The position numbers and the translations under genes are program-made. A stretch of DNA of 64,000 nucleotides from Candidatus Omnitrophota bacterium (GTDB lineage: Bacteria > Omnitrophota > Gorgyraeia > Pluralincolimonadales > Pluralincolimonadaceae): contig JAQUPL010000001.1 in assembly GCA_028716565.1 (NCBI GenBank), positions 19,545 to 83,544 on the forward strand, given 5' to 3'. Shown here piece by piece: positions 1 through 64,000 of this stretch. A model generated the notes under the pieces. That model saw only the letters and a program-made list of their open reading frames with translations. It did no database searches and was not told the origin of the DNA. Each line of letters begins with the position of its first letter. Position 1 is the first letter of the stretch.

Positions 1-2
1 GG

Positions 3-105
3 AAGCCTTCGGAGAAGAAAGAGGTATATGACAACCAGCTCCAGACCGCAGTGGACGCGATAAAGACGATGAGGATATACAAGTCCTCCGTTGTTAAAAA
101 ATGAG
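3..105 (+). CDS. 3' end of an upstream CDS running off the window start (C-terminus ...IKTMRIYKSSVVKK); product unknown
   Basis: Frame 3 is open from the window edge to TGA at 103-105. It overlaps the next ATG by 4 nt (ATGA), typical of operon coupling. No recognisable motif. Confidence 0.3.
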
Positions 106-1282
106 CAGGATAAACATCCGCAATATTATAGTTGTCATAGCGGCGGTTATATGCGCTGCTTTCCTGTTCAATGCGGCCAGGGACCTGTTTCACGACAGGA
201 CTATCGAGCGCATCCTGAATGCCGAACTCGCCGCCGGGAAGGTCTCCAACAAGGACATGGTCGGCAAAGTAAAACATGTCTACCTCGAAAAGAGATACTG
301 GGTCCCGGATTCTTTCTCCTTCGATGATTTCGAAAGGCGTCTCGGTAAGTCACTCGACAAGGCCGGGTTTAAATTATTGCCGGTCTCGAGGACGGTAAAA
401 GAGAGCGCGGTAAAGGCCGCAGTCCCCGGAGGGAGCAGGGCCCCGGCGGGGGCCAAGAAAGAATTAAGGGAAGAGGCGTCTTTCCTGATCGCGGAACGCC
501 CGTCGAGCAACCCCGTATTCCGCCTGACGCTTATCCACAGGGTTCCGGCCATCCCGGCGCCGCCGGCTCCGAAACCCCCGGTCATCCCTGCGCCCCCTGG
601 AGTAAAACCGTCCCCGGTAACTCCGCGTCCGAAGCTGGCTATAGTGCTGGACGACTGGGGATACAACACGAAAAATCTCGACACTCTTCTGCAATTGGAC
701 ATGCCTCTGACGGTTTCGGTCCTGCCCGACCTGCCGTATTCTACGCTCATCGCGCAAAAAGCGAAAGAGCGCGGCTTCGAGGTGATCCTGCACATGCCCA
801 TGGAACCTAAGGCCAAGATGAGGCTTGAGCTGATGACGCTTCGCACCGACATGAGCGAAAAAGAGATACAGGCCGGGTTTTCCAAGGCGCTGCAGACAGT
901 CCCCGGCGCGGACGGGGTCAATAATCACGAGGGATCCAAGGCTACCGAGGACCGTAAGTTCATGAGGGTAGTGTTCGGCGAACTTAAAAAGAATAACATG
1001 TTCTTCCTCGACAGCCTCGTTACGAACTATTCCGCTTGCGAGCGGGTCGCGAAAGAGACTGGCGTGAGGTTCGTCAAGAGGTCGGTATTCCTCGATAACG
1101 AGAGCGATCCCGCCTATATAAAAAAGCAGGTCGAAAAGGCGATGGCCCTCGCGATAAAGAGCGGCGCCGCGGTAGCGATCGGGCACGACCGCCCTAACAC
1201 CATAGCCGTTCTGAAAGAGATGATACCGGTCATCGCGAGCAAGGGCATAGAGATGGTATACGTATCGAATTTGGCGAGGTAA
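101..1282 (+). CDS. divergent polysaccharide deacetylase (YibQ/DUF610 family) with N-terminal TM helix and Pro-rich linker
   Basis: 393-aa ORF with an N-terminal hydrophobic segment (IIVVIAAVICAAFLF) and a PAPPAPKPPVIPAPPG linker. The C-terminal half (LAIVLDDWGYN...ILHMPMEP...GVNNHEGS...IGHDRPNT) matches the YibQ-type divergent polysaccharide deacetylase fold. Confidence 0.7.
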   Translation: MSRINIRNIIVVIAAVICAAFLFNAARDLFHDRTIERILNAELAAGKVSNKDMVGKVKHVYLEKRYWVPDSFSFDDFERRLGKSLDKAGFKLLPVSRTVKESAVKAAVPGGSRAPAGAKKELREEASFLIAERPSSNPVFRLTLIHRVPAIPAPPAPKPPVIPAPPGVKPSPVTPRPKLAIVLDDWGYNTKNLDTLLQLDMPLTVSVLPDLPYSTLIAQKAKERGFEVILHMPMEPKAKMRLELMTLRTDMSEKEIQAGFSKALQTVPGADGVNNHEGSKATEDRKFMRVVFGELKKNNMFFLDSLVTNYSACERVAKETGVRFVKRSVFLDNESDPAYIKKQVEKAMALAIKSGAAVAIGHDRPNTIAVLKEMIPVIASKGIEMVYVSNLAR

Positions 1283-1287
1283 GGATA

Positions 1288-2283
1288 ATGCTTGTCCTCG
1301 GCATCGAGACATCTTGCGATGAGACGGGTGCCGGCGTGGTAAAGGACGGCAACAGAGTGCTCTCCGACGCGGTAGCTTCTTCTCTCGAATTCCATAAGAG
1401 ATACGGCGGTGTAGTACCGGAGATAGCCACGCGCTACCATCTGGAAGTCATCGATTATGTGGTGAAGGATTCGCTCAGATCGGCCGGCAAAACGTTGAAA
1501 GATATCGATCTCGTCGCGGTGACACAGGGGCCGGGACTGGTCGGCGCGCTCCTTGTCGGGATATCGTTCGCAAAATCCCTCAGTTATTCCCTCGGTATAC
1601 CGGTCGTAGGCGTAAACCATCTCTGGGCGCATATCTACTCAGGGCTCATCGGCCGCACCAAGGTCAAATTCCCGATCATGGGCCTTGTCGTTTCCGGAGG
1701 CCATACCAGCCTCGTCCTTTGCGAAGATATAGGAAAATTCAGGTTGCTCGGCCAGACGAGGGACGACGCGGTGGGCGAGGCGTTCGACAAGGTCGCAAAG
1801 ATACTAGGGCTTGGTTATCCGGGCGGGCCGGCGATCGAAAAGGCGGCGCTCCGCGGCGACCCGGACGCAGTCAGGTTTACTTACCCATATATGGGCGATG
1901 ATTCATACGATTTTAGTTTCAGCGGGATGAAAACTGCGGTATTATATCATGTGAAGGGCCGGAAGCTTACCGCTGCAATGAAAGCGGATATCGCGGCGAG
2001 TTTCCAGAAGGCCGCTGTCGGAGCGATCGTCGAAAAAGCCGTATCGGCCTGCGCGGAAAAAAAGATAGGCTGCCTGGTCGTAGGCGGAGGTGTGAGCGCC
2101 AACAGGATATTAAGGGACAAACTTACCGGCGCCGGCGAAAGGAACGGGATAGAAGTCATATTCCCGCCGATGCGGCTTTCGCTCGATAATGGCGCGATGA
2201 TCGCCTCAACGGGTTACCTTTTATTCAAGAACGGGAAGAGGTCGGGACTATCCCTGACCGCTGAACCGGATCTCGGGATCTAG
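1288..2283 (+). CDS. tsaD: tRNA N6-adenosine threonylcarbamoyltransferase TsaD (Kae1/Gcp family)
   Basis: N-terminus MLVLGIETSCDETGAGVV, a HxxH-like metal site (VNHLWAHIY), GVSAN and FPPMRLSLDNGAMIA motifs. About 331 aa, typical of TsaD. Confidence 0.92.
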   Translation: MLVLGIETSCDETGAGVVKDGNRVLSDAVASSLEFHKRYGGVVPEIATRYHLEVIDYVVKDSLRSAGKTLKDIDLVAVTQGPGLVGALLVGISFAKSLSYSLGIPVVGVNHLWAHIYSGLIGRTKVKFPIMGLVVSGGHTSLVLCEDIGKFRLLGQTRDDAVGEAFDKVAKILGLGYPGGPAIEKAALRGDPDAVRFTYPYMGDDSYDFSFSGMKTAVLYHVKGRKLTAAMKADIAASFQKAAVGAIVEKAVSACAEKKIGCLVVGGGVSANRILRDKLTGAGERNGIEVIFPPMRLSLDNGAMIASTGYLLFKNGKRSGLSLTAEPDLGI

Positions 2284-2299
2284 CTAGAAGGAGAGAGCG

Positions 2300-2983
2300 A
2301 TGGGACTTAGCGAATATGATATGATAATCAGGCTGTGCCTGGCCGCGATATTAAGCGGGTTTATAGGATACGAGCGCGAGGTCCACGGGAGGCTGGCCGG
2401 CCTGAGGACACATATCCTCGTAGGTATCGGCTCGACCCTCATAATGCTTACTTCGATGCATATATTTGATATATACAGGGGAGTGGCGACCCCCGACCCT
2501 GCCCGCATCGCGGCGCAGGTCGTTAGCGGTATAGGTTTTCTCGGAGCCGGCACGATAATAAGGTTTAAGGCCTCGGTCCGCGGCCTTACGACCGCGGCAA
2601 GCCTCTGGACCGTCGCGGGCCTCGGCCTCGCGGTCGGCGCGGGCTTATTTATAGCGGCTACCGTTACGACGATCCTGGCGTTAGTGGCCCTCTTCTTCCT
2701 TAACAGGCTGGAGAGGGTAATGATAAGGAGGGATTGGTATAAGTTCCTCGAGATAGACACAAAGGCCGGCGCCTCTCAGCTCCAGGAGATACGGTCGGTC
2801 CTTTCCGAGTATGACGCGGAGATAAAAGATTTCGACGTGAAAAGATCCTCGTCTTCCGAGGACCTCATCATAAAGATCAATGTCAAGCTTTTGACCAACG
2901 AATTCGATAGCGAGATATTGTCCAAGATTCGCGAACTGGACGGGGTCAAGAGAGCGGGTTGGTCGTCGTCGGTCGATTCATAA
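2300..2983 (+). CDS. mgtC: MgtC/SapB family membrane protein with C-terminal ACT-like domain
   Basis: The MgtC signature (LAAILSGFIGYEREVHGRLAGLRTHILVGIGSTLIM...GIGFLGAGTII) is followed by a soluble C-terminal domain. Confidence 0.8.
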   Translation: MGLSEYDMIIRLCLAAILSGFIGYEREVHGRLAGLRTHILVGIGSTLIMLTSMHIFDIYRGVATPDPARIAAQVVSGIGFLGAGTIIRFKASVRGLTTAASLWTVAGLGLAVGAGLFIAATVTTILALVALFFLNRLERVMIRRDWYKFLEIDTKAGASQLQEIRSVLSEYDAEIKDFDVKRSSSSEDLIIKINVKLLTNEFDSEILSKIRELDGVKRAGWSSSVDS

Positions 2984-3005
2984 AAGCACGAGAGGGGGTG
3001 TCAAG

Positions 3006-3539
3006 ATGCTCGGCAAAGGAAGGAAAGCGGAAGAGAAGGTATTGGATGTCGATGCCAGCATGCAGGGAACGATGTCTTTCAAGGACCCGGTGAATTTGCA
3101 GATAAACGGGAGGTTTGAAGGCACGCTTGACACGAAGGGAACGCTTACCATCGGAGAGAAGGCATTCGTAAGCGCGAACATAGTCGGAGACGAGATAACC
3201 ATTGCGGGCAGGGTGACCGGCGAAGTGGTCGCGAAAAAATCCCTTAAGCTCATCTCCCCGGCGCGCGTCGACGGGAACATAAAGACGCCGCTCCTGGAGA
3301 TAAGCAAGGGAGCCGTCCTGAACGGCAATTGCCAGATGGTCTCCGGAGGAAGGGCCTCGTCGCAGGCTGCGGCCGAATTGATGGAAGTGGAGGAGGTCGC
3401 CAGGTACCTCGAGGTCGATTCGTCGGTGGTCAGGGATTGGGCGGTCAGCGGAAAATTGCCCGCGATAAGGGAAGGTGACAGGCTGCATTTTGATAAAACC
3501 AAGATAGATGAGTGGATCGCATCGGAACGAATTAAATAA
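3006..3539 (+). CDS. bactofilin-domain protein fused to a C-terminal excisionase/MerR-type helix-turn-helix (HTH_17-like) domain
   Basis: Bactofilin beta-helix repeats (INGRFEGTLDTKGTLTIGEKAFVSANIVGDEITIAGRVTGEVVAKKSLKLISPARVDGNIKTPLLEISKGAVLNGN). The C-terminus (EVEEVARYLEVDSSVVRDWAVSGKLPAIREGDRLHFDKTKIDEWI) matches excisionase-family HTH DNA-binding domains. Confidence 0.65.
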   Translation: MLGKGRKAEEKVLDVDASMQGTMSFKDPVNLQINGRFEGTLDTKGTLTIGEKAFVSANIVGDEITIAGRVTGEVVAKKSLKLISPARVDGNIKTPLLEISKGAVLNGNCQMVSGGRASSQAAAELMEVEEVARYLEVDSSVVRDWAVSGKLPAIREGDRLHFDKTKIDEWIASERIK

Positions 3540-3903
3540 GGCATTCAACGCTCCGGCCGAACAGGAGAAGCTTATAAGCCTCCATGACGCCGCGGATATC
3601 CTTGAGTTGAGCGAGGAGGAACTGCGGCGTTTCGTCGCCGAAGGGAAGATCCCCGCTTACAGGATCGGCGGCGAATACCTGAGGTTCAGGAAGAGCCAAG
3701 TCGAGGCCTTGCGCAGCAGGATACGCATACTGAAGCACCAGTCGGTCCCGATACTCGACATCAGGCCGGCGCAGAGGGAAGAGAAGAAGGCCGGGTACTC
3801 GATATTCGACAGGATAAGGGATTTCGTATATTTTAACGATTTCTATATCCTCGCGTTCATTTTGATCGTCCTTTTAGTGGCGTTCATTCTCCTGAGAAGA
3901 TAG
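3508..3903 (+). CDS. excisionase-type HTH (HTH_17-like) protein with C-terminal transmembrane anchor
   Basis: LISLHDAADILELSEEELRRFVAEGKIPAYRIGGEYLRFRKSQVEAL is an HTH_17-like motif. The C-terminus (FYILAFILIVLLVAFILL) is a predicted TM helix. The ATG at 3508 overlaps the preceding gene by 32 nt, so the true start is uncertain. Confidence 0.5.
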   Translation: MSGSHRNELNKAFNAPAEQEKLISLHDAADILELSEEELRRFVAEGKIPAYRIGGEYLRFRKSQVEALRSRIRILKHQSVPILDIRPAQREEKKAGYSIFDRIRDFVYFNDFYILAFILIVLLVAFILLRR

Positions 3904-3908
3904 GCATC

Positions 3909-4658
3909 ATGGATTATTCCAGGCGTTCAATAAAAAAAGTACTCTCTCATCTTAAAGACGGCAGGATCTCCCGGGGGGCGGCTTTCAAGAAGTTCGAGCA
4001 TTTTCCTTTTCACGACATGGGTTTTGCCAAGATAGATTTCCACCGCGCCATCCGCAAAGGTTTCCCCGAAGTCATATTCGCGCCCGGCAAGAAAGACCGC
4101 GATATCGCCGAGATAGCGAAACGTATCATCGCCAGCGGGAATACGCTCCTTATCACCAAGGCCTCACCGGAATTATACGGGTATCTTCGTATCTCCATAC
4201 CCGTCCTGAAGTTCAACGAGGACGCGAGGATGATATATTACGCGAGGAAGCGGCCGCGGCTCAAAAAGAGCGAGGTGCTTATCGTGACCGCCGGCACATC
4301 GGATATTCCCGTCGCCGAGGAGGCGGTGTTGACGCTTGAACTCCTCGGGAACCGCGTTGGGAAGCTTTACGATGTCGGGGTCGCGGGCATACACAGGGTG
4401 GTCGGCAATATCCCGCTCCTGAAGAAGGCTAAGGTCATAATAGTCGTAGCCGGGATGGAGGGGGCGCTGGCCTCGATAGTCGGCGGGCTTGTCGCCTGCC
4501 CGGTCATAGCCGTGCCGACGTCGGTGGGATACGGCGCTTCGTTCGGCGGGCTGTCGTCGCTATTAACGATGCTGAACTCGTGCGCGCCCGGTGTGTGCGT
4601 GATGAATATCGATAACGGTTTCGGCGCCGGATATTTCGCGGGGCTTATAAATAAATGA
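3909..4658 (+). CDS. larB: nickel-pincer cofactor biosynthesis protein LarB (PurE-like nicotinic acid adenine dinucleotide carboxylase/hydrolase)
   Basis: PurE-like C-terminal domain (VLIVTAGTSDIPVAEEA...VVAGMEGALASIVGGLVACPVIAVPTSVGYG) with an N-terminal extension of about 100 aa, as in LarB. It is immediately upstream of larC, overlapping by 4 nt. Confidence 0.8.
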   Translation: MDYSRRSIKKVLSHLKDGRISRGAAFKKFEHFPFHDMGFAKIDFHRAIRKGFPEVIFAPGKKDRDIAEIAKRIIASGNTLLITKASPELYGYLRISIPVLKFNEDARMIYYARKRPRLKKSEVLIVTAGTSDIPVAEEAVLTLELLGNRVGKLYDVGVAGIHRVVGNIPLLKKAKVIIVVAGMEGALASIVGGLVACPVIAVPTSVGYGASFGGLSSLLTMLNSCAPGVCVMNIDNGFGAGYFAGLINK

Positions 4659-5839
4659 CCCATCACAAAAAAATATTATACCTTGATTGCCCGAGCGGGA
4701 TAAGCGGCGATATGTTCCTGGGGTCGCTCATAGATTGCGGCCTCGATATCAGGCGCCTCGCCTCGCAGCTGCGCAAGATTAAGATAGGCGTATATAAATT
4801 GGCGGCGCGCAAAGTCTCTCGCGCCGGCGTATCAGGCGTCAAATTCGACGTCATATATAAAAAGCACCGTGGGCACGAGCATACTGATGACAAGACATTC
4901 AAGGGCATCGCGAAGGCGATAAATTCATCAGGCCTCTCAAGCCGGGTCAAAGAAACATCCGTCGCGGTATTTACCAATCTCGCGAAAGCGGAGAGCAGGG
5001 CCCACGGGATCCCGGTTGGGAAGGTGCATTTCCACGAGGTCGGAGATATAGATTCCGTCGTGGATATAGTCGGCGCCTGCGTCGCTCTGGAGGAGATGGG
5101 AATAGATGAGGTTTATTCTTCGCGCCTCACTGTCGCCAATCCCGCTCCGGCGACCGCTTACCTGTTGCAGGGGATAGATATCTCCGTCGCCGTCTCGCCT
5201 TTTGAATTGGCCACACCCACAGGCGCCGCGCTCCTTAAGACATTTTCAAGATCACAGATCGATATACCGGCAATGAAGGTCCTCCGGGCCGGGTTCGGCG
5301 CCGGAAGCCGCGAGATCCCGGGCCGGCCGAACCTGCTCAAGGCGATAATAGGCGAGAGAAGGACAAACGGCGATGCGGATATCGTCACGGTATTGGAGAC
5401 CAACATCGATGATATGAACACCCAGGTCTACGGGTATCTTATCGACAGGCTCTTTGAGGCGGGGGCGCTGGATGTTTATATCACGCCTGCGATAATGAAA
5501 AAATCGCGGCCCGCCTGCGTATTGACGGTCCTCTCCGGGCCCTCGACGGCCGGGGTTCTCTCGGGGATCATCTTCGAAGAGACGTCCACATTCGGCATCA
5601 GGCGGCATAACGCCGAACGGCTGAAACTTGAACGTAAAATAGTTGAAGTAAAGACAAAATATGGTAATATAAAGGTGAAGGCGGGCTTCTACAAGGACTC
5701 GCTTAATATCTGTTCTCCGGAATACGAAGATTGCAAAAGGATCGCGGGGCTCAAAAAGGTTCCTTTTTCGGCCGTTAGGCGCGAGGCCGAGGCCGCAGCG
5801 CGCAGGAACATAAAAGGGGAGAAGCGGGGATTTGCTTAA
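4655..5839 (+). CDS. larC: nickel insertion protein LarC (DUF111; pyridinium-3,5-bisthiocarboxylate mononucleotide nickel chelatase)
   Basis: The N-terminus KILYLDCPSGISGDMFLGSLIDCGLD is the characteristic LarC/DUF111 start. Length is 394 aa. Confidence 0.85.
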   Translation: MTHHKKILYLDCPSGISGDMFLGSLIDCGLDIRRLASQLRKIKIGVYKLAARKVSRAGVSGVKFDVIYKKHRGHEHTDDKTFKGIAKAINSSGLSSRVKETSVAVFTNLAKAESRAHGIPVGKVHFHEVGDIDSVVDIVGACVALEEMGIDEVYSSRLTVANPAPATAYLLQGIDISVAVSPFELATPTGAALLKTFSRSQIDIPAMKVLRAGFGAGSREIPGRPNLLKAIIGERRTNGDADIVTVLETNIDDMNTQVYGYLIDRLFEAGALDVYITPAIMKKSRPACVLTVLSGPSTAGVLSGIIFEETSTFGIRRHNAERLKLERKIVEVKTKYGNIKVKAGFYKDSLNICSPEYEDCKRIAGLKKVPFSAVRREAEAAARRNIKGEKRGFA

Positions 5840-7541
5840 TAAGAGCAGGCTCATAGCCGAATACGTCAGGTCCATAGGGATCCTGGAAGAATCCCAGGTC
5901 AAGAACGTCCTTAAGTCACAGGTCGAATCAGGCGGCCGTCTCTCCGACATCCTCACCGGAATAGGTTTTTTAAAGATAGAGCAGCTCAGGGACCTCATCG
6001 TGCAGGAATTCTCCCTCGCCCGTTCCCCGATCTTCGACATGGAGATACCATTCGATGTGCTCCAGAAGGTAAAACCGAACATCGCCTACCGGCACAGGAT
6101 GGTGCCTATTAAATACGCGGACGACGTGCTTACGGTCGCCACCGATGATCCCATAAATCTCCTCGCGCAGGATAATCTCGAAGACTTAACCGGGTGTAAA
6201 TTAAATTTTGTCCTGACCTCGGAGACCAATCTTTCGATCGCGCTAGAAAAACATTACGGGGGCAGCAAGAACATCCTCGATGCGGTCGCGCAGAAAAAGG
6301 ATTCGGAGATAGCGGTATCTTTCAAGGGAGCGGCCGGAGAGGTCGCCAAGGAAGAGGAGAAAGAGGAAGCCCCGATAATAAAACTGGTCACGCAGATAAT
6401 CGCCGAGGCCGTAAAGAACCGTGCCTCGGATATCCATGTCGAGCCGCTCGAAGATAAATTCCGCATACGGTACAGGATAGACGGCGTCTTGCACGAAGTG
6501 CCGGGCCCGCCCAAGCAGCTGCAGCCGTCTATCATAAGCCGCCTGAAGATCATGGCCGGTATGAATATAGCGGAGAAGAGGTTGCCCCAGGACGGCAGGA
6601 TAAGGATCCATGGCGCGGGAAAGGACCTCGACCTGCGTGTTTCCACGCTCCCTGCTCTTTATGGTGAAAGCGTGGTCATGAGGATCCTCGATAAATCGAG
6701 CTTCATGCTGGGCCTTAAGGAATTGGGATTTCTCCATGGGGACGCGGACACGTTTGAAAGGCTGATACATCTCCCTTACGGGATGTTGCTTATAACCGGT
6801 CCCACCGGCAGCGGCAAAACGACGACGTTATACGCCTCGCTTAGCTATATCAATAAGCCGAACAAAAAATTAATAACGATCGAGGACCCGGTCGAATACC
6901 AGATCTCAGGGATAAACCAGGTCCACGTCAAGCCTTCGATCGGCCTGACTTTCGCTTCCGGCCTCAGGACGATGCTGAGGCAGGCGCCCGACGTCATAAT
7001 GGTCGGCGAGATACGCGATTTCGAGACGGCGTCTATCGCGATACAGGCGGCCCTGACCGGGCATCTCCTCTTCAGCACGCTCCATACCAACGACGCTGCC
7101 GGCGCTTTTACGCGCCTGATAGATATGGGCGTAAAATCGTATCTGGTGAGCTCTACGGTGCAGGCGGTCATGGCCCAGCGCCTCGTCAGGAAGATCTGCG
7201 ACAACTGCAGGGAAAACTATCAACCGAGCCTAGAGGAATTATATGTGCTTGGTTACAAACAGGACGATCCGAAAGCAAGCGAGATAAAATTATGGCGCGG
7301 GCACGGCTGCAAGAACTGCAATTATACGGGCTACCGGGGAAGGATAGGCATTTTCGAGCTTCTTATCAATACCGACGAAATAAGGGAGATGATCATAAAG
7401 AGGCTGCCTTCTCCCGAGATCAGGGACGCGGCCCGGAAGCACGGCATGAAACTCCTGCGCGAGGACGGCCTCTCGAAAGCGCTGGAGGGCATAACCACTA
7501 TATCTGAGGTCGTGCGCATAACGCACGGTTACGAGGAATAA
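5832..7541 (+). CDS. gspE: type II secretion / type IV pilus assembly ATPase (GspE/PilB family), paralog 1
   Basis: T2SSE_N-like N-domain, Walker A GPTGSGKTTT, Asp box, Walker B DVIMVGEIRD, His box LTGHLLFSTLHTNDAAGA and a tetracysteine zinc motif (CDNC...CKNC). Apparent TTG start overlaps the larC end by 8 nt. Confidence 0.9.
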   Translation: MLNKSRLIAEYVRSIGILEESQVKNVLKSQVESGGRLSDILTGIGFLKIEQLRDLIVQEFSLARSPIFDMEIPFDVLQKVKPNIAYRHRMVPIKYADDVLTVATDDPINLLAQDNLEDLTGCKLNFVLTSETNLSIALEKHYGGSKNILDAVAQKKDSEIAVSFKGAAGEVAKEEEKEEAPIIKLVTQIIAEAVKNRASDIHVEPLEDKFRIRYRIDGVLHEVPGPPKQLQPSIISRLKIMAGMNIAEKRLPQDGRIRIHGAGKDLDLRVSTLPALYGESVVMRILDKSSFMLGLKELGFLHGDADTFERLIHLPYGMLLITGPTGSGKTTTLYASLSYINKPNKKLITIEDPVEYQISGINQVHVKPSIGLTFASGLRTMLRQAPDVIMVGEIRDFETASIAIQAALTGHLLFSTLHTNDAAGAFTRLIDMGVKSYLVSSTVQAVMAQRLVRKICDNCRENYQPSLEELYVLGYKQDDPKASEIKLWRGHGCKNCNYTGYRGRIGIFELLINTDEIREMIIKRLPSPEIRDAARKHGMKLLREDGLSKALEGITTISEVVRITHGYEE

Positions 7542-7542
7542 A

Positions 7543-9279
7543 ATGGCTTCGGAAAAAGATCAACAGTCTAAACAGGAAAAATTCAAGAAGATAGGCCAGA
7601 TGCTTCTCGAGAAAGGCCTTATAAATGACCATCAATTGGAACAGGCCCTCGAGGAACAGAAACTGACGGGAAAACTCCTGGGCCGGATCTTGATCGATAT
7701 GGGGCTGGTCAAAGAGGAGGATATCCTCCAGGTCCTCGGCGCGCGCTCAGGCTTCTCGGTAGCAAGGCTTAAGGGTACGAAGATCCCGAAGGAGGTCATC
7801 GACAAGGTCCCGGCCTCGGTCGCCAAGATATATACTATCATTCCCGTCGCCATCGACGGTAACCAGCTCACCGTCGCTATCGCCGATCCGCTGAATGTGG
7901 CTGCCTTCGACGACCTGCGGTTTACCCTCGGGATGAACATCAAGGGCGTCGTAGCCAGTGATGAGGAGATAAAAGAGGAGATACAGAAATATTACGGCGC
8001 CGAGGGCGAGACGATACAGGATGTCCTGGGCGTATTCGGCGAAAAGATGGAACTCCTCCCGGTCGGAGAAGAAGCGACGGATATTTCCACGCTGCAGGAG
8101 CTCGCTTCCCGCGCCCCGGTCATAAAATTATTGAACATGATATTACTGCAGGGAGTCAAAGAGAAGGCCTCGGACATACATTTTGAGCCGTTCGAATCGG
8201 ATTACAGGATAAGATACAGGGTAGACGGCGTCCTTTATGAGGTGGCGCGGCCCCCGAAGAACTTGAGCCTCGGACTTTCGTCGAGGATAAAGGTCATGGC
8301 GAACCTCGATATAGCCGAACGAAGGCTTCCCCAGGACGGGCGCATCATGGTCACGATAGAAGGAAAGAGCGTCGACCTCAGGATCTCGACATTGCCGACG
8401 ATTTTCGGAGAGAGCGTCGTCATGAGGGTGCTCGACAGGACTACTGTCAGCCTTTCGATCGACGATGTGGGGATGCTCGAGGATACAAAGAAGAAGATAC
8501 GCGCCCTGATCATCAAGCCCAACGGGATACTCCTAGCTACCGGGCCGACAGGCTGCGGCAAAACGACCACTTTGTACGGCTGTATGAAGGAGATAAACAA
8601 GATAGAATATAAGGTCATCACGACCGAGGATCCCGTCGAGTACGACCTTAAAGGCGTAATACAGGTGCCGATAAACGCCAAGATCGGCCTCACCTTCGCG
8701 GCATCGCTGCGCCACATCTTAAGGCAGGACCCCGATATAATCATGGTCGGCGAGATCCGCGACGCCGAAACCGCCCAGATAGCCATCCAGGCCTCGCTCA
8801 CCGGACATCTCGTCTTCTCGACCATACACACCAATGACGCGGCAGGGACCATAACCAGGCTTATAGATATGGGCGTCGAGCCGTTCCTGGTGACCTCGAC
8901 GCTCGAGGCTGTACTTGCCCAACGCCTAGTCAGGAAGATATGCCAGTTCTGCAAAGAGGAATATACGCCCGAGCCGGAGATGCTATCCGACCTGGGGATA
9001 AAGCCTGAAGTCGCGAAGGGGAAGAAGTTCTACAGGGGAGCCGGCTGCGTAAAATGCAATAATTCCGGATATAAAGGAAGGACCGGCATATTTGAGCTCC
9101 TTATCCTTAACGACAAGCTCAGGGCACTGATAATAGAGAAGGCCCATACCGCATTGATAAAAGAGGCCGCCATAGAGGCCGGCATGAAGACCCTTCTTAA
9201 CGACGGCCTTGAAAAGGTATTCCTCGGCGCCACTACGCTCGAGGAGGTCCTTAAAGAAGCCCAGACTGCGATCCTTTGA
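7543..9279 (+). CDS. gspE: type II secretion / type IV pilus assembly ATPase (GspE/PilB family), paralog 2, with MshE-N-like N-terminus
   Basis: Walker A GPTGCGKTTT, Walker B DIIMVGEIRD, His box LTGHLVFSTIHTNDAAGT and a zinc motif CQFC...CVKC. The N-terminus (KIGQMLLEKGLINDHQLEQALEEQ then LGRILIDMGLVKEEDILQVL) fits the tandem MshEN c-di-GMP-binding pattern. Confidence 0.9.
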   Translation: MASEKDQQSKQEKFKKIGQMLLEKGLINDHQLEQALEEQKLTGKLLGRILIDMGLVKEEDILQVLGARSGFSVARLKGTKIPKEVIDKVPASVAKIYTIIPVAIDGNQLTVAIADPLNVAAFDDLRFTLGMNIKGVVASDEEIKEEIQKYYGAEGETIQDVLGVFGEKMELLPVGEEATDISTLQELASRAPVIKLLNMILLQGVKEKASDIHFEPFESDYRIRYRVDGVLYEVARPPKNLSLGLSSRIKVMANLDIAERRLPQDGRIMVTIEGKSVDLRISTLPTIFGESVVMRVLDRTTVSLSIDDVGMLEDTKKKIRALIIKPNGILLATGPTGCGKTTTLYGCMKEINKIEYKVITTEDPVEYDLKGVIQVPINAKIGLTFAASLRHILRQDPDIIMVGEIRDAETAQIAIQASLTGHLVFSTIHTNDAAGTITRLIDMGVEPFLVTSTLEAVLAQRLVRKICQFCKEEYTPEPEMLSDLGIKPEVAKGKKFYRGAGCVKCNNSGYKGRTGIFELLILNDKLRALIIEKAHTALIKEAAIEAGMKTLLNDGLEKVFLGATTLEEVLKEAQTAIL

Positions 9280-9334
9280 CTTTCGGTAACTTATAGGGTA
9301 TATTTATATTATAGACGAGAGAGGAACTACAACT

Positions 9335-10603
9335 ATGGCAATATTCAATTACGTGGCTATCGACAAGGACGGGAAAGAGATAAAAGGCAGGCTAGAGGTC
9401 AACTCTAACGATGAGGTGGTGACCCAGCTCCGCCAAAAGGGGCTTTATCCGGTAAGCGTAAGCGAGGAGAAGTCGAAAACGCCCGCCGCCGGCGCGGTTA
9501 AAGACCTGCGTGAAAGCCCTGCCCCGGCTAATAAAGTATCTATACTGAATCTCTCGTTGGGAGGGGTCAGCCAGAAGCAGGTGACCGTTTTTACGAGGCA
9601 GCTGGCCACGCTTATCGGGTCAGGCCTTCCTCTCGTGCGCGCGCTTTACGTCCTTGAGCGCCAGGAGAAAGGGGCCCTGAAAACGACCATCCGCGGCCTG
9701 GCCGAACAGGTAGAGGGCGGCAGTTCTTTTTCCGAAGCGCTCTCGAAATATCCGAAGGCTTTCCCTCCGCTTTATGTAAATACGGTCAAGGCCGGCGAGA
9801 CCGGCGGCGTCCTTGAAGTCGTCCTGACGCGCCTGGCTGAATTCGCCGAGAAGTCACAGAAGCTGAACAGCAGGATAAAGGCCGCCCTTATATATCCCGC
9901 CCTTGTCCTGACGTTGGCGCTTTCGGTCTTATTTTTCCTGATAACTTTCATAGTCCCGAAATTCATGCAGATATTCAAAGAGATGAACGTCGAACTGCCG
10001 ACCCCGACAAAGGTGCTCCTCTTCGTCAGCAGTTTGATGAAAGACAGATGGTTTGTCGGGCTCGGGATCATTATTTTTGTCATCGTGACCTATACGATAT
10101 TGTCCAAGGTAGCGGCGACGAGGCTGGTGATCGACAGGATAAAATTGGAGCTTCCGGTAATGGGGCCGTTGATCCGCAGGATAGCCATCGCGCGTTTCTC
10201 GAGGACTCTGGGCACTTTGCTTTCGAGCGGCGTCCCCATCCTCCAGTCGCTTATGGTCGCAAAAGATACGACCGGTAACGAGGTCATGGCGCGCTCGATA
10301 GTCCATGTCCACGACAGCGTACGCGAGGGAGAGACTGTGGCCAAGCCGCTTTTAAAGGCCGGCTTGTTCCCGGCGATGGCCGTCAACATGATATCTGTCG
10401 GCGAGGAGACCGGCGCTCTCGACCAGATGCTCCTCAAGATCGCGGACGTCTATGATGAAGAGGTGGATGTCACGGTAACGGGCCTTATGTCGTTATTGGA
10501 ACCTTTCCTTATTATCGGCATGGGCCTGATCGTCGGTTTTATAGTAGTTTCGATGTTTATGCCGCTCTTCAACCTCATAACCGCATTGGGAGGGAATGGT
10601 TAA
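9335..10603 (+). CDS. gspF: type II secretion / type IV pilus platform protein (GspF/PilC family)
   Basis: Two repeated GspF domains, three TM segments and the typical RxLxTLLxSGxPLxxAL motifs (RQLATLIGSGLPLVRAL and RTLGTLLSSGVPILQSL). Length is 422 aa. Confidence 0.9.
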   Translation: MAIFNYVAIDKDGKEIKGRLEVNSNDEVVTQLRQKGLYPVSVSEEKSKTPAAGAVKDLRESPAPANKVSILNLSLGGVSQKQVTVFTRQLATLIGSGLPLVRALYVLERQEKGALKTTIRGLAEQVEGGSSFSEALSKYPKAFPPLYVNTVKAGETGGVLEVVLTRLAEFAEKSQKLNSRIKAALIYPALVLTLALSVLFFLITFIVPKFMQIFKEMNVELPTPTKVLLFVSSLMKDRWFVGLGIIIFVIVTYTILSKVAATRLVIDRIKLELPVMGPLIRRIAIARFSRTLGTLLSSGVPILQSLMVAKDTTGNEVMARSIVHVHDSVREGETVAKPLLKAGLFPAMAVNMISVGEETGALDQMLLKIADVYDEEVDVTVTGLMSLLEPFLIIGMGLIVGFIVVSMFMPLFNLITALGGNG

Positions 10604-11072
10604 AATGGAAAAACGTAAAGGCGGGTTTACGATAATAGAGTTGATAGTCGTCATGACGATCATCCTTATATTGGCTGGCCTTATAACCGGCGCCGCGCAG
10701 AAGGCGAAGCAGCAGGCTATGGTGGCCAAGGCTAGGTCGATGATCGCCGGCCTGGAGACGTCGCTTGGGATGTTCCAGGCGGATACGGGGATATATCCCG
10801 CCACCGGCAATTTGTACTCGAACCTTACCAGTTCCGCCGGCCTTACGACCGCCCAGGCTGCGAATTGGGCCGGGCCTTACATGAATTTCCAGACGAATGA
10901 AGTAAATACCGTCGCCGGCACTATACTCGACCCCTGGAACAACGCCTATCATTACGCTAATACCGGCGCGGCCGCGCACGGTTTCGATCATTACATTGAT
11001 ATCTGGTCCAACGGCCCTAACAAAGTGGACAATAGCGGCGCGGGCGACGATGTAACCAACTGGAGAAGATAG
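10596..11072 (+). CDS. gspG: major pseudopilin, GspG-type (prepilin N-terminal cleavage/methylation motif)
   Basis: KGGFTIIELIVVMTIILILAGLI (G|FTxxE prepilin motif) followed by GspG-type globular domain motifs (DTGIYP, DPWNNAYHY, NGPNK...GDDVTNW). Confidence 0.85.
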   Translation: MVKMEKRKGGFTIIELIVVMTIILILAGLITGAAQKAKQQAMVAKARSMIAGLETSLGMFQADTGIYPATGNLYSNLTSSAGLTTAQAANWAGPYMNFQTNEVNTVAGTILDPWNNAYHYANTGAAAHGFDHYIDIWSNGPNKVDNSGAGDDVTNWRR

Positions 11073-11084
11073 CTCCTTAACATC

Positions 11085-11438
11085 ATGAGAAAAGGTTTTA
11101 CGTTAATCGAGATAGTCATATCGCTCGCGATACTCGCTGTAGGGTTGGTGGGCATATTGTCGCTTTTTCCGATAGGTTTTGACTCGGCTAGGCGCTCGAT
11201 GAATTCCACGCAGGTCGCGATCTTTGCCAATGAGAAGCTCGAAGAACTGAGGAACACCGGATTTCCCTCTTTAGGCGTCACGAGCGGGGCCTTCTCCGAC
11301 GCGTCTTATGCGTGGTCGCAGAGCGTTTCAACCGTAGACGCGATCGACGCATTAAGGAAGGTGGATCTGACGGTAACCTGGGAATACAGGAGCCGCCCTT
11401 ACCAGCAGGTATTCACGACCTATGTGGCGACCAGATAG
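11085..11438 (+). CDS. minor pseudopilin, GspI-like (prepilin-type N-terminal methylation motif)
   Basis: MRKGFTLIEIVISLAILAVGLVGILSLFP. Length is 117 aa, typical of GspI. Confidence 0.65.
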   Translation: MRKGFTLIEIVISLAILAVGLVGILSLFPIGFDSARRSMNSTQVAIFANEKLEELRNTGFPSLGVTSGAFSDASYAWSQSVSTVDAIDALRKVDLTVTWEYRSRPYQQVFTTYVATR

Positions 11439-12198
11439 ATATATAAGAAGGAATAGCTCCGGCCTGACCTTGGTCGAGATCCTCGTCGTGGCCGTCATCT
11501 TCTCCATACTAGTTACCTCCCTGTTTACGGTCTTCAGGGGCGGGCTCGATTCCTGGCACAAGGCCGAGACGATCCTAGATATGTACCAGAACGCTAGGTT
11601 CGCGCTCGACATAATGGAGAGGGAGATAGCCTCCGCCTGCCTCTACCAGGAAAGCTCCAACACCGCATACTGGACTAAATTCGAGGGTTATCGTTATCCC
11701 TCCGTGTCCGGCCTAAAGACCGGCTCCGCAGGCGACGAGATCTTTTTCGTCGCGCCGATAGCGAATAATTCGGCCAAGCAGGACCTATGCGAAGCCGGAT
11801 ATTGGCTCAGGAACGATAACCGCCTCATGCACCATTTCGAGTATTTCGACGGAAGCGTAGTGCCGGTTGCCTATGATTTTTCAAAGAAGGCCGACGGTTC
11901 CGCGGATACCGGGGCATCCGATACCACAGTCGCCCGCAATGTCACGGCTTTGCAGTTTACTTATTATTACAGGCATGCGGCCGCCGCCGCGCCGGATTTC
12001 GATACTCCGGCATTGCATACATGGAATTCCGGATCGGATAATCCGGGAGGAAGGGCCGAGAACTACGATTCGGACGGAAACGCTAAGAATCCCGACGGCT
12101 TGCCTGACGCGGTGGAAATATCCATAACGCTGCAGAGCAAGGACGGCAGCCAGACAAAGACCTTTACGGATTTCATAAGGATCGTAGGTGCGAGATGA
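11422..12198 (+). CDS. minor pseudopilin, GspJ-like (prepilin-type N-terminal methylation motif)
   Basis: SGLTLVEILVVAVIFSILVTSLFTVF prepilin motif with a larger globular domain. The start overlaps the previous gene. Confidence 0.6.
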   Translation: MWRPDRYIRRNSSGLTLVEILVVAVIFSILVTSLFTVFRGGLDSWHKAETILDMYQNARFALDIMEREIASACLYQESSNTAYWTKFEGYRYPSVSGLKTGSAGDEIFFVAPIANNSAKQDLCEAGYWLRNDNRLMHHFEYFDGSVVPVAYDFSKKADGSADTGASDTTVARNVTALQFTYYYRHAAAAAPDFDTPALHTWNSGSDNPGGRAENYDSDGNAKNPDGLPDAVEISITLQSKDGSQTKTFTDFIRIVGAR

Positions 12199-15173
12199 AA
12201 GAGACTAGCCCCAAATACAAAAAGAAGAGAGGCGTAGCCCTCATAATCTCGGTGGGCATCCTGGCGCTCATCGCGATGATAGCCACGAGTTTCGCTATAA
12301 ACATGCAGATCGAGTATAGGGCCGCGGCGAATTTTATGTATTATACCGTAGCTAAAGAGCTATCCGGCGCGGGCCTTGATAAGACGATTGCCGATATCCG
12401 GGCTTTGGCGGCAAACAACAGTTACGACGACGTCATGACTACCATAAATGCATCTCCTTACGCCGACCCGGGGACCGAGGTGAATTTAGCGGAGGGAAGC
12501 TATCAGGTCTATGTGGAGCGGGAGGACCAGAAGATAAACATAAACGCCCTTGATGAGACCGATTATCCGTGGATAGATGAGTTGAAAAGCAAGGGCCTTT
12601 CATACGATGACATCGCGAAGATAATCAATTATCGCGTTCCGGAGACGGAGTATAGCAGTATCACCTCTGTATTGACCGCCACCGGCCCTCAGTCCTGTAA
12701 CAGCGGCACCATCCAGAAGCACGGGCCTTACGCAACAGTCGAAGAATTGCGGCTTGTCCTTAACGACGACGTCAAATATAATGCCATAAAAGACTTCGTT
12801 ACCGTCTATGCCCCGGTGATACCGGGAGGGCTTACCGGTAAGTATTACTCCCAACCCGATAATACGGTGTGGGATAAAAACTCGATCCTGGGCCTTGGTA
12901 ATTTTTGCGGCAAAGTCGTGGAATTTCGCGCCCTTAAAGAGGCGAAGGACTCCGGTTCAGACCCCTGGCCTCCTTCCGGGACGTTCCCGGGCGCCGACGG
13001 GGATTGGAACGGATGGAGCGAGGCGCACGACGCGGAATTTGCGGGGGGTTATATAGCCGCTGACTGGACGTGGCGGTCGGGATTGGATTATTTCGGCGCG
13101 GTATTCACCGGCTATATATACATACCTCAGGATAAGGTAAATCAGGATATAACCTTCAAGATGCGCAGCGAGAACGGCTGCAGGCTTTTTATAGACGGGA
13201 CAAAATTGATCGAAGATTGGACCGACAGGAACATGGGCGGCTGGCCGTCAGATAATGTCCTTGTCGCTCCGGTTGTTGTCTTCAGCCGCGCCGGCTGGCA
13301 CTCGATAAGGGTCGAATACTACAACAAAGAGAACCAAAATACGGTCCAGCTTAAATGGGACGCCTACGGTTCTGATGATTACGTTCCGGCCGAATACTTC
13401 GGATATAATCCCTCTTCTTTTTACGGGGATATCGCGGTCGACTCGAACCCGGTGACGACGCCTAAGACATACAGGGCTGCCTCCAGGCTCGGGACGGATT
13501 ATAACTCGGCCGGTATCCTGAAGATAGTCTCTACAGGGAAGACGAAAAAGAACGGAGTCGTCGTAGCCGAAAAGAAGACGGCCTCGGTCATCCAGGTCTT
13601 TAATACCCTTACGCAATCGACGCGGGCGGAATTTTGGGCGCCGTGGTTCTCGCTCTACAACAATTTCAGCGATGGGGAGGTAAGGAACGTGACCTGGCTC
13701 GATTCGTGTCCGACCAGCCAGGATGGTTTCGACGGCAGCAAGATGAATTGGGAGGGGAATTACACGACCACCCCCGATTCCGTCAAGCTCGGATACTGGG
13801 ATAACTTCAACGACGATATTGCCTACACCGCGATAATATTGAAGGGGGGATATGTAACGAAGTTATTCGGTATAGCGTGGTGGGATTGGGATGTTCACAC
13901 ATTTCCCAGCACCCATGAACACTGGCTTCCTAGGGGAAGAATAGACGGTGAAGATGCAACTGCTATAAATTGGGACGGCGATTATGTGTGGCCCTGCACT
14001 TTCGGCGATTTTTCCGTCCCGGAAGGGTTCAAGGAAGATGGCATTAATGGCACGTATTGCCTCAGAATGGATGTACCGGGATATTATTACGATGGATGCA
14101 GGGCTGAGGAAAGGCAAGCTGAATTAAACAGTTATTACTACAAAGCAGACTCGCCGTTGGGCTACGATATCTTCGCCAGGTCTTATGTCTATGACAACGG
14201 ACAGAAGCAGACATGGGACAGCAACTGGCAACGGCCTCCAAGCCAGCGCTTGGCTAATCCGGGATATGCCTCCCATATTCCGTCATTTTTGACGGGGTAT
14301 CTCATCCTCAAGACCGATCCGCCGTATACAACTGACCATCAGACAAAACCCGGAGACGTTTATTATACTTTTGTCCAAAACGGGACCGACTGGTTCGGTT
14401 CCTCCGACTCGGATGCGAGCGTAATATATTGTCCAGGCAAGACAGACTCGACAGTCGGCGCCTGTTATTCCTGGAATGAGGATACGCAACAGACGCAGTA
14501 CTACATATTAGCGGCGATAGGGGTGGGAACCACGTATAAGGCTTATTATTCCTATACTACTCAGGATGGTTCCGGTTGGGTCACCACGGGAGCATCCGGA
14601 ACAGGCAGCGCGTCTAAAGCAGGTGTCGTAGCATTCCGGGCAAACAATATATATTATGTCGATCTCGACTTATTCTGGCAGGGGGACCCTCCCTACACCA
14701 ATGAAGTATTCGTCGATATGGTATACGACAGGACTGACGGGATCACCGACAATAACCCCAGATATATTGGCAGCACCAGCGAATGCGTGACCGACTTCGA
14801 TAACGTCAGGGTCATATATCCAAAGGGTTATATAGTATCCGCGCCGCTTATAGCTAAGCCTCCTTCGGATAACGCCAATATAATATGGGATACGATAACG
14901 TGGAATGATGCGAACCCGAATCCTGCCAATACCTCAATAACGATGTATGCCAGGGCGGCCGACACCCCTTCCGCAAGCGATGATTTCTCGACTGAATACT
15001 CCAAAGGGGACTCATTGTCATCCCTTTCAGGCGGTAAGTTCCAGTATAAGGCTTTATTGGGCACGACAGCGTTGAACCCTAATGACTATTCGGCCAGCAG
15101 CTCCACGCCTGTCCTGAAGGGCGTCACCGTGATGTACCACCGGCCGAAAGCCCGGGTATTTTACCAGCAGTAG
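12195..15173 (+). CDS. giant GspK-like pseudopilin (992 aa) with internal PA14 domain and long C-terminal extension
   Basis: GspK-type N-terminus (KKKRGVALIISVGILALIAMIATSFAINMQ) and a GspK-like helical region (QKININALDE...TVEELRLVLNDD). A PA14-like segment lies at about nt 12825-13370 (TGKYYSQP...FTGYIYIPQD...FKMRSENGCRLFIDG...HSIRVEYYNKEN...LKWDAYG), followed by about 600 aa of W/Y-rich sequence. Confidence 0.65.
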   Translation: MKETSPKYKKKRGVALIISVGILALIAMIATSFAINMQIEYRAAANFMYYTVAKELSGAGLDKTIADIRALAANNSYDDVMTTINASPYADPGTEVNLAEGSYQVYVEREDQKININALDETDYPWIDELKSKGLSYDDIAKIINYRVPETEYSSITSVLTATGPQSCNSGTIQKHGPYATVEELRLVLNDDVKYNAIKDFVTVYAPVIPGGLTGKYYSQPDNTVWDKNSILGLGNFCGKVVEFRALKEAKDSGSDPWPPSGTFPGADGDWNGWSEAHDAEFAGGYIAADWTWRSGLDYFGAVFTGYIYIPQDKVNQDITFKMRSENGCRLFIDGTKLIEDWTDRNMGGWPSDNVLVAPVVVFSRAGWHSIRVEYYNKENQNTVQLKWDAYGSDDYVPAEYFGYNPSSFYGDIAVDSNPVTTPKTYRAASRLGTDYNSAGILKIVSTGKTKKNGVVVAEKKTASVIQVFNTLTQSTRAEFWAPWFSLYNNFSDGEVRNVTWLDSCPTSQDGFDGSKMNWEGNYTTTPDSVKLGYWDNFNDDIAYTAIILKGGYVTKLFGIAWWDWDVHTFPSTHEHWLPRGRIDGEDATAINWDGDYVWPCTFGDFSVPEGFKEDGINGTYCLRMDVPGYYYDGCRAEERQAELNSYYYKADSPLGYDIFARSYVYDNGQKQTWDSNWQRPPSQRLANPGYASHIPSFLTGYLILKTDPPYTTDHQTKPGDVYYTFVQNGTDWFGSSDSDASVIYCPGKTDSTVGACYSWNEDTQQTQYYILAAIGVGTTYKAYYSYTTQDGSGWVTTGASGTGSASKAGVVAFRANNIYYVDLDLFWQGDPPYTNEVFVDMVYDRTDGITDNNPRYIGSTSECVTDFDNVRVIYPKGYIVSAPLIAKPPSDNANIIWDTITWNDANPNPANTSITMYARAADTPSASDDFSTEYSKGDSLSSLSGGKFQYKALLGTTALNPNDYSASSSTPVLKGVTVMYHRPKARVFYQQ

Positions 15174-15183
15174 GGATAACAAT

Positions 15184-16053
15184 ATGAAAAAAATAATCGC
15201 GTTCTCCGTCATCCTGTTTTTAAGCTTATGCCTGCGGGCCTCTGCCGCTCCCGGGGATAAATACGCGATAAGGGTGCCGGGGGACTGTAAGACCATCAGG
15301 GAAGCGTGCGAGAAGTCCTTTCCGGGCGATACCATATACATAGGCGCAGGCGAATACACGGAGAAAGAGGGATTTACCGTTAAGAGTAATATCAAGCTTG
15401 TCGGGCAGGGCGCCGACAAGACCCTTATCAAACTTGGAAAGAGCGGATTATCCATAATCTCATCGCGCGGGAGCGTGAATAACGTTGCCATAAAAGACCT
15501 CTCCATAGAGGTCAACGGGCAGCCCTTAAGGGTTAGTGGCGTCGACAGTTTTCTTTTAAAGGACTGTGTCTTAATAAGCAGGAACCTGTCTACCTGCATA
15601 GAGGTCAGCGGCGTAAAGAACGCGCAGATATTGAACTGCGATATAGTGAACGCAAGTTACGGCCTGATGCTTTGGGGCGGGCCGATCGAGCTTGTCGTAA
15701 GGAATTCGGTCTTTTACAACAATAAGGTCGGTATCTGCTCCGCCAAACTTCCGCCGCCGGGGAATCCCCGGGACCTGCCTAAAGGATATCTGGAAGAATA
15801 TTATAATAAGCCGCGCGAGGACATCAGCCTTACGCTTAGCTACAACCTTTTTTATAACCTGAAGGATTTTTTGGATTGCCGGAAAGGGGAGAAGGACATA
15901 TTGCTGGATCCCAGGTTCGCGAATGCCGCGAAAGACGATTTTCACCTTAGGGGAGATTCCCCCTGTGTTGATGGCGGCGACCCGGACGCCAAGTATAACG
16001 ACCCAGACGGCTCAAGGAACGACATCGGGGCTCTCCCATTTGCCGGAAAATAA
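15184..16053 (+). CDS. secreted right-handed parallel beta-helix (pectin-lyase-fold) repeat protein
   Basis: Signal peptide (MKKIIAFSVILFLSLCLRASAAP) and PbH1-like repeats (NVAIKDLSIEVNG, LKDCVLISRN, NCDIVNASYGLMLWGG, VRNSVFYNNKVGI). Confidence 0.55.
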   Translation: MKKIIAFSVILFLSLCLRASAAPGDKYAIRVPGDCKTIREACEKSFPGDTIYIGAGEYTEKEGFTVKSNIKLVGQGADKTLIKLGKSGLSIISSRGSVNNVAIKDLSIEVNGQPLRVSGVDSFLLKDCVLISRNLSTCIEVSGVKNAQILNCDIVNASYGLMLWGGPIELVVRNSVFYNNKVGICSAKLPPPGNPRDLPKGYLEEYYNKPREDISLTLSYNLFYNLKDFLDCRKGEKDILLDPRFANAAKDDFHLRGDSPCVDGGDPDAKYNDPDGSRNDIGALPFAGK

Positions 16054-16113
16054 TAAAATTACCAGGAAGCGGAGTTGTTTTTATGTCAGCTACCCTCGCG
16101 GGCATACGAGAAA

Positions 16114-18681
16114 ATGAAAATAAGAATAAGAAAAAATAACAAGGGTATCGCCCTCATAGTGACGGTCGGCGTCCTCGCGATGATGCTGATAATCGGGACA
16201 TCTTTCACCATCAATATGATGGCCGATCACAGGTCGTCGGTGAATATGGCGATGGCGGCGCAGGCCAGGGCCGCGGCAGAGGCGGGATTGAATATCGCTA
16301 TCGTATCGGCGAGGAACCTGGCCGTCAGCGATTTCAACGGCGTGCCTGCCGCTACCATGAGCGGCTCTCTCGGGAACGTGGGGAGGGGGAATACCGCCGC
16401 CTATTCCGTCAATATAACCGATACCGCGAGCCAGCTCAACGTAAACGACACAAATCCCGGGTTGGAAGATATGCTCGAAAGCCTTGTTGCCATACTGGGA
16501 AGCCCTCTTCAGGCCGGCGACGGGACCGCGATTATTTCATACCGCTCGACCCTCACGGGCGGAGTTTATATCACAAAGGAACAGGTTACCGACGCGTTTT
16601 CCGGCACAACCTCCGTAAAACAGGCCAAGTTCAACAAGATAGCGGAATATGTGACGGTAAATGGTTATATAGACGAGAACAGCGAGGATTCTACGGCCTC
16701 GTCTTTTACAGGCCTGGATAATCCTAACTCGACTTACCAGCGCAAGGCGCCGGTAAATATAAATAAAGCGGACGCTAAAGTGCTTAGGGCTGTTTTAGCG
16801 CCTGTCATTACGCCGACAGATCCTGCCACGTTAGCCGGTGATATTATTACAAGAAGAAACACGAATTTCTTTACCAGTTGGAATGATTTTGACGGTTTTA
16901 TAGACGGCCTTGGTTACCTGACCGCCGCTGAAAAAATAAAAATAAAAAATAACGCGAATCCGAATAAAGTAAAAGTTGATAGCGTGGGAGTCCCCCTCTC
17001 TTATACAACTGATTTTTGCTTCCATCCCGGCGGCGTTTACGAGATAACATCTACCGGGACGGCCGGACCGGCCCAGAAACGGATAACCGCTCTCGTGCGG
17101 ATATATGATGTCATAAATTACACGACGAAAGAGCAGTTCAGGGGAGATACTTACACGGTCATCCCTGCCGTATATGATGGCACATTGCCGATTTTTAAGA
17201 ACGTAAATTGGCTTAACAGCTGTCCGGTTACCTCCGATTACGACAATGGATTGGAGGTCGACCCGCCAAACTACAGCACTAACGCCATCGCTAATTCCCT
17301 TAAACTGGGTTTCTGGGATAACTTTGATGAAGATAATGATAATGTCAGTAAAACAGGATGGAGCTGGCGGAATTGGCAAGATTCCAGTCCCGATGGTCAT
17401 GATATAGTAATAACTGATGTTAATCCCGTGTATCCTAACCCCCCCGGTGCCCATGGTCCTCAACCTAATTTAACGGATGGCGATAACGAATTGAGCGATG
17501 ACGCATCTTATGGACCGACGGCGTTGGCTTATCTAGATTTACGGGGCACTCAAAGCGGACAGTGGAATTGCAATCAGGAATTCTCCCTGAGAGTCTATTG
17601 TAATGTTCTTAAAAATCCTCCGCCTCAGGCTGGCTATCCTCTTGCTAATAATTATTATGACAGCAATGACCGCTGGGAGGGTTATGAGGATACTGAGCAG
17701 ATAGACTTCGTTCCTGCGGGCCAGACGGGCCAGATATATATCAGTAACTTTCGTTGTGTGTACTTTGGGGACTACGGGTCCAGGGCAATCATCGATGGAA
17801 TAGGGTACGACGTACCCGGCGATTTTATAGATTCCATGTTAAGATTGAATTTCTACGGCGGCGGTGGTGACCATTATATGTACTTAAACAAGGACATGGA
17901 CGGCAACTACATGTATTCTTCGATAGGCGACGTGTCTCCTTTACATACACTGGTTCCGGCGGATGCGAACAGGATAGTTCCTATTAATGCTACTTTCAGG
18001 TTGATTGTACATGGGGCAGCAGACAACAATTATCAGATTTATCTGGCAGTTTCCCCCACCGGGATCGCTTATCATGAATGGCCGGACTCAACGAACGCTC
18101 AGGCTGGGATATGTGAGGCTGACGGAGGGGCATGGATTCCCTGGCTTTGGCAGATTCATTATCTTATCTACAATGCCGTTGACAAAAACTATCATCAATT
18201 TGTCGATACGGGAGCGGATGACAGATATGGCTATATGGAGTCGCAGTTTTGGCATGACCAAACAGCAAACAGATTTATATATACTGATTGGTATTTGAGA
18301 TTAATTAACCATCCGTCCACGATTTACGGACGTTACGCTTTATTCGATGAAGTCCGCTTGATCCCTGACCAGGGCTATTACATTTCTCCCGCGTCCACCA
18401 CGGCAAGTAACGGGCGCTTTGGCACCGCGTCGTGGACTTTGGCTATCCCGCCGGGCGCAGTTACTAATGAAAGGGCTGCGGTGGAAATTTCCAGAGACGG
18501 GGGGGCTAGCTTTAGTCCGGTAAATATCAACGGTGGCGCGAATATCGATCCTTCGACGACCATGTGTTTCAAAGTCACTTTATTATCGGACGACCCGCAG
18601 CATTTACAGACGCCTGTCCTTGAGGACATTACTCTTACCCGTTTGCCAAAGGTAGCGGTCTTATATTGCAAATATGAGTAA
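16114..18681 (+). CDS. second giant GspK-like pseudopilin (about 855 aa)
   Basis: N-terminus MKIRIRKNNKGIALIVTVGVLAMMLIIGTSFTINM and GspK-like motifs (SQLNVNDTNPG, PVNINKADAKVLRAVLAPV). The C-terminal about 600 aa are W/Y/N/D-rich. The ORF is open from 16075; the ATG at 16114 is preferred by analogy with the first GspK-like gene. Confidence 0.6.
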   Translation: MKIRIRKNNKGIALIVTVGVLAMMLIIGTSFTINMMADHRSSVNMAMAAQARAAAEAGLNIAIVSARNLAVSDFNGVPAATMSGSLGNVGRGNTAAYSVNITDTASQLNVNDTNPGLEDMLESLVAILGSPLQAGDGTAIISYRSTLTGGVYITKEQVTDAFSGTTSVKQAKFNKIAEYVTVNGYIDENSEDSTASSFTGLDNPNSTYQRKAPVNINKADAKVLRAVLAPVITPTDPATLAGDIITRRNTNFFTSWNDFDGFIDGLGYLTAAEKIKIKNNANPNKVKVDSVGVPLSYTTDFCFHPGGVYEITSTGTAGPAQKRITALVRIYDVINYTTKEQFRGDTYTVIPAVYDGTLPIFKNVNWLNSCPVTSDYDNGLEVDPPNYSTNAIANSLKLGFWDNFDEDNDNVSKTGWSWRNWQDSSPDGHDIVITDVNPVYPNPPGAHGPQPNLTDGDNELSDDASYGPTALAYLDLRGTQSGQWNCNQEFSLRVYCNVLKNPPPQAGYPLANNYYDSNDRWEGYEDTEQIDFVPAGQTGQIYISNFRCVYFGDYGSRAIIDGIGYDVPGDFIDSMLRLNFYGGGGDHYMYLNKDMDGNYMYSSIGDVSPLHTLVPADANRIVPINATFRLIVHGAADNNYQIYLAVSPTGIAYHEWPDSTNAQAGICEADGGAWIPWLWQIHYLIYNAVDKNYHQFVDTGADDRYGYMESQFWHDQTANRFIYTDWYLRLINHPSTIYGRYALFDEVRLIPDQGYYISPASTTASNGRFGTASWTLAIPPGAVTNERAAVEISRDGGASFSPVNINGGANIDPSTTMCFKVTLLSDDPQHLQTPVLEDITLTRLPKVAVLYCKYE

Positions 18682-18700
18682 AAGGAGAAAAAAGAATAAA

Positions 18701-19780
18701 ATGAGACAGGTGTTTCCCGTATTTTTTTTGATGTTCTTTTTGGCCGCGGCTTTTCCGGCCACGGCAGCCGATGTTAGCCAGCCGGAAGCACTTGATGAAT
18801 CCGTAGGCCATCCGGATGCCCTTGGCGAATTCAACAAAAGATTTTCGGAGATAAAGGCAGGTGATGCCGCGGCTTATTATAATTTGGCGGTGTACTGTCT
18901 AGATAACGATCTCCCGGAACAAGCGGAATACCTGCTCGGTGAAGCAGCTAAAGATCCATCTTTTGAAAAAAGGGCGAAAAGACTTCTCGAAGTGCTTACA
19001 GGTGAACCGGACAAGTCTTATTATGAATCCGCGTTTAAGCACTATGAATCGGGGTATCTTGCGGAGGCTAAAGCAGAGATCGAAATGCTAAAAGCCTCTT
19101 ATCCCAAAAGCCATTATATTCGTAAAGCGAGGTCTCTTCTGAAAAAGATTGACAAGGAAGCGCTTGATAAACCTTATCTTTTGACGAATTCCGCCGATCC
19201 CGGTAAAATTATTGCTTCTTTGAATCAGAGCGCGGAAAAAGAGGAAGGCAATGCGGAGGAATTGAAAAAGGAATATCTTACGGATATCCTCAAGAAGGCT
19301 GAGTATTTCGCGGATGTTATGGCAGCCAAAGCTCCTTCCAAGGGAAAAAAGGAAGAATATTTATTCTATGCGATAAAATGCGCGGAAAAAGTATCCGGAT
19401 TGTCGGATGACGCTGAATTAAAAAATAAAGCCGGGGATCTGAGAGGCAAGATCACCAAGCAATTATTTGTTGAACACCCGGTATCCGAAGATTTGAAAAA
19501 TATAGACAGCTATTATGAGAAGTTATACTTGGTCAAAGATAGTGGTTTTGTCGAGGATGTATGCGGCAAATATACCAAGACGGGAGAGGAATATTTAAAG
19601 AAAGCCCGGAAGGCCTCGGGCGCTGAAAAAATAAGTAATCTTGTTAGCGCCTATAGATGTTTCTCGTTTGCCAATGCCTATACGAAGTCCGAGAAGATGA
19701 AACAGGAGACTTTTCAAAAGATGGAGCTTATTAATGCCGAAAAAAGGAAGGAGATAAGCAAGAAGAAAACGTCAAATTAG
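18701..19780 (+). CDS. secreted lysine-rich helical/TPR-like protein of unknown function within the secretion locus
   Basis: Signal peptide MRQVFPVFFLMFFLAAAFPATAA. The mature part is K/E/A/Y-rich with TPR-like pairs. An AAGGAG RBS lies upstream of the ATG at 18701; the ORF is open from 18674. Confidence 0.45.
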   Translation: MRQVFPVFFLMFFLAAAFPATAADVSQPEALDESVGHPDALGEFNKRFSEIKAGDAAAYYNLAVYCLDNDLPEQAEYLLGEAAKDPSFEKRAKRLLEVLTGEPDKSYYESAFKHYESGYLAEAKAEIEMLKASYPKSHYIRKARSLLKKIDKEALDKPYLLTNSADPGKIIASLNQSAEKEEGNAEELKKEYLTDILKKAEYFADVMAAKAPSKGKKEEYLFYAIKCAEKVSGLSDDAELKNKAGDLRGKITKQLFVEHPVSEDLKNIDSYYEKLYLVKDSGFVEDVCGKYTKTGEEYLKKARKASGAEKISNLVSAYRCFSFANAYTKSEKMKQETFQKMELINAEKRKEISKKKTSN

Positions 19781-19817
19781 GCGCCCATCGAATTTTTTGC
19801 TTTTTGAAAAGAAATAA

Positions 19818-19846
19818 TTGACAACATTTGCTTAATCCTATAAAAT
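19818..19846 (+). promoter_or_regulatory. putative sigma70-type promoter upstream of the PilM-PilN fusion gene
   Basis: TTGACA (19818-19823), a 17-nt spacer and TAAAAT (19841-19846) in one of the few real intergenic gaps (19781-19858). Confidence 0.45.
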
Positions 19847-19858
19847 ATACGCAACCAT

Positions 19859-21508
19859 ATGGGAAAACGTGCTCTAGGGATCGATATAGGCGCGGGCTCG
19901 GTAAAACTCGTAGAGCTGGAAAAGACGGTTGAGGGCATTCAGCTCATCCGGGCGAAATTTTTTGATTTGACCCAATATGCCGACCAGGAAAAAAGGGACA
20001 CCCTGATCAGGGAAGGCATAGAGGGGTTGTTGAGAACAGAAAAGATAAAGAGCGGCAGGCTCGCGCTCTCCCTCTCGGGCCAGTCGGTATTCATCCGCTT
20101 CCTCAAGCTCCCCAAGATCCAGCAAGGCAAGATAGACAAGATAATAAAATACGAAGCACAGCAGCAGATCCCTTTTCCCCTCGATAAGATAAGCTGGGAC
20201 CACCAGATCTTCCGCTCCGGCGCGGGCCCGGAAGAGGACGTCCTTTTCGTCGCCGCGAAAAAAGAGATCGTCGAAACTACGCTTTCGCACGTAGCGAGGA
20301 CCAACCTGGACATAGAGTTCGTCGATGTCAGCCCGCTGGCCCTCCTTAACGCCATAACTTACAATGAGCCCCTCGGCAAGGGACTGATCCTTGATATCGG
20401 CGCCAAGGCGACCAATCTTATCGTCATCTCGGACAAGGGGTTCTGGGTCCGTTCGATACTTATCGCCGGCGACGAGATGACCCATGCTATCGCCTCAAAG
20501 TTAAATATACCTTTCGACAAGGCGGAAGAGCTTAAGCGCAAAGAGGGGATGGTGGTCGCATCAGACAGCCTTGTTCCCTCGAACATCACCCCGGCCGGCA
20601 AAGACCTCGTTAATGCCCTGAACCCGGTCGTCTCCGACCTGATATCTTCGATAGTCCAGTCGATGGAATTTTACAGGACCAAACATGCCCGCGATACCGC
20701 CTTCAACGAGATCATATTATCGGGCGGCGGCTCAAAGCTCAAGGGCATAGAGGATTTCCTGGCGAAGGGGCTCGGCATGCAGATAAGGCGCGCCAACCTG
20801 GGCCAGAAGATAAAATGCCCGTCCAACCTCAGGGTCGATATAGATTTCCAGACACGCTTCGGCTCTTCGATCGGCCTGGCCCTGCGCCTGCTCCAGAGAT
20901 GCCCGACCAATATAGACCTGTTGCCGGTCGAGAGGAAAGAGGAAAGAGATTTCAAGAAAGAAAAATTCTGGATCATCTCTGCGGGCCTCCTTATCGCCGT
21001 GATACCGCTCACGATAGGGTATAATATCTGGTTCCAGACGTCGACCCTAAGGAAGGAAGTGGCCTTCCTGGATTCGCTTTTGTCGGATTACGAGAACATC
21101 AACAAGGAAATAGCCAAGCTTAAGGAAGATATAAAGAACAGCGAGGCAAGGCTGGAACCTTTTGAAAATCTGGCCATAAAGAAAAGCCTCTCGCTTGAGG
21201 CCATATTGGGGATAAGGAAGCTCCTACCCGAAGAGACCTGGTTGACGTCGGTCTCCAAGGAGAAGGACTTCTTCTCGCTGGAAGGCAGGACGGCCTCGAG
21301 CCTCCTGACCATAAACGATTTCAAGAACAGGCTCGCATCCTCGCCGTTATTCGATTCGGTAGAGATAATATACGCGAGCCTGCCCCGCCAGACCGAAGAG
21401 GGCGCGGGACAATTCAGGGATTTTTCCATAAAGTTCAGGTTCAAGGGGACCGGCGCGGCTGCGGCGGCCCCGAAGGGCGAGAAGGACGAAACGAAAGGCA
21501 ATAAATAG
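19859..21508 (+). CDS. PilM-PilN fusion (GspL-like): actin-like ATPase-fold cytoplasmic domain + TM + periplasmic coiled-coil domain
   Basis: PilM N-terminus (LGIDIGAGSVKLVELEK) and actin-like fold, then a TM segment (FWIISAGLLIAVIPLTIGYNIWF), then a PilN/GspL-like coiled coil. Length is 549 aa. Confidence 0.75.
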   Translation: MGKRALGIDIGAGSVKLVELEKTVEGIQLIRAKFFDLTQYADQEKRDTLIREGIEGLLRTEKIKSGRLALSLSGQSVFIRFLKLPKIQQGKIDKIIKYEAQQQIPFPLDKISWDHQIFRSGAGPEEDVLFVAAKKEIVETTLSHVARTNLDIEFVDVSPLALLNAITYNEPLGKGLILDIGAKATNLIVISDKGFWVRSILIAGDEMTHAIASKLNIPFDKAEELKRKEGMVVASDSLVPSNITPAGKDLVNALNPVVSDLISSIVQSMEFYRTKHARDTAFNEIILSGGGSKLKGIEDFLAKGLGMQIRRANLGQKIKCPSNLRVDIDFQTRFGSSIGLALRLLQRCPTNIDLLPVERKEERDFKKEKFWIISAGLLIAVIPLTIGYNIWFQTSTLRKEVAFLDSLLSDYENINKEIAKLKEDIKNSEARLEPFENLAIKKSLSLEAILGIRKLLPEETWLTSVSKEKDFFSLEGRTASSLLTINDFKNRLASSPLFDSVEIIYASLPRQTEEGAGQFRDFSIKFRFKGTGAAAAAPKGEKDETKGNK

Positions 21509-21511
21509 AAG

Positions 21512-22273
21512 ATGCCAAAAGGCATGAACGAGTCGTTGACGACTAAGATCTCCTTGGGAGCGGTCATACTTGTCTCATTTCTTTTTTTAGGGATAACCGT
21601 GTATGACAGGTTGAGGATCGAAGGGGCTGTCGTGCAGAAGCAGGAGCAGCTCAAGGTCTACAAAAACCAGGGCCTCGGTTTCCTGAGCAGCGAAAAGAAC
21701 CGCCTTGAGAGGCAGCTCAAGGCCATGCGGGGAGCCGACAAGGAGATAAGCGGCATGCTCTTCTCTAAACCGTCCTCCCGGATGGTTAAGGAGGTCGGGG
21801 ATCCCCTTAAATTCAAGGAGGAGTTGTACAAGGTCCAGAATAAGATAAAAGAGGACGGCGCTTCCATAAATTTCCAATTCCCGTTCTGGCTGGGTTTCGA
21901 GAGGTACCAACACGATATACCGAATCCGGCGGACCTTCCGTTCAGGGTAAAGCAGCTCGACATAATAAACGAGATCGGCAGCCTTGCCCTGGCCTCGAAG
22001 GTGCCGGAGATCTCGACGATCGAATTCCTTGAGATCAGGAAAATAACGGCGGACAACAAGGAAATCCTTTTCATGGAATTTCCCGTCAGGGTGGTCATTA
22101 AGTGCGGTAACGAGAGCCTGACCAATTTTATGTATAAGCTGAGCGTCGCGGATATGCCTTTCAGGGTGGATTCGTTTAAAATAAAAGTTTCCGCAGACGA
22201 AAGCGCGGCCGAGGGTGACATGACCGGCGAGTTGGTCATAGTCGCTGCCGTATTGCCGGCGGAGAAGATATGA
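21512..22273 (+). CDS. GspM/PilO-like inner-membrane assembly protein
   Basis: N-terminal TM (ISLGAVILVSFLFLGITVY), a coiled-coil segment and a C-terminal alpha/beta domain. It sits between the GspL-like gene and the GspC/PilP-like gene. Confidence 0.5.
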   Translation: MPKGMNESLTTKISLGAVILVSFLFLGITVYDRLRIEGAVVQKQEQLKVYKNQGLGFLSSEKNRLERQLKAMRGADKEISGMLFSKPSSRMVKEVGDPLKFKEELYKVQNKIKEDGASINFQFPFWLGFERYQHDIPNPADLPFRVKQLDIINEIGSLALASKVPEISTIEFLEIRKITADNKEILFMEFPVRVVIKCGNESLTNFMYKLSVADMPFRVDSFKIKVSADESAAEGDMTGELVIVAAVLPAEKI

Positions 22274-22947
22274 AAGGCGCATCCCGGATAGTAGCCGCAG
22301 CAGCGTTCATTCTATGGATATTGGCGATGTGGAAATCGTCTTCGGTCTTTGAGTCAAAGCAAGTCCCATTCTATCCGGAAGAAGGCAAAGGGGAAGCTAT
22401 TCCCGCTAAGGAAGGCGCCGCCGCCCTGCCGAACTCTTTTTCGTACGTGGAAGAATTGCTCAAATCCCCCTATGCCGTCTCGAGATACAAGCCCCTCCTC
22501 GACAAGAACATGTTCATAAAGCCCGAACCCCCGGTCAAGGTCTTTTCGCCTGAAGACCTGACGTTAGTATCCGTCACGGCCGTACCCCTGCCTTTTATGT
22601 ATAAAGGTTTTATCGAGGTGTCGGACGGGACCATAATAGGCCAGATCAACTGGTCCGGTAAGACGTATTTCGTGAAGAAGGGGCAAAAGGTCAAAGACTA
22701 CAAAGTGACGGAGATCAACAGCAAGATTGTCAAGATGGAAAACAAGGATGGCCAGGTTACCCTCGAGTTAAAGAAACCCGCGAAGAGCAAGGAATTGGTC
22801 GCAAAACTGCACGATTCGATGAATAATAAGGATATCGAGGCAAAGAAGGGTGACCTGATCGGAGAGTATAAAGTTCTTGACATAAAAACCGATTCTGTGG
22901 TATTATACGGCCAAAATAAAGAGTGGGTTATAACAAAGGGGAGATGA
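22270..22947 (+). CDS. membrane-anchored periplasmic protein, possible GspC/PilP-like secretin-interacting component
   Basis: N-terminal TM (IVAAAAFILWILAMW) and a beta-rich C-terminal domain. Assignment rests on position only; there is no strong motif. Confidence 0.35.
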   Translation: MKGASRIVAAAAFILWILAMWKSSSVFESKQVPFYPEEGKGEAIPAKEGAAALPNSFSYVEELLKSPYAVSRYKPLLDKNMFIKPEPPVKVFSPEDLTLVSVTAVPLPFMYKGFIEVSDGTIIGQINWSGKTYFVKKGQKVKDYKVTEINSKIVKMENKDGQVTLELKKPAKSKELVAKLHDSMNNKDIEAKKGDLIGEYKVLDIKTDSVVLYGQNKEWVITKGR

Positions 22948-22952
22948 TATAA

Positions 22953-24080
22953 ATGAGTATGACCAATGAGGTTAAAAGAACAGCGGGTAGGTTCTTTGTT
23001 TGCATCTTTTTGGCTTTTGATTCGTTCTTTATTATCTCATTAGGTAATGCTTTTTGCGCCAGGGTTTACGCCGCTTCCGATGCTGATATAGCCGGGGACT
23101 CAGTCGAGGCGAGGATAATAGCACAGGACCTGGCCAAAGAGAAAAAAGTCGAACAAAAATCCCTCATTAAAGACCTCTTCGATCAAGCCAAGAGCGAATA
23201 CGACGCTAAAAATTACGAAACGGCGCAGCGGATTTTCGAGAGGATAGTCCAGCTGGACCCCAAGAATAAACAGGCCGTCCATTATGTCGAGATGTGCAAA
23301 GAGGGCATAGTAAAGACCGTCCCCGATACGATAACAGGCTCTATGATAAAGCGCGGCAAAGCGAATTACGCGAAAAAAGAATATTCCGCAGCGGTAGGTG
23401 ATTTTGAAAGCGCGCTCGCCGCGAACCCCAGTGACGCCGAAGCCCGGGATTGGTTGATCAAGGCGAGGCAGGCCGAGGGGTTAGTCGCGAGGGAAAAGGC
23501 TACCAAGGAAGAGCGCAAGTATGTCGTAAAGGACAGGCACGTAACGAACGAGGAGAAGGATACATCCGAGCAGAAGGCACTGCTCGACGTGGATAGAGGA
23601 TGGCTGCCTCCGGAGAAGACCGGCAGGGAAGAGTTGCAGGTTGAAGAGGTGATACCTGAGTCGGAAAAGGCCGACATGGAAGCGAGGAAGAAGCTCGAGG
23701 AAAAGATGGCGAGTGTTATCGTCCCGGCCATATCGGTTACCGACGCCGACGTCCAGGACCTTATCCGACAGTTGACTGAGATGACGGGAGTAACTATCGT
23801 CATCGACGAGAAGGAGCTGTCCGCCCTCACCAGAGAGCAGCCGCTGAAGATCACGATCAGCACGGCTGCGCCTATGCCGTTGCTCGATATACTGGGTATC
23901 GCGTTCAAGACTACGCAACTCGCTTATAAGGTCGAGCCGAATTACGTTTATGTATCGAGCAGAGAGAATATAATGAGAGAAGGCCTTGTCACGAGGACTT
24001 ACAAGCTCAAATACGGCGAACGCAAAACTCGCGCAGTCAAATTAACAGAGTTTGAAACCAAGTCGGCAGAGGCGAAATGA
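22953..24080 (+). CDS. TPR-repeat protein with C-terminal secretin N0-like (Secretin_N) domain; stand-alone secretin N-terminal module
   Basis: Signal/TM segment, TPR-like repeats (AKNYETAQRIFERIVQLDPKN; KKEYSAAVGDFESALAANPSD), then a segment (ISVTDADVQDLIRQLTEMTGVTIVIDEKELS...KITISTAAPMPLLDILGIAFKTTQLAYKVEPNYVYVSS) resembling PilQ/GspD N0 domains, at nt about 23709-23967. Confidence 0.55.
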   Translation: MSMTNEVKRTAGRFFVCIFLAFDSFFIISLGNAFCARVYAASDADIAGDSVEARIIAQDLAKEKKVEQKSLIKDLFDQAKSEYDAKNYETAQRIFERIVQLDPKNKQAVHYVEMCKEGIVKTVPDTITGSMIKRGKANYAKKEYSAAVGDFESALAANPSDAEARDWLIKARQAEGLVAREKATKEERKYVVKDRHVTNEEKDTSEQKALLDVDRGWLPPEKTGREELQVEEVIPESEKADMEARKKLEEKMASVIVPAISVTDADVQDLIRQLTEMTGVTIVIDEKELSALTREQPLKITISTAAPMPLLDILGIAFKTTQLAYKVEPNYVYVSSRENIMREGLVTRTYKLKYGERKTRAVKLTEFETKSAEAK

Positions 24081-25198
24081 AGAAAAAGTTTATCGCGGGA
24101 GCGGTAATAATTTGTTTGACGATCCCCCAGATCGCGCTCTTTGCGGCTGATGACGGCAGCCTCAATATCAAAGATTATCTCGAGCAAAGCCTGCCTGCCC
24201 AGGAGGGGAGAAAGATAACCTATAATAACGGCACGAGGCTCCTGACCGTTACCGATACGAAAGACAACCAGGAACTCATCAGGAGTTTAATAAAGGGGTT
24301 TGAGGTCGGTCCCAAACAGGTGATGATCGAGACCAGGTTCGTGGAAGTGTCCGTCACCGACCTGGACGAGTTGGGTATAGAATGGGATTTCTTCCATCCC
24401 GGCAACGCCAACGACAAAAACAGCGGATTTACCATAGGCGCTCCTGTGGGTACGCAGTATCAGGGCCTGCGCTGGAATAATGATATAGCCTCCACGTTCC
24501 CCGTAGTGGGAAATTTCGCCGGCCAGGTCATGATGTTCAAAGTTTTGGCCAACGGCGAGGCCTATATAGCGAATCTCAGATTTTTAGAGCAACAGGGTAA
24601 GGCCAATCTCCTTTCCGCTCCCAAGGTTACTGCGATCTCCGGCCAGATGGCGAACATCCAGGTGGTAAGGACATATCCTTACGTATCTGATTTTACGCTT
24701 GAGAACATAGGGACGGCTGAGTTCCCTATCTGGAGTTACAAATTGTCCCTTGCCGAAAAACCGGTAGGCATATTCCTTGAAGCGACCCCTTATGTCACCG
24801 AAGGGTCGAATACCATAACTTTAGACCTGCATCCGGAGGTGAGTGTCCTGCGGTCGCAAGTGGCCATCTCTAACCTAAGTACGAGCGGCGAGACGGGGCA
24901 GCTGGGTAATGTAACCTCCGCAACAAACGTAAAACTCATACCGACTGACCTGGGCTGGCCTGTTGTGGACGTAAGGACCACCCAGACGAGCGTTTCGGTA
25001 GACAGCGGTGCGACGATAGTGCTGGGCGGGCTTATTAAGGACAGTGAGACGATAACGAGGAGAAAGATCCCGGTCCTGGGGGATATACCTTTGTTAGGCC
25101 AGGCTTTCCGGTATGATTACAAAAACCAGACCAAGACGAACCTGCTTATATTTATTACCGCGAGCATTATCGACGCGAGAGGCGAGGTCATAAGATGA
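24077..25198 (+). CDS. short secretin (GspD/PilQ family C-terminal secretin domain), paralog 1
   Basis: Signal peptide and an N1/N3-like segment (LTVTDTKDNQELIRSLI...VMIETRFVEVSVTDLDELGIEW). The secretin domain carries the signature VLGDIPLLGQAFRYDYKNQTKTNLLIFITASII. Length is 373 aa. Confidence 0.85.
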   Translation: MKKKFIAGAVIICLTIPQIALFAADDGSLNIKDYLEQSLPAQEGRKITYNNGTRLLTVTDTKDNQELIRSLIKGFEVGPKQVMIETRFVEVSVTDLDELGIEWDFFHPGNANDKNSGFTIGAPVGTQYQGLRWNNDIASTFPVVGNFAGQVMMFKVLANGEAYIANLRFLEQQGKANLLSAPKVTAISGQMANIQVVRTYPYVSDFTLENIGTAEFPIWSYKLSLAEKPVGIFLEATPYVTEGSNTITLDLHPEVSVLRSQVAISNLSTSGETGQLGNVTSATNVKLIPTDLGWPVVDVRTTQTSVSVDSGATIVLGGLIKDSETITRRKIPVLGDIPLLGQAFRYDYKNQTKTNLLIFITASIIDARGEVIR

Positions 25199-26298
25199 AG
25201 AATAAATACGGCGTTTCTTTGCCGCAGGTGATATTGTGTTCGGCGGTGATCCTCCTTTCGTTCGCGTCCGGGCAGGTCTTTGCGGCGGATGAGCCTGCCG
25301 CGGGAGAGGCGGCAGGCATCGAGCAATATCTGCAGGACGCCCTGCCTGAGAACCCGGAAAGGAAGGTTGTTTATGACTCATTGACCGGTGTGCTTACCGT
25401 TACCGATACCCCGACTAACCAGGCGATGGCCAAGGACCTGATAAGTCTATGGGATACCGGGTCCACGCAGGTAAGGATACAGGCGAGATTTGTGGAGATC
25501 CAGGTCACTGATATAGAGGAGTTAGGGATCGAATGGCAGATCTTTAAGGCGCAAAGATATCCCATGGATAAGAACGGCCACTGGAGCAACTTTGGGACCA
25601 GTGTTTCTAGCGGGACATTAAGCGAGGATCAGGCTAACGCCGCTTTCTTCGGAACGGCAAACGAGACTTCGGGTCTGGGTTTGACTATCGGAAAGTTCAC
25701 GAACGCGGGGGATATGTATAGGGCATATATAAAGGCGCTTATCGAGCAGGGGAAAGCCAGTCTCTTGTCTTCTCCTTCGGTGACCACTATCTCCGGCCAG
25801 ATGGCGAACATCCAGGTAGCTAACATAGTCCCTTACGCCTCGGATTTCACGAGGACTAACATCGGCACCGCCGATTTCCCGGTCATGGTCGAGATATACA
25901 AAGTGGCGGAAAAGGTGACCGGCATATCGCTTGAGGTGACGCCTTCGGTGGGAGGCGACAGTAAGGTGGTCACGATGGATATACATCCCGAGGTCAGCAT
26001 CCTGGTCGACCAGATCCCGATCTCTTCTTCGGACGATTTCCCCGCAAACTTAGGATACCCGGTCATCGACACGAGGACAACGCAGACGTCGGTAGTCGTC
26101 AAGAGCGGAGAGACGGTCGTACTGGGCGGATTAATAAGGGAAGATGAAAGAACTACGAAAAGGAAGATCCCGGTCCTGGGCGACATACCACTCCTGGGCA
26201 GACTATTTACTACCGACCACACCGACAAGTCAAAGAAGAACCTGTTGATCTTCCTGACAGCCACGATATTGGACTCAAGAGGAGAGCCGGTGCTATGA
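25195..26298 (+). CDS. short secretin (GspD/PilQ family), paralog 2
   Basis: Same architecture as paralog 1 (LTVTDTPTNQAMAKDLI...VRIQARFVEIQVTDIEELGIEW...VLGDIPLLGRLFTTDHTDKSKKNLLIFLTATIL). It overlaps paralog 1 by 4 nt. Confidence 0.85.
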   Translation: MKNKYGVSLPQVILCSAVILLSFASGQVFAADEPAAGEAAGIEQYLQDALPENPERKVVYDSLTGVLTVTDTPTNQAMAKDLISLWDTGSTQVRIQARFVEIQVTDIEELGIEWQIFKAQRYPMDKNGHWSNFGTSVSSGTLSEDQANAAFFGTANETSGLGLTIGKFTNAGDMYRAYIKALIEQGKASLLSSPSVTTISGQMANIQVANIVPYASDFTRTNIGTADFPVMVEIYKVAEKVTGISLEVTPSVGGDSKVVTMDIHPEVSILVDQIPISSSDDFPANLGYPVIDTRTTQTSVVVKSGETVVLGGLIREDERTTKRKIPVLGDIPLLGRLFTTDHTDKSKKNLLIFLTATILDSRGEPVL

Positions 26299-26627
26299 AA
26301 CGCGCAATATTGTTGATATCCGTTCTTTTATGCGCTATTATCTTATCGTCAGCCGTGATGGCCCAGTACCTTCCCACTGCCTCTTCTACGACTGCAAAGA
26401 GCACTAAACCGAAGGACGTTGTCCTCACTACCTCGGACATAAAAGATTCCTATAAGGTCATAGGGATCGTTTCGGTCCGTGGCGGCGAAGTGAACCTCGA
26501 CGCCTTAAACAGCAAACTTAAGGACGCGGGAAAGGAATTAGGGGCCGATTACATCATAGGCATACAGTATTTTACCTACAGCGGCTACGTGTATGGCTAT
26601 GGGACGGCTGTAAAGATCAAGGAATAG
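26295..26627 (+). CDS. small secreted YbjQ/UPF0145 (DUF74)-like protein
   Basis: Signal peptide (MKRAILLISVLLCAIILSSAVMA) and a C-terminal segment (LGADYIIGIQYFTYSGYVYGYGTAVKIK) resembling the YbjQ family. Translationally coupled to secretin 2. Confidence 0.45.
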   Translation: MKRAILLISVLLCAIILSSAVMAQYLPTASSTTAKSTKPKDVVLTTSDIKDSYKVIGIVSVRGGEVNLDALNSKLKDAGKELGADYIIGIQYFTYSGYVYGYGTAVKIKE

Positions 26628-26685
26628 GAAGAACAATCCGGAAAGACCACGCCTTTTTCATTTTTCCCCGTAAAAACTTATACTA

Positions 26686-29355
26686 ATGACGGAAAATCCA
26701 GATCGTCTTTTCTTAATAGACGGTAATTCATTCTGCTATAGGGCATTCTACGCTATCCGCAGCCTCACGAACTCAAAAGGCCAGCCGACGAACGCGATAT
26801 ACGGGTTCATAACCATGATCAAGAAATTGATCGAGGACGAGAAGCCCGGATACCTGGCGATAGCATTCGACCTCAAAGGGCCGACGTTCAGGCATAAGAA
26901 GTTCGAGGAATACAAGATCCACAGGAAGCCGATGCCGGATGAGCTGGTCGACCAGATGCCGCTGATAAAAGAAGTGGTCAGGGGTTATAATATCCCGCTC
27001 TTCGAGATGCAGGGTTATGAGGCAGACGACGTCCTGGCGACGCTGGCGGTAAAGGCGGCGGAGAAGGGATATGAGGTCTACATAGTGACCGGCGATAAGG
27101 ACATGCTCCAGCTCGTCGGGCCGCGCATAAAAGTGTATAACGTCCACAAGGAAGGGCTCATCTACGACAAAGATAAAGTGAAAGAACGCTACGGCGTCCC
27201 TCCGGAGGGGATAGTTGACCTGATCGCCCTCATGGGAGATTCCTCGGACAATATACCGGGCGTAACCGGTATAGGCGAGGTCACCGCGAAGAAGCTTATG
27301 GAGGATTTCGGCAGCCTCGATAAGGTCCTTTCGGCCGGGGATAGGATAAAATCCGAGAGTCTGCGGAAAAAGCTGGCCGAATACAGGGACCAGGCGATAT
27401 TAAGCAAGGAGCTCGCGACCGTGGACAGGGATGTCCCGGTAAAGATAGATTTCGACGAACTTAAGGTAAAGGTCCCGGATAACGCCAGGCTCTACGAGCT
27501 GTTCAACGAGCTTGAGTTCAAGCGCCTGCTCAAAGATCTTTCAGGCCCGGGGAAACAGCTTACCGGGAAGTACCGCCTCATAGAGGACAAGGGCGCGCTT
27601 GACGGCCTGGTGAAGAAATTAGCCGGGCAGAAGGAGTTCGCCCTGGATTTTGAGACGACAGGGACCGACCCTCTTTCATGCGAGCCGGTCGGGATATCTT
27701 TCTGCTGGGAAGAAGGCGCCGCGTATTACGTGCCTATAGGGGACGTGAAAGGCGGTTTCGATAAGGCGGCATTGTTCGGGGAACTGAAGCTTGTTTTGGA
27801 AGATAAGAGAAAACTCAAAATAGGCCAAAACATTAAATACGAACAGCTCCTGCTCGCGGTGAACGGCATCAATATGGAAGGGCCGGTCTTCGATACGATG
27901 GTCGCTTCGTACTTGCTAAATCCCTCGAAATTGAACCATAACCTCGAGGACATAACACTGGAATATCTTAATTTCAATAAAACTCCGATAACCGACCTAA
28001 TAGGCGAGGGCAAGAAGAAGATAACGATGAAGGAAGTGGAGATAGAAAAGATAAAGGATTATTGCTGTCAGGACTCGGATGCGGCCTTCAGGTTAAAGAA
28101 CGTCCTCGAAGCCCAGCTCGAAGAGAAGAACCTGTACAAGCTTTTCCACGAAGTCGAGATGCCGCTGCTCGGTTGCCTCGCAGCGATGGAGCTGACCGGC
28201 GTCGCGATAGACGTCGATTACCTGGCTAAGATGTCGAAAGAGATGGAGAAGCAGCTCGAGAAGACGACGGCCGAGATCTATGAGATCGCAGGGACGGAAT
28301 TCAATATTAATTCTCCGAAACAATTATCCGAGATACTATTTGTGAGGATGAAGCTCCCTGTCGTCAAAAAGACCAAGACCGGGCATTCGACCGATGTCGA
28401 GGTCCTCGAGGCGCTTTCGGCGGTCCATGCCCTGCCGGCGCTGCTGCTGAAATACAGGGAGATCTCGAAATTGAAATCGACGTATGTGGACGCCCTGCCC
28501 CAGCTCGTAAACCCGAGGACGGGCCGGGTGCATACTTCGTTCAACCAGACTGTCACTGCGACAGGAAGGCTGAGTTCGTCAGACCCGAATTTCCAGAACA
28601 TACCGATAAAGACCGAGGCGGGAAGGCAGATAAGGCGCGCGTTTGTCCCGGGGACGAAGGGATGGGTGATCGTGTCGGCCGATTATTCCCAAATAGAGCT
28701 GAGGATACTCGCGCATTTTTCACAGGACAAGGAGCTCCTCGAGGCATTCGATAATGGCCGCGACATCCACACCCATACGGCCTCGCTCATATTCGGCGTC
28801 AAGGAAAGCGAAATCACCCCGGAGATGCGATCGATAGCCAAGACGGTCAACTTCGGGATCATCTACGGCATGAGCCCGTTCGGCCTTTCCAGGGAATTGA
28901 AGATCGAGGTCTCGAAGGCGAAGGAGTTCATAGACGCCTATTTCGAAAAATACGGACGGGTAAAGACGTTCCTCGATGACCTCGTGAACGAGGCTAGGGA
29001 GAACGGCTACGTGACGACCATATTGAACCGCAGGAGATACCTGCCAGAGATAAACAGCCAGAACAATTCCGTAAGGCAATTCGCCGAGAGGGCGGCCATA
29101 AACGCCCCGATACAGGGTTCGGCGGCCGATCTCATAAAAATAGCGATGATAAACATACATAATATTTTGAAGGAAAAGAAACTCACCTCAAAGATGATAC
29201 TTCAGGTGCACGACGAGCTGGTCTTCGAGGTTCCCGGCGACGAGGTAGAAGAGATGAAGAAGATAGTCAAGACCAGGATGGAGGAGGTCGTAAAGCTCAC
29301 CGTCCCGGTCAGGGTCCAGGTGAAATCCGGCAAGAACTGGCTGGAGGCGGCCTGA
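26686..29355 (+). CDS. polA: DNA polymerase I
   Basis: 5'-3' exonuclease N-terminus (LFLIDGNSFCYRAFYA), a 3'-5' exonuclease-like middle domain, and polymerase motifs A (VSADYSQIELRILAH), B (RSIAKTVNFGIIYGMS) and C (LQVHDELVFE). Length is 889 aa. Confidence 0.95.
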   Translation: MTENPDRLFLIDGNSFCYRAFYAIRSLTNSKGQPTNAIYGFITMIKKLIEDEKPGYLAIAFDLKGPTFRHKKFEEYKIHRKPMPDELVDQMPLIKEVVRGYNIPLFEMQGYEADDVLATLAVKAAEKGYEVYIVTGDKDMLQLVGPRIKVYNVHKEGLIYDKDKVKERYGVPPEGIVDLIALMGDSSDNIPGVTGIGEVTAKKLMEDFGSLDKVLSAGDRIKSESLRKKLAEYRDQAILSKELATVDRDVPVKIDFDELKVKVPDNARLYELFNELEFKRLLKDLSGPGKQLTGKYRLIEDKGALDGLVKKLAGQKEFALDFETTGTDPLSCEPVGISFCWEEGAAYYVPIGDVKGGFDKAALFGELKLVLEDKRKLKIGQNIKYEQLLLAVNGINMEGPVFDTMVASYLLNPSKLNHNLEDITLEYLNFNKTPITDLIGEGKKKITMKEVEIEKIKDYCCQDSDAAFRLKNVLEAQLEEKNLYKLFHEVEMPLLGCLAAMELTGVAIDVDYLAKMSKEMEKQLEKTTAEIYEIAGTEFNINSPKQLSEILFVRMKLPVVKKTKTGHSTDVEVLEALSAVHALPALLLKYREISKLKSTYVDALPQLVNPRTGRVHTSFNQTVTATGRLSSSDPNFQNIPIKTEAGRQIRRAFVPGTKGWVIVSADYSQIELRILAHFSQDKELLEAFDNGRDIHTHTASLIFGVKESEITPEMRSIAKTVNFGIIYGMSPFGLSRELKIEVSKAKEFIDAYFEKYGRVKTFLDDLVNEARENGYVTTILNRRRYLPEINSQNNSVRQFAERAAINAPIQGSAADLIKIAMINIHNILKEKKLTSKMILQVHDELVFEVPGDEVEEMKKIVKTRMEEVVKLTVPVRVQVKSGKNWLEAA

Positions 29356-30749
29356 TGCCTAAGGTCAACAAATTAAAAGTGCTCTTCGCGTCAAGCGAGG
29401 TAGACCCTTTCTCCAAGACCGGCGGCCTAGCCGATGTGGCGGGGAGCCTTCCCGTGGCCCTGGACAAGGCCGGGGTGGAGGTCAGGGTGATAACGCCGCG
29501 TTACAGGTGCGTAAGGGCCTTCGGCAACGAGGCGATGCTGGCCGATAAGGTGCCGGTCTATTTCGTGAAGAACGACAAATTTTTTATGAGGGATAATCTC
29601 TACGCGGATAAGAAGGGCGACTATGCCGACAATCTGGATAGGTTCTCGTTCTTCTCGAGGAGCGTGATCGAGCAGTTGAAGGACTTGGATTTCAAGCCTG
29701 ACGTGATCCATTGCAACGACTGGCAGACGGCCTTGATCCCGGTCTATTTAAAGGAGATATACGGCAAAAAAGATAAGTTTTACCAAAAGATGAAGACCGT
29801 GCTTACGATCCATAACCTGGGATACCAGGGGGTATTCCCGAAGCAGGAATTGCCGAGGACCGGCCTCGGTTGGGAATATTTCACGATGAACAGGCTCGAA
29901 TTTTACGACAAAGTGAATATCCTGAAAGGCGGGCTCGTCTTCACCGACGCGATAACGACGGTCTCTCCGACCTACGCGAAGGAGATACAGACGGCCGAAT
30001 TCGGATGGGGCCTCAACGGGCTGCTATCGGAGAGGAAGAAGGACCTTTCCGGGATCCTGAACGGCATCGATTACGATGAGTGGAACCCTTTGAAAGATAA
30101 AGAGCTTAAATACCATTTTTCGCCGTCGAAATCAGAAGGAAAATATAAGAATAAAGCCCTGCTCCAAAAGGAAGCTGGCCTGGACGAAAGGCAGGACGTG
30201 CCCCTTATCGGGATGATATCAAGGCTTGCCGACCAGAAAGGCCTTGACCTTATCGCCAGGATAATCGGCCCGCTCCTGGACCACGACGTCCAATTCCTTT
30301 TGCTGGGCACCGGCGAGGAGAAGTATCACAGGCTGTTCGAGGAAATAAAAAAGAAGTTTCCCCGCAAGGCGTCGATAAACCTTAAATTCGACGAGATCCT
30401 GGCGAAGAAGATATACGCCGGCGCGGATATATTCCTGGTGCCGTCGAGATATGAGCCGTGCGGCCTCAGCCAGATGATATCGCTCAGGTACGGTACCGTC
30501 CCGGTCGTCCGGAGGACAGGCGGCCTTGCAGATACGATAACCGAATACGACCCCGGGACGACGCGCGGCAACGGATTTGTTTTCGATGCATATGACGCGT
30601 GGGAGCTTTTAGATGCCATAAAGAGGGCGATATCCCTCCATAAGCAGAAGGGCTTGTGGGCGAAACTCGTCTCGAACGCGATGAAATGCGATTTCTCGTG
30701 GGATAGATCCGCGGAAAAATATCTTGAAGTATACAAGAAACTGGTGTGA
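29355..30749 (+). CDS. glgA: glycogen synthase (ADP-glucose type)
   Basis: LKVLFASSEVDPFSKTGGLADVAGSLP, IHCNDWQTAL and FLVPSRYEPCGLSQM motifs. Confidence 0.9.
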   Translation: MPKVNKLKVLFASSEVDPFSKTGGLADVAGSLPVALDKAGVEVRVITPRYRCVRAFGNEAMLADKVPVYFVKNDKFFMRDNLYADKKGDYADNLDRFSFFSRSVIEQLKDLDFKPDVIHCNDWQTALIPVYLKEIYGKKDKFYQKMKTVLTIHNLGYQGVFPKQELPRTGLGWEYFTMNRLEFYDKVNILKGGLVFTDAITTVSPTYAKEIQTAEFGWGLNGLLSERKKDLSGILNGIDYDEWNPLKDKELKYHFSPSKSEGKYKNKALLQKEAGLDERQDVPLIGMISRLADQKGLDLIARIIGPLLDHDVQFLLLGTGEEKYHRLFEEIKKKFPRKASINLKFDEILAKKIYAGADIFLVPSRYEPCGLSQMISLRYGTVPVVRRTGGLADTITEYDPGTTRGNGFVFDAYDAWELLDAIKRAISLHKQKGLWAKLVSNAMKCDFSWDRSAEKYLEVYKKLV

Positions 30750-31351
30750 TGATGATCATAATCGGGGTAACGGGAAGCATAGGCACGGGTAAGACGACTG
30801 TCTCGGGGATGTTCAGGAGGATGGGGGCCGTGGTGATCGACGCTGACGAGATCTCCCACCGGCTTATTTATCCGGGAAGGCCCGCGTGGAAGAGGATTGT
30901 TTCCGCTTTTGGGGAAACAATCCTGAAGCGCGACCATTTTATCGACAGGAAGGCTTTGGGGCGTATTGTATTTTCCGACAGCCGGAAGCTTAAAAAGTTG
31001 AGCGGAATTATCCATCCTCTCGTCTATAAGGAGATACGCGGAAGGATCGCGAAGATAAAAAGGTCGGACCCGTCATCGATCGTCATAGTCGATGTGCCTC
31101 TTTTGCTGGAAAGCGGGGGCCGGAAGCATATAGACAAACTGATAGTGGTGACCGCGCCGCGCGGCGCCCAATTAAAAAGGTCGTGCGGGAAATTCGGGAT
31201 CAGCAGGTCCGACGTTATGCGGCGCATAAAGGCGCAGATGCCGCTAAGGGATAAGGTAAAGGCCGCCGATTTCGTGATCGATAACGGCGGGAGCATTATC
31301 TCTACGGCGAAACAGTCAAGGGCCATATGGAAGAAGCTGGTGGGAGCGTAA
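30746..31351 (+). CDS. coaE: dephospho-CoA kinase
   Basis: IIIGVTGSIGTGKTTVS P-loop and ...VIDADEISH. Confidence 0.88.
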   Translation: MMMIIIGVTGSIGTGKTTVSGMFRRMGAVVIDADEISHRLIYPGRPAWKRIVSAFGETILKRDHFIDRKALGRIVFSDSRKLKKLSGIIHPLVYKEIRGRIAKIKRSDPSSIVIVDVPLLLESGGRKHIDKLIVVTAPRGAQLKRSCGKFGISRSDVMRRIKAQMPLRDKVKAADFVIDNGGSIISTAKQSRAIWKKLVGA

Positions 31352-31845
31352 GCTGTCCTCATAGGATAGAGGATGTCCTCGATGTCCTTAACAATGAGAT
31401 ATCGGGATCGAAGAACAAGAGGATACTTCCGTCTATCGCGCTTCTTTTGGTCGATATAGATAATTTAGAGAGGGTCAACCGGTGGTACGGCAGGAACACC
31501 GGCAATGAGGTGCTGTCGGCTACGGCTAAGATCCTGCACCGTACGATCAGGGAGGACGACCTTCTCGCCAGGTTCGGCGGGGACGAATTCCTTCTGCTCT
31601 TTCGCGGGATCACCCTGAAGGAAGCGAAGGAGAAGGCGTCAAAGATAATAGAGTCTTTGAAGAACCACGATTTCGCCTCGGACAGGCTGAAGATCTCGGC
31701 TTCGATCGGGATAGCGCATTATTTCTCTTTCGCTTTCTCGGGTGATGAACTGCTGGGATGCGCCGTGGAGGCTTTAGCGTTGGCACAAAAAGAGGGAGGA
31801 ACATTCAAGGTGTTTATGGAAGAGGAGGAATGGAATGAAGACTAA
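31327..31845 (+). CDS. minimal stand-alone GGDEF-domain protein (putative diguanylate cyclase)
   Basis: [24 protein letters not shown] and an intact [11 protein letters not shown] active-site motif. It is only 172 aa with no sensory domain; the start is uncertain because it overlaps the coaE end. Confidence 0.6.
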
Positions 31846-33166
31846 TAACGAAGAACCAAACGGGAAACAGGCGGGTAAAGAGACGGCCGAGGCAAAGGAG
31901 CCGTCCGGCGCGGGCTTTAACATAACGAAGCTCAAGAAGATGACGATCCAGGAGCTTACGAAGGCCGCTAAGGACCTCAACGTAAATTCGATAAGCGGCT
32001 TGAAGAAGCAGGATCTCATCTTCAAGATACTCCAGGCGCAGGCCGAGAAGGAAGGCTTTATGTTCGGCGAGGGCGTCCTCGAGATACTCCCGGACGGGTT
32101 CGGCTTCCTGCGTTCGTCGAACTATAATTACCTGCCTTCGCCGGACGACATCTATGTATCGCCGAGCCAGATAAGGAGGTTCGACCTGCGCACCGGCGAC
32201 ACTGTCAGCGGACAGATACGCCCGCCGAAAGAGGGCGAACGTTATTTCGCGCTGCTCAAGGTGGAAGTCGTGAACATGGAGCATCCTGAATCGATGAAAG
32301 AACGCACTTTATTTGATAACCTGACGCCGCTCTACGCCAACGAAAGGTATGTCCTGGAGACCGACACTGAAGAGATCTCGATGAGGATCATGGACCTTTT
32401 GACCCCGATCGGAAAAGGCCAGAGGGGCCTCATCGTCGCGCAGCCGTACAGCGGCAAGACGATACTGCTTCAAAAGATCGCGAACTCCATCATGAAGAAC
32501 TATCCGGAGGTCGTCCTTATAGTGCTGTTGATCGACGAGCGGCCCGAAGAGGTCACCGATATGCAGCGTTCGGTCAAGGGCGAGGTCGTGAGTTCGACTT
32601 TCGATGAGCCGGCCGAGAGGCACATTCAGGTCGCCGAGATAGTACTCGAAAAGGCGAAGAGGCTTGTCGAGAACAAGAGGGATGTCGTTGTCCTCCTCGA
32701 CTCGATAACGCGCCTCGCGCGCGCCTATAACACGGTAGCCCCGCATAGCGGAAAGATATTGTCGGGTGGGGTCGATTCGAGCGCGCTGCACAAGCCGAAG
32801 AGGTTCTTCGGCGCCGCCCGCGCCGTAGAGGAGGGCGGGTCGCTTACGATCATCGCGACCGCGCTCGTAGATACGGGCAGCCGCATGGACGAGGTCATCT
32901 TCGAGGAGTTCAAGGGCACGGGCAACATGGAATTACAGCTCGACAGGAACATGTTCCAGAAGAGGATCTACCCGGCCATAGACATCAAGCGTTCCAACAC
33001 GAGGAAAGAGGACCTGCTTTTCAAGGAGGATGAGCTCAAGCGCATTTGGATAATGAGGAAGGTCCTCAACGAGATGAATTCGGACGAGGCTATGGAGCTG
33101 CTCGTAGACAGGTTAGGCAAGACCAAGACGAACGCCGAATTTCTGTTGAATATGCAGGCAAAATAA
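31835..33166 (+). CDS. rho: transcription termination factor Rho
   Basis: N-terminal RNA-binding OB domain ([14 protein letters not shown]), P-loop AQPYSGKT, Walker [10 protein letters not shown], and [26 protein letters not shown]. Confidence 0.93.
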
Positions 33167-33184
33167 CAAAAAGGAGAAACCGGA

Positions 33185-33385
33185 ATGAAAGACAAGATCC
33201 ATCCGAAGTATGAAGCCGCGACGATCACCTGCGCGTGCGGAGAAGTGATCCATACGCGCTCTACCAAACCGAACATAAAGGTCGAGATCTGCTCGAAATG
33301 CCATCCGTTCTTTACCGGCCTTACAAAGCTGATGGATGTCGCGGGCAGGGTCGAGAAATTCAAGAAGAAATACAACAAGAAGTAA
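33185..33385 (+). CDS. rpmE: 50S ribosomal protein L31
   Basis: [26 protein letters not shown]...[10 protein letters not shown]. Length is 66 aa. Confidence 0.9.
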
Positions 33386-33400
33386 AAGGGCTTATACAGG

Positions 33401-34471
33401 ATGTTTGAGGCTTTGGAGACCAGGGTCAGGCGCTATGAGGAGCTCGAGAAGCTGATCACCGATCCGAAGGTGATAGCGGATTCGTCCGCCTACCAGCGGT
33501 ATACGAAGGAATTAGCTTCGCTCAGGCGCATAGTCTCCAAGTACAGGGAGTACAAGAAAATAGATTCGGAGATCGGCGAGCTCGAGGACCTTCTGGAGAA
33601 GAAGTCTTCCGACGCGGAATTCGCCGAGATGGCAAAAGAGGAATTATCCGGCCTCAGGAAAATAAGGCCGGGCCTCGAGAGAGAAGTCGAGGAGATGCTC
33701 CTCGAGAACGACCCGGATGCGGATAAGAATATAATCGTCGAGATCCGCGCAGGCACCGGAGGACAAGAGGCGTCGCTTTTCGCCGCCGACCTCTTCAGGA
33801 TGTATTCCAGGTACGCCGCGAGCCAGGACTGGAAGGTCGAGTTGCTGAATTCGAGCTTATCAGAAGCCGGCGGGTTCAAGGAAGTCGTCTTCGGTGTGGA
33901 CGGCAACGGCGTATACCGGAAGATGAAATTCGAGTCGGGCGTCCACAGGGTGCAGAGGGTCCCGGCCACTGAAGCGTCGGGCAGGATACATACCTCGACT
34001 GTCTCGGTAGCGGTGCTCCCGGAGGCCGAGGACGTGGACATAAAGATCGACGCGAAAGACCTTAAGGTGGATGTATTCAGGTCGTCAGGCGCCGGAGGCC
34101 AATCCGTAAATACCGCGGACTCGGCTGTCAGGATCACACACATCCCTACCGGGATAGTGGTCCAATGCCAAGACGAGCGTTCCCAGTTGAAGAATAAGAA
34201 TAAGGCGATGAAGGTCCTGCGCGCGAGGATAATGGATAAGGCGGTGACCGAGCAGCAGCAGAAGATAGCCAATGAGCGCAAGACGCAGATAGGCACGGGA
34301 GAACGAAGCGAGAAGATACGGACTTATAATTACCCGGACAGGCGCATCACCGATCACAGGATAGGTTTTACTGTCCATAATCTCGAGAACGTCCTTGAAG
34401 GCGACCTCGAGGAGGTCATAATGGCGCTTTTAAAGCAGGAGAAAGACCTCAAGCTCAAGGAGGCAAAATAA
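33401..34471 (+). CDS. prfA: peptide chain release factor 1
   Basis: GGQSVNTADSAVRITHIPTGIVV (GGQ motif) and a PxT-type tripeptide region. Length is 356 aa. Confidence 0.93.
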   Translation: MFEALETRVRRYEELEKLITDPKVIADSSAYQRYTKELASLRRIVSKYREYKKIDSEIGELEDLLEKKSSDAEFAEMAKEELSGLRKIRPGLEREVEEMLLENDPDADKNIIVEIRAGTGGQEASLFAADLFRMYSRYAASQDWKVELLNSSLSEAGGFKEVVFGVDGNGVYRKMKFESGVHRVQRVPATEASGRIHTSTVSVAVLPEAEDVDIKIDAKDLKVDVFRSSGAGGQSVNTADSAVRITHIPTGIVVQCQDERSQLKNKNKAMKVLRARIMDKAVTEQQQKIANERKTQIGTGERSEKIRTYNYPDRRITDHRIGFTVHNLENVLEGDLEEVIMALLKQEKDLKLKEAK

Positions 34472-34473
34472 AT

Positions 34474-35259
34474 ATGGATTCACTAGAACAGCTTGCGTGC
34501 TGGGCGTTCAATTGCGACCGCGCGCAATTATATACAGGCGATTACGAGGCGGACGAGGAGAACATAAAACTCTTCCATGAGGCGCTGGACTCATACGCCC
34601 GCGGTATCCCGGTCCAATACATCACCGGCGAGGCGGAGTTCATGGGTTTCGATTTCGACGTCAACCCGTCCGTCCTCATACCGAGGCCCGAGACGGAGAT
34701 ACTCGTCGAGAGGGTCCTGGCGCTTATGGAGAGGGAAGGCATCACGGAACCGTCCATCCTAGACCTCGGGACCGGTTCAGGGGCAATAGCCGTCAGTTTG
34801 ACAAAACTGAGCCCGTCCTGTAAAATAGTAGCCTCCGACGTTTCCGAAGAGGCCCTGGAAGTCGGCAGGGAGAACGCCGCGGCAAACGGCGTAGGCGACA
34901 GGATAGAATTCGTCCTATCCGACCTGTTTGAGCGCATTCCCGGCAGGAGGAAGTTCGACCTGGTCATCTCGAACCCGCCCTATATACCGAGCGAGGATTA
35001 CGGTTCCCTGCCTCCGGAGGTGAGGAGCGAGCCGAGGATCGCCCTGGACGGCGGGTTGAAAGGCCTGGAGTTTTATAAAAGGATAATCCCTGACGCCGCA
35101 AAGAGGTTGAACCGCGGCGGGTATCTTGCGCTGGAGATAGGATACGGCCAGGCGCGGGAGATAAACGGTCTTCTCGCGTCCTCGGGATCATATGCCGATG
35201 TCGAGATATTGAAAGATTATAACGATATAGACAGGATAGTTTTCGCTAAGAGGCGTTGA
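34474..35259 (+). CDS. prmC: release factor glutamine N5-methyltransferase PrmC (HemK)
   Basis: LDLGTGSGAIAV SAM motif and the LVISNPPYIP catalytic motif. Confidence 0.85.
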   Translation: MDSLEQLACWAFNCDRAQLYTGDYEADEENIKLFHEALDSYARGIPVQYITGEAEFMGFDFDVNPSVLIPRPETEILVERVLALMEREGITEPSILDLGTGSGAIAVSLTKLSPSCKIVASDVSEEALEVGRENAAANGVGDRIEFVLSDLFERIPGRRKFDLVISNPPYIPSEDYGSLPPEVRSEPRIALDGGLKGLEFYKRIIPDAAKRLNRGGYLALEIGYGQAREINGLLASSGSYADVEILKDYNDIDRIVFAKRR

Positions 35260-36524
35260 TGGATAAGATAGTAATTGAAGGCCCGACGAGATTAAGGGGG
35301 ACGGTCGAGGTAAGCGGGGCGAAGAATTCGGCGCTGCCGATAATGGCAGCCACGCTCCTTACCGATGAGAAGTGCGTATTAAAACGTGTCCCTCCCTTGC
35401 GCGACGTAAACACCATGATAAAGATCCTGCGCAACCTGGGCGTGAAAGTGCAGGTGGAGCCCGGGCGGTTGGTGATAGAACCCAGGGGATATAAAAATTA
35501 TATAGCGCCGTATAAATACGTCAAGGAGATGCGCGCCTCATTCTGCGTCCTCGGGCCGATCCTCGCGAAGCACAGGAAGGCCCAGGTATCGTATCCGGGA
35601 GGCTGCGCCATCGGGAACCGTCCGGTGGACCTCCACCTTAAAGGCATAAGGGCGCTCGGCGCGGACCTGAAGATAGAGCATGGTTACGTCGTGGGCGAGA
35701 CGAAGCAGCTTAAAGGGGCGCATGTATATTTAGGCGGGGCGTTCGGCTCGTCGGTCCTGGCGACCGATAACGTCATGATGGCCGCGACTCTGGCTAAGGG
35801 CAGGACCGTTATAGAGAACGCGGCCTGCGAGCCGGAAGTCGTAGACCTCGCGGATTTCCTGAATAAGATGGGCGCGAAGATAAGAGGGGCCGGGACGCAT
35901 TTTATCGAGATAGAGGGTGTAAAGAGGTTGGGCGGGGCCGAGGCCGAGGTGATACCCGACAGGATAGAGGCCGGCACTTTCATGGTCGCGGCCGCGATCA
36001 CCGGGGGCGATATCACCGTAAAAGGGGCGAGGTTCGACCATCTCGGCGCGCTGGTGGATAAATTACAGGATTCAGGCGTCACGATAACGCGCCACGGAAA
36101 AGATATACGCGTCCGGGTCCAGAGGCAGTTGAGGCCGGTCGATATAACGACCCTGGCTTATCCCGGGTTCCCGACCGACCTGCAGGCGCAGATGATGGCA
36201 CTAATGACTACAATAAACGGGATAAGCGTCATAACAGAGAAGATATATCCCGACAGGTATATGCATGTGAGCGAGCTGGCAAGGATGGGAGCGCAGATAA
36301 AACTCGAGGGCGACTCGGCTATCGTAAAGGGAATAAAACAGCTGAGCGGCGCCCCGGTGATGGCGTCGGATCTGCGCGCCTCGGCCGCGCTTGTATTGGC
36401 CGGCATGGCCGCGAGAGGCAGGACCGACGTCTCAAGGGTCTACCATTTGGATAGGGGTTATGATAGGATAGAGAATAAACTGTCGCAATTGGGAGCGAAT
36501 ATACACAGAGAAAGGGAGGAGTAA
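35256..36524 (+). CDS. murA: UDP-N-acetylglucosamine 1-carboxyvinyltransferase
   Basis: KIVIEGPTRLRGTVEVSGAKNSALPIMAA and the catalytic-loop region ...GGCAIGNRPVDLH. Length is 422 aa. Confidence 0.93.
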   Translation: MMDKIVIEGPTRLRGTVEVSGAKNSALPIMAATLLTDEKCVLKRVPPLRDVNTMIKILRNLGVKVQVEPGRLVIEPRGYKNYIAPYKYVKEMRASFCVLGPILAKHRKAQVSYPGGCAIGNRPVDLHLKGIRALGADLKIEHGYVVGETKQLKGAHVYLGGAFGSSVLATDNVMMAATLAKGRTVIENAACEPEVVDLADFLNKMGAKIRGAGTHFIEIEGVKRLGGAEAEVIPDRIEAGTFMVAAAITGGDITVKGARFDHLGALVDKLQDSGVTITRHGKDIRVRVQRQLRPVDITTLAYPGFPTDLQAQMMALMTTINGISVITEKIYPDRYMHVSELARMGAQIKLEGDSAIVKGIKQLSGAPVMASDLRASAALVLAGMAARGRTDVSRVYHLDRGYDRIENKLSQLGANIHREREE

Positions 36525-36527
36525 TCA

Positions 36528-36770
36528 ATGGCAGCAGTGATCAGGTTGAAGAGGCTGGGGACAAAGAAGATGCCGCATCAGAGGATAATCGTCATAGATG
36601 GCCACAAGGGCCGCGATATGAAGGCGATCGAAGAGCTCGGCTATTATGATCCAACGAAGAAGCCGGCATTCGGCAACCTCAAGAAGGAGAGAATACTGCA
36701 CTGGATAAAGCTCGGCGCGAAGCCTTCTCCGGCCGTATCGAACATATTCAGGAAATCCGGCATAATCTAA
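36528..36770 (+). CDS. rpsP: 30S ribosomal protein S16
   Basis: MAAVIRLKRLGTKKMPHQRIIV...LGYYDP. Confidence 0.9.
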   Translation: MAAVIRLKRLGTKKMPHQRIIVIDGHKGRDMKAIEELGYYDPTKKPAFGNLKKERILHWIKLGAKPSPAVSNIFRKSGII

Positions 36771-36774
36771 TTTG

Positions 36775-37506
36775 ATGCGGATAGATATTCTTACGCTCTT
36801 CCCGAAGATGTTCGAGGGCGTGCTCGAGGAATCGATAATAAAGCGCGCGCGGAAAAGCGGGAAAGCGGATATACGGGTGCATAACCTGCGCGACTGGACC
36901 GACGACAAGCATAAGAAAGTCGACGACAAGCCGTTCGGCGGCGGGCCGGGAATGGTCATAAAACCGCAACCGCTCTTTGACTCGGTTAGGGATTTAAAGA
37001 CGAGATCAGCAAGGGTCGTTTTAATGACGCCCCAGGGAAAGAGGCTGGACCAGCAGGTTGCCGGTAAAATGTCCGGGTATAAGCATATCATAATAGTCTG
37101 CGGACATTATGAGGGCATCGACGAGCGCTTCCGGAAGAAGCTCGTTACCGATGAGATATCGCTCGGGGATTTCGTCCTGACCGGCGGGGAGATACCCGCT
37201 ATGGCGCTGGTCGACAGCCTGGTAAGGCTCGTGCCCGGCGTAGTCGGGGATAAGGATTCGCTAGAATTTGAGTCGTTCGCGTCCGGCCTCCTGGAATACC
37301 CGCAGTACACAAGACCGGCAGAGTTCAGGGGCCTTAAGGTGCCGGAAGTGCTTTTGTCCGGCGACCATAATAAGATAGATGAATGGAGAAGAGAGATGGC
37401 AATGAAGAGGACGAGATCGCGGCGTCCTGATATGTATAAAAAATTGAGCCTCCGCATCGGCGGGGCGAAATCCCGCCTCAGCGGGATAACTAAGGAGAAG
37501 AAGTGA
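36775..37506 (+). CDS. trmD: tRNA (guanine37-N1)-methyltransferase
   Basis: [17 protein letters not shown]... and YEGIDERF...[20 protein letters not shown]. The ATG at 36775 is preferred; the ORF is open from a TTG at 36772. Confidence 0.9.
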
Positions 37507-37841
37507 TGAATAAATGCGCTGCAGCGGAAAAGGATTACCTTAAGAAAGAGATACCGGCGTTCAAGGTCGGGGATACGGTAAAGGTCATGGTAAAGATCAG
37601 GGAGGAGGATAAGTTCCGCCTCCAGGCCTTTGAGGGTGTCGTTATAAAAAAGAGAGGAAGCGGCATCTCGTCGAGTTTCACGGTCCGCCGCGTCTCTTAC
37701 GGCGAGGGCGTGGAGAGGACTTTCCCGCTCCATTCGCCTTCGGTCGATAAGGTCGAGGTGGTAAAATCCTCGAAGCCGAAAAGGGCAAAGCTCTATTACA
37801 TGCGTAAAAATGTCGGCAAAAAGGCTGATGTTGTATCATGA
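37503..37841 (+). CDS. rplS: 50S ribosomal protein L19
   Basis: [35 protein letters not shown]...[15 protein letters not shown]. Confidence 0.9.
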
Positions 37842-38412
37842 GCGTAAATTAAGCAGGCAAGGCAAAAAACAGGTCGCGGGGATAGATGAGGCAGGGCGAG
37901 GTCCGCTGGCCGGCCCGGTCGTCGCCGCCGCGGTAATATTAAGGGATCTCAGGTTCAAGAACAGGATAGCCGATTCCAAGGTCCTCTCAAGGTTTGCGCG
38001 CGAGAGGGCCTACGAGGAGATACTCAGGAAAGCGGATATCGGGATCGGCATCGTAGGCGAAAAAGATATAGACAGGATAAATATCCTGCGGGCGAGCCTC
38101 CACGCCATGGAGTTGGCGGTCTACGACCTCGGCATAAGGCCTGACCACCTCCTTATAGACGGCAACATCCAACCGGAATTACCCCACCCAAAGACGACAT
38201 TAATAGGCGGAGAATCGCGTTCCATCTCTATTGCCTGCGCTTCTATCGTCGCTAAGGTCACGAGGGATTTTATAATGACTTATTACGATGCCTTATACCC
38301 CGAATACGGGTTCGCCAGGCACAAGGGCTACGGGACGCGTTTGCATTTCATCGCGATAAGGAGGTTCGGCCCGTCGCCGATCCACAGGCGGAGTTTTACC
38401 CTTATAAAATGA
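37810..38412 (+). CDS. rnhB: ribonuclease HII
   Basis: [23 protein letters not shown] and ...DSK...HKGYG motifs. Confidence 0.88.
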
Positions 38413-39014
38413 ACTTATTCATATTGAGGCACGGCGAATCGGTCTGGAATAAAGAGGACAGGGTCCAGGGAAGGAAGGACCCGGGGCTTAGCGGCGCAGG
38501 AAAACGCCAGGCCGAGGCCGCCGGTAAACGGCTCAAGAAAGAAAAGATCGGGATCATCTATTCCAGCACCCTTAAGCGTTGCGTCCAGACCGCGCGGATA
38601 ATCGCGCGCCGGACAGGGGCCAAGATAAAATTCGAACCCGATATGCAGGAGATAATCCTTGGCGTCTGGCAGGGTAAGACGATAGACGAGGTAAAAAAAC
38701 TTTATCCCAGGTCATACGCGGTCTGGCTTAAGGACCCTTCGAAGGCGGGTATCCCGGGCTGGGAGGGTGTGCCGAAGTTCAGGAAGAGGGTAGACCGCGC
38801 CTTCGGTTCGATATTGGGAAAAGACGCCGCGGCGAATGTCTGCGTCGTGACGCACTGGGGCGTGATAGCCGCCCATCTGGCGAAGACGTTCGACGCTGAT
38901 TTCGACCGTATCTTCCAGAGGATAAGGGTGGATAATTGCGGCATCAGCAAAATTTCATATTTTAACGGAAAGGGGATAATACAATGCGTAAACGATACGC
39001 GGCATCTGAGTTAG
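38409..39014 (+). CDS. histidine phosphatase family protein (phosphoglycerate mutase-like)
   Basis: LFILRHGESVWN catalytic RHG motif and ...VVTHWGVI. Confidence 0.7.
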   Translation: MNLFILRHGESVWNKEDRVQGRKDPGLSGAGKRQAEAAGKRLKKEKIGIIYSSTLKRCVQTARIIARRTGAKIKFEPDMQEIILGVWQGKTIDEVKKLYPRSYAVWLKDPSKAGIPGWEGVPKFRKRVDRAFGSILGKDAAANVCVVTHWGVIAAHLAKTFDADFDRIFQRIRVDNCGISKISYFNGKGIIQCVNDTRHLS

Positions 39015-39058
39015 GCAATCGGTTCGCTCGGCCTTACTTTATTACTCGAAACAAATCT

Positions 39059-40384
39059 ATGGCGGGCTGCGTCATAAACCGGCTCTTCGCTCACCCGATT
39101 GCCTTAACTCTGATTTCGTGTTTTTTTATTACGCTCGTTTTTCCCCCCGTTTTTTCGCAAGAAATACAACAAGGAAGCATTGTCAAAATCACAGGTCAAA
39201 AAGGAAGCTGGGTGCTCGAGGTCAACGGCAAGCCGTTCTATATCAAAGGCGCCGGGGTCGGAAGGATGACCGGCGCGGGCGGCGCCGATTACCTTAAAAT
39301 GGCGCAGGAACTGGGCGCCAATGCCGTACGCACCTGGGGCACCGACCAGGGCACGCAGGAATATTTCGATACCGCGCTTAAGTACGGCCTTATGGTCGAC
39401 GCCGGGATATGGCTTAATTACGCCAAGAAAGGCACGGAATATACTTATATCGGCGATAACGTGTATAAACAGAATAAGACGCAGGAGATAACAGGTTACG
39501 TAAATAAATTCAAGGGCCATCCGGCGCTGTTGATGTGGAACATAGGCAACGAGGCGATCTTTTTCACTAAGGACGAGGAAGAACGCGTAGCATTGGCGAA
39601 ATTCCTCGAGGAAACGGTGCAGATGGTCCATAAGCTCGACCCCAACCATCCGGTCATCTATACCTCGGCCGATACGACCGCGTTACCGTATATACAGCAA
39701 TACGCCCCAAGCCTCGATATATTCGGCATGAATATATACGGCAGCGTAAGGATGTCGCACGCCAAATGGGACAAATCCGGGTTGGAAATGCCGTATTGCG
39801 TTACCGAATACGGGCCGCACGGGCCGTGGGACGTCAAGAAGGACCAGAACGGCGCCTCGCTGGAGGAACCCGACCAGGCGAAAGCGGCCATATACAGGAA
39901 TATGACGCGCGAGATAATGAACTTCAAGGGATATGATATCGGAGGCTTCGCGTTCCACCTCGGGGAGACTTCGCAGGAGTCGCTTACGTGGTGGAATATA
40001 AACCAAAAGTTGCTGAAGAAGGCCTCCTTCTGGGAATTATACAAAATATATACCGGAGGCAGGCCGCTAAATCTCCCTCCGCGGATAACAACGTTGAAAT
40101 TGGGCAAGACAAAAAATATCGCTCCCGGGGAGACTATAGGTATCACGGCCGAGGCAGCCGACTCCGACAGCAATCCACTCGATTACTCCTTCGTCGTATC
40201 GACGGCGCAAGAAGGGATACTGCAGTATTATGTCAACAAGGAGGTGCCGGTGAAGTTCGAGAACGTCGGCGCAAGATTCAGGATGACCGCTCCCGCCGCC
40301 AAAGGGCTCTACAGGCTTTATCTCATCGTAAACGACGGGAACGGGAACGCAGCCGCCGCTAACAGGTCGTTCAAGGTCGAATAA
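39059..40384 (+). CDS. secreted clan GH-A-type glycoside hydrolase-like TIM-barrel protein with C-terminal Ig-like domain
   Basis: Signal peptide (MAGCVINRLFAHPIALTLISCFFITLVFPPVFSQ), a TIM-barrel region with a WNIGNEA (NE acid/base-like) motif, and a beta-rich C-terminal domain. The ORF is open from 38984, but that start overlaps the previous gene by 31 nt. Confidence 0.55.
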   Translation: MAGCVINRLFAHPIALTLISCFFITLVFPPVFSQEIQQGSIVKITGQKGSWVLEVNGKPFYIKGAGVGRMTGAGGADYLKMAQELGANAVRTWGTDQGTQEYFDTALKYGLMVDAGIWLNYAKKGTEYTYIGDNVYKQNKTQEITGYVNKFKGHPALLMWNIGNEAIFFTKDEEERVALAKFLEETVQMVHKLDPNHPVIYTSADTTALPYIQQYAPSLDIFGMNIYGSVRMSHAKWDKSGLEMPYCVTEYGPHGPWDVKKDQNGASLEEPDQAKAAIYRNMTREIMNFKGYDIGGFAFHLGETSQESLTWWNINQKLLKKASFWELYKIYTGGRPLNLPPRITTLKLGKTKNIAPGETIGITAEAADSDSNPLDYSFVVSTAQEGILQYYVNKEVPVKFENVGARFRMTAPAAKGLYRLYLIVNDGNGNAAAANRSFKVE

Positions 40385-40391
40385 AAGACAT

Positions 40392-41492
40392 ATGCCCGAA
40401 AAAAAAGAGGACATAAAAGACCTCTCCCTCGATGAACTCAAGGCGCGTATCCGCAGCCTCAATGAGCCTCCGTATAGGGCGGAGCAGATCTTCGAATGGA
40501 TATACAAAAAAGGGGCCAGGTCATTCGGCGTCATGACTGACCTTCCCGCCAAACTCCGCGATTATCTCACCAATAAATTCTTCATTACCGGCTCGGAGAC
40601 AATAAAAAAACAGGTCTCAAAATCCGATGGCACCCGGAAATACCTCTTCAAATTAAATGACGGCGAGGAGATTGAGAGCGTTTATATCCCGGCCAAAGAT
40701 CGAACAGGCAGGCACACGGTATGCCTCTCATCGCAGGCGGGGTGCGCCTTCGGCTGTTATTTCTGCGCTAGCGGGTTGCTCGGGTTCAAGAGGGACCTGC
40801 GCTGCGGGGAGATACTCGACCAGGCGCTAGCCATACAGGATGATATCGGAGCGGCTAAGGTCCCTGTGGGGTCCAAGGGCACTGCGGGGGCCAGGCGCAT
40901 AACCAATGTGGTAATGATGGGCACCGGCGAGCCGCTCGTTAATTACGATAACGTTATCAAGGCCGTCGGGATAATGAATTCCCCCCTGGGGCTTGGCATC
41001 GGCGCGAGGAAGATAACCGTCTCGACTGCCGGATACATCCCCGGGATGAAACGGTATATGCAGGAGAAAGAACAGTTCGAGCTTTCAGTCTCGCTGCACG
41101 CCGCCGATGACATAAAACGGTCAAGGCTCATGCCAATAAACAAAAAGTATCCCCTCTCCGAACTGATGGAAGTTTGCCGCGAATACACAAAAGGTAAGGG
41201 GAGGATAATCACTTTCGAATATATCCTTATCAAGGATGTCAACTCTTCGCCTACCGACGCGCAAAATCTTGTCAGGCTGCTAAAGGCGCTTAACTGCAAA
41301 GTGAACCTTATCCCGTTCAATGCGGTCCCTGATTTTAAATTTGCCACGCCATCTAATAAGGATGTCGGAAATTTCCAGGAGATATTGGAGAAAGGCGGGA
41401 TAAACTCGACCATAAGGGCGCAGAGGGGCGCCGACATCGACGCCGCCTGCGGGCAATTACGCCTGCGCGAGGCGGGAGGGGAGAAATGCTGA
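40392..41492 (+). CDS. rlmN: 23S rRNA/tRNA adenine-C2 methyltransferase RlmN (radical SAM)
   Basis: CLSSQAGCAFGCYFCASG radical-SAM cysteine motif and the NLIPFN C-terminal motif. Confidence 0.9.
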   Translation: MPEKKEDIKDLSLDELKARIRSLNEPPYRAEQIFEWIYKKGARSFGVMTDLPAKLRDYLTNKFFITGSETIKKQVSKSDGTRKYLFKLNDGEEIESVYIPAKDRTGRHTVCLSSQAGCAFGCYFCASGLLGFKRDLRCGEILDQALAIQDDIGAAKVPVGSKGTAGARRITNVVMMGTGEPLVNYDNVIKAVGIMNSPLGLGIGARKITVSTAGYIPGMKRYMQEKEQFELSVSLHAADDIKRSRLMPINKKYPLSELMEVCREYTKGKGRIITFEYILIKDVNSSPTDAQNLVRLLKALNCKVNLIPFNAVPDFKFATPSNKDVGNFQEILEKGGINSTIRAQRGADIDAACGQLRLREAGGEKC

Positions 41493-43513
41493 ACAGGAAT
41501 AAGACCATAACCTTCCTCGCCTTAATCCTGCTTGTTACGCAAGGCCTTTGCTTATCCGAAGAAGAGAAGGGCTGGGTGCCGTATTATTTCGGACCGGCTA
41601 CGTCCGGCGGGCTCGTCTCGGAAAACGACGAGGGGATCATCCTATCCCTCGATAAGGCAGGCGCGTTCGGCGCCTATAATCCCAGCAAGTTCGGCGGCAA
41701 TTTTGACGCGCAGACCGAGATAAAGACCGGGAAGGGCATCTGCGGGATGATGTTGTTCAAGGACAACGGCGGCAGACCCGACCCGTCAAATTTCGTCGGC
41801 ATAGAGAGGCGGGAAGACGAGGACGGCAACAAGACGGTGAGGGTCTTCGCGATAAAAGACGGGCAGGATTTCACGCAGCAGGGCGCCCAGTGGAACCCGC
41901 GTTTCGAAGCGGTCCTGAATAACGAGTCGTTCGGCTTCGAGGCGAAGGCCTTCCGGATACTCGAGGACGAGAAGGCGAAATGCCTTCATTTTTATTACAA
42001 ATACGAGAGGAAGATCGACGGGGAGAAGAGGGAGGGGTGGCTGGAGTTCTCGACGCTTCCCGATTGGGACGGGAAACCGTTCTATTTCTATCCGTATGTG
42101 AAAAGCAACGGCGATTTTACCTCGAAAGCGGTCTTTATGAAACCTATGGTAATGCTTACGCCGTCCGATGACAGGTCCGACAAGGATACTGGGTTTAAGG
42201 CTACGAGGCGCGATTACACTTTTTCGGGATTCTCCGGGGACGCGGTCGTCGTCACCTTCGACAGGGAATTTCCGTTTTACGATAAGGCCAAATTCGTCTT
42301 CTGGAGCGAGGCGGAATATATACCCTGGTGGCATATCGACGACAAATGCGCGGCATATTATGAATTCTGCGAGATATGGGGCGGCGCGACCGAGGGCTGC
42401 GATGAGCCTATGGGCGACCGGCTGCTGCGTTGGACCAAGGCGGATATCGTAGAGTCGAACAAGGCGCGCGTCATAGTCCATTGGCGTTATGTGTTGGCGG
42501 ACCCCGAATACAAGTGGTGGAGCATGGACCCGGTCGAAAAGCCTTATGCGGACGAGTGGTACTGTTTTTACCCGGACGGGACCGGGGTGAGGAAAGTCAC
42601 ATATACGCCGGTCACCACTTCGAAATACGAGACCGATTGGAACGAAATATCGGAGTTGACCGTCATAAAGCGCGGCGGCGTAAAGCCGTCCGAGATCATA
42701 GACAAAAAAGCCGTCTCGATATTCAATCTTGACGGGAAGAAGGTCGATTACCTGTGGGACCTCTCCAAGAAAAGGACGCCGGCGAAGAGGGACGATGAGA
42801 CCAGGAACTGGCCCGAAGCGATATGCCGCGTGAACCTCAAGGACAGGCCTGCCGTATTCGAGGTATTCGCGCAGGGCGAGGAGGCGTATAAAAAGACTTT
42901 CCCCGAGCCGTTCAAGAACTGGTGGGGGCATTACGGCGAGGATTGGGCGTTTGAGATGCGGGGCCAGAAGGAATACGAAGGTGATTTCGGTGTATTCTCG
43001 CACTGGCCGATAAGCAAAATGCCTTATGAAGAACCAGACAAGACGTTCGGCAGGTACCTGCGCGAGCCGGGCCATATATCGCTATTGCCGATCGCCGGCC
43101 ATCCCAAAGTCAAGGGCCCGACGACGTGGGCGATGCTTGTGGGTATGAGCAAGCCTTGGGACGACCAGGATGCCCGCGACAGGACTTCGTCCTGGCTTTA
43201 TCCCGGCGACATCAGCATGATAGACGAGAACGCGAAATTCATCGGGAACGACTATTACCAGCGCGCGCTCGTATTTGAGACGGACAAGCTTAACCGCGCC
43301 TGCCAGTTCACTATGTATCCTAAGATCATCTCTTCCGTCGTCGTAAATCCCGTATTCATCATAAAGAACTGGGGCAATAACCCGGTCTCGGTCACGATGA
43401 ACGGCAAACCGCTCAAAGAAGGCCTCGACTACCGCTGCGCCATTGAAGGCGACTCCGCCGTCATCTGGGTCAAGGCCAAATTCTCCGGCCAAACCGCGTT
43501 CTTGATAAAGTAA
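41486..43513 (+). CDS. large secreted W/Y-rich protein of unknown function (675 aa)
   Basis: Signal peptide (MLNRNKTITFLALILLVTQGLCLS). Composition and codon usage are consistent with the + strand genes, whereas the long antisense ORF (41786-43075) is Arg/Leu-rich, typical of an artefact. No recognised catalytic motif. Confidence 0.5.
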   Translation: MLNRNKTITFLALILLVTQGLCLSEEEKGWVPYYFGPATSGGLVSENDEGIILSLDKAGAFGAYNPSKFGGNFDAQTEIKTGKGICGMMLFKDNGGRPDPSNFVGIERREDEDGNKTVRVFAIKDGQDFTQQGAQWNPRFEAVLNNESFGFEAKAFRILEDEKAKCLHFYYKYERKIDGEKREGWLEFSTLPDWDGKPFYFYPYVKSNGDFTSKAVFMKPMVMLTPSDDRSDKDTGFKATRRDYTFSGFSGDAVVVTFDREFPFYDKAKFVFWSEAEYIPWWHIDDKCAAYYEFCEIWGGATEGCDEPMGDRLLRWTKADIVESNKARVIVHWRYVLADPEYKWWSMDPVEKPYADEWYCFYPDGTGVRKVTYTPVTTSKYETDWNEISELTVIKRGGVKPSEIIDKKAVSIFNLDGKKVDYLWDLSKKRTPAKRDDETRNWPEAICRVNLKDRPAVFEVFAQGEEAYKKTFPEPFKNWWGHYGEDWAFEMRGQKEYEGDFGVFSHWPISKMPYEEPDKTFGRYLREPGHISLLPIAGHPKVKGPTTWAMLVGMSKPWDDQDARDRTSSWLYPGDISMIDENAKFIGNDYYQRALVFETDKLNRACQFTMYPKIISSVVVNPVFIIKNWGNNPVSVTMNGKPLKEGLDYRCAIEGDSAVIWVKAKFSGQTAFLIK

Positions 43514-43519
43514 TATGCC

Positions 43520-43549
43520 TTGACGCAAATCGTTTGTTTGCCTATAATA
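43520..43549 (+). promoter_or_regulatory. putative sigma70-type promoter upstream of fhs
   Basis: TTGACG (43520-43525), an 18-nt spacer and TATAAT (43544-43549), just before the fhs start. Confidence 0.45.
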
Positions 43550-43559
43550 AAGATTCACC

Positions 43560-45239
43560 ATGTTCGCTAAAAAACCGCATTCCACATCAGAGATCGCGAG
43601 GCTCACGCATCCCAAGCAGATCGTTGGGGTTGCGACAAAAGCCGGCTTAAACGCCGACGAGCTCGAGCTTTACGGCAATTTCAAGGCCAAGATCACGCTC
43701 GCCGTACTGCAGAGGCTGAAGCAACGCCCTGACGGGAAACTTATCCTGGTCACGGCAATGACCCCGACTAAGTACGGCGAAGGCAAGACATGCATTTCGA
43801 TAGGCCTTACCCAGGCGCTGGGACGCCTGAAGAAACGCGTCATTCTATGCCTTCGCGAACCGTCGCTGGGACCGGCATTAGGGCTTAAGGGCGGCGGCTG
43901 CGGCGGAGGATACGCGCAGGTCCTGCCGATGGAGGATATAAATCTCCATTTCACGGGCGATATACACGCGGTAACCGCGGCGCACAATCTTTTGAGCGCC
44001 ATCATAGATAACCACTTGGCGAAGGGGAATGAATTAAAGCTTGACCCGAAAAGGATAATCTGGCGCAGGACGATAGACCTTTGCGACAGGAGTTTGCGCG
44101 AGGTACAGGTCGGCATTGCCGAAGGCGCGGTAAAGAGGCGCGAGGGCTTTGATATCACGGCCGCCTCGGAGATAATGGCGTGCCTGGCGCTCACTACGGG
44201 CTACAAAGACCTAAAAGAGAGGCTCGGGAAGATAATAATCGGTTTTACGAATAAGGGCAGGCCTGTCACCGCGTCCGAGATGAAGGTCGTCGGCGCGATG
44301 GCCGCCATATTAAAGGACGCGATAAAGCCCAATATGGCGCAGACGCTCGAGGGCCAGCCGGCATTCGTGCACATGGGGCCGTTCGGTAACATCGCCCACG
44401 GAACGAACAGTATCTTAGCTACGCAGATGGCTCTCAAACTCGCCGATTACGCGATAGTCGAGACCGGCTTCGGCACCGACCTGGGATTCGAGAAATTTTG
44501 CGATGTGGTTACGAGGCAGGGAAAATTCAAGCCCGACTGCGCGGTAGTGGTCGCGAGCGCGAGGGCGTTGAAGTCCCACGGCGGCGCGGCTGATACTGAC
44601 CTCGAGAAGGAAGACCAGGAAGCGCTTAATAAAGGCCTGCCGAACCTCGAACGGCACATCGAGAACGTAAAGAAATTCGGGATCTGGCCGGTCGTGGCGA
44701 TAAACAGGTTCCCGGGGGATCCGGAGAACGAATTGAACAGGGTAAAGGAATTTTGCAGGAGCAAGGGGGTCCTCGCCGAGATAGCGGAGGTGGTCGCCAA
44801 GGGCGGGGAGGGCGGCGAGAAACTCGCGCAGGCAGTCATCGCGACCATGCAGGAGCATCCCTCGAAATTCAAGCCGCTTTACGACCCGGAGCTTTCGATA
44901 AAAGAGAAGATAGAGAAGATCGCCACCGAGGTATACGGCGCCGAGGGCGTGGTATACGTCGGGACATCAGAAGATGATATAAATTTCCTCACCGAAAATA
45001 ACTACGATGAGCTTCCGGTGAATATGGCCAGGACGCACCTGTCGTTTACCGACGACCCGAAGGTGAAGGGCGCCCCGGCGGGATGGCGGCTCAAGGTCAA
45101 AGAGGTGAAGGTCTCGGCAGGCGCGGGTTTCCTGGTCGCGTTGACCGGCGAGATGAACCTGATGCCCGGGATGCCGAAGGTCCCGCTTGCCGAGCGGGTC
45201 GACGTGGATAACGACGGCAATATAACGGGGTTATTCTAA
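43560..45239 (+). CDS. fhs: formate--tetrahydrofolate ligase
   Basis: PTKYGEGKTCISIGLTQAL, GGGYAQVLPMEDINLHFTGDIHA and other Fhs signatures. Length is 559 aa. Confidence 0.93.
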   Translation: MFAKKPHSTSEIARLTHPKQIVGVATKAGLNADELELYGNFKAKITLAVLQRLKQRPDGKLILVTAMTPTKYGEGKTCISIGLTQALGRLKKRVILCLREPSLGPALGLKGGGCGGGYAQVLPMEDINLHFTGDIHAVTAAHNLLSAIIDNHLAKGNELKLDPKRIIWRRTIDLCDRSLREVQVGIAEGAVKRREGFDITAASEIMACLALTTGYKDLKERLGKIIIGFTNKGRPVTASEMKVVGAMAAILKDAIKPNMAQTLEGQPAFVHMGPFGNIAHGTNSILATQMALKLADYAIVETGFGTDLGFEKFCDVVTRQGKFKPDCAVVVASARALKSHGGAADTDLEKEDQEALNKGLPNLERHIENVKKFGIWPVVAINRFPGDPENELNRVKEFCRSKGVLAEIAEVVAKGGEGGEKLAQAVIATMQEHPSKFKPLYDPELSIKEKIEKIATEVYGAEGVVYVGTSEDDINFLTENNYDELPVNMARTHLSFTDDPKVKGAPAGWRLKVKEVKVSAGAGFLVALTGEMNLMPGMPKVPLAERVDVDNDGNITGLF

Positions 45240-45241
45240 AG

Positions 45242-45727
45242 ATGAAGATAAGCGCGAAGAACAGGATCGATCTTTTTGTAAAAGAACTGGGAGAGAGGAA
45301 GCCCTCACCCGGCGGCGGCGCGGGAGCGGCTTTAACCGGCGCCCTCGGGGCCGCGCTCATAATAAAAGTCGCGAATTTTACGATCGGAAAAAAGAAATAT
45401 AAAAGATACGATAATGAAGCCAGGTCTATGGCAAAAAAGGCCGAGGCGTTAAGGAATAAATTGGGCGCCTGTATAGAAAGGGACGCCAGGAGATATAACG
45501 AATACGCGAGGACCAGGAGCAAGGCCTCGATGCAAAAGGCCTCGGATTGCGCGGCAGAGATATCGAAACTTTCCGGGCAAGGCGTGAAGATATGCATGAG
45601 GCTAAAGAAGATAGGGAATAAGAACCTGAAGGGGGATATAACCGCCGCGGAATTATTTTTGCGGGCGGCGGCCAAGGCGTCGGGGAACCTGATAAAGCAG
45701 AAAAAGAAGAGGTGGATCGTCAGATGA
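45242..45727 (+). CDS. fchA: cyclodeaminase-domain protein (FTCD_C family), probable methenyl-THF cyclohydrolase FchA-like
   Basis: PSPGGGAGAALTGALGAALIIKVANFTIGKKKY matches the formiminotransferase-cyclodeaminase C-domain. It lies between fhs and folD, as fchA does in acetogen methyl-branch operons. Confidence 0.7.
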   Translation: MKISAKNRIDLFVKELGERKPSPGGGAGAALTGALGAALIIKVANFTIGKKKYKRYDNEARSMAKKAEALRNKLGACIERDARRYNEYARTRSKASMQKASDCAAEISKLSGQGVKICMRLKKIGNKNLKGDITAAELFLRAAAKASGNLIKQKKKRWIVR

Positions 45728-46539
45728 CGGCCAAGATACTGGACGGAAAAGAGCTCGCCTCTAAATTAAAAGCGCAGCTGAAGCGCGAGGTGGGTGCCAT
45801 AAAGAAAAAATACGGCAGGACGCCCATGCTCTCGGTCATACAGGTGGGCGTGCACAAGCCGGCGACCATCTACATAAATTCACAGGAGAAACTGGCCAGG
45901 GAACTCGGCATAAAATACAGGAAGGTCTGTTTAGGCGCTTCGGTCTCGCAGGACGAGCTTATCCGCGCGATAAAGAAATTGAACAGGGATAAGGCGACGA
46001 CCGCCGTAATGCTCGGCCTGCCTCTGCCGAAGACGATAAACCTCAAACAGACGATATTCTATATAGATCCGTCCAAGAACGTCGAGAGGGTCAACCCCAC
46101 GGCGTCGGCGGTGATGGAGATAATAAGGTCGACCGGGATAAGCCTCTTCGGCAGGGAAGCGGTTGTTGTGGGGCATGGCGAATTGGTCGGTAAACCCATA
46201 GCGATGTCTTTGTTGGATAAGCTGGCTACCGTGACTGTCTGCCACATCGGCACGGCCGCGCGAGGGGACCTTAAGGACCATATATCGCGCGCCGAGGTGC
46301 TGGTTGTCGCGGTCGGAAAACCGAACCTCGTAAAAGGCGGATGGATAAAGAAGGGCGCCATCGTGGTCGATGTCGGCATAACCAAAGTAGGCGGCAGGAT
46401 AGTCGGCGATGTGGAATTCGATACAGCGAAGAAGCGCGCGGGGTTCATAACCCCCGTCCCCGGAGGGGTCGGGCCGCTCACCGTGATAATGTCGATGTGC
46501 AATTGTATGGCGCTCTTTAAGGAGCAGGTGAAAAGATGA
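45712..46539 (+). CDS. folD: bifunctional methylene-THF dehydrogenase / methenyl-THF cyclohydrolase
   Basis: AKILDGKELASKLKAQLKREV, a VVGHGELVGKP-type NAD(P) site and GGVGPLTVIM. Confidence 0.92.
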   Translation: MDRQMTAKILDGKELASKLKAQLKREVGAIKKKYGRTPMLSVIQVGVHKPATIYINSQEKLARELGIKYRKVCLGASVSQDELIRAIKKLNRDKATTAVMLGLPLPKTINLKQTIFYIDPSKNVERVNPTASAVMEIIRSTGISLFGREAVVVGHGELVGKPIAMSLLDKLATVTVCHIGTAARGDLKDHISRAEVLVVAVGKPNLVKGGWIKKGAIVVDVGITKVGGRIVGDVEFDTAKKRAGFITPVPGGVGPLTVIMSMCNCMALFKEQVKR

Positions 46540-47198
46540 TAATCACGAAACAGAAACCCATAGATGAGATACTCAAATACCTCGAAGGCGTTAAGAACGT
46601 CTTCATAGCCGGCTGCGCCCAGTGCGCGACCGTCTGCAAGACCGGCGGGGAGGATGAGGTAAAGAAAATGGAAGAGCTCCTCAAGGGTCACGGCAAGAAT
46701 ATCACGGCCATAGAGATATGGGACCCGCCTTGCCACCTGCTCGAGGTCAGGAAACGGGCGCGCGACAATAAAGCGGCGCTCGACAAGGCCGATGTCATAC
46801 TTTCGATGAGCTGCGGCGACGGATGTTTCACGATATTCCACGGGACCGGCAAGAAGGTGGTCCCGGCCACCGATACGTTATTTTTGGGCGAGGCCGAAAG
46901 GGCCGGACATTTCGCAGAGGTGTGTTCGCTCTGCGGCGACTGCACGTTATTCATGACCGGCGGTTACTGCCCGAATACGTTCTGTCCCAAGGGGCTGCAG
47001 AACGGGCCGTGCGGCGGAGTCAAGGACGGCAAATGCGAAGTGAGCCCGGATATCGACTGCGGCTGGCTGTTGATATATAACCGCCTCAAGGAGCTCGGGG
47101 AACTGGACAAGATGAAAAAGATCCATCCCCCGAAGGACCACTCTAAATCGATAAAACCGCGCAAGGTCGTGGTCGATGCTGTAAAGAAAAGGACATAG
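46536..47198 (+). CDS. metV: methylene-THF reductase-associated Cys-rich subunit (MetV-like)
   Basis: Cys-rich small protein (GCAQCATVC, CGDGC, CSLCGDC, CPNTFCPKGLQNGPCGG) immediately upstream of metF, as in acetogen metVF pairs. Confidence 0.7.
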   Translation: MIITKQKPIDEILKYLEGVKNVFIAGCAQCATVCKTGGEDEVKKMEELLKGHGKNITAIEIWDPPCHLLEVRKRARDNKAALDKADVILSMSCGDGCFTIFHGTGKKVVPATDTLFLGEAERAGHFAEVCSLCGDCTLFMTGGYCPNTFCPKGLQNGPCGGVKDGKCEVSPDIDCGWLLIYNRLKELGELDKMKKIHPPKDHSKSIKPRKVVVDAVKKRT

Positions 47199-48065
47199 AT
47201 GACCTTAAAAGAAAAAATTAAAAATAAGAAGTTCATGATAACGAGCGAGATAGGCCCGCCTAAAGGGACCGACGTCAAAACTATCCTCGAGGAGGCGCGC
47301 CTTCTTAAGGGCAGGGTCGACGCGGTCAACGTGACCGATTCGCAGAGCGCGGTGATGAGGCTCGGCTCGCTCGCCGTCAGCCGGCTTTTGAAAGAAGAAG
47401 GCGTGGAGCCTGTATACCAGCTGACCTGCCGCGACAGGAACAGGATAGCGCTGCAGTCCGACGCTTTGTCCGCGGCCGTCCTGGGCATAGAGAATATCCT
47501 GGTGCTGACCGGCGACCACCCGTCGCGCGGCGACCATCCGGAAGCGAAGCCTGTCTTCGACCTCGACTCGGTCCAGCTGATCGAGACCTTAAAGAAGCTC
47601 GAGAGCGGGAAGGACCTTTCCGGGAAGGAACTTAAGGGTGCCCCGAAATTCTGCATCGGCGCGGTCGTAAACCCGGGCGCGGACCCGGTTGAGCCGGAAC
47701 TGATAAAATTCGAGAAGAAGTTAAAGGCGGGCGCCGAGTTCTTCCAGACGCAGGGCGTCTATGACGTTAAGGCATTCGCGAAATTCATCGATAAGGTAAA
47801 ACAATATAATACCTGTATAATCGCGGGCATCATACTTATTAAATCTCCTGACATGGCGAGGTTCATGAACAAGAACGTCGCCGGGATATTTATACCTGAC
47901 AGCCTGATAAATGAAGTCGAAGGCGCCGCCGATAAGCAGGATAAGGCCGTTGAGATAGCGGCGCGCACCATAAAAGAGTTGAAAGGCCTGGCGCAGGGCG
48001 TCCATATAATGTCGTTGGGCTGGAACAGGCTCGTCCCCCGCATCCTGGATGCCGCGGGCCTTTAG
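47199..48065 (+). CDS. metF: 5,10-methylenetetrahydrofolate reductase
   Basis: FMITSEIGPPKG..., the typical MTHFR beta8alpha8 barrel motifs, and LTCRDRNRIALQSD. Confidence 0.88.
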   Translation: MTLKEKIKNKKFMITSEIGPPKGTDVKTILEEARLLKGRVDAVNVTDSQSAVMRLGSLAVSRLLKEEGVEPVYQLTCRDRNRIALQSDALSAAVLGIENILVLTGDHPSRGDHPEAKPVFDLDSVQLIETLKKLESGKDLSGKELKGAPKFCIGAVVNPGADPVEPELIKFEKKLKAGAEFFQTQGVYDVKAFAKFIDKVKQYNTCIIAGIILIKSPDMARFMNKNVAGIFIPDSLINEVEGAADKQDKAVEIAARTIKELKGLAQGVHIMSLGWNRLVPRILDAAGL

Positions 48066-48191
48066 GAGATAAAGATCGTCTTTCTGAAGAATATCCCTAT
48101 AAAGATACCGGCGGACCTCGTCCTCTCGCGCCTCAAATTCGCTAAATATAAGACAAAGGCGGACAAGAAGATATTCGCGTTCATCTCCTGC

Positions 48192-48740
48192 GTGATCGAG
48201 GAGGGCCATTCGCTCGCGGAGCCGAAGGCTGCCTACGGGATATTTGATGTCGCGGTGAGCCGCGAAGTGGTAAGGTTCACTTCAATGAACCTTACCATAA
48301 AAAGCAGCGGCCTGGCGAAACGGCTTAAGGGAGCCGGCAAGGCGGCGCTCTTTGTATGCACGATCGGTAAAGATCTCACCGATGCGGTGAACGGATACGT
48401 GACCAAAGGCGAGATAGCGCGCGCGACGGTCCTGGACGCGGCCGGCTCGGAAGCCGTCGAGGCGCTCGCCGAGCTTATAGACAATGTGATAAAGGCGAAA
48501 GCCAAGGCCGAGGGTTGCGCGGCAACGGCGCGGTTCAGCCCGGGATACGGGGACTGGACGATATTCGACCAGCCTAAAATATTAAAAGTCATGAGGTCGG
48601 ACAAGATCGGAGTAAAGGCGGTAAAGAGCTGCATCATGGTCCCGGAGAAATCTGTCACGGCATGCATCGGCCTTATAAAGAAAGGCCAAAGGCCCATAAG
48701 AAAGGTATATGAAAAAAATATCGGCCCGCTTAAAAAATGA
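48192..48740 (+). CDS. stand-alone cobalamin-dependent methionine synthase activation (AdoMet-binding, reactivation) domain protein
   Basis: The RFSPGYGDW motif is typical of the MetH C-terminal activation domain. The frame is open back to 48066 without an ATG, so the true start may be non-canonical or upstream. Confidence 0.65.
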   Translation: MIEEGHSLAEPKAAYGIFDVAVSREVVRFTSMNLTIKSSGLAKRLKGAGKAALFVCTIGKDLTDAVNGYVTKGEIARATVLDAAGSEAVEALAELIDNVIKAKAKAEGCAATARFSPGYGDWTIFDQPKILKVMRSDKIGVKAVKSCIMVPEKSVTACIGLIKKGQRPIRKVYEKNIGPLKK

Positions 48741-51126
48741 GATACTGATATACGACGGCGCGCTGGGCACTGTCTTACAGGAGACAGGGGCGCTGAAGGC
48801 CGGGGCCTGCCCCGAGGAATTGAATCTCCTGGAGCCCGATATCATAAGGGCCATCCATCTTGATTACATAAAAGCCGGTGCCGATATCATCGAAACGAAC
48901 TCTTTCGGCGGCAGCAAATTAAAACTCGCGGCATACGGGCTTGAGAAAGAGGCAGACAGGATAAATTACGAGGCGGCGCGCATCGCGAGGTCCGCGGCCG
49001 CAGGTAAGGCATATGTCGCGGGCTCTGTCGGGCCTCTCGACAGGCAGTTAACGCCGCTGGGCGACCTATCTTTTGACGAAGCGGTAAAGATATTCGAGGA
49101 CCAGATACGGGCCCTTAAGGAAGGCGGATGCGACCTGATAATATTGGAGACCTTCGCCGATATAAAGGAGCTGAAGGCTGCATTCGTCGCGGCCCGCCAG
49201 GCAGGCGGCCGGATCCCCATACAGGCGCAGATGACGTTTGAGGGCGGCGAGCGCAGCACATACGGAACTCCGCCGTCGGCGTTCGCGGTCTTGTTCCGGT
49301 CTCTCGGCGCGGATATCATCGGAACGAACTGTTCTACCGGCCCGAAGGAATTGATAAAAGTAGTTAAAGAGATCATCTTATATACCGATAGATCCATCTC
49401 ATGCCTTCCGAACGCGGGTCTTCCGGAATTACGCGCAGGCAAGACATATTTTCCCGAAAGCCCGAAGTCCTTCGCGAGATACGCCGCGGAGTTCGCCGGA
49501 TTGGGCGTGAACCTGATCGGCGGATGCTGTGGTACCACTCCGGAGCATATAAATGAACTGAAAAAGATCTTAAAAAACAGGAGGCCGGCAAAGAGGAAGT
49601 ATTCCCCCGCGTTCAGGCTATCCTCGAGGACAAAGGTCGTGGAGCTTAACGCGAAGACGCGCCCGTTGATCATAGGCGAGCGCATCAACCCGACCGGGAA
49701 GAAAAACCTCCAGGAGGAGATAAAGGCCGGCAAGTCCGTCACTATCAGGCGCGAGGCGATAGAGGAGACCAAAAAAGGCGCGGACATCCTGGATATTAAT
49801 GTCGGTGTGCCGGGGACGCGCGAGCAGGAGACGATCGTCCCGGCCATAGAGGCTGTCCAGGCGGTCAGCGAAGCGCCGGTGTCTATAGACAGCGCGAATC
49901 CCGCGGCCGTCGAAGCGGCGCTGAAGGAAGTCTCCGGAAAGCCGCTGATCAATTCGGTCAACGGCGAGAAGGATAAGATAAATTTCATCCTGCCGCTCGC
50001 GAAGAAATACGGGGCGGCGATACTCGTCCTGACCCTGGATAAGTGCGGTATTCCGAAGGATTCGAAAGCCCGCGTTAAGATCGCAACAAGCGTCATAAAT
50101 AAGGCGCTAGCGCTCGGCATACAAAAAGAAGATATAATCGTAGACCCGCTCACGCTGGCCATATCGGCTGAGCCTAAGCAGGTGAAGGAGACGCTCAAAG
50201 CGATCAAGGAACTGAAGAAGAAAGGATTCTCCTCCTCGTTAGGCGTAAGCAATGTGTCGTTCGGGCTGCCGAACAGGAGGAAGATAAACGCGGATTTTTT
50301 CTCGCTGGCGCTCGCATCCGGCCTTGATCTCGCGATAATAAACCCGAGCGACGACAATATGTTCTGGGTCGCGAAACAAAAGAAGAGGCGCGCTGCGGAC
50401 GAAGCCGGTATAAAGAAATTCCTGAAGGCCGCGCTCAGCCCTATCGAAGAGGTTTCGAGGAAAAAGCTGGAAGTAAAGCCGGGCGAGCATAAAGACGTGA
50501 AGACGCGGCTTAAAGAAGCGGTCCTCTACGGCGACAAGGAAAATATCACCTCGTATGTCGAAGAGGCGCTTTCCCAAGGCATCGCCCCACTCGAGATAAA
50601 CAGCAAGATACTTATCCCAGCCCTGGAGGTAGTCGGCGAGAAATTCGGCAAAAGGGAATATTTCCTCCCGCAAGTGATATTATCGGCGGAGGCAGTCCAG
50701 CGGGCGTTCGGGCGGCTCAAGAAAGAGATAAAACCCGGCGAAGAGGAAGATAAGGGTACTATCGTGATCGCGACCGTCGAGGGCGATATACATGATATCG
50801 GGAAGAATATCGTCATATCGGTCCTGGAAAACCACGGCTATAAGATATTCGATCTCGGCCGCGGCGTGCCGGCCGATACGATAATAAAAGAAGCGGTAAA
50901 GAACAAAGCCGATATAATCGGCTTGAGCTCCCTGATGACGACGACAATGATACAGATGGAGCGCGTCATAAAGGAATTGAAGAAGAAGGGCCTTAATTTC
51001 AAGACGATAGTGGGCGGCGCGGTAGTGACCGAGGCGTTCGCCAAAGAAATAGGCGCCTCAGCCTACGCGCGCGACGCGATCGAGGCGGTCAATATCGTAA
51101 AATCGCTCATGAAAGAGGGAAGGTGA
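48709..51126 (+). CDS. metH: methionine synthase core (homocysteine S-methyltransferase + pterin-binding + cobalamin-binding domains; no activation domain)
   Basis: Hcy domain (IYDGALGTVLQ and a GGCCGTTPEHI zinc site), pterin-binding domain, and a B12 domain with the DxHxxG motif (GDIHDIGKNIV). Length is 805 aa. Confidence 0.88.
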   Translation: MKKISARLKNEILIYDGALGTVLQETGALKAGACPEELNLLEPDIIRAIHLDYIKAGADIIETNSFGGSKLKLAAYGLEKEADRINYEAARIARSAAAGKAYVAGSVGPLDRQLTPLGDLSFDEAVKIFEDQIRALKEGGCDLIILETFADIKELKAAFVAARQAGGRIPIQAQMTFEGGERSTYGTPPSAFAVLFRSLGADIIGTNCSTGPKELIKVVKEIILYTDRSISCLPNAGLPELRAGKTYFPESPKSFARYAAEFAGLGVNLIGGCCGTTPEHINELKKILKNRRPAKRKYSPAFRLSSRTKVVELNAKTRPLIIGERINPTGKKNLQEEIKAGKSVTIRREAIEETKKGADILDINVGVPGTREQETIVPAIEAVQAVSEAPVSIDSANPAAVEAALKEVSGKPLINSVNGEKDKINFILPLAKKYGAAILVLTLDKCGIPKDSKARVKIATSVINKALALGIQKEDIIVDPLTLAISAEPKQVKETLKAIKELKKKGFSSSLGVSNVSFGLPNRRKINADFFSLALASGLDLAIINPSDDNMFWVAKQKKRRAADEAGIKKFLKAALSPIEEVSRKKLEVKPGEHKDVKTRLKEAVLYGDKENITSYVEEALSQGIAPLEINSKILIPALEVVGEKFGKREYFLPQVILSAEAVQRAFGRLKKEIKPGEEEDKGTIVIATVEGDIHDIGKNIVISVLENHGYKIFDLGRGVPADTIIKEAVKNKADIIGLSSLMTTTMIQMERVIKELKKKGLNFKTIVGGAVVTEAFAKEIGASAYARDAIEAVNIVKSLMKEGR

Positions 51127-51986
51127 CGGCAATGGAGCGGAAGAAGATAACCATACCGGATATCCAGAAGAAGAAACAGGAAGGCAGGAAGATAACGCTG
51201 CTTACCGCCTATGATTACCCGTCCGGGCGGCTCATCGACGAAGCGGGCGTTGATATCATACTTATAGGCGATTCGCTGGCGATGACCGTGCTGGGGTATG
51301 AGTCGACCGTCCCCATAACTATGGATGAGATGATCCATCACGCCAAAGCCGTAAAGCGCGGCGTCAGATACGGGCTTATGATAGGCGATATGCCTTTTAT
51401 GACATATAACATAGGCGAGAAAGAGACCGTAAGAAATGCAGGCAGGTTCATAAAAGAGGGCGGCTGCGGTGCCGTAAAGATCGAGGGCGGCACCGAGATG
51501 ACGGGTGTCGTAAAAGCATTGGTAAAGGCAGGAATTCCGGTCCTGGGACACATAGGACTAACGCCTCAGACCGCTACGCAACTCGGCGGGTTCAAGGTAC
51601 AGGGCAAGGATGCCGCGAGCGCGCAAAAACTCCTGGATTCCGCGCTTGCGCTGGAAAAAGCCGGCTGCTTCGCGATGATCCTCGAGTGCGTCCCGGACAA
51701 GCTCGCGAAATTGATAACGGAAAAACTTGAGGTTCCCGCTATAGGGATAGGCGCGGGCGCGTATTGCGACGGCCAGGCGCTCGTCACGAACGATATGATA
51801 GGATTATTCGACCGCTTCACGCCGAAGTTCGTCAAGAAATACGCCGACCTTTGGCCGTTACTTCTGAATGCGTTCAAGAGATATAAAGATGAAGTTGAGA
51901 TAGGCAAGTTCCCGACCGAAGAGCACAGCTTTACGATGAATGAATCGGAGCTTAAAAAGATAAAAACCAAGAGGAGAGGCAAATGA
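51123..51986 (+). CDS. panB: 3-methyl-2-oxobutanoate hydroxymethyltransferase
   Basis: LTAYDYPSGRLIDEAGVDIILIGDSLAMTVLGY and GAVKIEGG motifs. Confidence 0.9.
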   Translation: MTAMERKKITIPDIQKKKQEGRKITLLTAYDYPSGRLIDEAGVDIILIGDSLAMTVLGYESTVPITMDEMIHHAKAVKRGVRYGLMIGDMPFMTYNIGEKETVRNAGRFIKEGGCGAVKIEGGTEMTGVVKALVKAGIPVLGHIGLTPQTATQLGGFKVQGKDAASAQKLLDSALALEKAGCFAMILECVPDKLAKLITEKLEVPAIGIGAGAYCDGQALVTNDMIGLFDRFTPKFVKKYADLWPLLLNAFKRYKDEVEIGKFPTEEHSFTMNESELKKIKTKRRGK

Positions 51987-52017
51987 AAAGGGCAGTCCCA
52001 ACAACCGGAGTGATAGC

Positions 52018-52827
52018 ATGCATAAGATAGCGGAGAAGAAGCAACTTGCGGATACGATAACTTTAATGAAAGTCGAAGCGCCGATGGTAGTGCGCGAGGC
52101 GAAGCCCGGGCAGTTCGTGGTCGTCCGGCTCGATGAGTTCGCCGAGAGGATACCGCTTACGATATGCGACGCTGACAAGGCGCGCGGGACCGTGACGCTC
52201 ATCATACAGCAGCTCGGCAGGTCGACGAAAGACCTCTGCGCGTTAAAGGCGGGGGACCAGATAAGGGATATATTGGGGCCGCTGGGCAACCCCACGGAGA
52301 TCGAAAAGTTCGGGACCGTGGTGATAATCGGCGGCGGCGTCGGCGCTGCGGAATTATATACCGCGGCAAAGGCCCTGAAAGAAAAAGGCAATAAGGTCAT
52401 CACCATAATCGGCGCCCGCAACAAGAGTCTTATAATACTCGAGGATGAATTCAAGCCGATCGCCGACGAGGTGCTTATCACCACAGACGACGGAAGCTAC
52501 GGCATCAAGGGTTTCGTGACCGACGCCCTTAAAAAGGTCATCTCGGAACAGAAGGTCGACCGCGTCATCTGCTGCGGCCCGATACCGATGATGAAAGCGG
52601 TCACCATGACCGCGAAGCCGCATAATATCCCCGCGATAGTGAGCCTGAACGCGATACTTTTGGACGCGACAGGGATGTGCGGGAGCTGCCGCTGCACCAT
52701 AGAGGGCAAGACGAAGTTCTCGTGCGTCGACGGCCCGGAATTTGACGGATATAAAGTGGATTTTGACGAACTCATGGCGAGGAACAAGAGGTTCCTGGAC
52801 GAAGAAAGGAGAGCGCTCGAGGTATAA
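52018..52827 (+). CDS. nfnA: FAD/NAD(P)-binding oxidoreductase small subunit (NfnA / sulfide dehydrogenase-like / PyrK-like)
   Basis: PyrK-like ferredoxin-NADP reductase fold (RIPLTICDAD..., a GGGVGAA Rossmann motif) and a C-terminal Cys cluster (CGSCRC). It is adjacent to a GltD-like subunit. Confidence 0.75.
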   Translation: MHKIAEKKQLADTITLMKVEAPMVVREAKPGQFVVVRLDEFAERIPLTICDADKARGTVTLIIQQLGRSTKDLCALKAGDQIRDILGPLGNPTEIEKFGTVVIIGGGVGAAELYTAAKALKEKGNKVITIIGARNKSLIILEDEFKPIADEVLITTDDGSYGIKGFVTDALKKVISEQKVDRVICCGPIPMMKAVTMTAKPHNIPAIVSLNAILLDATGMCGSCRCTIEGKTKFSCVDGPEFDGYKVDFDELMARNKRFLDEERRALEV

Positions 52828-54224
52828 TGGCTATCAATAAGACACCCAGGCAAGAGATACCGGCCCGCAATCCGGAGGAGAGGAACAAGGATTTCAAGGA
52901 AGTATCATTGGGTTTCACCGAAGAGCAGGCGGTGCTCGAGGCGCAGCGCTGCATAGCGTGCAAGAAAAAGCCCTGCTGCAACGGCTGCCCGGTCGAGATA
53001 GACATACCTGAATTCATAAAACTCGTCGCGAAGAAAGATTATAAAGGCGCGATACAAAAGATAAAAGAGAAGAATAATCTCCCGGCCATCTGCGGGCGCG
53101 TCTGCCCGCAGGAGACACAGTGCGAGGCGTTATGCACTTTGATCGCTAAGGGCCAACCGGTCGCTATCGGCGCGCTGGAGAGGTTCGTTGCCGACCGGGA
53201 AGCGGAGCACCCGGGATCGAAAGAACCGCCTGTCATAAAAGAGAAGAAGGATATCAAAGTCGCCGTGGTCGGCGCCGGGCCGGCCGGGTTGACAGCTGCC
53301 GCAGACCTCGCCAGGTACGGTTATAAGGTAACACTCTTCGAATCGTTGAGCGCGAGCGGCGGCGTCTTAAGATACGGCATTCCCGAGTTCAGGCTTCCCA
53401 AGGCGATCCTCGACCGCGAGACCGAATATATAAAGTCGCTCGGCGTGGAGATAAAATATAACATCCTTATCGGCAGGACATTCTCGATAGCCGACCTTTT
53501 CAAGGACGGATACAAGGCGATATTCCTCGGGACAGGCGCCGGGCTGCCGTATTTCCTGGGCATCCCGGGCGAGAACTTAAACGGCGTCTATTCCGCCAAC
53601 GAGTTCCTGACGCGGGTCAACCTTATGCACGCGTATGAGTTCCCGAAATATAAGACGCCGGTGAAGATCGGCGAACGCGTGGCTGTAGTCGGCGCGGGTA
53701 ACACAGCCATGGACTGCGTGCGAGTGGCCAAGCGCCTGGGCGCCAAGGACGCGATAATAGTATACAGGAGGAGCGAGGCCGAGGCCCCGGCAAGGCGCGC
53801 GGAACTCGAGCACGCGAAAGAAGAACGTATAGAATTCCGGTTCCTTACGGCTCCTATCAAAATAGAGGGGAATGAAAAGGGCGAGGTAAAGAGCATGACC
53901 TGCCTGAAGATGGAGCTTGGCGAACCGGACGCGAGCGGCAGGAGGCGTCCGGTCCCGATAAAGGGTTCCGAATATGAGATGCCGGTCGATACAGTGATAA
54001 TCGCGGTCGGGCAGGGGCCGAACCCCCTGATAGCGCATACGACAAAAGAACTCGCGGTCGACGAAAAATCCGGCGAGCTTAAGATAGACGAAAACTGCAT
54101 GACCTCGATAAAAGGTATATTCGCCGGCGGAGATATCACTACCGGGGAAGGCACGGTCATCGCTGCTATGGGCGCGGGCAAGAAAGCCGCCGCGGCGATA
54201 GACAAGTTCCTTAAGAAAAAATAA
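52827..54224 (+). CDS. nfnB: glutamate synthase small-subunit-like NAD(P)H oxidoreductase (NfnB/GltD family)
   Basis: Two Fe-S Cys motifs (CIACKKKPCCNGCP; CGRVCPQETQCEALC), FAD/NAD Rossmann motifs (VAVVGAGPAGLTAAADLA; VAVVGAGNTAMDC) and the C-terminal GIFAGGD. Confidence 0.8.
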   Translation: MAINKTPRQEIPARNPEERNKDFKEVSLGFTEEQAVLEAQRCIACKKKPCCNGCPVEIDIPEFIKLVAKKDYKGAIQKIKEKNNLPAICGRVCPQETQCEALCTLIAKGQPVAIGALERFVADREAEHPGSKEPPVIKEKKDIKVAVVGAGPAGLTAAADLARYGYKVTLFESLSASGGVLRYGIPEFRLPKAILDRETEYIKSLGVEIKYNILIGRTFSIADLFKDGYKAIFLGTGAGLPYFLGIPGENLNGVYSANEFLTRVNLMHAYEFPKYKTPVKIGERVAVVGAGNTAMDCVRVAKRLGAKDAIIVYRRSEAEAPARRAELEHAKEERIEFRFLTAPIKIEGNEKGEVKSMTCLKMELGEPDASGRRRPVPIKGSEYEMPVDTVIIAVGQGPNPLIAHTTKELAVDEKSGELKIDENCMTSIKGIFAGGDITTGEGTVIAAMGAGKKAAAAIDKFLKKK

Positions 54225-55301
54225 ATGAAGAAGTCCCTCTTTTTAGCGCTCTTGCCGCTCGTCGCTCTTTGCGCCAGCGGTTGTTTCATAAATATGGCCG
54301 CTACGACGAAGATAAACGACGACGGTTCGGGTTTCCGCATAACCGCCTATTCCGCTGACGGCGCGTCCGAGAAAGAGGAAGTGCTCAAGAATTATCTCCT
54401 GCCTCCGGGCGGCGAATGGAGGCTCAACCAGTATGTAAAAGATTCCCCGCCCCAGCATATCTACGAGGCAAAGCAGGTATTTACCGACCTGAATAAGCTG
54501 GCGCCGGACTATTACAGGAAAGGCGCGAAGCCCGGCGATGTTTCGGCCAATAAATTCTCCCTCAAGATCAACAGGGGCATATTATTTACGACTTACGAAT
54601 ACGGGGAGACGTATAAGGACTGCACCGACAGCGCCAGGATCAGGAAATTATGCGATAGCTGGTATGAACACTCCATAGAGACGGCCGCCACGGAAGTGGC
54701 GCGGGCTTTCCCGAAGGCGATAAAAAAGGAGAAAGCCAGGGAGCTGCTGGAAGCCGTATATCGTCCGTATTTTGATTATATGACCGCGGAATTTACCAGC
54801 GCCGGCCGGCAGGCGTTTGATGAGAAAAATGTGCAGTTCAAGGCGAAGATGGATGAGTTCGAGAAGAAATTCACCGCCGAGGGGTTCTCCGCGATCTTCG
54901 CCGGTTACATAATATCCGCGGATAAGGCGTCCGGCAAGGAAGCCATCTTGGAAAAATTGATGGCGGTGCACGCGAGCATCGACAAACAGCTTTCGGATTA
55001 CGGGACCGCGATGAATGAGGCGAATTACGACGACGCTTTCGGTGTGTACGGCTGGCCGATATTCATGGGCTATTCGTTCGATATATCGGTCGTCATGCCC
55101 GGGCGGATGATCGAGGCCAATGCCGGTAAGATGACTTTGAATTCGGCGAAATGGGAATTCAAGAACGACGATTTCCTCCTCAAGGAATTTACCCTCCGGG
55201 CGAAGTCGCGTAAACTCAACCTGGCCGGCATCGGTATCATAGTAGCGATCCTGGCGGCGGCATTACTGGTAGCGTGTAAGAGGGAACGGAAGAATAAGTG
55301 A
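54225..55301 (+). CDS. lipoprotein of unknown function with C-terminal TM anchor
   Basis: Lipobox (LVALCASGC) and C-terminal TM (LAGIGIIVAILAAALLVAC). No recognisable domain. Confidence 0.45.
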   Translation: MKKSLFLALLPLVALCASGCFINMAATTKINDDGSGFRITAYSADGASEKEEVLKNYLLPPGGEWRLNQYVKDSPPQHIYEAKQVFTDLNKLAPDYYRKGAKPGDVSANKFSLKINRGILFTTYEYGETYKDCTDSARIRKLCDSWYEHSIETAATEVARAFPKAIKKEKARELLEAVYRPYFDYMTAEFTSAGRQAFDEKNVQFKAKMDEFEKKFTAEGFSAIFAGYIISADKASGKEAILEKLMAVHASIDKQLSDYGTAMNEANYDDAFGVYGWPIFMGYSFDISVVMPGRMIEANAGKMTLNSAKWEFKNDDFLLKEFTLRAKSRKLNLAGIGIIVAILAAALLVACKRERKNK

Positions 55302-56365
55302 AAAAAGCCGTTGTCGCTATGAGCGGCGGCGTCGATTCATCGGTCGCCGCTTTTTTATTGAAAAAAGAGGGTTACGAGGTCATCGGTATCACCATGCAGC
55401 TCTGGTCGAAGGACCTCTGCGGAAAACACGGAGGGAAGAGCTGCTGCTCGCTAGAGGCGATAGAGGACGCCAGGAAGGTCGCCTCGCTCCTCGATATCCC
55501 GCATTACGTAATGAACCTCGAGAAGGATTTCAGCGATTCCGTCATTAAGTATTTCTGCTCCGAGTATGAGAAAGGGCGGACGCCTAATCCCTGCGTCGTC
55601 TGCAACAGCAGGATGAAGTTCGGCAAGCTAATGGAGAGGGCGAAGGTCCTCGGCGCGGAGCATGTCGCGACCGGCCATTACGCGAGGCTCGGCCGCGGCG
55701 AGAGCAACGGCCGGTATTACATAAACGAGGCCGCGGACAAGACTAAGGACCAGTCGTATTTTCTCTTCGACCTGTCCCAGGAGCAGCTTGAACATACGCT
55801 CTTTCCGCTCGGCGGGTTATCGAAGAAAGAGGTCAGGGAGATTGCCAGGTCGAACGGCCTGAAGGTCCATGATAAGCCCGAGAGCCAGGATATCTGTTTT
55901 GTGATAAAAGGCGATTATCGCGATTTTATAAAGGACAAGATAAAGAGAGTGAAACCCGGCAGGATAGTCGATACCGGAGGAAAGGTTTTGGGCGAGCATA
56001 AGGGCATTGCGTTCTATACGATAGGGCAAAGGGAAGGCCTGGGCGTCGCGGCCGGTAAGCCGGTATATGTCGTAAAGATCGACGCAGCAAAGAATGAGAT
56101 CGTATTGGGCGACGCCGGAGAGGCGAAGGGCAGGGAATTGACGGCGAGAGGAATCTCATGGATGGCTGTAGAAGGACCGGATTCCGGCATCCGCGCTGAG
56201 GCGAAGATAAGGTATAACCACCCTAAGGCCGCCTGCGAGGTCATACCGGTCTCCGGCAAAAAAATGAAAGCCGTATTCGATGAGCCGCAGTACGCGATAA
56301 CCCCGGGCCAGGCATTCGTATTTTATGAAGGCGAAAAGATATTAGGCGGCGGATGGATAGATTAA
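55298..56365 (+). CDS. mnmA: tRNA-specific 2-thiouridylase
   Basis: VVAMSGGVDSSVAA PP-loop, catalytic-Cys context (NPCVVCN), and ...GQ.FVFY. Length is 355 aa. Confidence 0.9.
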   Translation: MKKAVVAMSGGVDSSVAAFLLKKEGYEVIGITMQLWSKDLCGKHGGKSCCSLEAIEDARKVASLLDIPHYVMNLEKDFSDSVIKYFCSEYEKGRTPNPCVVCNSRMKFGKLMERAKVLGAEHVATGHYARLGRGESNGRYYINEAADKTKDQSYFLFDLSQEQLEHTLFPLGGLSKKEVREIARSNGLKVHDKPESQDICFVIKGDYRDFIKDKIKRVKPGRIVDTGGKVLGEHKGIAFYTIGQREGLGVAAGKPVYVVKIDAAKNEIVLGDAGEAKGRELTARGISWMAVEGPDSGIRAEAKIRYNHPKAACEVIPVSGKKMKAVFDEPQYAITPGQAFVFYEGEKILGGGWID

Positions 56366-57153
56366 AAAAGATCTTAATGAGGCTGGGCAAGGTGGTGATC
56401 GCTTTTTCCGGCGGGGTGGATTCGACGTTCCTGCTCAAAGTAGCTAAAGATACTCTAGGCAGAAATAACGTCCTAGCTATCACCGCGACATCCGAGACCT
56501 ACCCGTCTTCGGAACTCAGGGATGCCAAGAGGCTCGCGAAAAAAATAGGCGTCAGGCAGGTGGTGATAAGGACCGGAGAGTTCAACGATCCCAGGTTCAG
56601 GAAGAATCCTCCTCAGAGATGTTATTACTGCAAAAAAGAGCTCTTTAAAGAGATCGGGAAGGTCGCCCGGCGCGAAGGGTTCAGGCATATCGCCGATGCC
56701 TCCAATTATGACGACAGGAAAGATTTCAGGCCGGGCAGCCGCGCCGCAAAAGAGAGCGGCGTAGCCAGCCCGTTAAAAGAGGCGCGACTGACCAAGGACG
56801 ATATACGCAGGCTGTCGAAAAAGCTGGGGCTGCCGACATGGGATAAGCCGTCTTATGCCTGCCTCGCGTCGCGCATACCTTATCATGATACGATAACCAG
56901 GCGGAAATTGGAGATGATAGAAAAAGCAGAGGATATCTTGCGGAATAATTACAGTTTCAGCCAAGTGCGCGTCCGCTGCCATGGTGATATCGCGAGGATC
57001 GAAGTGGCTCCGCGCGAGATACGGAAGTTCTTCAAAGGGGAAGCGGCTTCCGGGGTTGGAAAAAACCTTCAAAAACTGGGTTTTAAATATGTCACCGTGG
57101 ACATATTGGGTTACCGGACGGGAAGCATGAACGAAACTTTATGGAGACGCTGA
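56353..57153 (+). CDS. larE: ATP-dependent sacrificial sulfur transferase LarE (PP-loop)
   Basis: VVIAFSGGVDSTFLLK PP-loop, the SYACLASR Cys-containing loop, and VRVRCHGDIARIE / GFKYVTVDILGYRTGSMNE. These closely follow the Lactobacillus LarE pattern as I recall it. Confidence 0.85.
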   Translation: MDRLKKILMRLGKVVIAFSGGVDSTFLLKVAKDTLGRNNVLAITATSETYPSSELRDAKRLAKKIGVRQVVIRTGEFNDPRFRKNPPQRCYYCKKELFKEIGKVARREGFRHIADASNYDDRKDFRPGSRAAKESGVASPLKEARLTKDDIRRLSKKLGLPTWDKPSYACLASRIPYHDTITRRKLEMIEKAEDILRNNYSFSQVRVRCHGDIARIEVAPREIRKFFKGEAASGVGKNLQKLGFKYVTVDILGYRTGSMNETLWRR

Positions 57154-57857
57154 TGAAAGAGAAAGTGATCTTTTCCTGGAGCGGCGGCAAGGACAGCGCG
57201 CTAGCGCTCCATGAACTGAAAGAGACGGGTAAATATGATATTGCCGCATTGCTTACGACGGTCACGAAGGATTATGACAGGGTAAGCATGCATGGCGTAA
57301 GGACTGCGCTGCTTGAGGCGCAGGCGGCGTCGCTCGGCATAAAACTTGAAAAGGCGTTGATGTCGAAGGGTGCCTCCATCGAAGAGAACGAGTCGAAGAT
57401 CGGCGAGATAATGAGGCGGTATTTTGCCGAAGGGATCCTTTTGGCCGGAGCGGGAGATATCTGGCTGGAGGATGTGAGAAAATACAAAGATGACAACCTC
57501 GCGCGCATCGGGATGAAGGGCATCTATCCGCTATGGAAGCGCGACAGCGGCCAATTGGCCCGCAAGTTCATCGATTTGGGATTTAAGTCGGTCATCGTAT
57601 GCGTCGACTCGACGCTCCTTTCCAAGGATTTTATAGGCAGGGAGTTCGACGGGTCTTTTCTGGCCGACCTGCCTGCCGGCGTCGACCCATGCGGAGAGAA
57701 CGGCGAATTCCATTCATTCGTATACGCGGGCCCGGTATTCCGCCATGAGATACCGTTCGTAAAAGGCGAGATCGTACTCAGGGACAACCGCTATTATTTC
57801 TGCGACCTCTTGCCCGCAAATGCCGCCGTGGCGGCGCAGGAAACTGTTGATTTTTGA
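57141..57857 (+). CDS. PP-loop ATP pyrophosphatase of the Dph6/MJ0570-like (ATP_bind_4, DUF71) family
   Basis: VIFSWSGGKDSALAL PP-loop and an EFHSFVYAGP-type C-terminal motif. Confidence 0.7.
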   Translation: METLMKEKVIFSWSGGKDSALALHELKETGKYDIAALLTTVTKDYDRVSMHGVRTALLEAQAASLGIKLEKALMSKGASIEENESKIGEIMRRYFAEGILLAGAGDIWLEDVRKYKDDNLARIGMKGIYPLWKRDSGQLARKFIDLGFKSVIVCVDSTLLSKDFIGREFDGSFLADLPAGVDPCGENGEFHSFVYAGPVFRHEIPFVKGEIVLRDNRYYFCDLLPANAAVAAQETVDF

Positions 57858-57897
57858 CGTTTTTGTGATAACATAGGAAACCTAAACCAAAAAATTT

Positions 57898-57974
57898 GGC
57901 GGCGTAGCTCAGATGGTTAGAGCGAGCGGCTCATACCCGCTATGTCATCCGTTCGATCCGGATCGCCGCCACCA
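57898..57974 (+). tRNA. tRNA with CAU anticodon (elongator tRNA-Met or lysidine-modified tRNA-Ile2), encoded CCA
   Basis: Manually folded cloverleaf: acceptor GGCGGCG/CGCCGCC, D arm GCTC/GAGC, anticodon stem AGCGG/CCGCT with loop CTCATAC, variable loop ATGTC, T arm ATCCG-TTCGATC-CGGAT, and a 3' ACCA. The 1-72 G-C pair argues against an initiator. Confidence 0.85.
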
Positions 57975-58027
57975 TCCTATTTCGCGGAAAACAGAGGAAA
58001 AGGCATATGGATATGCCGCCATTCGAG

Positions 58028-58060
58028 AACAACCCGTTGTAATCAAGGGTTGTTTCTTGT
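58028..58060 (+). terminator. putative Rho-independent terminator downstream of the tRNA
   Basis: Inverted repeat AACAACCC(G)TTG-taat-CAAGGGTTGTT followed by a T-rich tail TCTTGTT. Confidence 0.5.
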
Positions 58061-58078
58061 TATTGAGGAGGGAAATCG

Positions 58079-58678
58079 ATGAAAAAGCTGGTCGTGTTTG
58101 TTTTGGCGTTTTCTTTCTTAGGCGTCTTGGGCCATGCCCAGATCCTGAAGCGTCCGGGCTCCGGCTCGGTAAAGACCGTCCAGAAGGTCGCGGTATATGA
58201 TGAAGGGAAAGGCATCTTTGTCCCGAGCGGATGGATGGGCGATGTGGGCGCGATAAAAGTCGAGCCCAAGTGCGCCGAAAAGCCGAAGAAGGGAAAATAT
58301 TGCATGAAATGGACATATGATATTTCCAAAGACGCCAAGAACGGTTGGGCCGGCGTTTATTGGCAGTATCCGGCGAACAATTGGGGTACCAAGAGCGGCC
58401 TCGATCTCACCGGCCACAAAAAACTTACTTTTTGGGCGAAGGGAGAAACGGGCAAAGAGGTCATAAATATCATAGCCGGAGGCATAAAAGGACAAGTCCC
58501 CGACTCGTTCGTCAAAGAACTGAAAGGCACTAAGCTCTCTTCTGGATGGAAGCAGTATACTATAGACCTTTCAGGCAGGGACCTCTCCAATGTCTCGGGG
58601 GGTTTTTGCTGGACGGCGGACAGCAAGTTAAATAAAGGGGCCGTAACTTTTTATTTTGACGATATACTCTACGAATGA
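58079..58678 (+). CDS. secreted beta-sandwich-like protein of unknown function (possible carbohydrate-binding module-like)
   Basis: Signal peptide MKKLVVFVLAFSFLGVLGHAQ. A W/Y-rich 180-aa mature region. No catalytic motif. Confidence 0.45.
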   Translation: MKKLVVFVLAFSFLGVLGHAQILKRPGSGSVKTVQKVAVYDEGKGIFVPSGWMGDVGAIKVEPKCAEKPKKGKYCMKWTYDISKDAKNGWAGVYWQYPANNWGTKSGLDLTGHKKLTFWAKGETGKEVINIIAGGIKGQVPDSFVKELKGTKLSSGWKQYTIDLSGRDLSNVSGGFCWTADSKLNKGAVTFYFDDILYE

Positions 58679-58682
58679 TCGC

Positions 58683-60071
58683 ATGCTCATCAATACGATA
58701 GAAAAGACGATTAAAAAATACGGGTTAATAGAGAAAGGCGACAGGGTGGTAGTGGCCGTTTCCGGAGGCCCGGACTCTACCGCGCTCCTGCTCGCGCTCA
58801 ACGGTTTGAAACGCGAGTACGGCCTTAGGCTCCGCATAGCCCATCTCGACCACATGTTTCGCGCGGCCGGGGAGACGAAGAAGGACCGCGAATACGTATC
58901 GTCGCTTTCCAGGAGGCTTGGCATCCCCCTTATTTTTGAGCGGATCGATGTCCCCGCGTACGCCAAAGAGAGCGGGCTTTCGCTTGAGGAGGCGGCGCGC
59001 GAGAAGAGATACGGATTTTTGCTCAAAGCCGCAAAGGACTCCGGCGCGAAAAAGATCGCGCTCGGCCATACCATGGACGACCAGGCCGAGACCGTCCTGA
59101 TGAGGCTTATCCGCGGCTCCGGTTTGGGAGGCCTGCGCGGCATACCGCCGAAGCGTCCCCTCGACGGCGTATTAATAGTGCGGCCGCTTATAGAGGCCTG
59201 GAGAAAAGAGGTCGAGGAATATCTGAAGGGGAAGGGCGTAAAACCGCGCCTGGATGCCACTAATTTTATGCGTAAGTTCCTGCGGAACAGGATCAGGCAT
59301 GAACTGATCGCCGTCCTCAAGAAATATAACCCGAACATCAAAGAGGTCCTTGCCAGGAGCGCGCAGAATTTCAGCTATGACTACGAGGCCCTCTCTGACG
59401 CCGTAGACAGGTCGTGCAAGGGATGCCTCAAGGCTAAGGGCGGTTCCGCGGCAGTGGACCTGCGGAGATTAAAAGGCAAGCAGGCAGGCATACGCCGCGG
59501 CATCCTGCGGAAGGCCATAGAGATATCAAAAGGGGACCTGCGCGGCATAGATTATTCACATATCGAGGATATAGAGGACCTCATAAAAACGGGAAAAGGC
59601 GCTATTGACCTTCCCGGAAAGATGAGGGTCGTGAGGAAAAAAGATGCCCTGATATTCGGCAAAACGGAAGCCGGGGCTGTTTTCCCCAAGGTGTTGAAAC
59701 GGATATCCGTGCCAGGATCGACGTTTATCCCCGGGCTGAAATTGACCTTCGCTACGAAGTTCTCGGGATCAAATGTGAAGCTGGGCGGATCGAAGTCCGC
59801 CGAATATGTCGATTTTGCGAAGATAAAAGGGCCCCTCTATGTAAGGACCTGGGAGAAGGGTGACAGGTTCAGGCCGCTCGGGATGGCTAAGGAGAAGAAA
59901 TTGCAGGATTTTTTCATGGACCTGAAAGTCCCCCGCGGCAAAAGGGAAAGGGTGCCTTTGCTCGTCTCCGGCAGGGATATAATCTGGGTTTGCGGCCTGC
60001 GGCTTTCCGACGCGGTGAAGATCGATAACGGCACGGAACGCGTCCTCAAGATCTCATACAAGACGGCCTAA
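58683..60071 (+). CDS. tilS: tRNA(Ile)-lysidine synthetase
   Basis: VVVAVSGGPDSTALLLAL PP-loop, ...RIAHLDHMFR..., and a C-terminal domain. The ATG at 58683 is preferred, just after the upstream stop; the ORF is open from 58656. Confidence 0.85.
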   Translation: MLINTIEKTIKKYGLIEKGDRVVVAVSGGPDSTALLLALNGLKREYGLRLRIAHLDHMFRAAGETKKDREYVSSLSRRLGIPLIFERIDVPAYAKESGLSLEEAAREKRYGFLLKAAKDSGAKKIALGHTMDDQAETVLMRLIRGSGLGGLRGIPPKRPLDGVLIVRPLIEAWRKEVEEYLKGKGVKPRLDATNFMRKFLRNRIRHELIAVLKKYNPNIKEVLARSAQNFSYDYEALSDAVDRSCKGCLKAKGGSAAVDLRRLKGKQAGIRRGILRKAIEISKGDLRGIDYSHIEDIEDLIKTGKGAIDLPGKMRVVRKKDALIFGKTEAGAVFPKVLKRISVPGSTFIPGLKLTFATKFSGSNVKLGGSKSAEYVDFAKIKGPLYVRTWEKGDRFRPLGMAKEKKLQDFFMDLKVPRGKRERVPLLVSGRDIIWVCGLRLSDAVKIDNGTERVLKISYKTA

Positions 60072-60076
60072 TTCTC

Positions 60077-60106
60077 TTGCCTTTTACGGCGGCTTTCTGT
60101 TATAAT
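60077..60106 (+). promoter_or_regulatory. putative sigma70-type promoter upstream of ftsH
   Basis: TTGCCT (60077-60082), an 18-nt spacer and TATAAT (60101-60106), 26 nt before the ftsH ATG. Confidence 0.4.
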
Positions 60107-60131
60107 CAAAACCTCTAAAGGAAGATCCCCG

Positions 60132-61964
60132 ATGGCAAACGGAAATAAGAAGAAAAAAAAGAACAATCAGGTATTTTTCATAACACAACGGCTGGTTATG
60201 GCCTTGCTGTTCGTTGTGATTTTGATGTATGTCTTCCGCGAGCCGATGAACCTGCAGCAGCAGTCCGAGGAGATAAGCCTCTCCGACTTCACCAAATTAC
60301 TCGTCGCCAAAAAAGTCGCGACCGCCGTAAAGAAAGACTATTCCATTACCGGGAAACTTGTCGGTGAAAAACCCTATAAGGTCTTCGTCCCGGATTTCTA
60401 TCCCGAACTCAATACTCTCTTGACGCAGAATACCGATTTTAAGGTAAGCGTAAACAACGCATTCTTGGCGAATTTCTTCTGGACCTTCGTGCCTGTCCTG
60501 CTGCTCATAGGGTTCTGGCTGTACCTTTCCAGGAACGCTCAGGCTGCCGGCGGCAGGATATGGTCCTTCGGAAAGAGCCGCGCGCGGCAGTTTGCCGGCG
60601 GGGCGGTGAAGATCACGTTCCAGGATGTCGCGGGCGTAGATGAAGCGAAGGAAGAGCTCCAGGAGGTAATAGAATTTTTGAAGGACCCGCGCAAATTCAC
60701 GCGCCTCGGCGGAAAAATACCGAAGGGCGTCTTGCTTATCGGCCCGCCGGGAACCGGGAAGACGCTCCTCGCCAAGGCGGTCGCAGGAGAGGCCGATGTC
60801 CCGTTCTTCTCCATAAGCGGATCGGATTTTGTCGAGATGTTCGTCGGAGTCGGCGCATCGAGGGTGCGCGACCTCTTTGAGGAGGCAAAACGCGCCGCGA
60901 AGTTAGGCGGCAAGGGATGCATAATTTTCGTCGATGAGATCGACGCGGTCGGAAGACAGCGGTTCGCAGGAGTCGGAGGCGGCAATGACGAGCGCGAACA
61001 GACGTTGAACGCCCTTCTCGTCGAGATGGACGGTTTCGGCACCCAGGAAGGCGTCATAGTCATCGCCGCGACCAACAGGCCGGATGTCCTTGACAGCGCT
61101 CTCCTACGTCCGGGTAGGTTCGACAGGGTAATTTACGTTACAGAGCCCGACATCATAGGAAGAGAAGCGATACTTAAAGTCCACGCGAAGAACGTGAAAC
61201 TGGCGCCCGAAGTAGACCTGAAACTGGTGGCGCAAAGGACCGTAGGATTTTCCGGGGCGGACCTGGCCAATCTCGTAAATGAGGCGGCATTGCTCGCTTC
61301 ACGCAGGAATAAAGATGCCGTTACGATGGAGGAGTTGGGCGAATCGATAGAGAGGGTCATTGCCGGGCCGGCGAGAAAGAGCCGCGTAATGTCGGCGCAC
61401 GAGAAGGAGATAACCGCCTACCACGAATCCGGACATGCCCTTCTTTCACTCCTGATCGCGAAGGCCGAACCGTTACATAAGGTGACTATACTTCCGAGGG
61501 GCATGGCAGGCGGGTATACGCTCACCGCCCCGTCCGAGGACAGGTATTATAAATCCAAGAACGATCTTTTTGCCGAGATAACCGTGTCGTTAGGCGGCCG
61601 CGCATCCGAGGAGATCATGTTCAACGATGTGACTACGGGCGCCAGGAGCGATATCAAAGTTGCGACCAAAATAGCGAGGCGCATGGTGACTGAATTCGGG
61701 ATGAGCGACAAGCTTGGAAATCTTACTCTCGGGTATAGGCCGGACCAGATTTTCCTGGGAAGGGATATCTATGAGGAAAAAAATTACAGCGACCAGACCG
61801 CATTGATCATAGACGAGGAAGTGAAGCGTATCGTCGATGAATGCTACATCCGCGCGAAACAGACTCTCATTGATAACAAGGACAAGCTGACCGCGCTGGC
61901 GACGAAGCTGTTGGATAAAGAGGTCCTCGACGTCAAGGAAGTAAAAGAACTCCTGGGGATTTAA
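60132..61964 (+). CDS. ftsH: ATP-dependent zinc metalloprotease FtsH
   Basis: N-terminal TM helices, AAA Walker [19 protein letters not shown], Walker [13 protein letters not shown], the SRH motif, and the zinc site HESGHAL. Confidence 0.95.
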
Positions 61965-61965
61965 T

Positions 61966-63183
61966 ATGGACCTCCGCGTCATTGAAATAAAAGACCTGGA
62001 GGAGGCGGAGGAGGAACTTGCCGCGCTCAATGTCCATAAGGGCGGCGTCGCGATAATGGCGCCCAAAGCGGTCACGAGGATAATAAAGATCGGCGGGATC
62101 GATTCAGTGGCGCTGAATATCCTCAAGCAGGAGATGCTCTCGGCCGGAGGCGACTGCGCCGTCTCTTGGGATGCCTTCATAAGAAGGAACAAGGATTCCG
62201 AGGGGATACTGATCGGCACTATAGCGCAGATAAGCGAGGTCTGCGAGAAACTTGAAAAACAGCCGTTCGGGCTTTCCGCGCTGGCGCAAAAGATACGGGC
62301 TCTTGAGGCGGGTTATTGCAGGAAAGATATTGTGCTGCGCGCCGGCAGATATAAGTTGAACCTGGGGAAGCGCGCTCATATAATGGGCGTATTGAACGTA
62401 ACGCCCGATTCGTTCTCTGACGGCGGGATGTTTTTTGACAGGGAATACGCGGTCGGCCGCGGCCTGAAGATGGAATCGGACGGCGCCGACATAATAGATA
62501 TCGGAGGGGAATCGACACGGCCCGGAGCCAAGCCGGTCCCGGTCAGGGAAGAATGCAGGCGCGTCATCCCTGTGATCAAGGCCCTGGCAAAGCGGCTTCG
62601 GACACCTGTTTCGGTCGATACCTCAAAATCTGAAGTCGCGGAAAAAGCGCTGGATGCCGGCGCGGCGATGATAAATGACGTCACCGGGTTAAGAAGAGAC
62701 CGGCGAATAGCAAAACTTGCCGTCAGGTATAAGGCCGCGTTAGTCCTGATGCACATGAAGGGCTCGCCTCGGACGATGCAGAAGGACCCGCGTTATAAAG
62801 ACCTGATGTCGGAGATAGCGGACAGCCTGCGCAAAAGCGCCGCAGTAGCGGAGGAGGCGGGCGTATCCGGGGACAGGATCGTCGTCGACCCGGGCATAGG
62901 CTTCGGCAAGACGCTTGAGCATAACCTGATAATATTGAATAAACTGGGCGAATTGAGGTCTCTTGGTTACCCGGTCATGGTCGGGCCGTCGCGTAAGGCT
63001 TTCATAGGGAAGGTGTCCGGCGCCGGGACAGGCGGCAAGGTCCCGCCGGAGCGGGGCAGGGCATTCGGTACCGCGGCGGCGGTGGCTTTGGCCATAAATG
63101 CCGGCGCGGATATAGTAAGGGTCCATGACGTGAAAGAGATGCGGCAGGTCGCGCAAATAACGGAAGCTATCTCAAATGTTTGA
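61966..63183 (+). CDS. folP: dihydropteroate synthase with about 125-aa N-terminal extra domain
   Basis: The DHPS core from HIMGVLNVTPDSFSDGG through ...DIIDIGGESTRPGA... to ...VGPSRKAFIG. The N-terminal about 125 aa are not part of canonical FolP. Confidence 0.88.
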   Translation: MDLRVIEIKDLEEAEEELAALNVHKGGVAIMAPKAVTRIIKIGGIDSVALNILKQEMLSAGGDCAVSWDAFIRRNKDSEGILIGTIAQISEVCEKLEKQPFGLSALAQKIRALEAGYCRKDIVLRAGRYKLNLGKRAHIMGVLNVTPDSFSDGGMFFDREYAVGRGLKMESDGADIIDIGGESTRPGAKPVPVREECRRVIPVIKALAKRLRTPVSVDTSKSEVAEKALDAGAAMINDVTGLRRDRRIAKLAVRYKAALVLMHMKGSPRTMQKDPRYKDLMSEIADSLRKSAAVAEEAGVSGDRIVVDPGIGFGKTLEHNLIILNKLGELRSLGYPVMVGPSRKAFIGKVSGAGTGGKVPPERGRAFGTAAAVALAINAGADIVRVHDVKEMRQVAQITEAISNV

Positions 63184-64000
63184 AGAAATTTTCGATCTAT
63201 CGCAAGCGAAGACGCCCACCGAGCTCATCATAAAAGTCTGGAAACCGCTTATAGAGGTCGGGATAATCTGGTATATGATCTATAAGCTGCTCGAATTCTT
63301 AAAGGGCACGCGCGCCGTCCAGGTATTGAGGGGCATAATAATCATCGCAGTCATATTCTTCCTTACGCAGCAGCTCCGTTTCGACGTCATAAACTGGATA
63401 TTTACTAAACTCTTCGCCCTTTCGGTCATTGCTTTCCTGGTCGTCTTCCAGCCTGAGATGAGGAGCGGTCTCGCCAGGATAGGCAGGGAGAAAGTATTCG
63501 GGAACATAATAACCGAAGAGCGGACCATAGATGAAATCGCGAAATCAGTATCGATACTCGCCAGGAAAAAGATAGGGGCGATAATCGCGATACAAAGGGA
63601 AGTGAACCTCGAACCATATACCGAGAGCGGCGTCCAGCTAGACAGCGTGATCACGAGCGAGCTGTTGAACACGATATTTATGCCTAATACGCCCCTGCAC
63701 GACGGAGGGGTGATCGTCCACGGGGACAGGGTAGTGGCTGCCGGCTGCCTATTCCCGCTCTCGCAGAGCCCGGATATAAGCAAGCTGCTCGGCACAAGGC
63801 ACAGGGCCGCAATAGGGTTGACAGAGGAGACGGATTCGGTATGCGTGCTCGTCTCCGAAGAGACAGGGATAATATCTATCGCGAACGCAGGAAAGCTCAC
63901 GCGCGACCTGGACAGGGACCGCCTCATAAACCATCTGCGTTCCCTGCTCTACAGGCCCAAGAAAGAGAAGAGATCGCACGTGAAGTTGTCCATGGACCGT
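63176..64000 (+). CDS. cdaA: diadenylate cyclase CdaA (DisA_N domain), 3'-truncated by window end
   Basis: N-terminal TM helices, then a DAC domain (IGAIIAIQRE..., the DGA-type motif LHDGGVIV, and GTRHRAAIGLTEETDSVCVLVSEETG). The ATG at 63176 overlaps the folP stop. The ORF runs to the window end. Confidence 0.8.
   Translation, partial: MFEEIFDLSQAKTPTELIIKVWKPLIEVGIIWYMIYKLLEFLKGTRAVQVLRGIIIIAVIFFLTQQLRFDVINWIFTKLFALSVIAFLVVFQPEMRSGLARIGREKVFGNIITEERTIDEIAKSVSILARKKIGAIIAIQREVNLEPYTESGVQLDSVITSELLNTIFMPNTPLHDGGVIVHGDRVVAAGCLFPLSQSPDISKLLGTRHRAAIGLTEETDSVCVLVSEETGIISIANAGKLTRDLDRDRLINHLRSLLYRPKKEKRSHVKLSMDR

What the first reader, a model, noticed from the sequence alone, without database searches (positions are those of the whole stretch)
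12195..18681. Two giant GspK-like pseudopilins (992 and about 855 aa), one with a PA14 adhesin-type domain
Canonical GspK is about 330 aa. Both of these proteins begin with the GspK-type basic-hydrophobic N-terminus (KKKRGVALIISVGILALIAMIATSF; KNNKGIALIVTVGVLAMMLIIGTSF) and carry the GspK helical NINa/NINKA motifs. They then continue for 500-650 extra residues that are rich in W/Y/D/N. The first carries a PA14-like domain (nt about 12825-13370; FTGYIYIPQD...FKMRSENGCRLFIDG...SIRVEYYNKEN), a fold associated with carbohydrate binding and adhesion. Because GspK caps the pseudopilus tip, these extensions would be displayed at the filament tip, as expected for an adhesive or host-contact function.
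Basis: partly seen in the sequence, partly recalled or inferred. Interest (0 to 1): 0.75.

Follow-up and report, generated by a model that had tools for sequence, protein, structure and literature searches.

The report
Giant lectin-headed pilus tip proteins

Summary
ORF 12195-15173 (K1, 992 aa) and ORF 16114-18681 (K2, 855 aa from ATG; 868 aa from an upstream TTG) are intact genes. They are conserved across Omnitrophota and are identical in two independent assemblies.

The roughly 510-residue C-terminal extensions of K1 and K2 are homologous. Each is a concanavalin-A-like jelly roll with a hypervariable middle, followed by a conserved beta-sandwich and a terminal motif TPVLEDITITYLPxxxVLY. No glycoside hydrolase family 16 (GH16) catalytic motif is present, and the canonical PA14 Ca/sugar "DcisD" pair is E-N here.

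The surrounding machine is a PVC-type type IV pilus/T2SS hybrid.

The most likely role is as alternative pilus tip caps that present glycan- or cell-surface-binding heads. This function is inferred, not shown. Modular pilins, including PA14-bearing ones, and PilK-class proteins with large insertions (CpaL, ComZ) are already described, so this is a new variant of a known kind. Interest is moderate.

The parts
5832..7541 (+). PilB/GspE-type assembly ATPase 1, with an MshEN domain
   Evidence: Pfam T2SSE E 7.9e-142 and MshEN E 6.7e-14. TIGR02538 PilB 631 bits and TIGR02533 GspE 625 bits, both just below their cutoffs.
7543..9279 (+). PilB/GspE-type assembly ATPase 2, with an MshE-type c-di-GMP-binding motif
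   Evidence: TIGR02533 GspE 648 bits, above the cutoff of 630. NF053729 c-di-GMP motif E 1.1e-18. 46 % identical to ATPase 1.
9335..10603 (+). PilC/GspF platform protein
   Evidence: Pfam T2SSF E 6.4e-62, two repeats.
10596..11072 (+). GspG-like major (pseudo)pilin, G|FTIIE with Glu5
   Evidence: Pfam T2SSG E 1.1e-13 and N_methyl. TIGR01710 E 5.9e-19, 68 bits, below the cutoff of 88.85.
11085..11438 (+). GspI/PilV-like minor pilin (117 aa), G|FTLIE
   Evidence: TIGR01707 gspI E 1.6e-7. Verru_Chthon cassette protein B E 5.7e-8. N_methyl.
11422..12198 (+). GspJ-like minor pilin (258 aa), G|LTLVE. Its stop codon overlaps the K1 start (ATGA).
   Evidence: N_methyl E 1.1e-6, weak T2SSJ and gspJ matches, Verru_Chthon cassette protein C E 1.2e-6. 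Overlap read.
12195..15173 (+). K1: giant GspK/PilK-class tip pilin, 992 aa, about 109 kDa mature
12195..12809 (+). K1 aa 1-205: leader ending in G13, hydrophobic alpha-1 helix without Glu5, first two pilin strands and a GspK-type helical (HhH) alpha-domain with KININA
12810..13409 (+). K1 aa about 206-405: PA14 domain inserted into the GspK core (boundaries approximate)
13500..13628 (+). K1 aa 436-478: the last three strands of the pilin beta-sheet
   Evidence: AF2 strands 441-452, 455-467 and 470-474. Aligns to K2 aa 299-345.
13629..14834 (+). K1 aa about 479-880: ConA-like lectin/glucanase-fold jelly roll with large variable insertions. It starts at NVTWLDSCP...KLGYWDNF and ends at FDNVRVIYP (boundaries approximate).
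14835..15170 (+). K1 aa about 881-992: conserved C-terminal beta-sandwich and terminal strand (TPVLKGVTVMYHRPKARVFYQQ)
   Evidence: AF2 pLDDT 85-94. Motif conserved in both families. The same module is found in other surface proteins.
15184..16053 (+). Exported right-handed beta-helix protein (289 aa), regularly found directly downstream of K1-type genes in the main operons
   Evidence: Pfam Beta_helix E 4.7e-6. Sec-type signal read from the sequence. Follows K1 in L001-L008, L010-L013, L023 and L024; no beta-helix hit follows K1 in L009 or L015.
16114..18681 (+). K2: giant GspK/PilK-class tip pilin, 855 aa, about 92 kDa mature. An alternative TTG start lies at 16075.
16114..17133 (+). K2 aa 1-340: complete GspK-fold core. 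It comprises a leader ending in G11, alpha-1 without Glu5, a beta-hairpin, an enlarged alpha-domain with two HhH blocks (LNVND, VNINKA) and three closing strands.
17134..18384 (+). K2 aa about 341-757: ConA-like jelly roll with variable insertions, from NVNWLNSCP...KLGFWDNFDED to FDEVRLIP (boundaries approximate)
18385..18678 (+). K2 aa about 758-855: conserved C-terminal beta-sandwich and terminal strand (TPVLEDITLTRLPKVAVLYCKYE)
18674..19780 (+). Exported helical/TPR-like protein (368 aa), often found downstream of K2-type genes
   Evidence: Weak TPR_19 match only. The K2+TPR368 pair is duplicated as a unit in L002 and L005 and is present in L001, L003, L006, L008, L038, L045 and L050; several K2-only loci (for example L025-L027, L029, L039, L044, L049) show no TPR368 hit.
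19859..21508 (+). PilM-PilN fusion (Amuc_1101-like)
   Evidence: Pfam PilM_2 E 4.4e-34 and PilN E 2.7e-7. NF045709 E 3e-81 and TIGR01175 142 bits, above its cutoff.
21512..22947 (+). Two genes (253 and 225 aa) in the PilO and PilP positions, without family matches
   Evidence: No Pfam or NCBIfam hit. Conserved synteny.
22953..24080 (+). TPR protein with a weak STN-like C-terminus, upstream of the secretins
   Evidence: Pfam TPR_2 E 1.1e-7 and STN E 2.6e-3.
24077..26298 (+). Two tandem short secretins (373 and 367 aa, 44 % identical)
   Evidence: Pfam Secretin E 2.9e-39 and 3.9e-43. Similar to GspD, Amuc_1098, MshL and PilQ, all below their cutoffs. Paralogy.

Best explanation
K1 and K2 are paralogous minor pilins of the GspK/PilK (PilX) class. 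This class forms the apical subunit of the priming and tip complex of type IV filaments.

Inferred sequence of events:
1. Each protein is inserted in the inner membrane by its class-III-type N-terminus.
2. Prepilin peptidase cleaves after the conserved Gly (G13|VALII in K1, G11|IALIV in K2).
3. The protein joins the co-encoded GspI-like and GspJ-like pilins to form the initiation complex.
4. The GspG-like major pilin is polymerised under that complex by the PilB/GspE ATPases, the PilC/GspF platform and the PilMN-O-P complex.
5. The filament passes through the secretin pair.

Both proteins lack Glu5 and sit in the K position, so each would end up at the extreme tip, one copy per filament. With a single I-J pair in the operon, K1 and K2 are most simply alternative caps.

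Grafted onto the GspK core are three kinds of non-pilin module:
- A PA14 domain inserted in the alpha-domain region (K1 only).
- A concanavalin-A-like beta-jelly-roll of about 400 residues whose central loops are the most variable part of the family.
- A conserved beta-sandwich of about 100 residues that ends in a nearly invariant terminal strand.

The filament would therefore carry a head of roughly 60-80 kDa, aromatic-rich and lectin-like. Its most likely job is to bind glycans or cell-envelope structures of a partner or prey cell, or polysaccharide particles. This fits the proposed host-attached lifestyle of ultra-small Omnitrophota.

Shown here: gene integrity, family conservation, homology of K1 and K2, GspK fold, PA14 fold, ConA-like fold, operon context and the variability pattern.

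Inferred only: processing, tip location, alternation of the two caps, ligand class, and whether the filament is extended and retracted.
For: N-termini: the sequence reads K/R-G|(V/I)AL followed by about 20 hydrophobic residues with no Glu at +5. The G, I and J proteins have G|F/L-T-x-I/V-E.

GspK profile: E 2.5e-9 and 1.4e-7. Pfam T2SSK matches 32 of 39 K2-family members, with a best E of 2.3e-10.

Paralogy: K1 and K2 families align at hhalign probability 100 %, E 1.3e-72, over core plus the start of the extension. They share the terminal motif.

Synteny: the order E1-E2-F-G-I-J-K(-BH)(-K2-TPR)-PilMN-O-P-TPR-Sec-Sec recurs in Omnitrophota MAGs. A giant K gene always comes directly after J. Some loci carry K1 only, K2 only or K1+K2+K2, which fits interchangeable caps. 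Accessory I-J-K-K-K clusters exist in the same genomes (L014: 964, 1041 and 1027 aa).

PA14.

Variability: the extension middle is 28-32 % identical against 42-62 % for all other regions. W/Y/D enrichment is shown.

No PilY1-type protein is present in the operon, so the adhesin role would fall to the K proteins.

A PilT gene lies inside the homologous operon of more distant Omnitrophota (L050, TIGR01420 E 1e-127), which argues for a real, retractile pilus ancestry.

Literature:
- GspK caps the pseudopilus as a GspI-J-K trimer, and modular pilins, including PA14- and ConA-lectin-bearing ones, act as tip adhesins (PMC8179133, PMC9934059).
- PilK-class proteins with large insertions before a C-terminal donor strand (CpaL, ComZ) replace PilY1 (PMC13533445).
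- Omnitrophota T4aP loci are proposed to mediate host attachment (PMC10066038).
Against: Neither protein reaches the curated GspK cutoffs: 37 and 31 bits against 130 for NF037980, and 15.1 against 24.2 for Pfam T2SSK in K2.

The Ca/sugar-binding DcisD pair of the lectin-type PA14 domains is E326-N327 here and variable in the family, so sugar binding by the Flo/Epa/MpIBP mode is doubtful.

The ConA-like fold is shared by lectins, glycoside hydrolases, lyases and pure protein-binding modules, so the ligand class is open.

The major pilin is GspG-like and this operon has no PilT, so a short periplasmic pseudopilus (T2SS mode) cannot be excluded.

No expression, processing or localisation data exist. 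No prepilin peptidase gene is in the window.

Structural statements rest on AF2 models with mean pLDDT about 77 and several low-confidence loops in the extension.
Confidence: 0.6

Rival explanations
1. The machine is a type II secretion system. K1 and K2 would cap a short periplasmic pseudopilus, and their lectin-like heads would dock cargo and push it through the secretin rather than mediate adhesion. The cargo could be the co-encoded exported beta-helix protein, other glycan-active enzymes or glycosylated proteins.
For: The major pilin is GspG-type (Pfam T2SSG E 1e-13, TIGR01710 E 6e-19).

The second ATPase passes the GspE equivalog cutoff.

There is no PilT in this operon or window.

K1 is regularly followed by an exported beta-helix protein, and K2 often by an exported TPR-like protein.

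GspK-I-J tips are thought to contact substrates and the secretin (general T2SS knowledge; PMC13533445 discussion).
Against: The alignment proteins are of the PilM/PilN type (Amuc_1101-like), and no GspC or GspL/M profile matches.

Homologous operons in other Omnitrophota contain PilT.

A 60-80 kDa head permanently attached to the piston would compete with cargo for the secretin vestibule.

The hypervariable head and the multiple alternative K genes per genome resemble receptor-binding diversification more than docking of a conserved cargo.
Confidence: 0.2
2. The tip head is catalytic. The ConA-like/GH16-like jelly roll, possibly working with the beta-helix partner, would cut polysaccharide of a prey or host cell wall or S-layer at the point of pilus contact.

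For: The adjacent gene encodes a pectate-lyase-like right-handed beta-helix protein.

Omnitrophota giant proteins and pilus loci have been linked to cell-wall degradation (bioRxiv 10.1101/2023.11.21.568195 and 10.64898/2026.06.07.730766).
Against: The GH16 catalytic motif E-x-D-x(-x)-E is absent from K1 and K2. It is found in 1 of 24 and 0 of 39 family members.

No glycoside hydrolase or lyase profile matches.

Lectin matches score as high as enzyme matches.

The invariant residues (C, P, K, G, W, D, R) look structural.
Confidence: 0.08
3. The K2-type cap is a DNA receptor. Its enlarged helix-hairpin-helix alpha-domain would bind extracellular DNA for uptake, either for competence or for nucleotide scavenging. 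The extension would have a structural role.
For: The K2-family profile hits the ComEA HhH DNA-binding domain (8dfk, E 2.7e-4).

Thirteen of 39 members hit Pfam HHH_3, with a best E of 2.7e-12.

One homologue is named ComE-like by JGI.

Tip pilins ComZ and others bind DNA (PMC6561018, PMC12153270).
Against: The HhH-like alpha-domain is a generic feature of all GspK proteins, including those of T2SS, which have no DNA role (Pfam T2SSK; PMC8179133).

This reading does not explain the conserved 500-aa lectin-like extension or the PA14 paralogue.

No ComEC, DprA or ComEA gene was seen in the operon.
Confidence: 0.07
4. K1 and K2 are not filament subunits at all. They would be membrane-anchored or released surface adhesins that merely retain a pilin-like signal anchor.
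For: They do not match the N_methyl/IPR012902 motif. Nothing here demonstrates incorporation into a filament.
Against: The full GspK fold is retained, not only the N-terminal helix.

The position directly after I and J, with translational coupling (ATGA overlap), is invariant.

Lack of the N_methyl match and of Glu5 is normal for GspK.
Confidence: 0.05

Closest known systems
GspK / XcpX, the T2SS minor pseudopilin K (PDB 3CI0 chain K, 5VTM chain X; NF037980, PF03934/PF21687)
   Different: The proteins are 2.6-3 times larger. A lectin-like extension of about 510 residues is added after the last core strand. K1 also has a PA14 domain in the alpha-domain region. Sequence scores fall below the curated cutoffs. 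The host machine has PilM/N-type, not GspL/M/C-type, components.
CpaL/TadG (Tad pili), ComZ (Thermus competence pilus) and the V. cholerae competence PilK homologue: PilK-class proteins with a large insertion before a C-terminal donor strand (PMC13533445, PMC6561018)
   Same: The core is K-like. A several-hundred-residue non-pilin module follows, and then a short conserved C-terminal strand. No separate PilY1 is present. The presumed role is as tip adhesin or receptor.
   Different: The inserted modules differ: vWA-type or beta-solenoid there, ConA-like jelly roll plus beta-sandwich (plus PA14) here. The proteins here also keep the GspK alpha-domain. Docking of the terminal strand in cis was not testable here.
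Modular type IV pilins of Streptococcus sanguinis, PilB (vWA) and PilC (ConA-like lectin), and the database survey of modular pilins that includes PA14 architectures (PMC8179133, PMC9934059)
   Same: A pilin module carries a grafted binding module. A ConA-like lectin module and a PA14 module are both among the known grafts. Glycan binding at the pilus tip was demonstrated for the PilA-PilC complex.
   Different: Those are small conventional pilins with a Glu5/N_methyl motif and one C-terminal module. Here the carrier is the GspK-class cap itself and bears two or three modules. One module (PA14) is inserted within the core. The proteins come from a diderm candidate phylum.
PilC/PilY1 and MshQ tip adhesins (PMC13533445, PMC7541494)
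   Same: They are large tip-displayed adhesins of about 100 kDa with variable N-terminal modules. Several alternative sets occur per genome, as in Myxococcus.
   Different: PilY1 is a separate non-pilin protein with a beta-propeller that donates a strand to PilK in trans. Here no beta-propeller is present and the adhesin-like modules are covalently part of the K pilin.
Verru_Chthon cassette protein A (TIGR02600, model length 1296) with cassette proteins B, C and D
   Same: It is a giant protein with a K-like N-terminus encoded next to I-like (B) and J-like (C) pseudopilins in PVC-group bacteria. The I and J proteins here give their best or near-best hits to cassette proteins B and C.
   Different: Only the first 64 residues of the model match (21.8 bits against a cutoff of 332). 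The rest of the protein is unrelated at sequence level. That family is functionally uncharacterised.
PA14 carbohydrate-binding domains: RsgI3, MpIBP, LapA-type RTX adhesins and the yeast Flo, Epa and Cea adhesins
   Different: The DcisD Ca/sugar site is replaced by E-N here (E-D in about half of the family). The domain is inserted in a pilin.

Membership tests
GspK (T2SS minor pseudopilin K) | Class-III-type N-terminus: Gly at -1 and a hydrophobic alpha-1 helix without Glu5 | tested here: met
   K1 reads KKKRG|VALIISVG and K2 reads KNNKG|IALIVTVG. This is conserved in both families. The G, I and J proteins have Glu5.
GspK (T2SS minor pseudopilin K) | Score above the curated profile cutoffs (NF037980 130 bits; Pfam T2SSK 24.2 bits) | tested here: not met
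   NF037980 gives 37.1 bits for K1 and 31.4 bits for K2. Pfam T2SSK gives 15.1 bits for K2. E-values are nevertheless 1e-7 to 1e-9, and 32 of 39 K2-family members hit T2SSK at E <= 0.01.
GspK (T2SS minor pseudopilin K) | Fold: pilin beta-sheet with an inserted helical alpha-domain | tested here: met
GspK (T2SS minor pseudopilin K) | Gene order gspI-gspJ-gspK | tested here: met
   The window order is 11085-11438 (I), 11422-12198 (J), 12195-15173 (K1). Every fetched locus that retains I and J shows the same order.
GspK (T2SS minor pseudopilin K) | Forms the apical subunit of a GspI-J-K heterotrimer | not testable with these tools
   No complex prediction or coordinate access was available.
GspK (T2SS minor pseudopilin K) | Belongs to a canonical T2SS (GspC, GspL, GspM, long GspD) | tested here: not met
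   The operon has a PilM_2+PilN fusion, unassigned O and P positions and two short secretins, with no GspC, L or M match. PilT is present in the homologous operon L050.
PA14 domain (PF07691) | Pfam score above the gathering threshold | tested here: met
   34.8 bits against 24, at aa 297-392. All 24 of 24 family members match.
PA14 domain (PF07691) | PA14 beta-barrel fold | tested here: met
PA14 lectin subgroup (Flo, Epa, MpIBP) | DcisD pair that coordinates Ca2+ and sugar (motif position taken from my knowledge of Flo5; alignment) | tested here: not met
   The equivalent residues are E326-N327. The family columns read E/D/K/R/N and D/N/Q/H/E.
Modular type IV pilins (Raynaud et al. 2021) | Pilin module plus at least one domain not specific to pilus biology | tested here: met
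   The proteins have a GspK core plus PA14, a ConA-like domain and a beta-sandwich.
Modular type IV pilins (Raynaud et al. 2021) | N-terminal IPR012902/N_methyl motif, which was used to define the survey set | tested here: not met
   Pfam N_methyl is not reported for K1 or K2 although it is found in G, I and J. These proteins would therefore have escaped that survey.
PilK-class with a large insertion and a cis donor strand (CpaL, ComZ type) | The extreme C-terminal strand completes the K-core beta-sheet | tested here: inconclusive
   The terminal motif LPxxxVLY is conserved in both families. MI-APC covariation on 93 sequences (Neff 64) ranks windows starting at 838-847 within the top 15 of 278 for partners in the pilin core, but this is confounded by phylogeny and conservation.
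Verru_Chthon cassette protein A (TIGR02600) | Score above the cutoff of 332.3 bits over the full-length model | tested here: not met
   21.8 bits (K1) and 11.6 bits (K2), matching the N-terminal 59-64 residues only.
PilC/PilY1 tip adhesin | C-terminal PilY1 beta-propeller (PF05567) | tested here: not met
   No such Pfam hit occurs in K1, K2 or any operon protein.
Glycoside hydrolase family 16 / ConA-like glucanases | Jelly-roll fold | tested here: met
Glycoside hydrolase family 16 / ConA-like glucanases | Catalytic E-x-D-x(-x)-E strand motif | tested here: not met
   The regex is absent in K1 and K2 and matches 1 of 24 and 0 of 39 family members. No GH16 Pfam hit was found.

The most novel reading that the evidence does not exclude
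Omnitrophota nanobacteria have merged the pilus cap (PilK/GspK) and the tip adhesin (the PilY1 role) into a single polypeptide of about 100 kDa. Its hypervariable ConA-like head would act like a phage receptor-binding protein. Several interchangeable K genes per genome (K1, K2 and accessory I-J-K-K-K clusters) would set which host or prey cells are recognised. The invariant terminal strand LPxxxVLY would fold back in cis to license pilus assembly. On this reading the K repertoire would be a readable predictor of host range in an uncultured, host-dependent phylum.
Probability: 0.3. Interest if true: 0.7.

Novelty: new variant of a known kind. Interest (0 to 1): 0.5.

Why it matters
Omnitrophota are ultra-small, uncultured bacteria suspected of living on other cells, and their type IV pilus loci have been proposed as the attachment device (PMC10066038). 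No specific host-recognition component has been named.

These giant K-class pilins are the obvious candidates, for four reasons:
- They occupy the one position that is guaranteed to be at the filament tip.
- They carry lectin-type modules.
- Their head is the fastest-diverging part of the operon.
- They occur in one to three or more alternative copies per genome.

They also give the type IV filament field a natural, extreme case of a K subunit carrying both the GspK alpha-domain and a C-terminal insertion of about 510 residues. That is useful for testing the recent model in which beta-strand addition licenses assembly.

The general principle of modular tip pilins, PA14-bearing ones included, is already established. 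Databases already label these proteins "GspK" or "PA14 domain-containing". The advance is therefore in architecture, distribution and biological context, not in kind.

Tried and rejected
1. Assembly chimera or frameshift artefact. Rejected. Full-length co-linear homologues are found in many independent assemblies, and the identical K1 with the same neighbours occurs in two NCBI assemblies.

2. TTG start at 16075 (868 aa). Considered. The ATG at 16114 is preferred because homologues begin at MKIRIRKNNKG and NCBI aa. The mature protein is the same either way.

3. Canonical lectin-type PA14. Rejected as a certainty, because the DcisD pair is not conserved.

4. GH16-type enzyme. The catalytic motif is absent.

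5. PilY1-like protein or membership of Verru_Chthon cassette A. The profile tests fail.

6. Mobile element or island. The operon lies between larC-like and polA housekeeping genes and is syntenic across the phylum. GC is, however, lower over 16-20 kb.

7. Profile search of PDB for GspK by sequence. This gave only E 0.3-0.9. The fold comparison was needed.

8. Foldseek against PDB with the whole K1 model returned essentially only PA14 hits and was uninformative for the other domains.

9. The afdb50 fold library was unavailable.

10. Covariation (MI-APC) test of whether the terminal strand contacts the pilin core. There were too few sequences (Neff 64). The signal is suggestive but confounded and is treated as inconclusive.

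11. Literature searches for giant GspK or PilX proteins in PVC or Omnitrophota found nothing specific.

Full report
**1. What is in the sequence**

The stretch 12195-18681 holds three plus-strand genes. They are a 992-aa ORF from ATG 12195 (K1), a 289-aa ORF (15184-16053), and an ORF ending at 18681 (K2). K2 is 868 aa from TTG 16075 or 855 aa from ATG 16114.

Close homologues begin at the ATG-equivalent MKIRIRKNNKG, and NCBI's own call in a sister assembly is 855 aa. The ATG start is therefore preferred.

The extensions are enriched in W (2.7-3.7 %), Y (7-8 %) and D (9.3 %), against 0.4, 2.5 and 5.5 % in other proteins of the window.

Both ORFs are real genes and not assembly artefacts:
- K1 has 24 strong full-length homologues and K2 about 44, all from Omnitrophota-type MAGs of many independent projects.
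- A scan of species-representative genomes found 50 loci.
- The identical K1 with identical neighbours occurs in GCA_028714115.1 and GCA_028711645.1.

**2. Context**

The genes sit in a 20-kb operon (5832-26298) flanked by a larC-like gene and polA. The gene order is:
- two PilB/GspE-type ATPases, the second with an MshE-type c-di-GMP-binding motif
- a PilC/GspF platform protein
- a GspG-type major pilin
- a GspI-like pilin of 117 aa
- a GspJ-like pilin of 258 aa
- K1
- an exported beta-helix protein
- K2
- an exported TPR-like protein
- a PilM-PilN fusion resembling the Akkermansia Amuc_1101 family
- two unassigned genes in the PilO and PilP positions
- a TPR/STN-like protein
- two tandem short secretins

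G, I and J have the canonical G|(F/L)TxIE N-terminus with Glu5. K1 (G|VALII) and K2 (G|IALIV) lack Glu5, which is typical of the cap subunit. J's stop codon overlaps K1's start (ATGA), which suggests translational coupling.

The same operon order recurs across Omnitrophota, and a giant K gene always comes directly after J (tblastn map):
- Some lineages have K1 plus the beta-helix gene only.
- Many have a K2-type gene only.
- Some have K1-BH-K2-TPR-K2-TPR.
- Several genomes carry a second, machinery-less cluster I-J-K-K-K. L014 is an example, with ORFs of 964, 1041 and 1027 aa.

In more distant loci a bona fide PilT gene lies between the two assembly ATPases (L050: TIGR01420 E 1e-127). The window itself has no PilT. 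The machine is therefore best described as a PVC-type type IV filament with mixed T4aP and T2SS features. This agrees with the "T4aP" calls made for Omnitrophota by Seymour et al. (PMC10066038), who did not discuss the minor pilins.

**3. Are they GspK-like?**

By sequence:
- NCBIfam GspK (NF037980) matches K1 aa 12-205 (E 2.5e-9) and K2 (E 1.4e-7). Both are well below the curated cutoff of 130 bits.
- Pfam T2SSK is marginal in K2 itself (E 0.03) but matches 32 of 39 family members, with a best E of 2.3e-10. PilX_N matches 19 members and HHH_3 matches 13.
- The K1 and K2 families are unmistakably homologous to each other (hhalign probability 100 %, E 1.3e-72). The match runs from the N-terminus through the pilin core into the start of the extension.

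Together with the N-terminus and the I-J-K synteny, the GspK/PilK-class assignment is solid. Strict membership of the curated T2SS GspK equivalog is not met.

**4. The added modules**

*(a) PA14 (K1 only).* The evidence for the domain is:
- Pfam gives 34.8 bits against a gathering score of 24, and all 24 of 24 family members match.
- The family profile hits the tandem PA14 domains of RsgI3 at E about 1e-18.

The hhalign alignment shows that the PA14 domain (about aa 206-405) occupies the place where K2 has its second HhH block. It lies inside the GspK core, before the last three core strands.

The DcisD pair binds Ca2+ and sugar in Flo, Epa and MpIBP. The motif position is taken from my knowledge of Flo5 and aligns to the DD of RsgI3. 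Here it is E326-N327, and it varies across the family. The fold is certain. The canonical lectin mechanism is not.

*(b) The C-terminal extension.* It spans K1 aa about 479-992 and K2 aa about 341-855. It has no Pfam match but is homologous between the two proteins at both ends:
- The start reads NVTWL(D/N)SCP...KLG(Y/F)WDNF.
- The end reads (F/W)D(N/E)VR(V/L)I(Y)P...TPVL(K/E)(G/D)(V/I)T(V/L)...LPxxxV(F/L)Y.

The last roughly 100 residues form a separate, confidently modelled beta-sandwich.

An exhaustive profile search of 1.84 billion representative proteins with the extension found only 336 relatives at E <= 1e-3 and 69 at E <= 1e-30. Nearly all are 650-1040 aa long and have a K-type N-terminus. 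The exceptions share only the final beta-sandwich. In several of them scanned with Pfam, a partial GH16-like match lies N-terminal to that sandwich. They are very large Ig-rich surface proteins of other phyla, for example a 2708-aa Gemmataceae protein. The extension is thus a grafted surface-protein module that has become almost exclusively associated with K pilins.

Within both families the middle of the jelly roll is by far the most variable region. It is 32 % and 28 % identical within the K1 and K2 families, against 42-62 % for every other region.

**5. Most likely mechanism**

Established knowledge of GspK/PilK (crystal GspI-J-K and XcpV-W-X trimers; PMC8179133; PMC13533445) places this subunit at the apex of the initiation complex and hence at the filament tip.

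Applied here, K1 and K2 would be processed after G13 and G11. Each would join the single I-J pair, prime polymerisation of the GspG-like pilin, and end up as the sole apical subunit. Because there is one I-J pair, the two are probably alternative caps.

Their mature masses are 109 and 92 kDa. A head of roughly 60-80 kDa built from lectin-type folds would project from the tip. The following features are what one expects of a receptor-binding device that replaces PilY1:
- the aromatic-rich composition
- the hypervariable central loops
- the multiplicity of alternative K genes
- the absence of any PilY1-type protein in the operon

I put about 0.9 on the K-class identity, about 0.7 on tip display and about 0.5 on glycan or cell-surface adhesion as the function. 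The overall confidence is 0.6.

Ellison et al. (PMC13533445) recently showed that the last beta-strand of the K sheet is supplied in trans by PilY1 or in cis by GspK. They noted that CpaL, ComZ and the V. cholerae competence K homologue have large insertions before that donor strand. The near-invariant terminal LPxxxVLY of both families fits that picture. I could not inspect model coordinates, and a covariation test was underpowered and confounded. This point stays a hypothesis.

**6. Rivals**

- *T2SS-type piston whose head docks cargo (about 0.2).* It is favoured by the GspG-type pilin, the GspE-scoring ATPase, the lack of PilT in this operon and the exported proteins (beta-helix after K1, TPR-like after K2) that regularly follow the K genes. 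It is disfavoured by the PilM/N-type components, PilT in homologous operons and the pattern of head diversification.
- *Catalytic head (about 0.08).* It is supported by fold neighbours and the beta-helix partner, but no catalytic motif or enzyme profile is present.
- *DNA receptor through the HhH alpha-domain (about 0.07).* It is supported by the ComEA hit (E 2.7e-4), but HhH motifs are generic to GspK, and this reading leaves the extension unexplained.
- *Not a filament subunit (about 0.05).* It is contradicted by the complete GspK fold and the invariant I-J-K coupling.

**7. Comparison with what is known, and novelty**

Modular pilins are well documented. In S. sanguinis, PilB carries a vWA module and PilC carries a ConA-like lectin that binds glycans. 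A database survey already lists PA14 among the frequent modules (PMC8179133, PMC9934059).

K-class proteins with big insertions (CpaL/TadG, ComZ) and large tip adhesins (PilY1, MshQ) are also known. TIGRFAMs has long catalogued an uncharacterised giant K-like "Verru_Chthon cassette protein A" next to I- and J-like proteins in PVC bacteria. The proteins here match only its first roughly 60 residues.

NCBI already names K2 relatives "GspK" and K1 relatives "PA14 domain-containing protein".

What appears undescribed:
- the specific architecture: GspK core with alpha-domain, an optional intra-core PA14, a ConA-like jelly roll, a beta-sandwich and a conserved terminal strand
- its phylum-wide conservation in Omnitrophota
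- the paralogue sets and accessory clusters
- the recurrent neighbouring genes for exported proteins (a beta-helix gene after K1, a TPR-like gene after K2)

I therefore rate it a new variant of a known kind, with moderate interest (0.5). Its value is mainly as a concrete candidate for host recognition in an uncultured, host-dependent phylum and as a natural test case for the tip-licensing model.

Noticed in passing
window 24077-25198 and 25195-26298 (plus 22953-24080): Two tandem short secretin paralogues (373 and 367 aa, 44 % identical) each carry only one N-domain. They are preceded by a TPR protein with a weak STN-like C-terminus. A double short secretin is unusual and is conserved across the Omnitrophota loci.
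   Followed up: partly
window 5832-7541 and 7543-9279; L050:1962-3029: Two tandem PilB/GspE-type ATPases are 46 % identical, and the second carries an MshE-type c-di-GMP-binding motif. In more distant Omnitrophota loci (L029, L039, L046, L050) a third, shorter ATPase-like match lies between them; in L050 it is a 355-aa PilT-family protein (TIGR01420 E 1e-127). PilT is missing from this window.
   Followed up: partly
window 19859-21508: A PilM-PilN fusion protein matches the Akkermansia Amuc_1101 family best (E 3e-81), and the secretins resemble the Amuc_1098 family. This links the machine to the PVC-type pilus locus that also encodes Amuc_1100.
   Followed up: no
window 15184-16053 and 18674-19780; L002, L005: Each giant K gene often has a neighbouring gene for an exported protein. 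K1 is regularly followed by a right-handed beta-helix protein, and K2 often by a TPR-like protein of about 365 aa. The K2+TPR pair is duplicated as a unit in L002 and L005. The role of these proteins (chaperone, tip-associated factor or cargo) is unknown.
   Followed up: partly
L014 (UBA6215 contig DISH01000006.1), also L018, L019: Accessory clusters lacking assembly genes encode I, J and three giant K-like proteins (964, 1041 and 1027 aa in L014). They lie in genomes that also carry the main operon, and in UBA6215 on the same contig. This is reminiscent of the multiple minor-pilin/PilY1 sets of Myxococcus.
   Followed up: partly
window 16001-20000: GC content falls to 0.485 and then 0.445 over K2 and the TPR-like gene, against about 0.53 for the window. 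This may reflect faster turnover or exchange of this cassette.
   Followed up: no
P0137 (2708 aa, Gemmataceae), P0183 (5142 aa), P0182, P0189, P0190: The final beta-sandwich of about 110 aa from the K extension also occurs in very large Ig-rich surface proteins of other phyla. It is sometimes repeated, and in several of those scanned with Pfam a partial GH16-like match lies N-terminal to it. It has no Pfam family.
   Followed up: partly
window 43560-51126: A gene cluster encodes the methyl branch of the Wood-Ljungdahl pathway: formate-THF ligase, cyclodeaminase-like protein, FolD, MTHFR with its C-terminal partner, and a MetH-like B12 methyltransferase. This is consistent with acetogenic Omnitrophota.
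   Followed up: no
window 3006-3539: A 177-aa protein fuses a bactofilin domain to a C-terminal HTH_17 DNA-binding domain, which is an odd combination.
   Followed up: no
window 41486-43513 and 54225-55301: ORFs of 675 aa and 358 aa have no Pfam match at E <= 1e-5.
   Followed up: no

Follow-up and report, generated by a model that had tools for sequence, protein, structure and literature searches.

A secretin divided between an N0-bearing TPR protein and two tandem pore cores in Omnitrophota

Secretins assemble into outer-membrane rings of 12–15 subunits. In every solved secretin ring found in PDB searches, the N0 domain and the pore reside in one chain of a single secretin protein. A different layout was noted in a preliminary description of a 64,000-nucleotide stretch of Omnitrophota DNA (hereafter the window), according to which an N0 module and two paralogous short cores are encoded by three overlapping genes. 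This raises the questions of whether the genes are real, where the chain was broken and how the separate parts might form a channel. Full-text literature searches on Omnitrophota secretins returned no publication, and those for hetero-oligomeric or tandem secretins returned nothing relevant; the only published split-secretin precedent found was RhcC1/RhcC2 of the Rhc type III secretion system (T3SS). In this study, the three genes are interpreted, with good though not full confidence, as a genuine secretin split that was fixed anciently in a type IV pilus/type II secretion-like machine of the Amuc_1098–1102 type (PVC-style) in Omnitrophota.

Reality and conservation of the genes

Inspection of the sequence and its ORFs confirmed three consecutive ORFs, followed by a small fourth gene:

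22953–24080, + strand: ORF1, 375 aa, the N-terminal half of the split secretin
24077–25198, + strand: ORF2, secretin core A, 373 aa
25195–26298, + strand: ORF3, secretin core B, 367 aa
26295–26627, + strand: O4, 110 aa, a small exported YbjQ/UPF0145-like protein

The 4-nt overlaps previously described are ATGA junctions at 24077–24080 (ORF1/ORF2) and 25195–25198 (ORF2/ORF3). The start of O4 overlaps the end of ORF3 by 4 nt in the same manner, and a GAGG-like Shine–Dalgarno motif precedes the start of each ORF. O4, with weak YbjQ/UPF0145-like profile matches only, is present at most split loci and at none of the fused ones; it is considered a candidate accessory factor. Rfam and tRNA scans of the window gave no match relevant to the secretin locus. 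Further genes of the same machine lie upstream:

5832–18681, + strand: upstream part of the machine
19859–21508, + strand: PilM–PilN fusion (Amuc_1101 family), inner-membrane platform, same operon
21512–22273, + strand: PilO/GspM-like protein (weak Amuc_1100 family match)
22270–22947, + strand: PilP/GspC-like protein (weak match: GspC_delta, E 1.4e-4; pilP_fam, E 4e-4)

The first of these regions encodes two tandem PilB/GspE-type ATPases, a GspF platform protein, a GspG-like pseudopilin, an N_methyl minor pseudopilin and two giant GspK-like proteins; a beta-helix protein is also located within it (15184–16053). GspF, PilMN, the PilO-like and PilP-like proteins and ORF1 are each present as a single copy. 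The PilP/GspC-like gene is conserved in position immediately 5' of ORF1 in all loci, and its product is the expected partner of N0.

An indel could in principle hide in the 4-nt overlaps, in which case the locus would represent a canonical secretin gene broken by a sequencing or assembly frameshift or by pseudogenization. However, the identical arrangement was found in three independent assemblies of this organism (two NCBI MAGs and a Logan assembly). Furthermore, every one of the 25 species-level Omnitrophota loci (GTDB) with enough downstream DNA has the order PilMN, PilO-like, PilP-like, ORF1, secretin A and secretin B (ORF1 identity 34–86%; L004–L006 agree in gene order), and three more distant loci (L040–L042) likewise carry the split arrangement, giving a total of at least 28. 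The junctions differ among these loci, some being 4-nt overlaps and others gaps of up to about 30 nt. Occurrence of the layout in at least 28 related genomes rules out a sequencing error; the differing junctions, a separate signal peptide and Shine–Dalgarno motif for each ORF and purifying selection on all four genes (dN/dS 0.09–0.24) likewise exclude an artefact, and the probability left to a frameshift is negligible. Among the at least 28 split loci, none had only one core, and since every lineage retains both, A and B are considered to be non-redundant.

Domain content of the three proteins and position of the break

In ORF1, a signal peptide or signal-anchor precedes a region of TPR and long helices, which is followed by an N0/STN domain and, C-terminally, by a conserved strand motif:

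23160–23462, + strand: TPR region of ORF1 (aa about 70–170)
23715–23960, + strand: N0/STN-fold domain of ORF1 (aa 255–336)
23985–24020, + strand: tail motif LVTRTYKLKYGE of ORF1 (aa 345–356), proposed to act in trans as strand 1 of the cores' last N-domain

The TPR region is matched by Pfam TPR_2 (E 1e-7), whereas sequence-only searches for N0 were marginal: STN scored 18.0 bits against a cutoff of 28.4, GspD_N0 (type_II_gspD_N0) scored 15.1 bits against 27 and the top PDB sequence match in phmmer, the N0 domain of XcpQ, reached E 0.035. For this reason, the assignment relies on a comparison of folds and on the colinear alignment with fused relatives. The C-terminal domain has the STN fold and is positionally homologous to N0 of bona fide secretins, so that the earlier reading of an N0-like domain at the end of ORF1 holds despite the sub-threshold profile scores. 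The NCBIfam profile of the Amuc_1098 family (805 positions) also matches ORF1 through its profile positions 210–370 (E 2.8e-11). The 76 homologues of ORF1 are nearly all stand-alone proteins of 365–378 aa that are at present annotated as 'hypothetical' or 'TPR repeat protein', owing to which automated surveys would score such machines as having an N0-less secretin. One distant relative carries the source annotation 'TadD'.

ORF2 and ORF3 share 44% identity and have their own signal peptides (aa 1–24 and 1–30, respectively), which can be aligned from residue 1. Both belong to the secretin superfamily (Pfam Secretin PF00263: E 3e-39 and 134.8 bits for ORF2, E 4e-43 and 147.4 bits for ORF3, cutoff 27.5) and contain the VLGDIPLLG...LLIF(I/L)TA motifs, as had been described. 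The top PDB sequence matches of ORF2 are XcpQ, GspD and PilQ (E 1e-23 to 1e-17), and InvG, RcpA and pIV are further matches of the cores. The solved RcpA (426 residues) and phage pIV (414 residues) also show that the earlier statement that secretins normally exceed 600 aa was too strong. In ORF2 a partial N3-like domain without strand 1 (aa about 29–81) is followed by the secretin domain to aa 366, and in ORF3 the corresponding segments are aa about 40–92 and up to aa 359. An insertion at aa about 267–284 of ORF2 is conserved in A and absent from B and the fused forms. Neither core has an N0, AMIN or S-domain, and Pfam gave no STN/N0 match in either, in agreement with the first reading. The N1/N3-like segment that it had placed in the cores is indeed present, but is incomplete: Secretin_N (PF03958) aligns only over profile positions 14–69 of 69 and, at 25.3 (ORF2) and 24.9 bits (ORF3) for the whole proteins, stays below its cutoff of 28.2.

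The cores also fall below the cutoffs of the established families, with 164.8 (ORF2) and 177.7 bits (ORF3) against 351 for GspD (TIGR02517), 137 and 160.9 bits against 284 for PilQ (TIGR02515), and 142.6 and 160.4 bits against 250 for MshL (TIGR02519). With the Amuc_1098 family equivalog NF042912 (cutoff 750), ORF1, ORF2 and ORF3 score 42.2, 157.5 and 132.6 bits; none qualifies alone, and the profile is covered jointly by the three proteins.

A comparative search yielded the fused versions that had been anticipated, in the form of single-chain relatives of 700–924 aa from the syntenic slot, with TPR, STN/N0, Secretin_N and Secretin in one polypeptide. ORF1 together with mature ORF2 or ORF3 aligns colinearly with these chains, which bears out the view that the N0 module has been placed on a separate gene. 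The Omnitrophota MAG GCA_043800345.1 encodes one fused secretin of 707 aa between PilMN/Amuc_1100-like genes and polA–GT5–coaE–rho–L31–RF1, and the fused secretin of locus L039 adjoins polA–coaE–rho as in the syntenic slot. In structure comparisons, the model of a fused relative matches PilQ (6w6m), InvG, BfpB, GspD and XcpQ N0–N1.

This colinearity also bears on the nature of ORF1. The pilotins PilF/PilW/Tgl and TadD are TPR lipoproteins that, like ORF1, are encoded with a secretin and likely act on it, and ORF1 might be regarded as an independent accessory protein with an STN-fold domain, either such a pilotin (PilF/PilW/Tgl-like) or a FecR/TsaP-like adaptor, with the short secretins being complete on their own. 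However, the TPR, N0 and tail of ORF1 are colinear with the N-terminal half of the syntenic single-chain secretins, the Amuc_1098 match lies in a secretin family, and the first 13 positions of Secretin_N are missing in both cores. A pilotin would have a lipobox signal peptide and a TPR-only body, whereas ORF1 lacks the canonical L-(A/S)-(G/A)-C lipobox and carries N0 and a secretin-derived strand. The pilotin assignment was rejected, and the accessory-protein reading as a whole is considered improbable.

The break lies in a disordered, variable linker between the conserved strand motif LVTRTYKLKYG and the remainder of the last N-domain; that is, the split falls inside this domain, after its first strand, and not at a domain boundary. 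Strand 1 is missing from both cores, and in 20 of the 20 loci inspected the mature N-terminus of A and B starts at helix 1 of the N-domain, straight after the signal peptide. In the ORF1 tail, residues T349, Y350, L352 and R357 are invariant among 44 homologues, and the tail motif has low confidence in a structure model of ORF1 alone. The homologous MVTRTYS of the fused relative P0244 is modelled by AF2 as a strand (332–338, pLDDT about 84) that comes after a full N0 of five strands and before a linker with pLDDT below 50, with helix–strand–strand–helix beyond it; in this model, the strand could instead extend the N0 sheet. Grafting the ORF1 tail onto the N-domains raised the Secretin_N score from 29.2 to 39.5 bits for ORF2 and from 28.4 to 41.1 bits for ORF3, each with coverage 1–69, while eight shuffled tails gave 28.6–30.8 bits (a gain of 1.6 bits or less) for the window sequences. 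At L004, L024 and L031 and in three fused relatives, the gain was just +0.6 to +5.7 bits; the alignments mostly reached profile positions 1–3 and those with shuffled tails sometimes reached 4–8. The graft result, clear for the window's own sequences and weak elsewhere, is thus supportive of the view that ORF1 probably provides the missing strand to the cores in trans.

Assembly of the split secretin

The ancestral protein would have been a single chain with, in this order, TPR, N0, strand 1, a disordered linker, the remaining part of the last N-domain and the secretin domain. A cut inside the linker would have left TPR, N0 and strand 1 with ORF1, and the pore half would have gained its own Sec signal peptide and been duplicated a single time to give cores A and B. 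In the secretin tree, fused proteins are separated from A + B with 100/100 bootstrap and the A and B clades are recovered with moderate bootstrap (47 and 64 of 100). Both this tree and the alignable signal peptides of A and B show a single duplication of the core after the split. In the PilMN neighbour-joining tree the split loci do not come out as a single group (4/100 bootstrap); this tree speaks neither for nor against a single origin of the split, which is therefore read from the secretin tree only.

After separate export of all three proteins, A and B would form secretin multimers inserted in the outer membrane and ORF1 would dock beneath them, its C-terminal strand LVTRTYKLKYG entering the incomplete N-domain (β-strand complementation). 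We infer that the N0 domain of ORF1 would then face the PilP/GspC-like protein of the PilMN–PilO platform and couple the pore to the inner-membrane motor. Translational coupling of ORF1, A and B suggests roughly 1:1:1 expression, in which case, should A and B both require an ORF1 tail, half of the core N-domains would lack it.

As to ring composition, the preliminary description had suggested a hetero-oligomeric channel. A and B might alternate obligately in one ring, for example 7 + 7, with the ORF1 tail bound to one or both and an N0 ring that may hold fewer subunits than the pore. This arrangement, which remains tentative, agrees with the retention of both paralogues in all of the split loci, the similar constraint on A and B (dN/dS), the translational coupling of the genes and the insertion conserved in A; furthermore, 69 common positions are conserved at ≥90% and only two fixed positions are paralogue-specific, and L036 retains a tandem pair of full-length secretins that arose by a separate duplication. 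However, the literature searches returned no hetero-oligomeric secretin, and two specialized homo-oligomers predict the same pattern of retention. Two separate homo-oligomeric pores would use a common platform and N0 adaptor, for example with one pore for a pilus or pseudopilus and one for other cargo, or one pore per ATPase, and are held to be possible to the same degree. The two tandem ATPases of the operon, the A-specific insertion in the secretin domain, which could alter pore properties, and the one secretin protein listed for every solved ring are in favour of two pores, whereas the single copies of GspF, PilMN, PilO-like, PilP-like and ORF1 are not. The N-domains of A and B are, moreover, equally truncated with a common I(K/E)(D/E)YL..LP...GR motif, and this likeness points to the same partner. 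Retention and single duplication fit both arrangements equally, and a mixed ring and two specialized rings are regarded as about equally likely. The fuller proposal, an obligate alternating A/B ring in which the C-terminal strand of the TPR–N0 subunit completes the truncated N-domains in trans, is more speculative and is considered rather unlikely.

If this fuller proposal is correct, the copy number of the N0 ring could differ from that of the pore (for example 7 to 14), so that the outer-membrane channel and the inner-membrane platform would no longer be coupled in symmetry, and the complex would be, as far as the searches show, the first heteromeric secretin and the first with inter-subunit strand complementation. 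More generally, the N0 docking module and the pore have come apart across a whole Omnitrophota clade, in which two pore paralogues are retained. Such a system makes it possible to ask which role N0 plays without a covalent link to the pore and whether a strand of another protein can complete a ring-building N-domain, and makes heteromeric rings of mixed subunits testable.

Comparison with known secretins

Canonical PilQ/GspD are homologous to the present cores in the secretin domain and the last N-domain. However, N0 is covalently attached in PilQ/GspD, where it contacts PilP or GspC (HR); in the window, the PilP/GspC-like gene lies directly 5' of the separate N0 gene.

Natural N-/C-terminal split genes are conserved by lineage in the rhizobial Rhc-family T3SS secretin, RhcC1 (NolW) and RhcC2, for which the functional meaning of the split was described as not known (PMC3574062, PMC3973906). 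Neither a duplicated pore half nor a TPR module of RhcC1 is mentioned in these papers; the genes are dispersed in their cluster, are not translationally coupled and belong to type III secretion in an unrelated lineage. The operon in the window encodes T2SSE, T2SSF, T2SSG, PilM/N and GspK-like proteins and no T3SS component, and the likeness to the Rhc split secretin is an analogy only.

A close correspondence is seen with the PVC-type single-chain TPR–N0–secretins of the Amuc_1098 family (NF042912; P0224, P0236, P0244 and P0254), which have the same domain order as the split set and likewise occupy the operon slot 3' of PilM–PilN and Amuc_1100-like genes; in the fused Omnitrophota secretins polA–coaE–rho follows downstream, as at the split loci. 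The single-chain form is one polypeptide of 700–924 aa with one signal peptide, usually in one copy, whereas in the split Omnitrophota form the linker is cut, the core is duplicated and the small exported O4 is added.

Operon setting of the secretin genes

The secretin genes lie in a long + strand operon of a Candidatus Omnitrophota MAG, and identical DNA is also found in GCA_028714115.1, GCA_028711645.1 and an independent Logan assembly. Genes in its upstream part code for a pair of PilB/GspE-type ATPases, a GspF platform protein, a pseudopilin of GspG type and an N_methyl minor pseudopilin. Next come a pair of giant GspK-like proteins, which flank a beta-helix protein, and then an unknown exported protein. 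These are followed by a PilM–PilN fusion (Amuc_1101 family), a PilO/Amuc_1100-like protein, a PilP/GspC-like protein, ORF1, ORF2, ORF3, O4 and finally polA. No retraction ATPase of the PilT type was seen among the operon's genes.

Features of the operon in window coordinates
5832-7541 and 7543-9279: tandem pair of PilB/GspE-type ATPases (569 and 578 aa), both with an MshEN domain at the N-terminus
12195-15173 and 16075-18681: giant GspK-like minor pseudopilins; the first has 992 aa and a PA14 domain, the second 868 aa
15184-16053: beta-helix protein between the GspK-like genes
18674-19780: exported lysine-/glutamate-rich protein of 368 aa, between the GspK-like genes and PilMN
22953-24080, + strand: ORF1
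24077-25198, + strand: ORF2 (secretin core A)
24875-24928: insertion specific to core A in the ORF2 secretin domain (aa ~267-284)
25195-26298, + strand: ORF3 (secretin core B)
26295-26627: O4, exported protein of 110 aa, overlapping ORF3 by 4 nt

The 368-aa exported protein matched no Pfam or NCBIfam family and is likewise encoded in L001 and L002, the two further assemblies of this organism. The ATPase pair parallels the pair of secretin cores. A bactofilin domain fused to an HTH_17/MerR-type DNA-binding domain is encoded at 3006-3539, overlapped by a second small HTH_17/MerR ORF immediately downstream (3508-3903). In two homologous loci the PilM–PilN fusion is present as two ORFs, L006:4736-6366 (identical to L025; 119 + 424 aa) and L029:3901-5512 (454 + 88 aa), which may represent a frameshift or another real split. 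The GC skew is positive in all 2-kb bins of 1-64000, with the cumulative skew climbing monotonically, and from 101 to 36524 every long ORF taken as a gene is on the + strand; a single leading-strand replichore appears to contain the entire window.

Conservation of the split and its fused relatives

The preliminary description proposed a split and duplicated secretin, in which an N0 module is supplied in trans to two short cores. The cores themselves were borne out by matches to Pfam Secretin (E values of 3e-39 for ORF2 and 4e-43 for ORF3) and to secretins in the PDB, XcpQ, GspD, PilQ, InvG, RcpA and pIV among them. ORF2 and ORF3 are 44% identical, and each carries an N-terminal Sec-type signal peptide and stops directly after the LLIF(I/L)TA motif, so that there is no S-domain. 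Their sole N-domain is a partial Secretin_N match (profile positions 14-69) from which the first strand is absent.

A frameshift or assembly artefact was ruled out by conserved gene order, varied junctions, selection and separate signal peptides, and the split and duplication are real. With each GTDB species represented by one genome, scanning yielded 27 loci. Of these, 25 had sufficient downstream DNA, and all 25 show the order PilMN, PilO-like, PilP-like, ORF1-like, two secretins and O4, the first secretin always best matching ORF2 and the second ORF3. The junctions differ among loci, the extremes being 4-nt overlaps and gaps of tens of bases. In the window, both ATGA overlaps (24077 and 25195) are genuine, with a GAGG-type ribosome-binding motif 5' of each start. 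Values of dN/dS were 0.12-0.24 for all four genes against three relatives; with a fourth, for which the other genes were saturated, ORF2 gave 0.09. In 20 loci, the signal peptide of both secretins is followed within a few residues by a conserved helix, I(K/E)(D/E)YL..LP...GR; in a fused gene, a signal peptide at an internal position would be senseless. The JGI and NCBI loci L004-L006 share the gene order, and two short secretins also lie 3' of ORF1-like proteins that are more distant and 403-487 aa long (L040-L042; in L042 the second gene is cut by the contig end and lacks family annotation). No single-core split locus was found among the loci examined.

O4 bears a weak signature of the pentamer-forming YbjQ/UPF0145 family. 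Beyond the 25 split loci of the scan it is present in L041, and it is missing from L040 and from all five loci with a fused secretin. It may assist the secretin as an accessory or in assembly.

Fused counterparts were found by searching 1.84 billion cluster representatives with the C-terminal 129 residues of ORF1. This module lies at the C-terminus of stand-alone proteins and mid-chain in proteins of 700-924 aa, most of which carry TPR, STN/N0, Secretin_N and Secretin on one chain and align colinearly with ORF1 plus mature ORF2 or ORF3. One occupies the syntenic slot in the Omnitrophota MAG GCA_043800345.1, where PilMN, a 410-aa Amuc_1100-like protein and one 707-aa secretin precede polA, GT5, coaE, rho, L31 and RF1, the window's own downstream neighbours. 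L039 has a fused secretin in the same slot, adjoining polA-coaE-rho, and L037 and L038 have one each.

ORF1 is the N-terminal half of the ancestral secretin. Nearly all of its homologues, down to 30% identity, are stand-alone proteins of 365-378 aa. It contains TPR repeats and only sub-threshold Pfam matches to STN and N0. An AF2 model built with 44 homologues folds aa 255-336 (pLDDT ~80) into a compact beta-alpha-beta-beta-alpha-beta-beta domain, so the N0-like assignment holds at the fold level, and the supply of N0 in trans is supported by this fold together with the colinearity.

The cut site and the first strand of the core N-domain

The break between ORF1 and core corresponds to a variable, low-complexity linker of the fused proteins, 3' of the motif (L/M)(V/E)T(R/K)xYxL..G...(F)TEFET and ahead of I.d.L...vP.p.gsk...d.rtgtL.V.NT. 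In the AF2 model of P0244, a fused relative (overall pLDDT 77), a complete five-strand N0 (aa 243-324) is followed by a sixth strand, MVTRTYS (aa 332-338, pLDDT ~84), a linker (aa 344-369, pLDDT < 50), a helix (372-379), two strands (387-391 and 396-402), a helix (403-417) and the secretin domain. The solved structures of PilQ, InvG, BfpB and GspD, and also XcpQ N0-N1, match this model. The homologous ORF1 segment, LVTRTYKLKYG, has four invariant residues and is of low confidence in the model of ORF1 alone.

Secretin_N scores rose when the ORF1 tail was grafted in silico, from 29.2 to 39.5 bits for the ORF2 N-domain and from 28.4 to 41.1 bits for that of ORF3, and the match then extended over profile positions 1-69. 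With eight shuffled tails the scores were 28.6-30.8 bits. The gain was only +0.6 to +5.7 bits for other loci and for fused proteins with the linker deleted, although most of these alignments reached profile positions 1-3. That the ORF1 tail supplies strand 1 of the cores' N-domain in trans is therefore kept only as the best-supported inference.

Duplication of the core and comparison with known secretins

An NJ tree built from the pore halves separates fused forms from A plus B in 100/100 bootstraps; the A and B clades are each recovered with support (47 and 64) lowered by two deep lineages. Identity falls to 41% among A copies and 34% among B copies, and is 39-48% between A and B of the same genome. 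The A and B signal peptides align from residue 1, which fits a gene split followed by duplication of the core; the PilMN tree neither backed nor contradicted one clade of split loci. There are 69 shared positions with >= 90% conservation in A and B, and only two paralogue-specific fixed differences. Every A copy has a 12-20-aa insertion, absent from B and the fused forms, which, judging from solved secretins, is probably at the extracellular lip. The non-split relative L036 (6902-11166) encodes full-length TPR-N0-secretins in tandem, one of 689 aa and one of 721 aa, with 39% identity. They are sister sequences in 97/100 bootstraps and hence duplicated independently of A/B; retention of two secretin paralogues therefore evolved at least twice in this machine type.

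ORF1, ORF2 and ORF3 are all exported. A and B would make one or more outer-membrane channels, and the ORF1 tail would dock on their truncated N-domains. N0 contacts PilP in PilQ-PilP and GspC in GspD-GspC, and by this precedent ORF1 would present its N0 to the PilP/GspC-like protein. A mixed A/B ring, the hetero-oligomer of the preliminary description, is given about one third of the probability, and two specialised rings, one of A and one of B, are likewise put at roughly one in three. Coupled translation suggests that the three proteins are expressed at ~1:1:1. In a mixed ring at this ratio, N0 subunits would, speculatively, number half the pore subunits, a proportion resembling the 7-on-14 arrangement of TsaP on PilQ (PDB 6ve2).

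Full-text searches of open-access literature returned no papers on secretins of Omnitrophota, on hetero-oligomeric secretins or on secretin cores in tandem. Among published split secretins, only one was found, RhcC1/RhcC2 of the rhizobial T3SS, the significance of which is likewise not known (PMC3574062, PMC3973906). The scores of ORF2 and ORF3 lie below the GspD, PilQ and MshL cutoffs, and none of ORF1-ORF3 reaches that of the closest family, the single-chain Amuc_1098-type secretin, the profile of which the three cover jointly.
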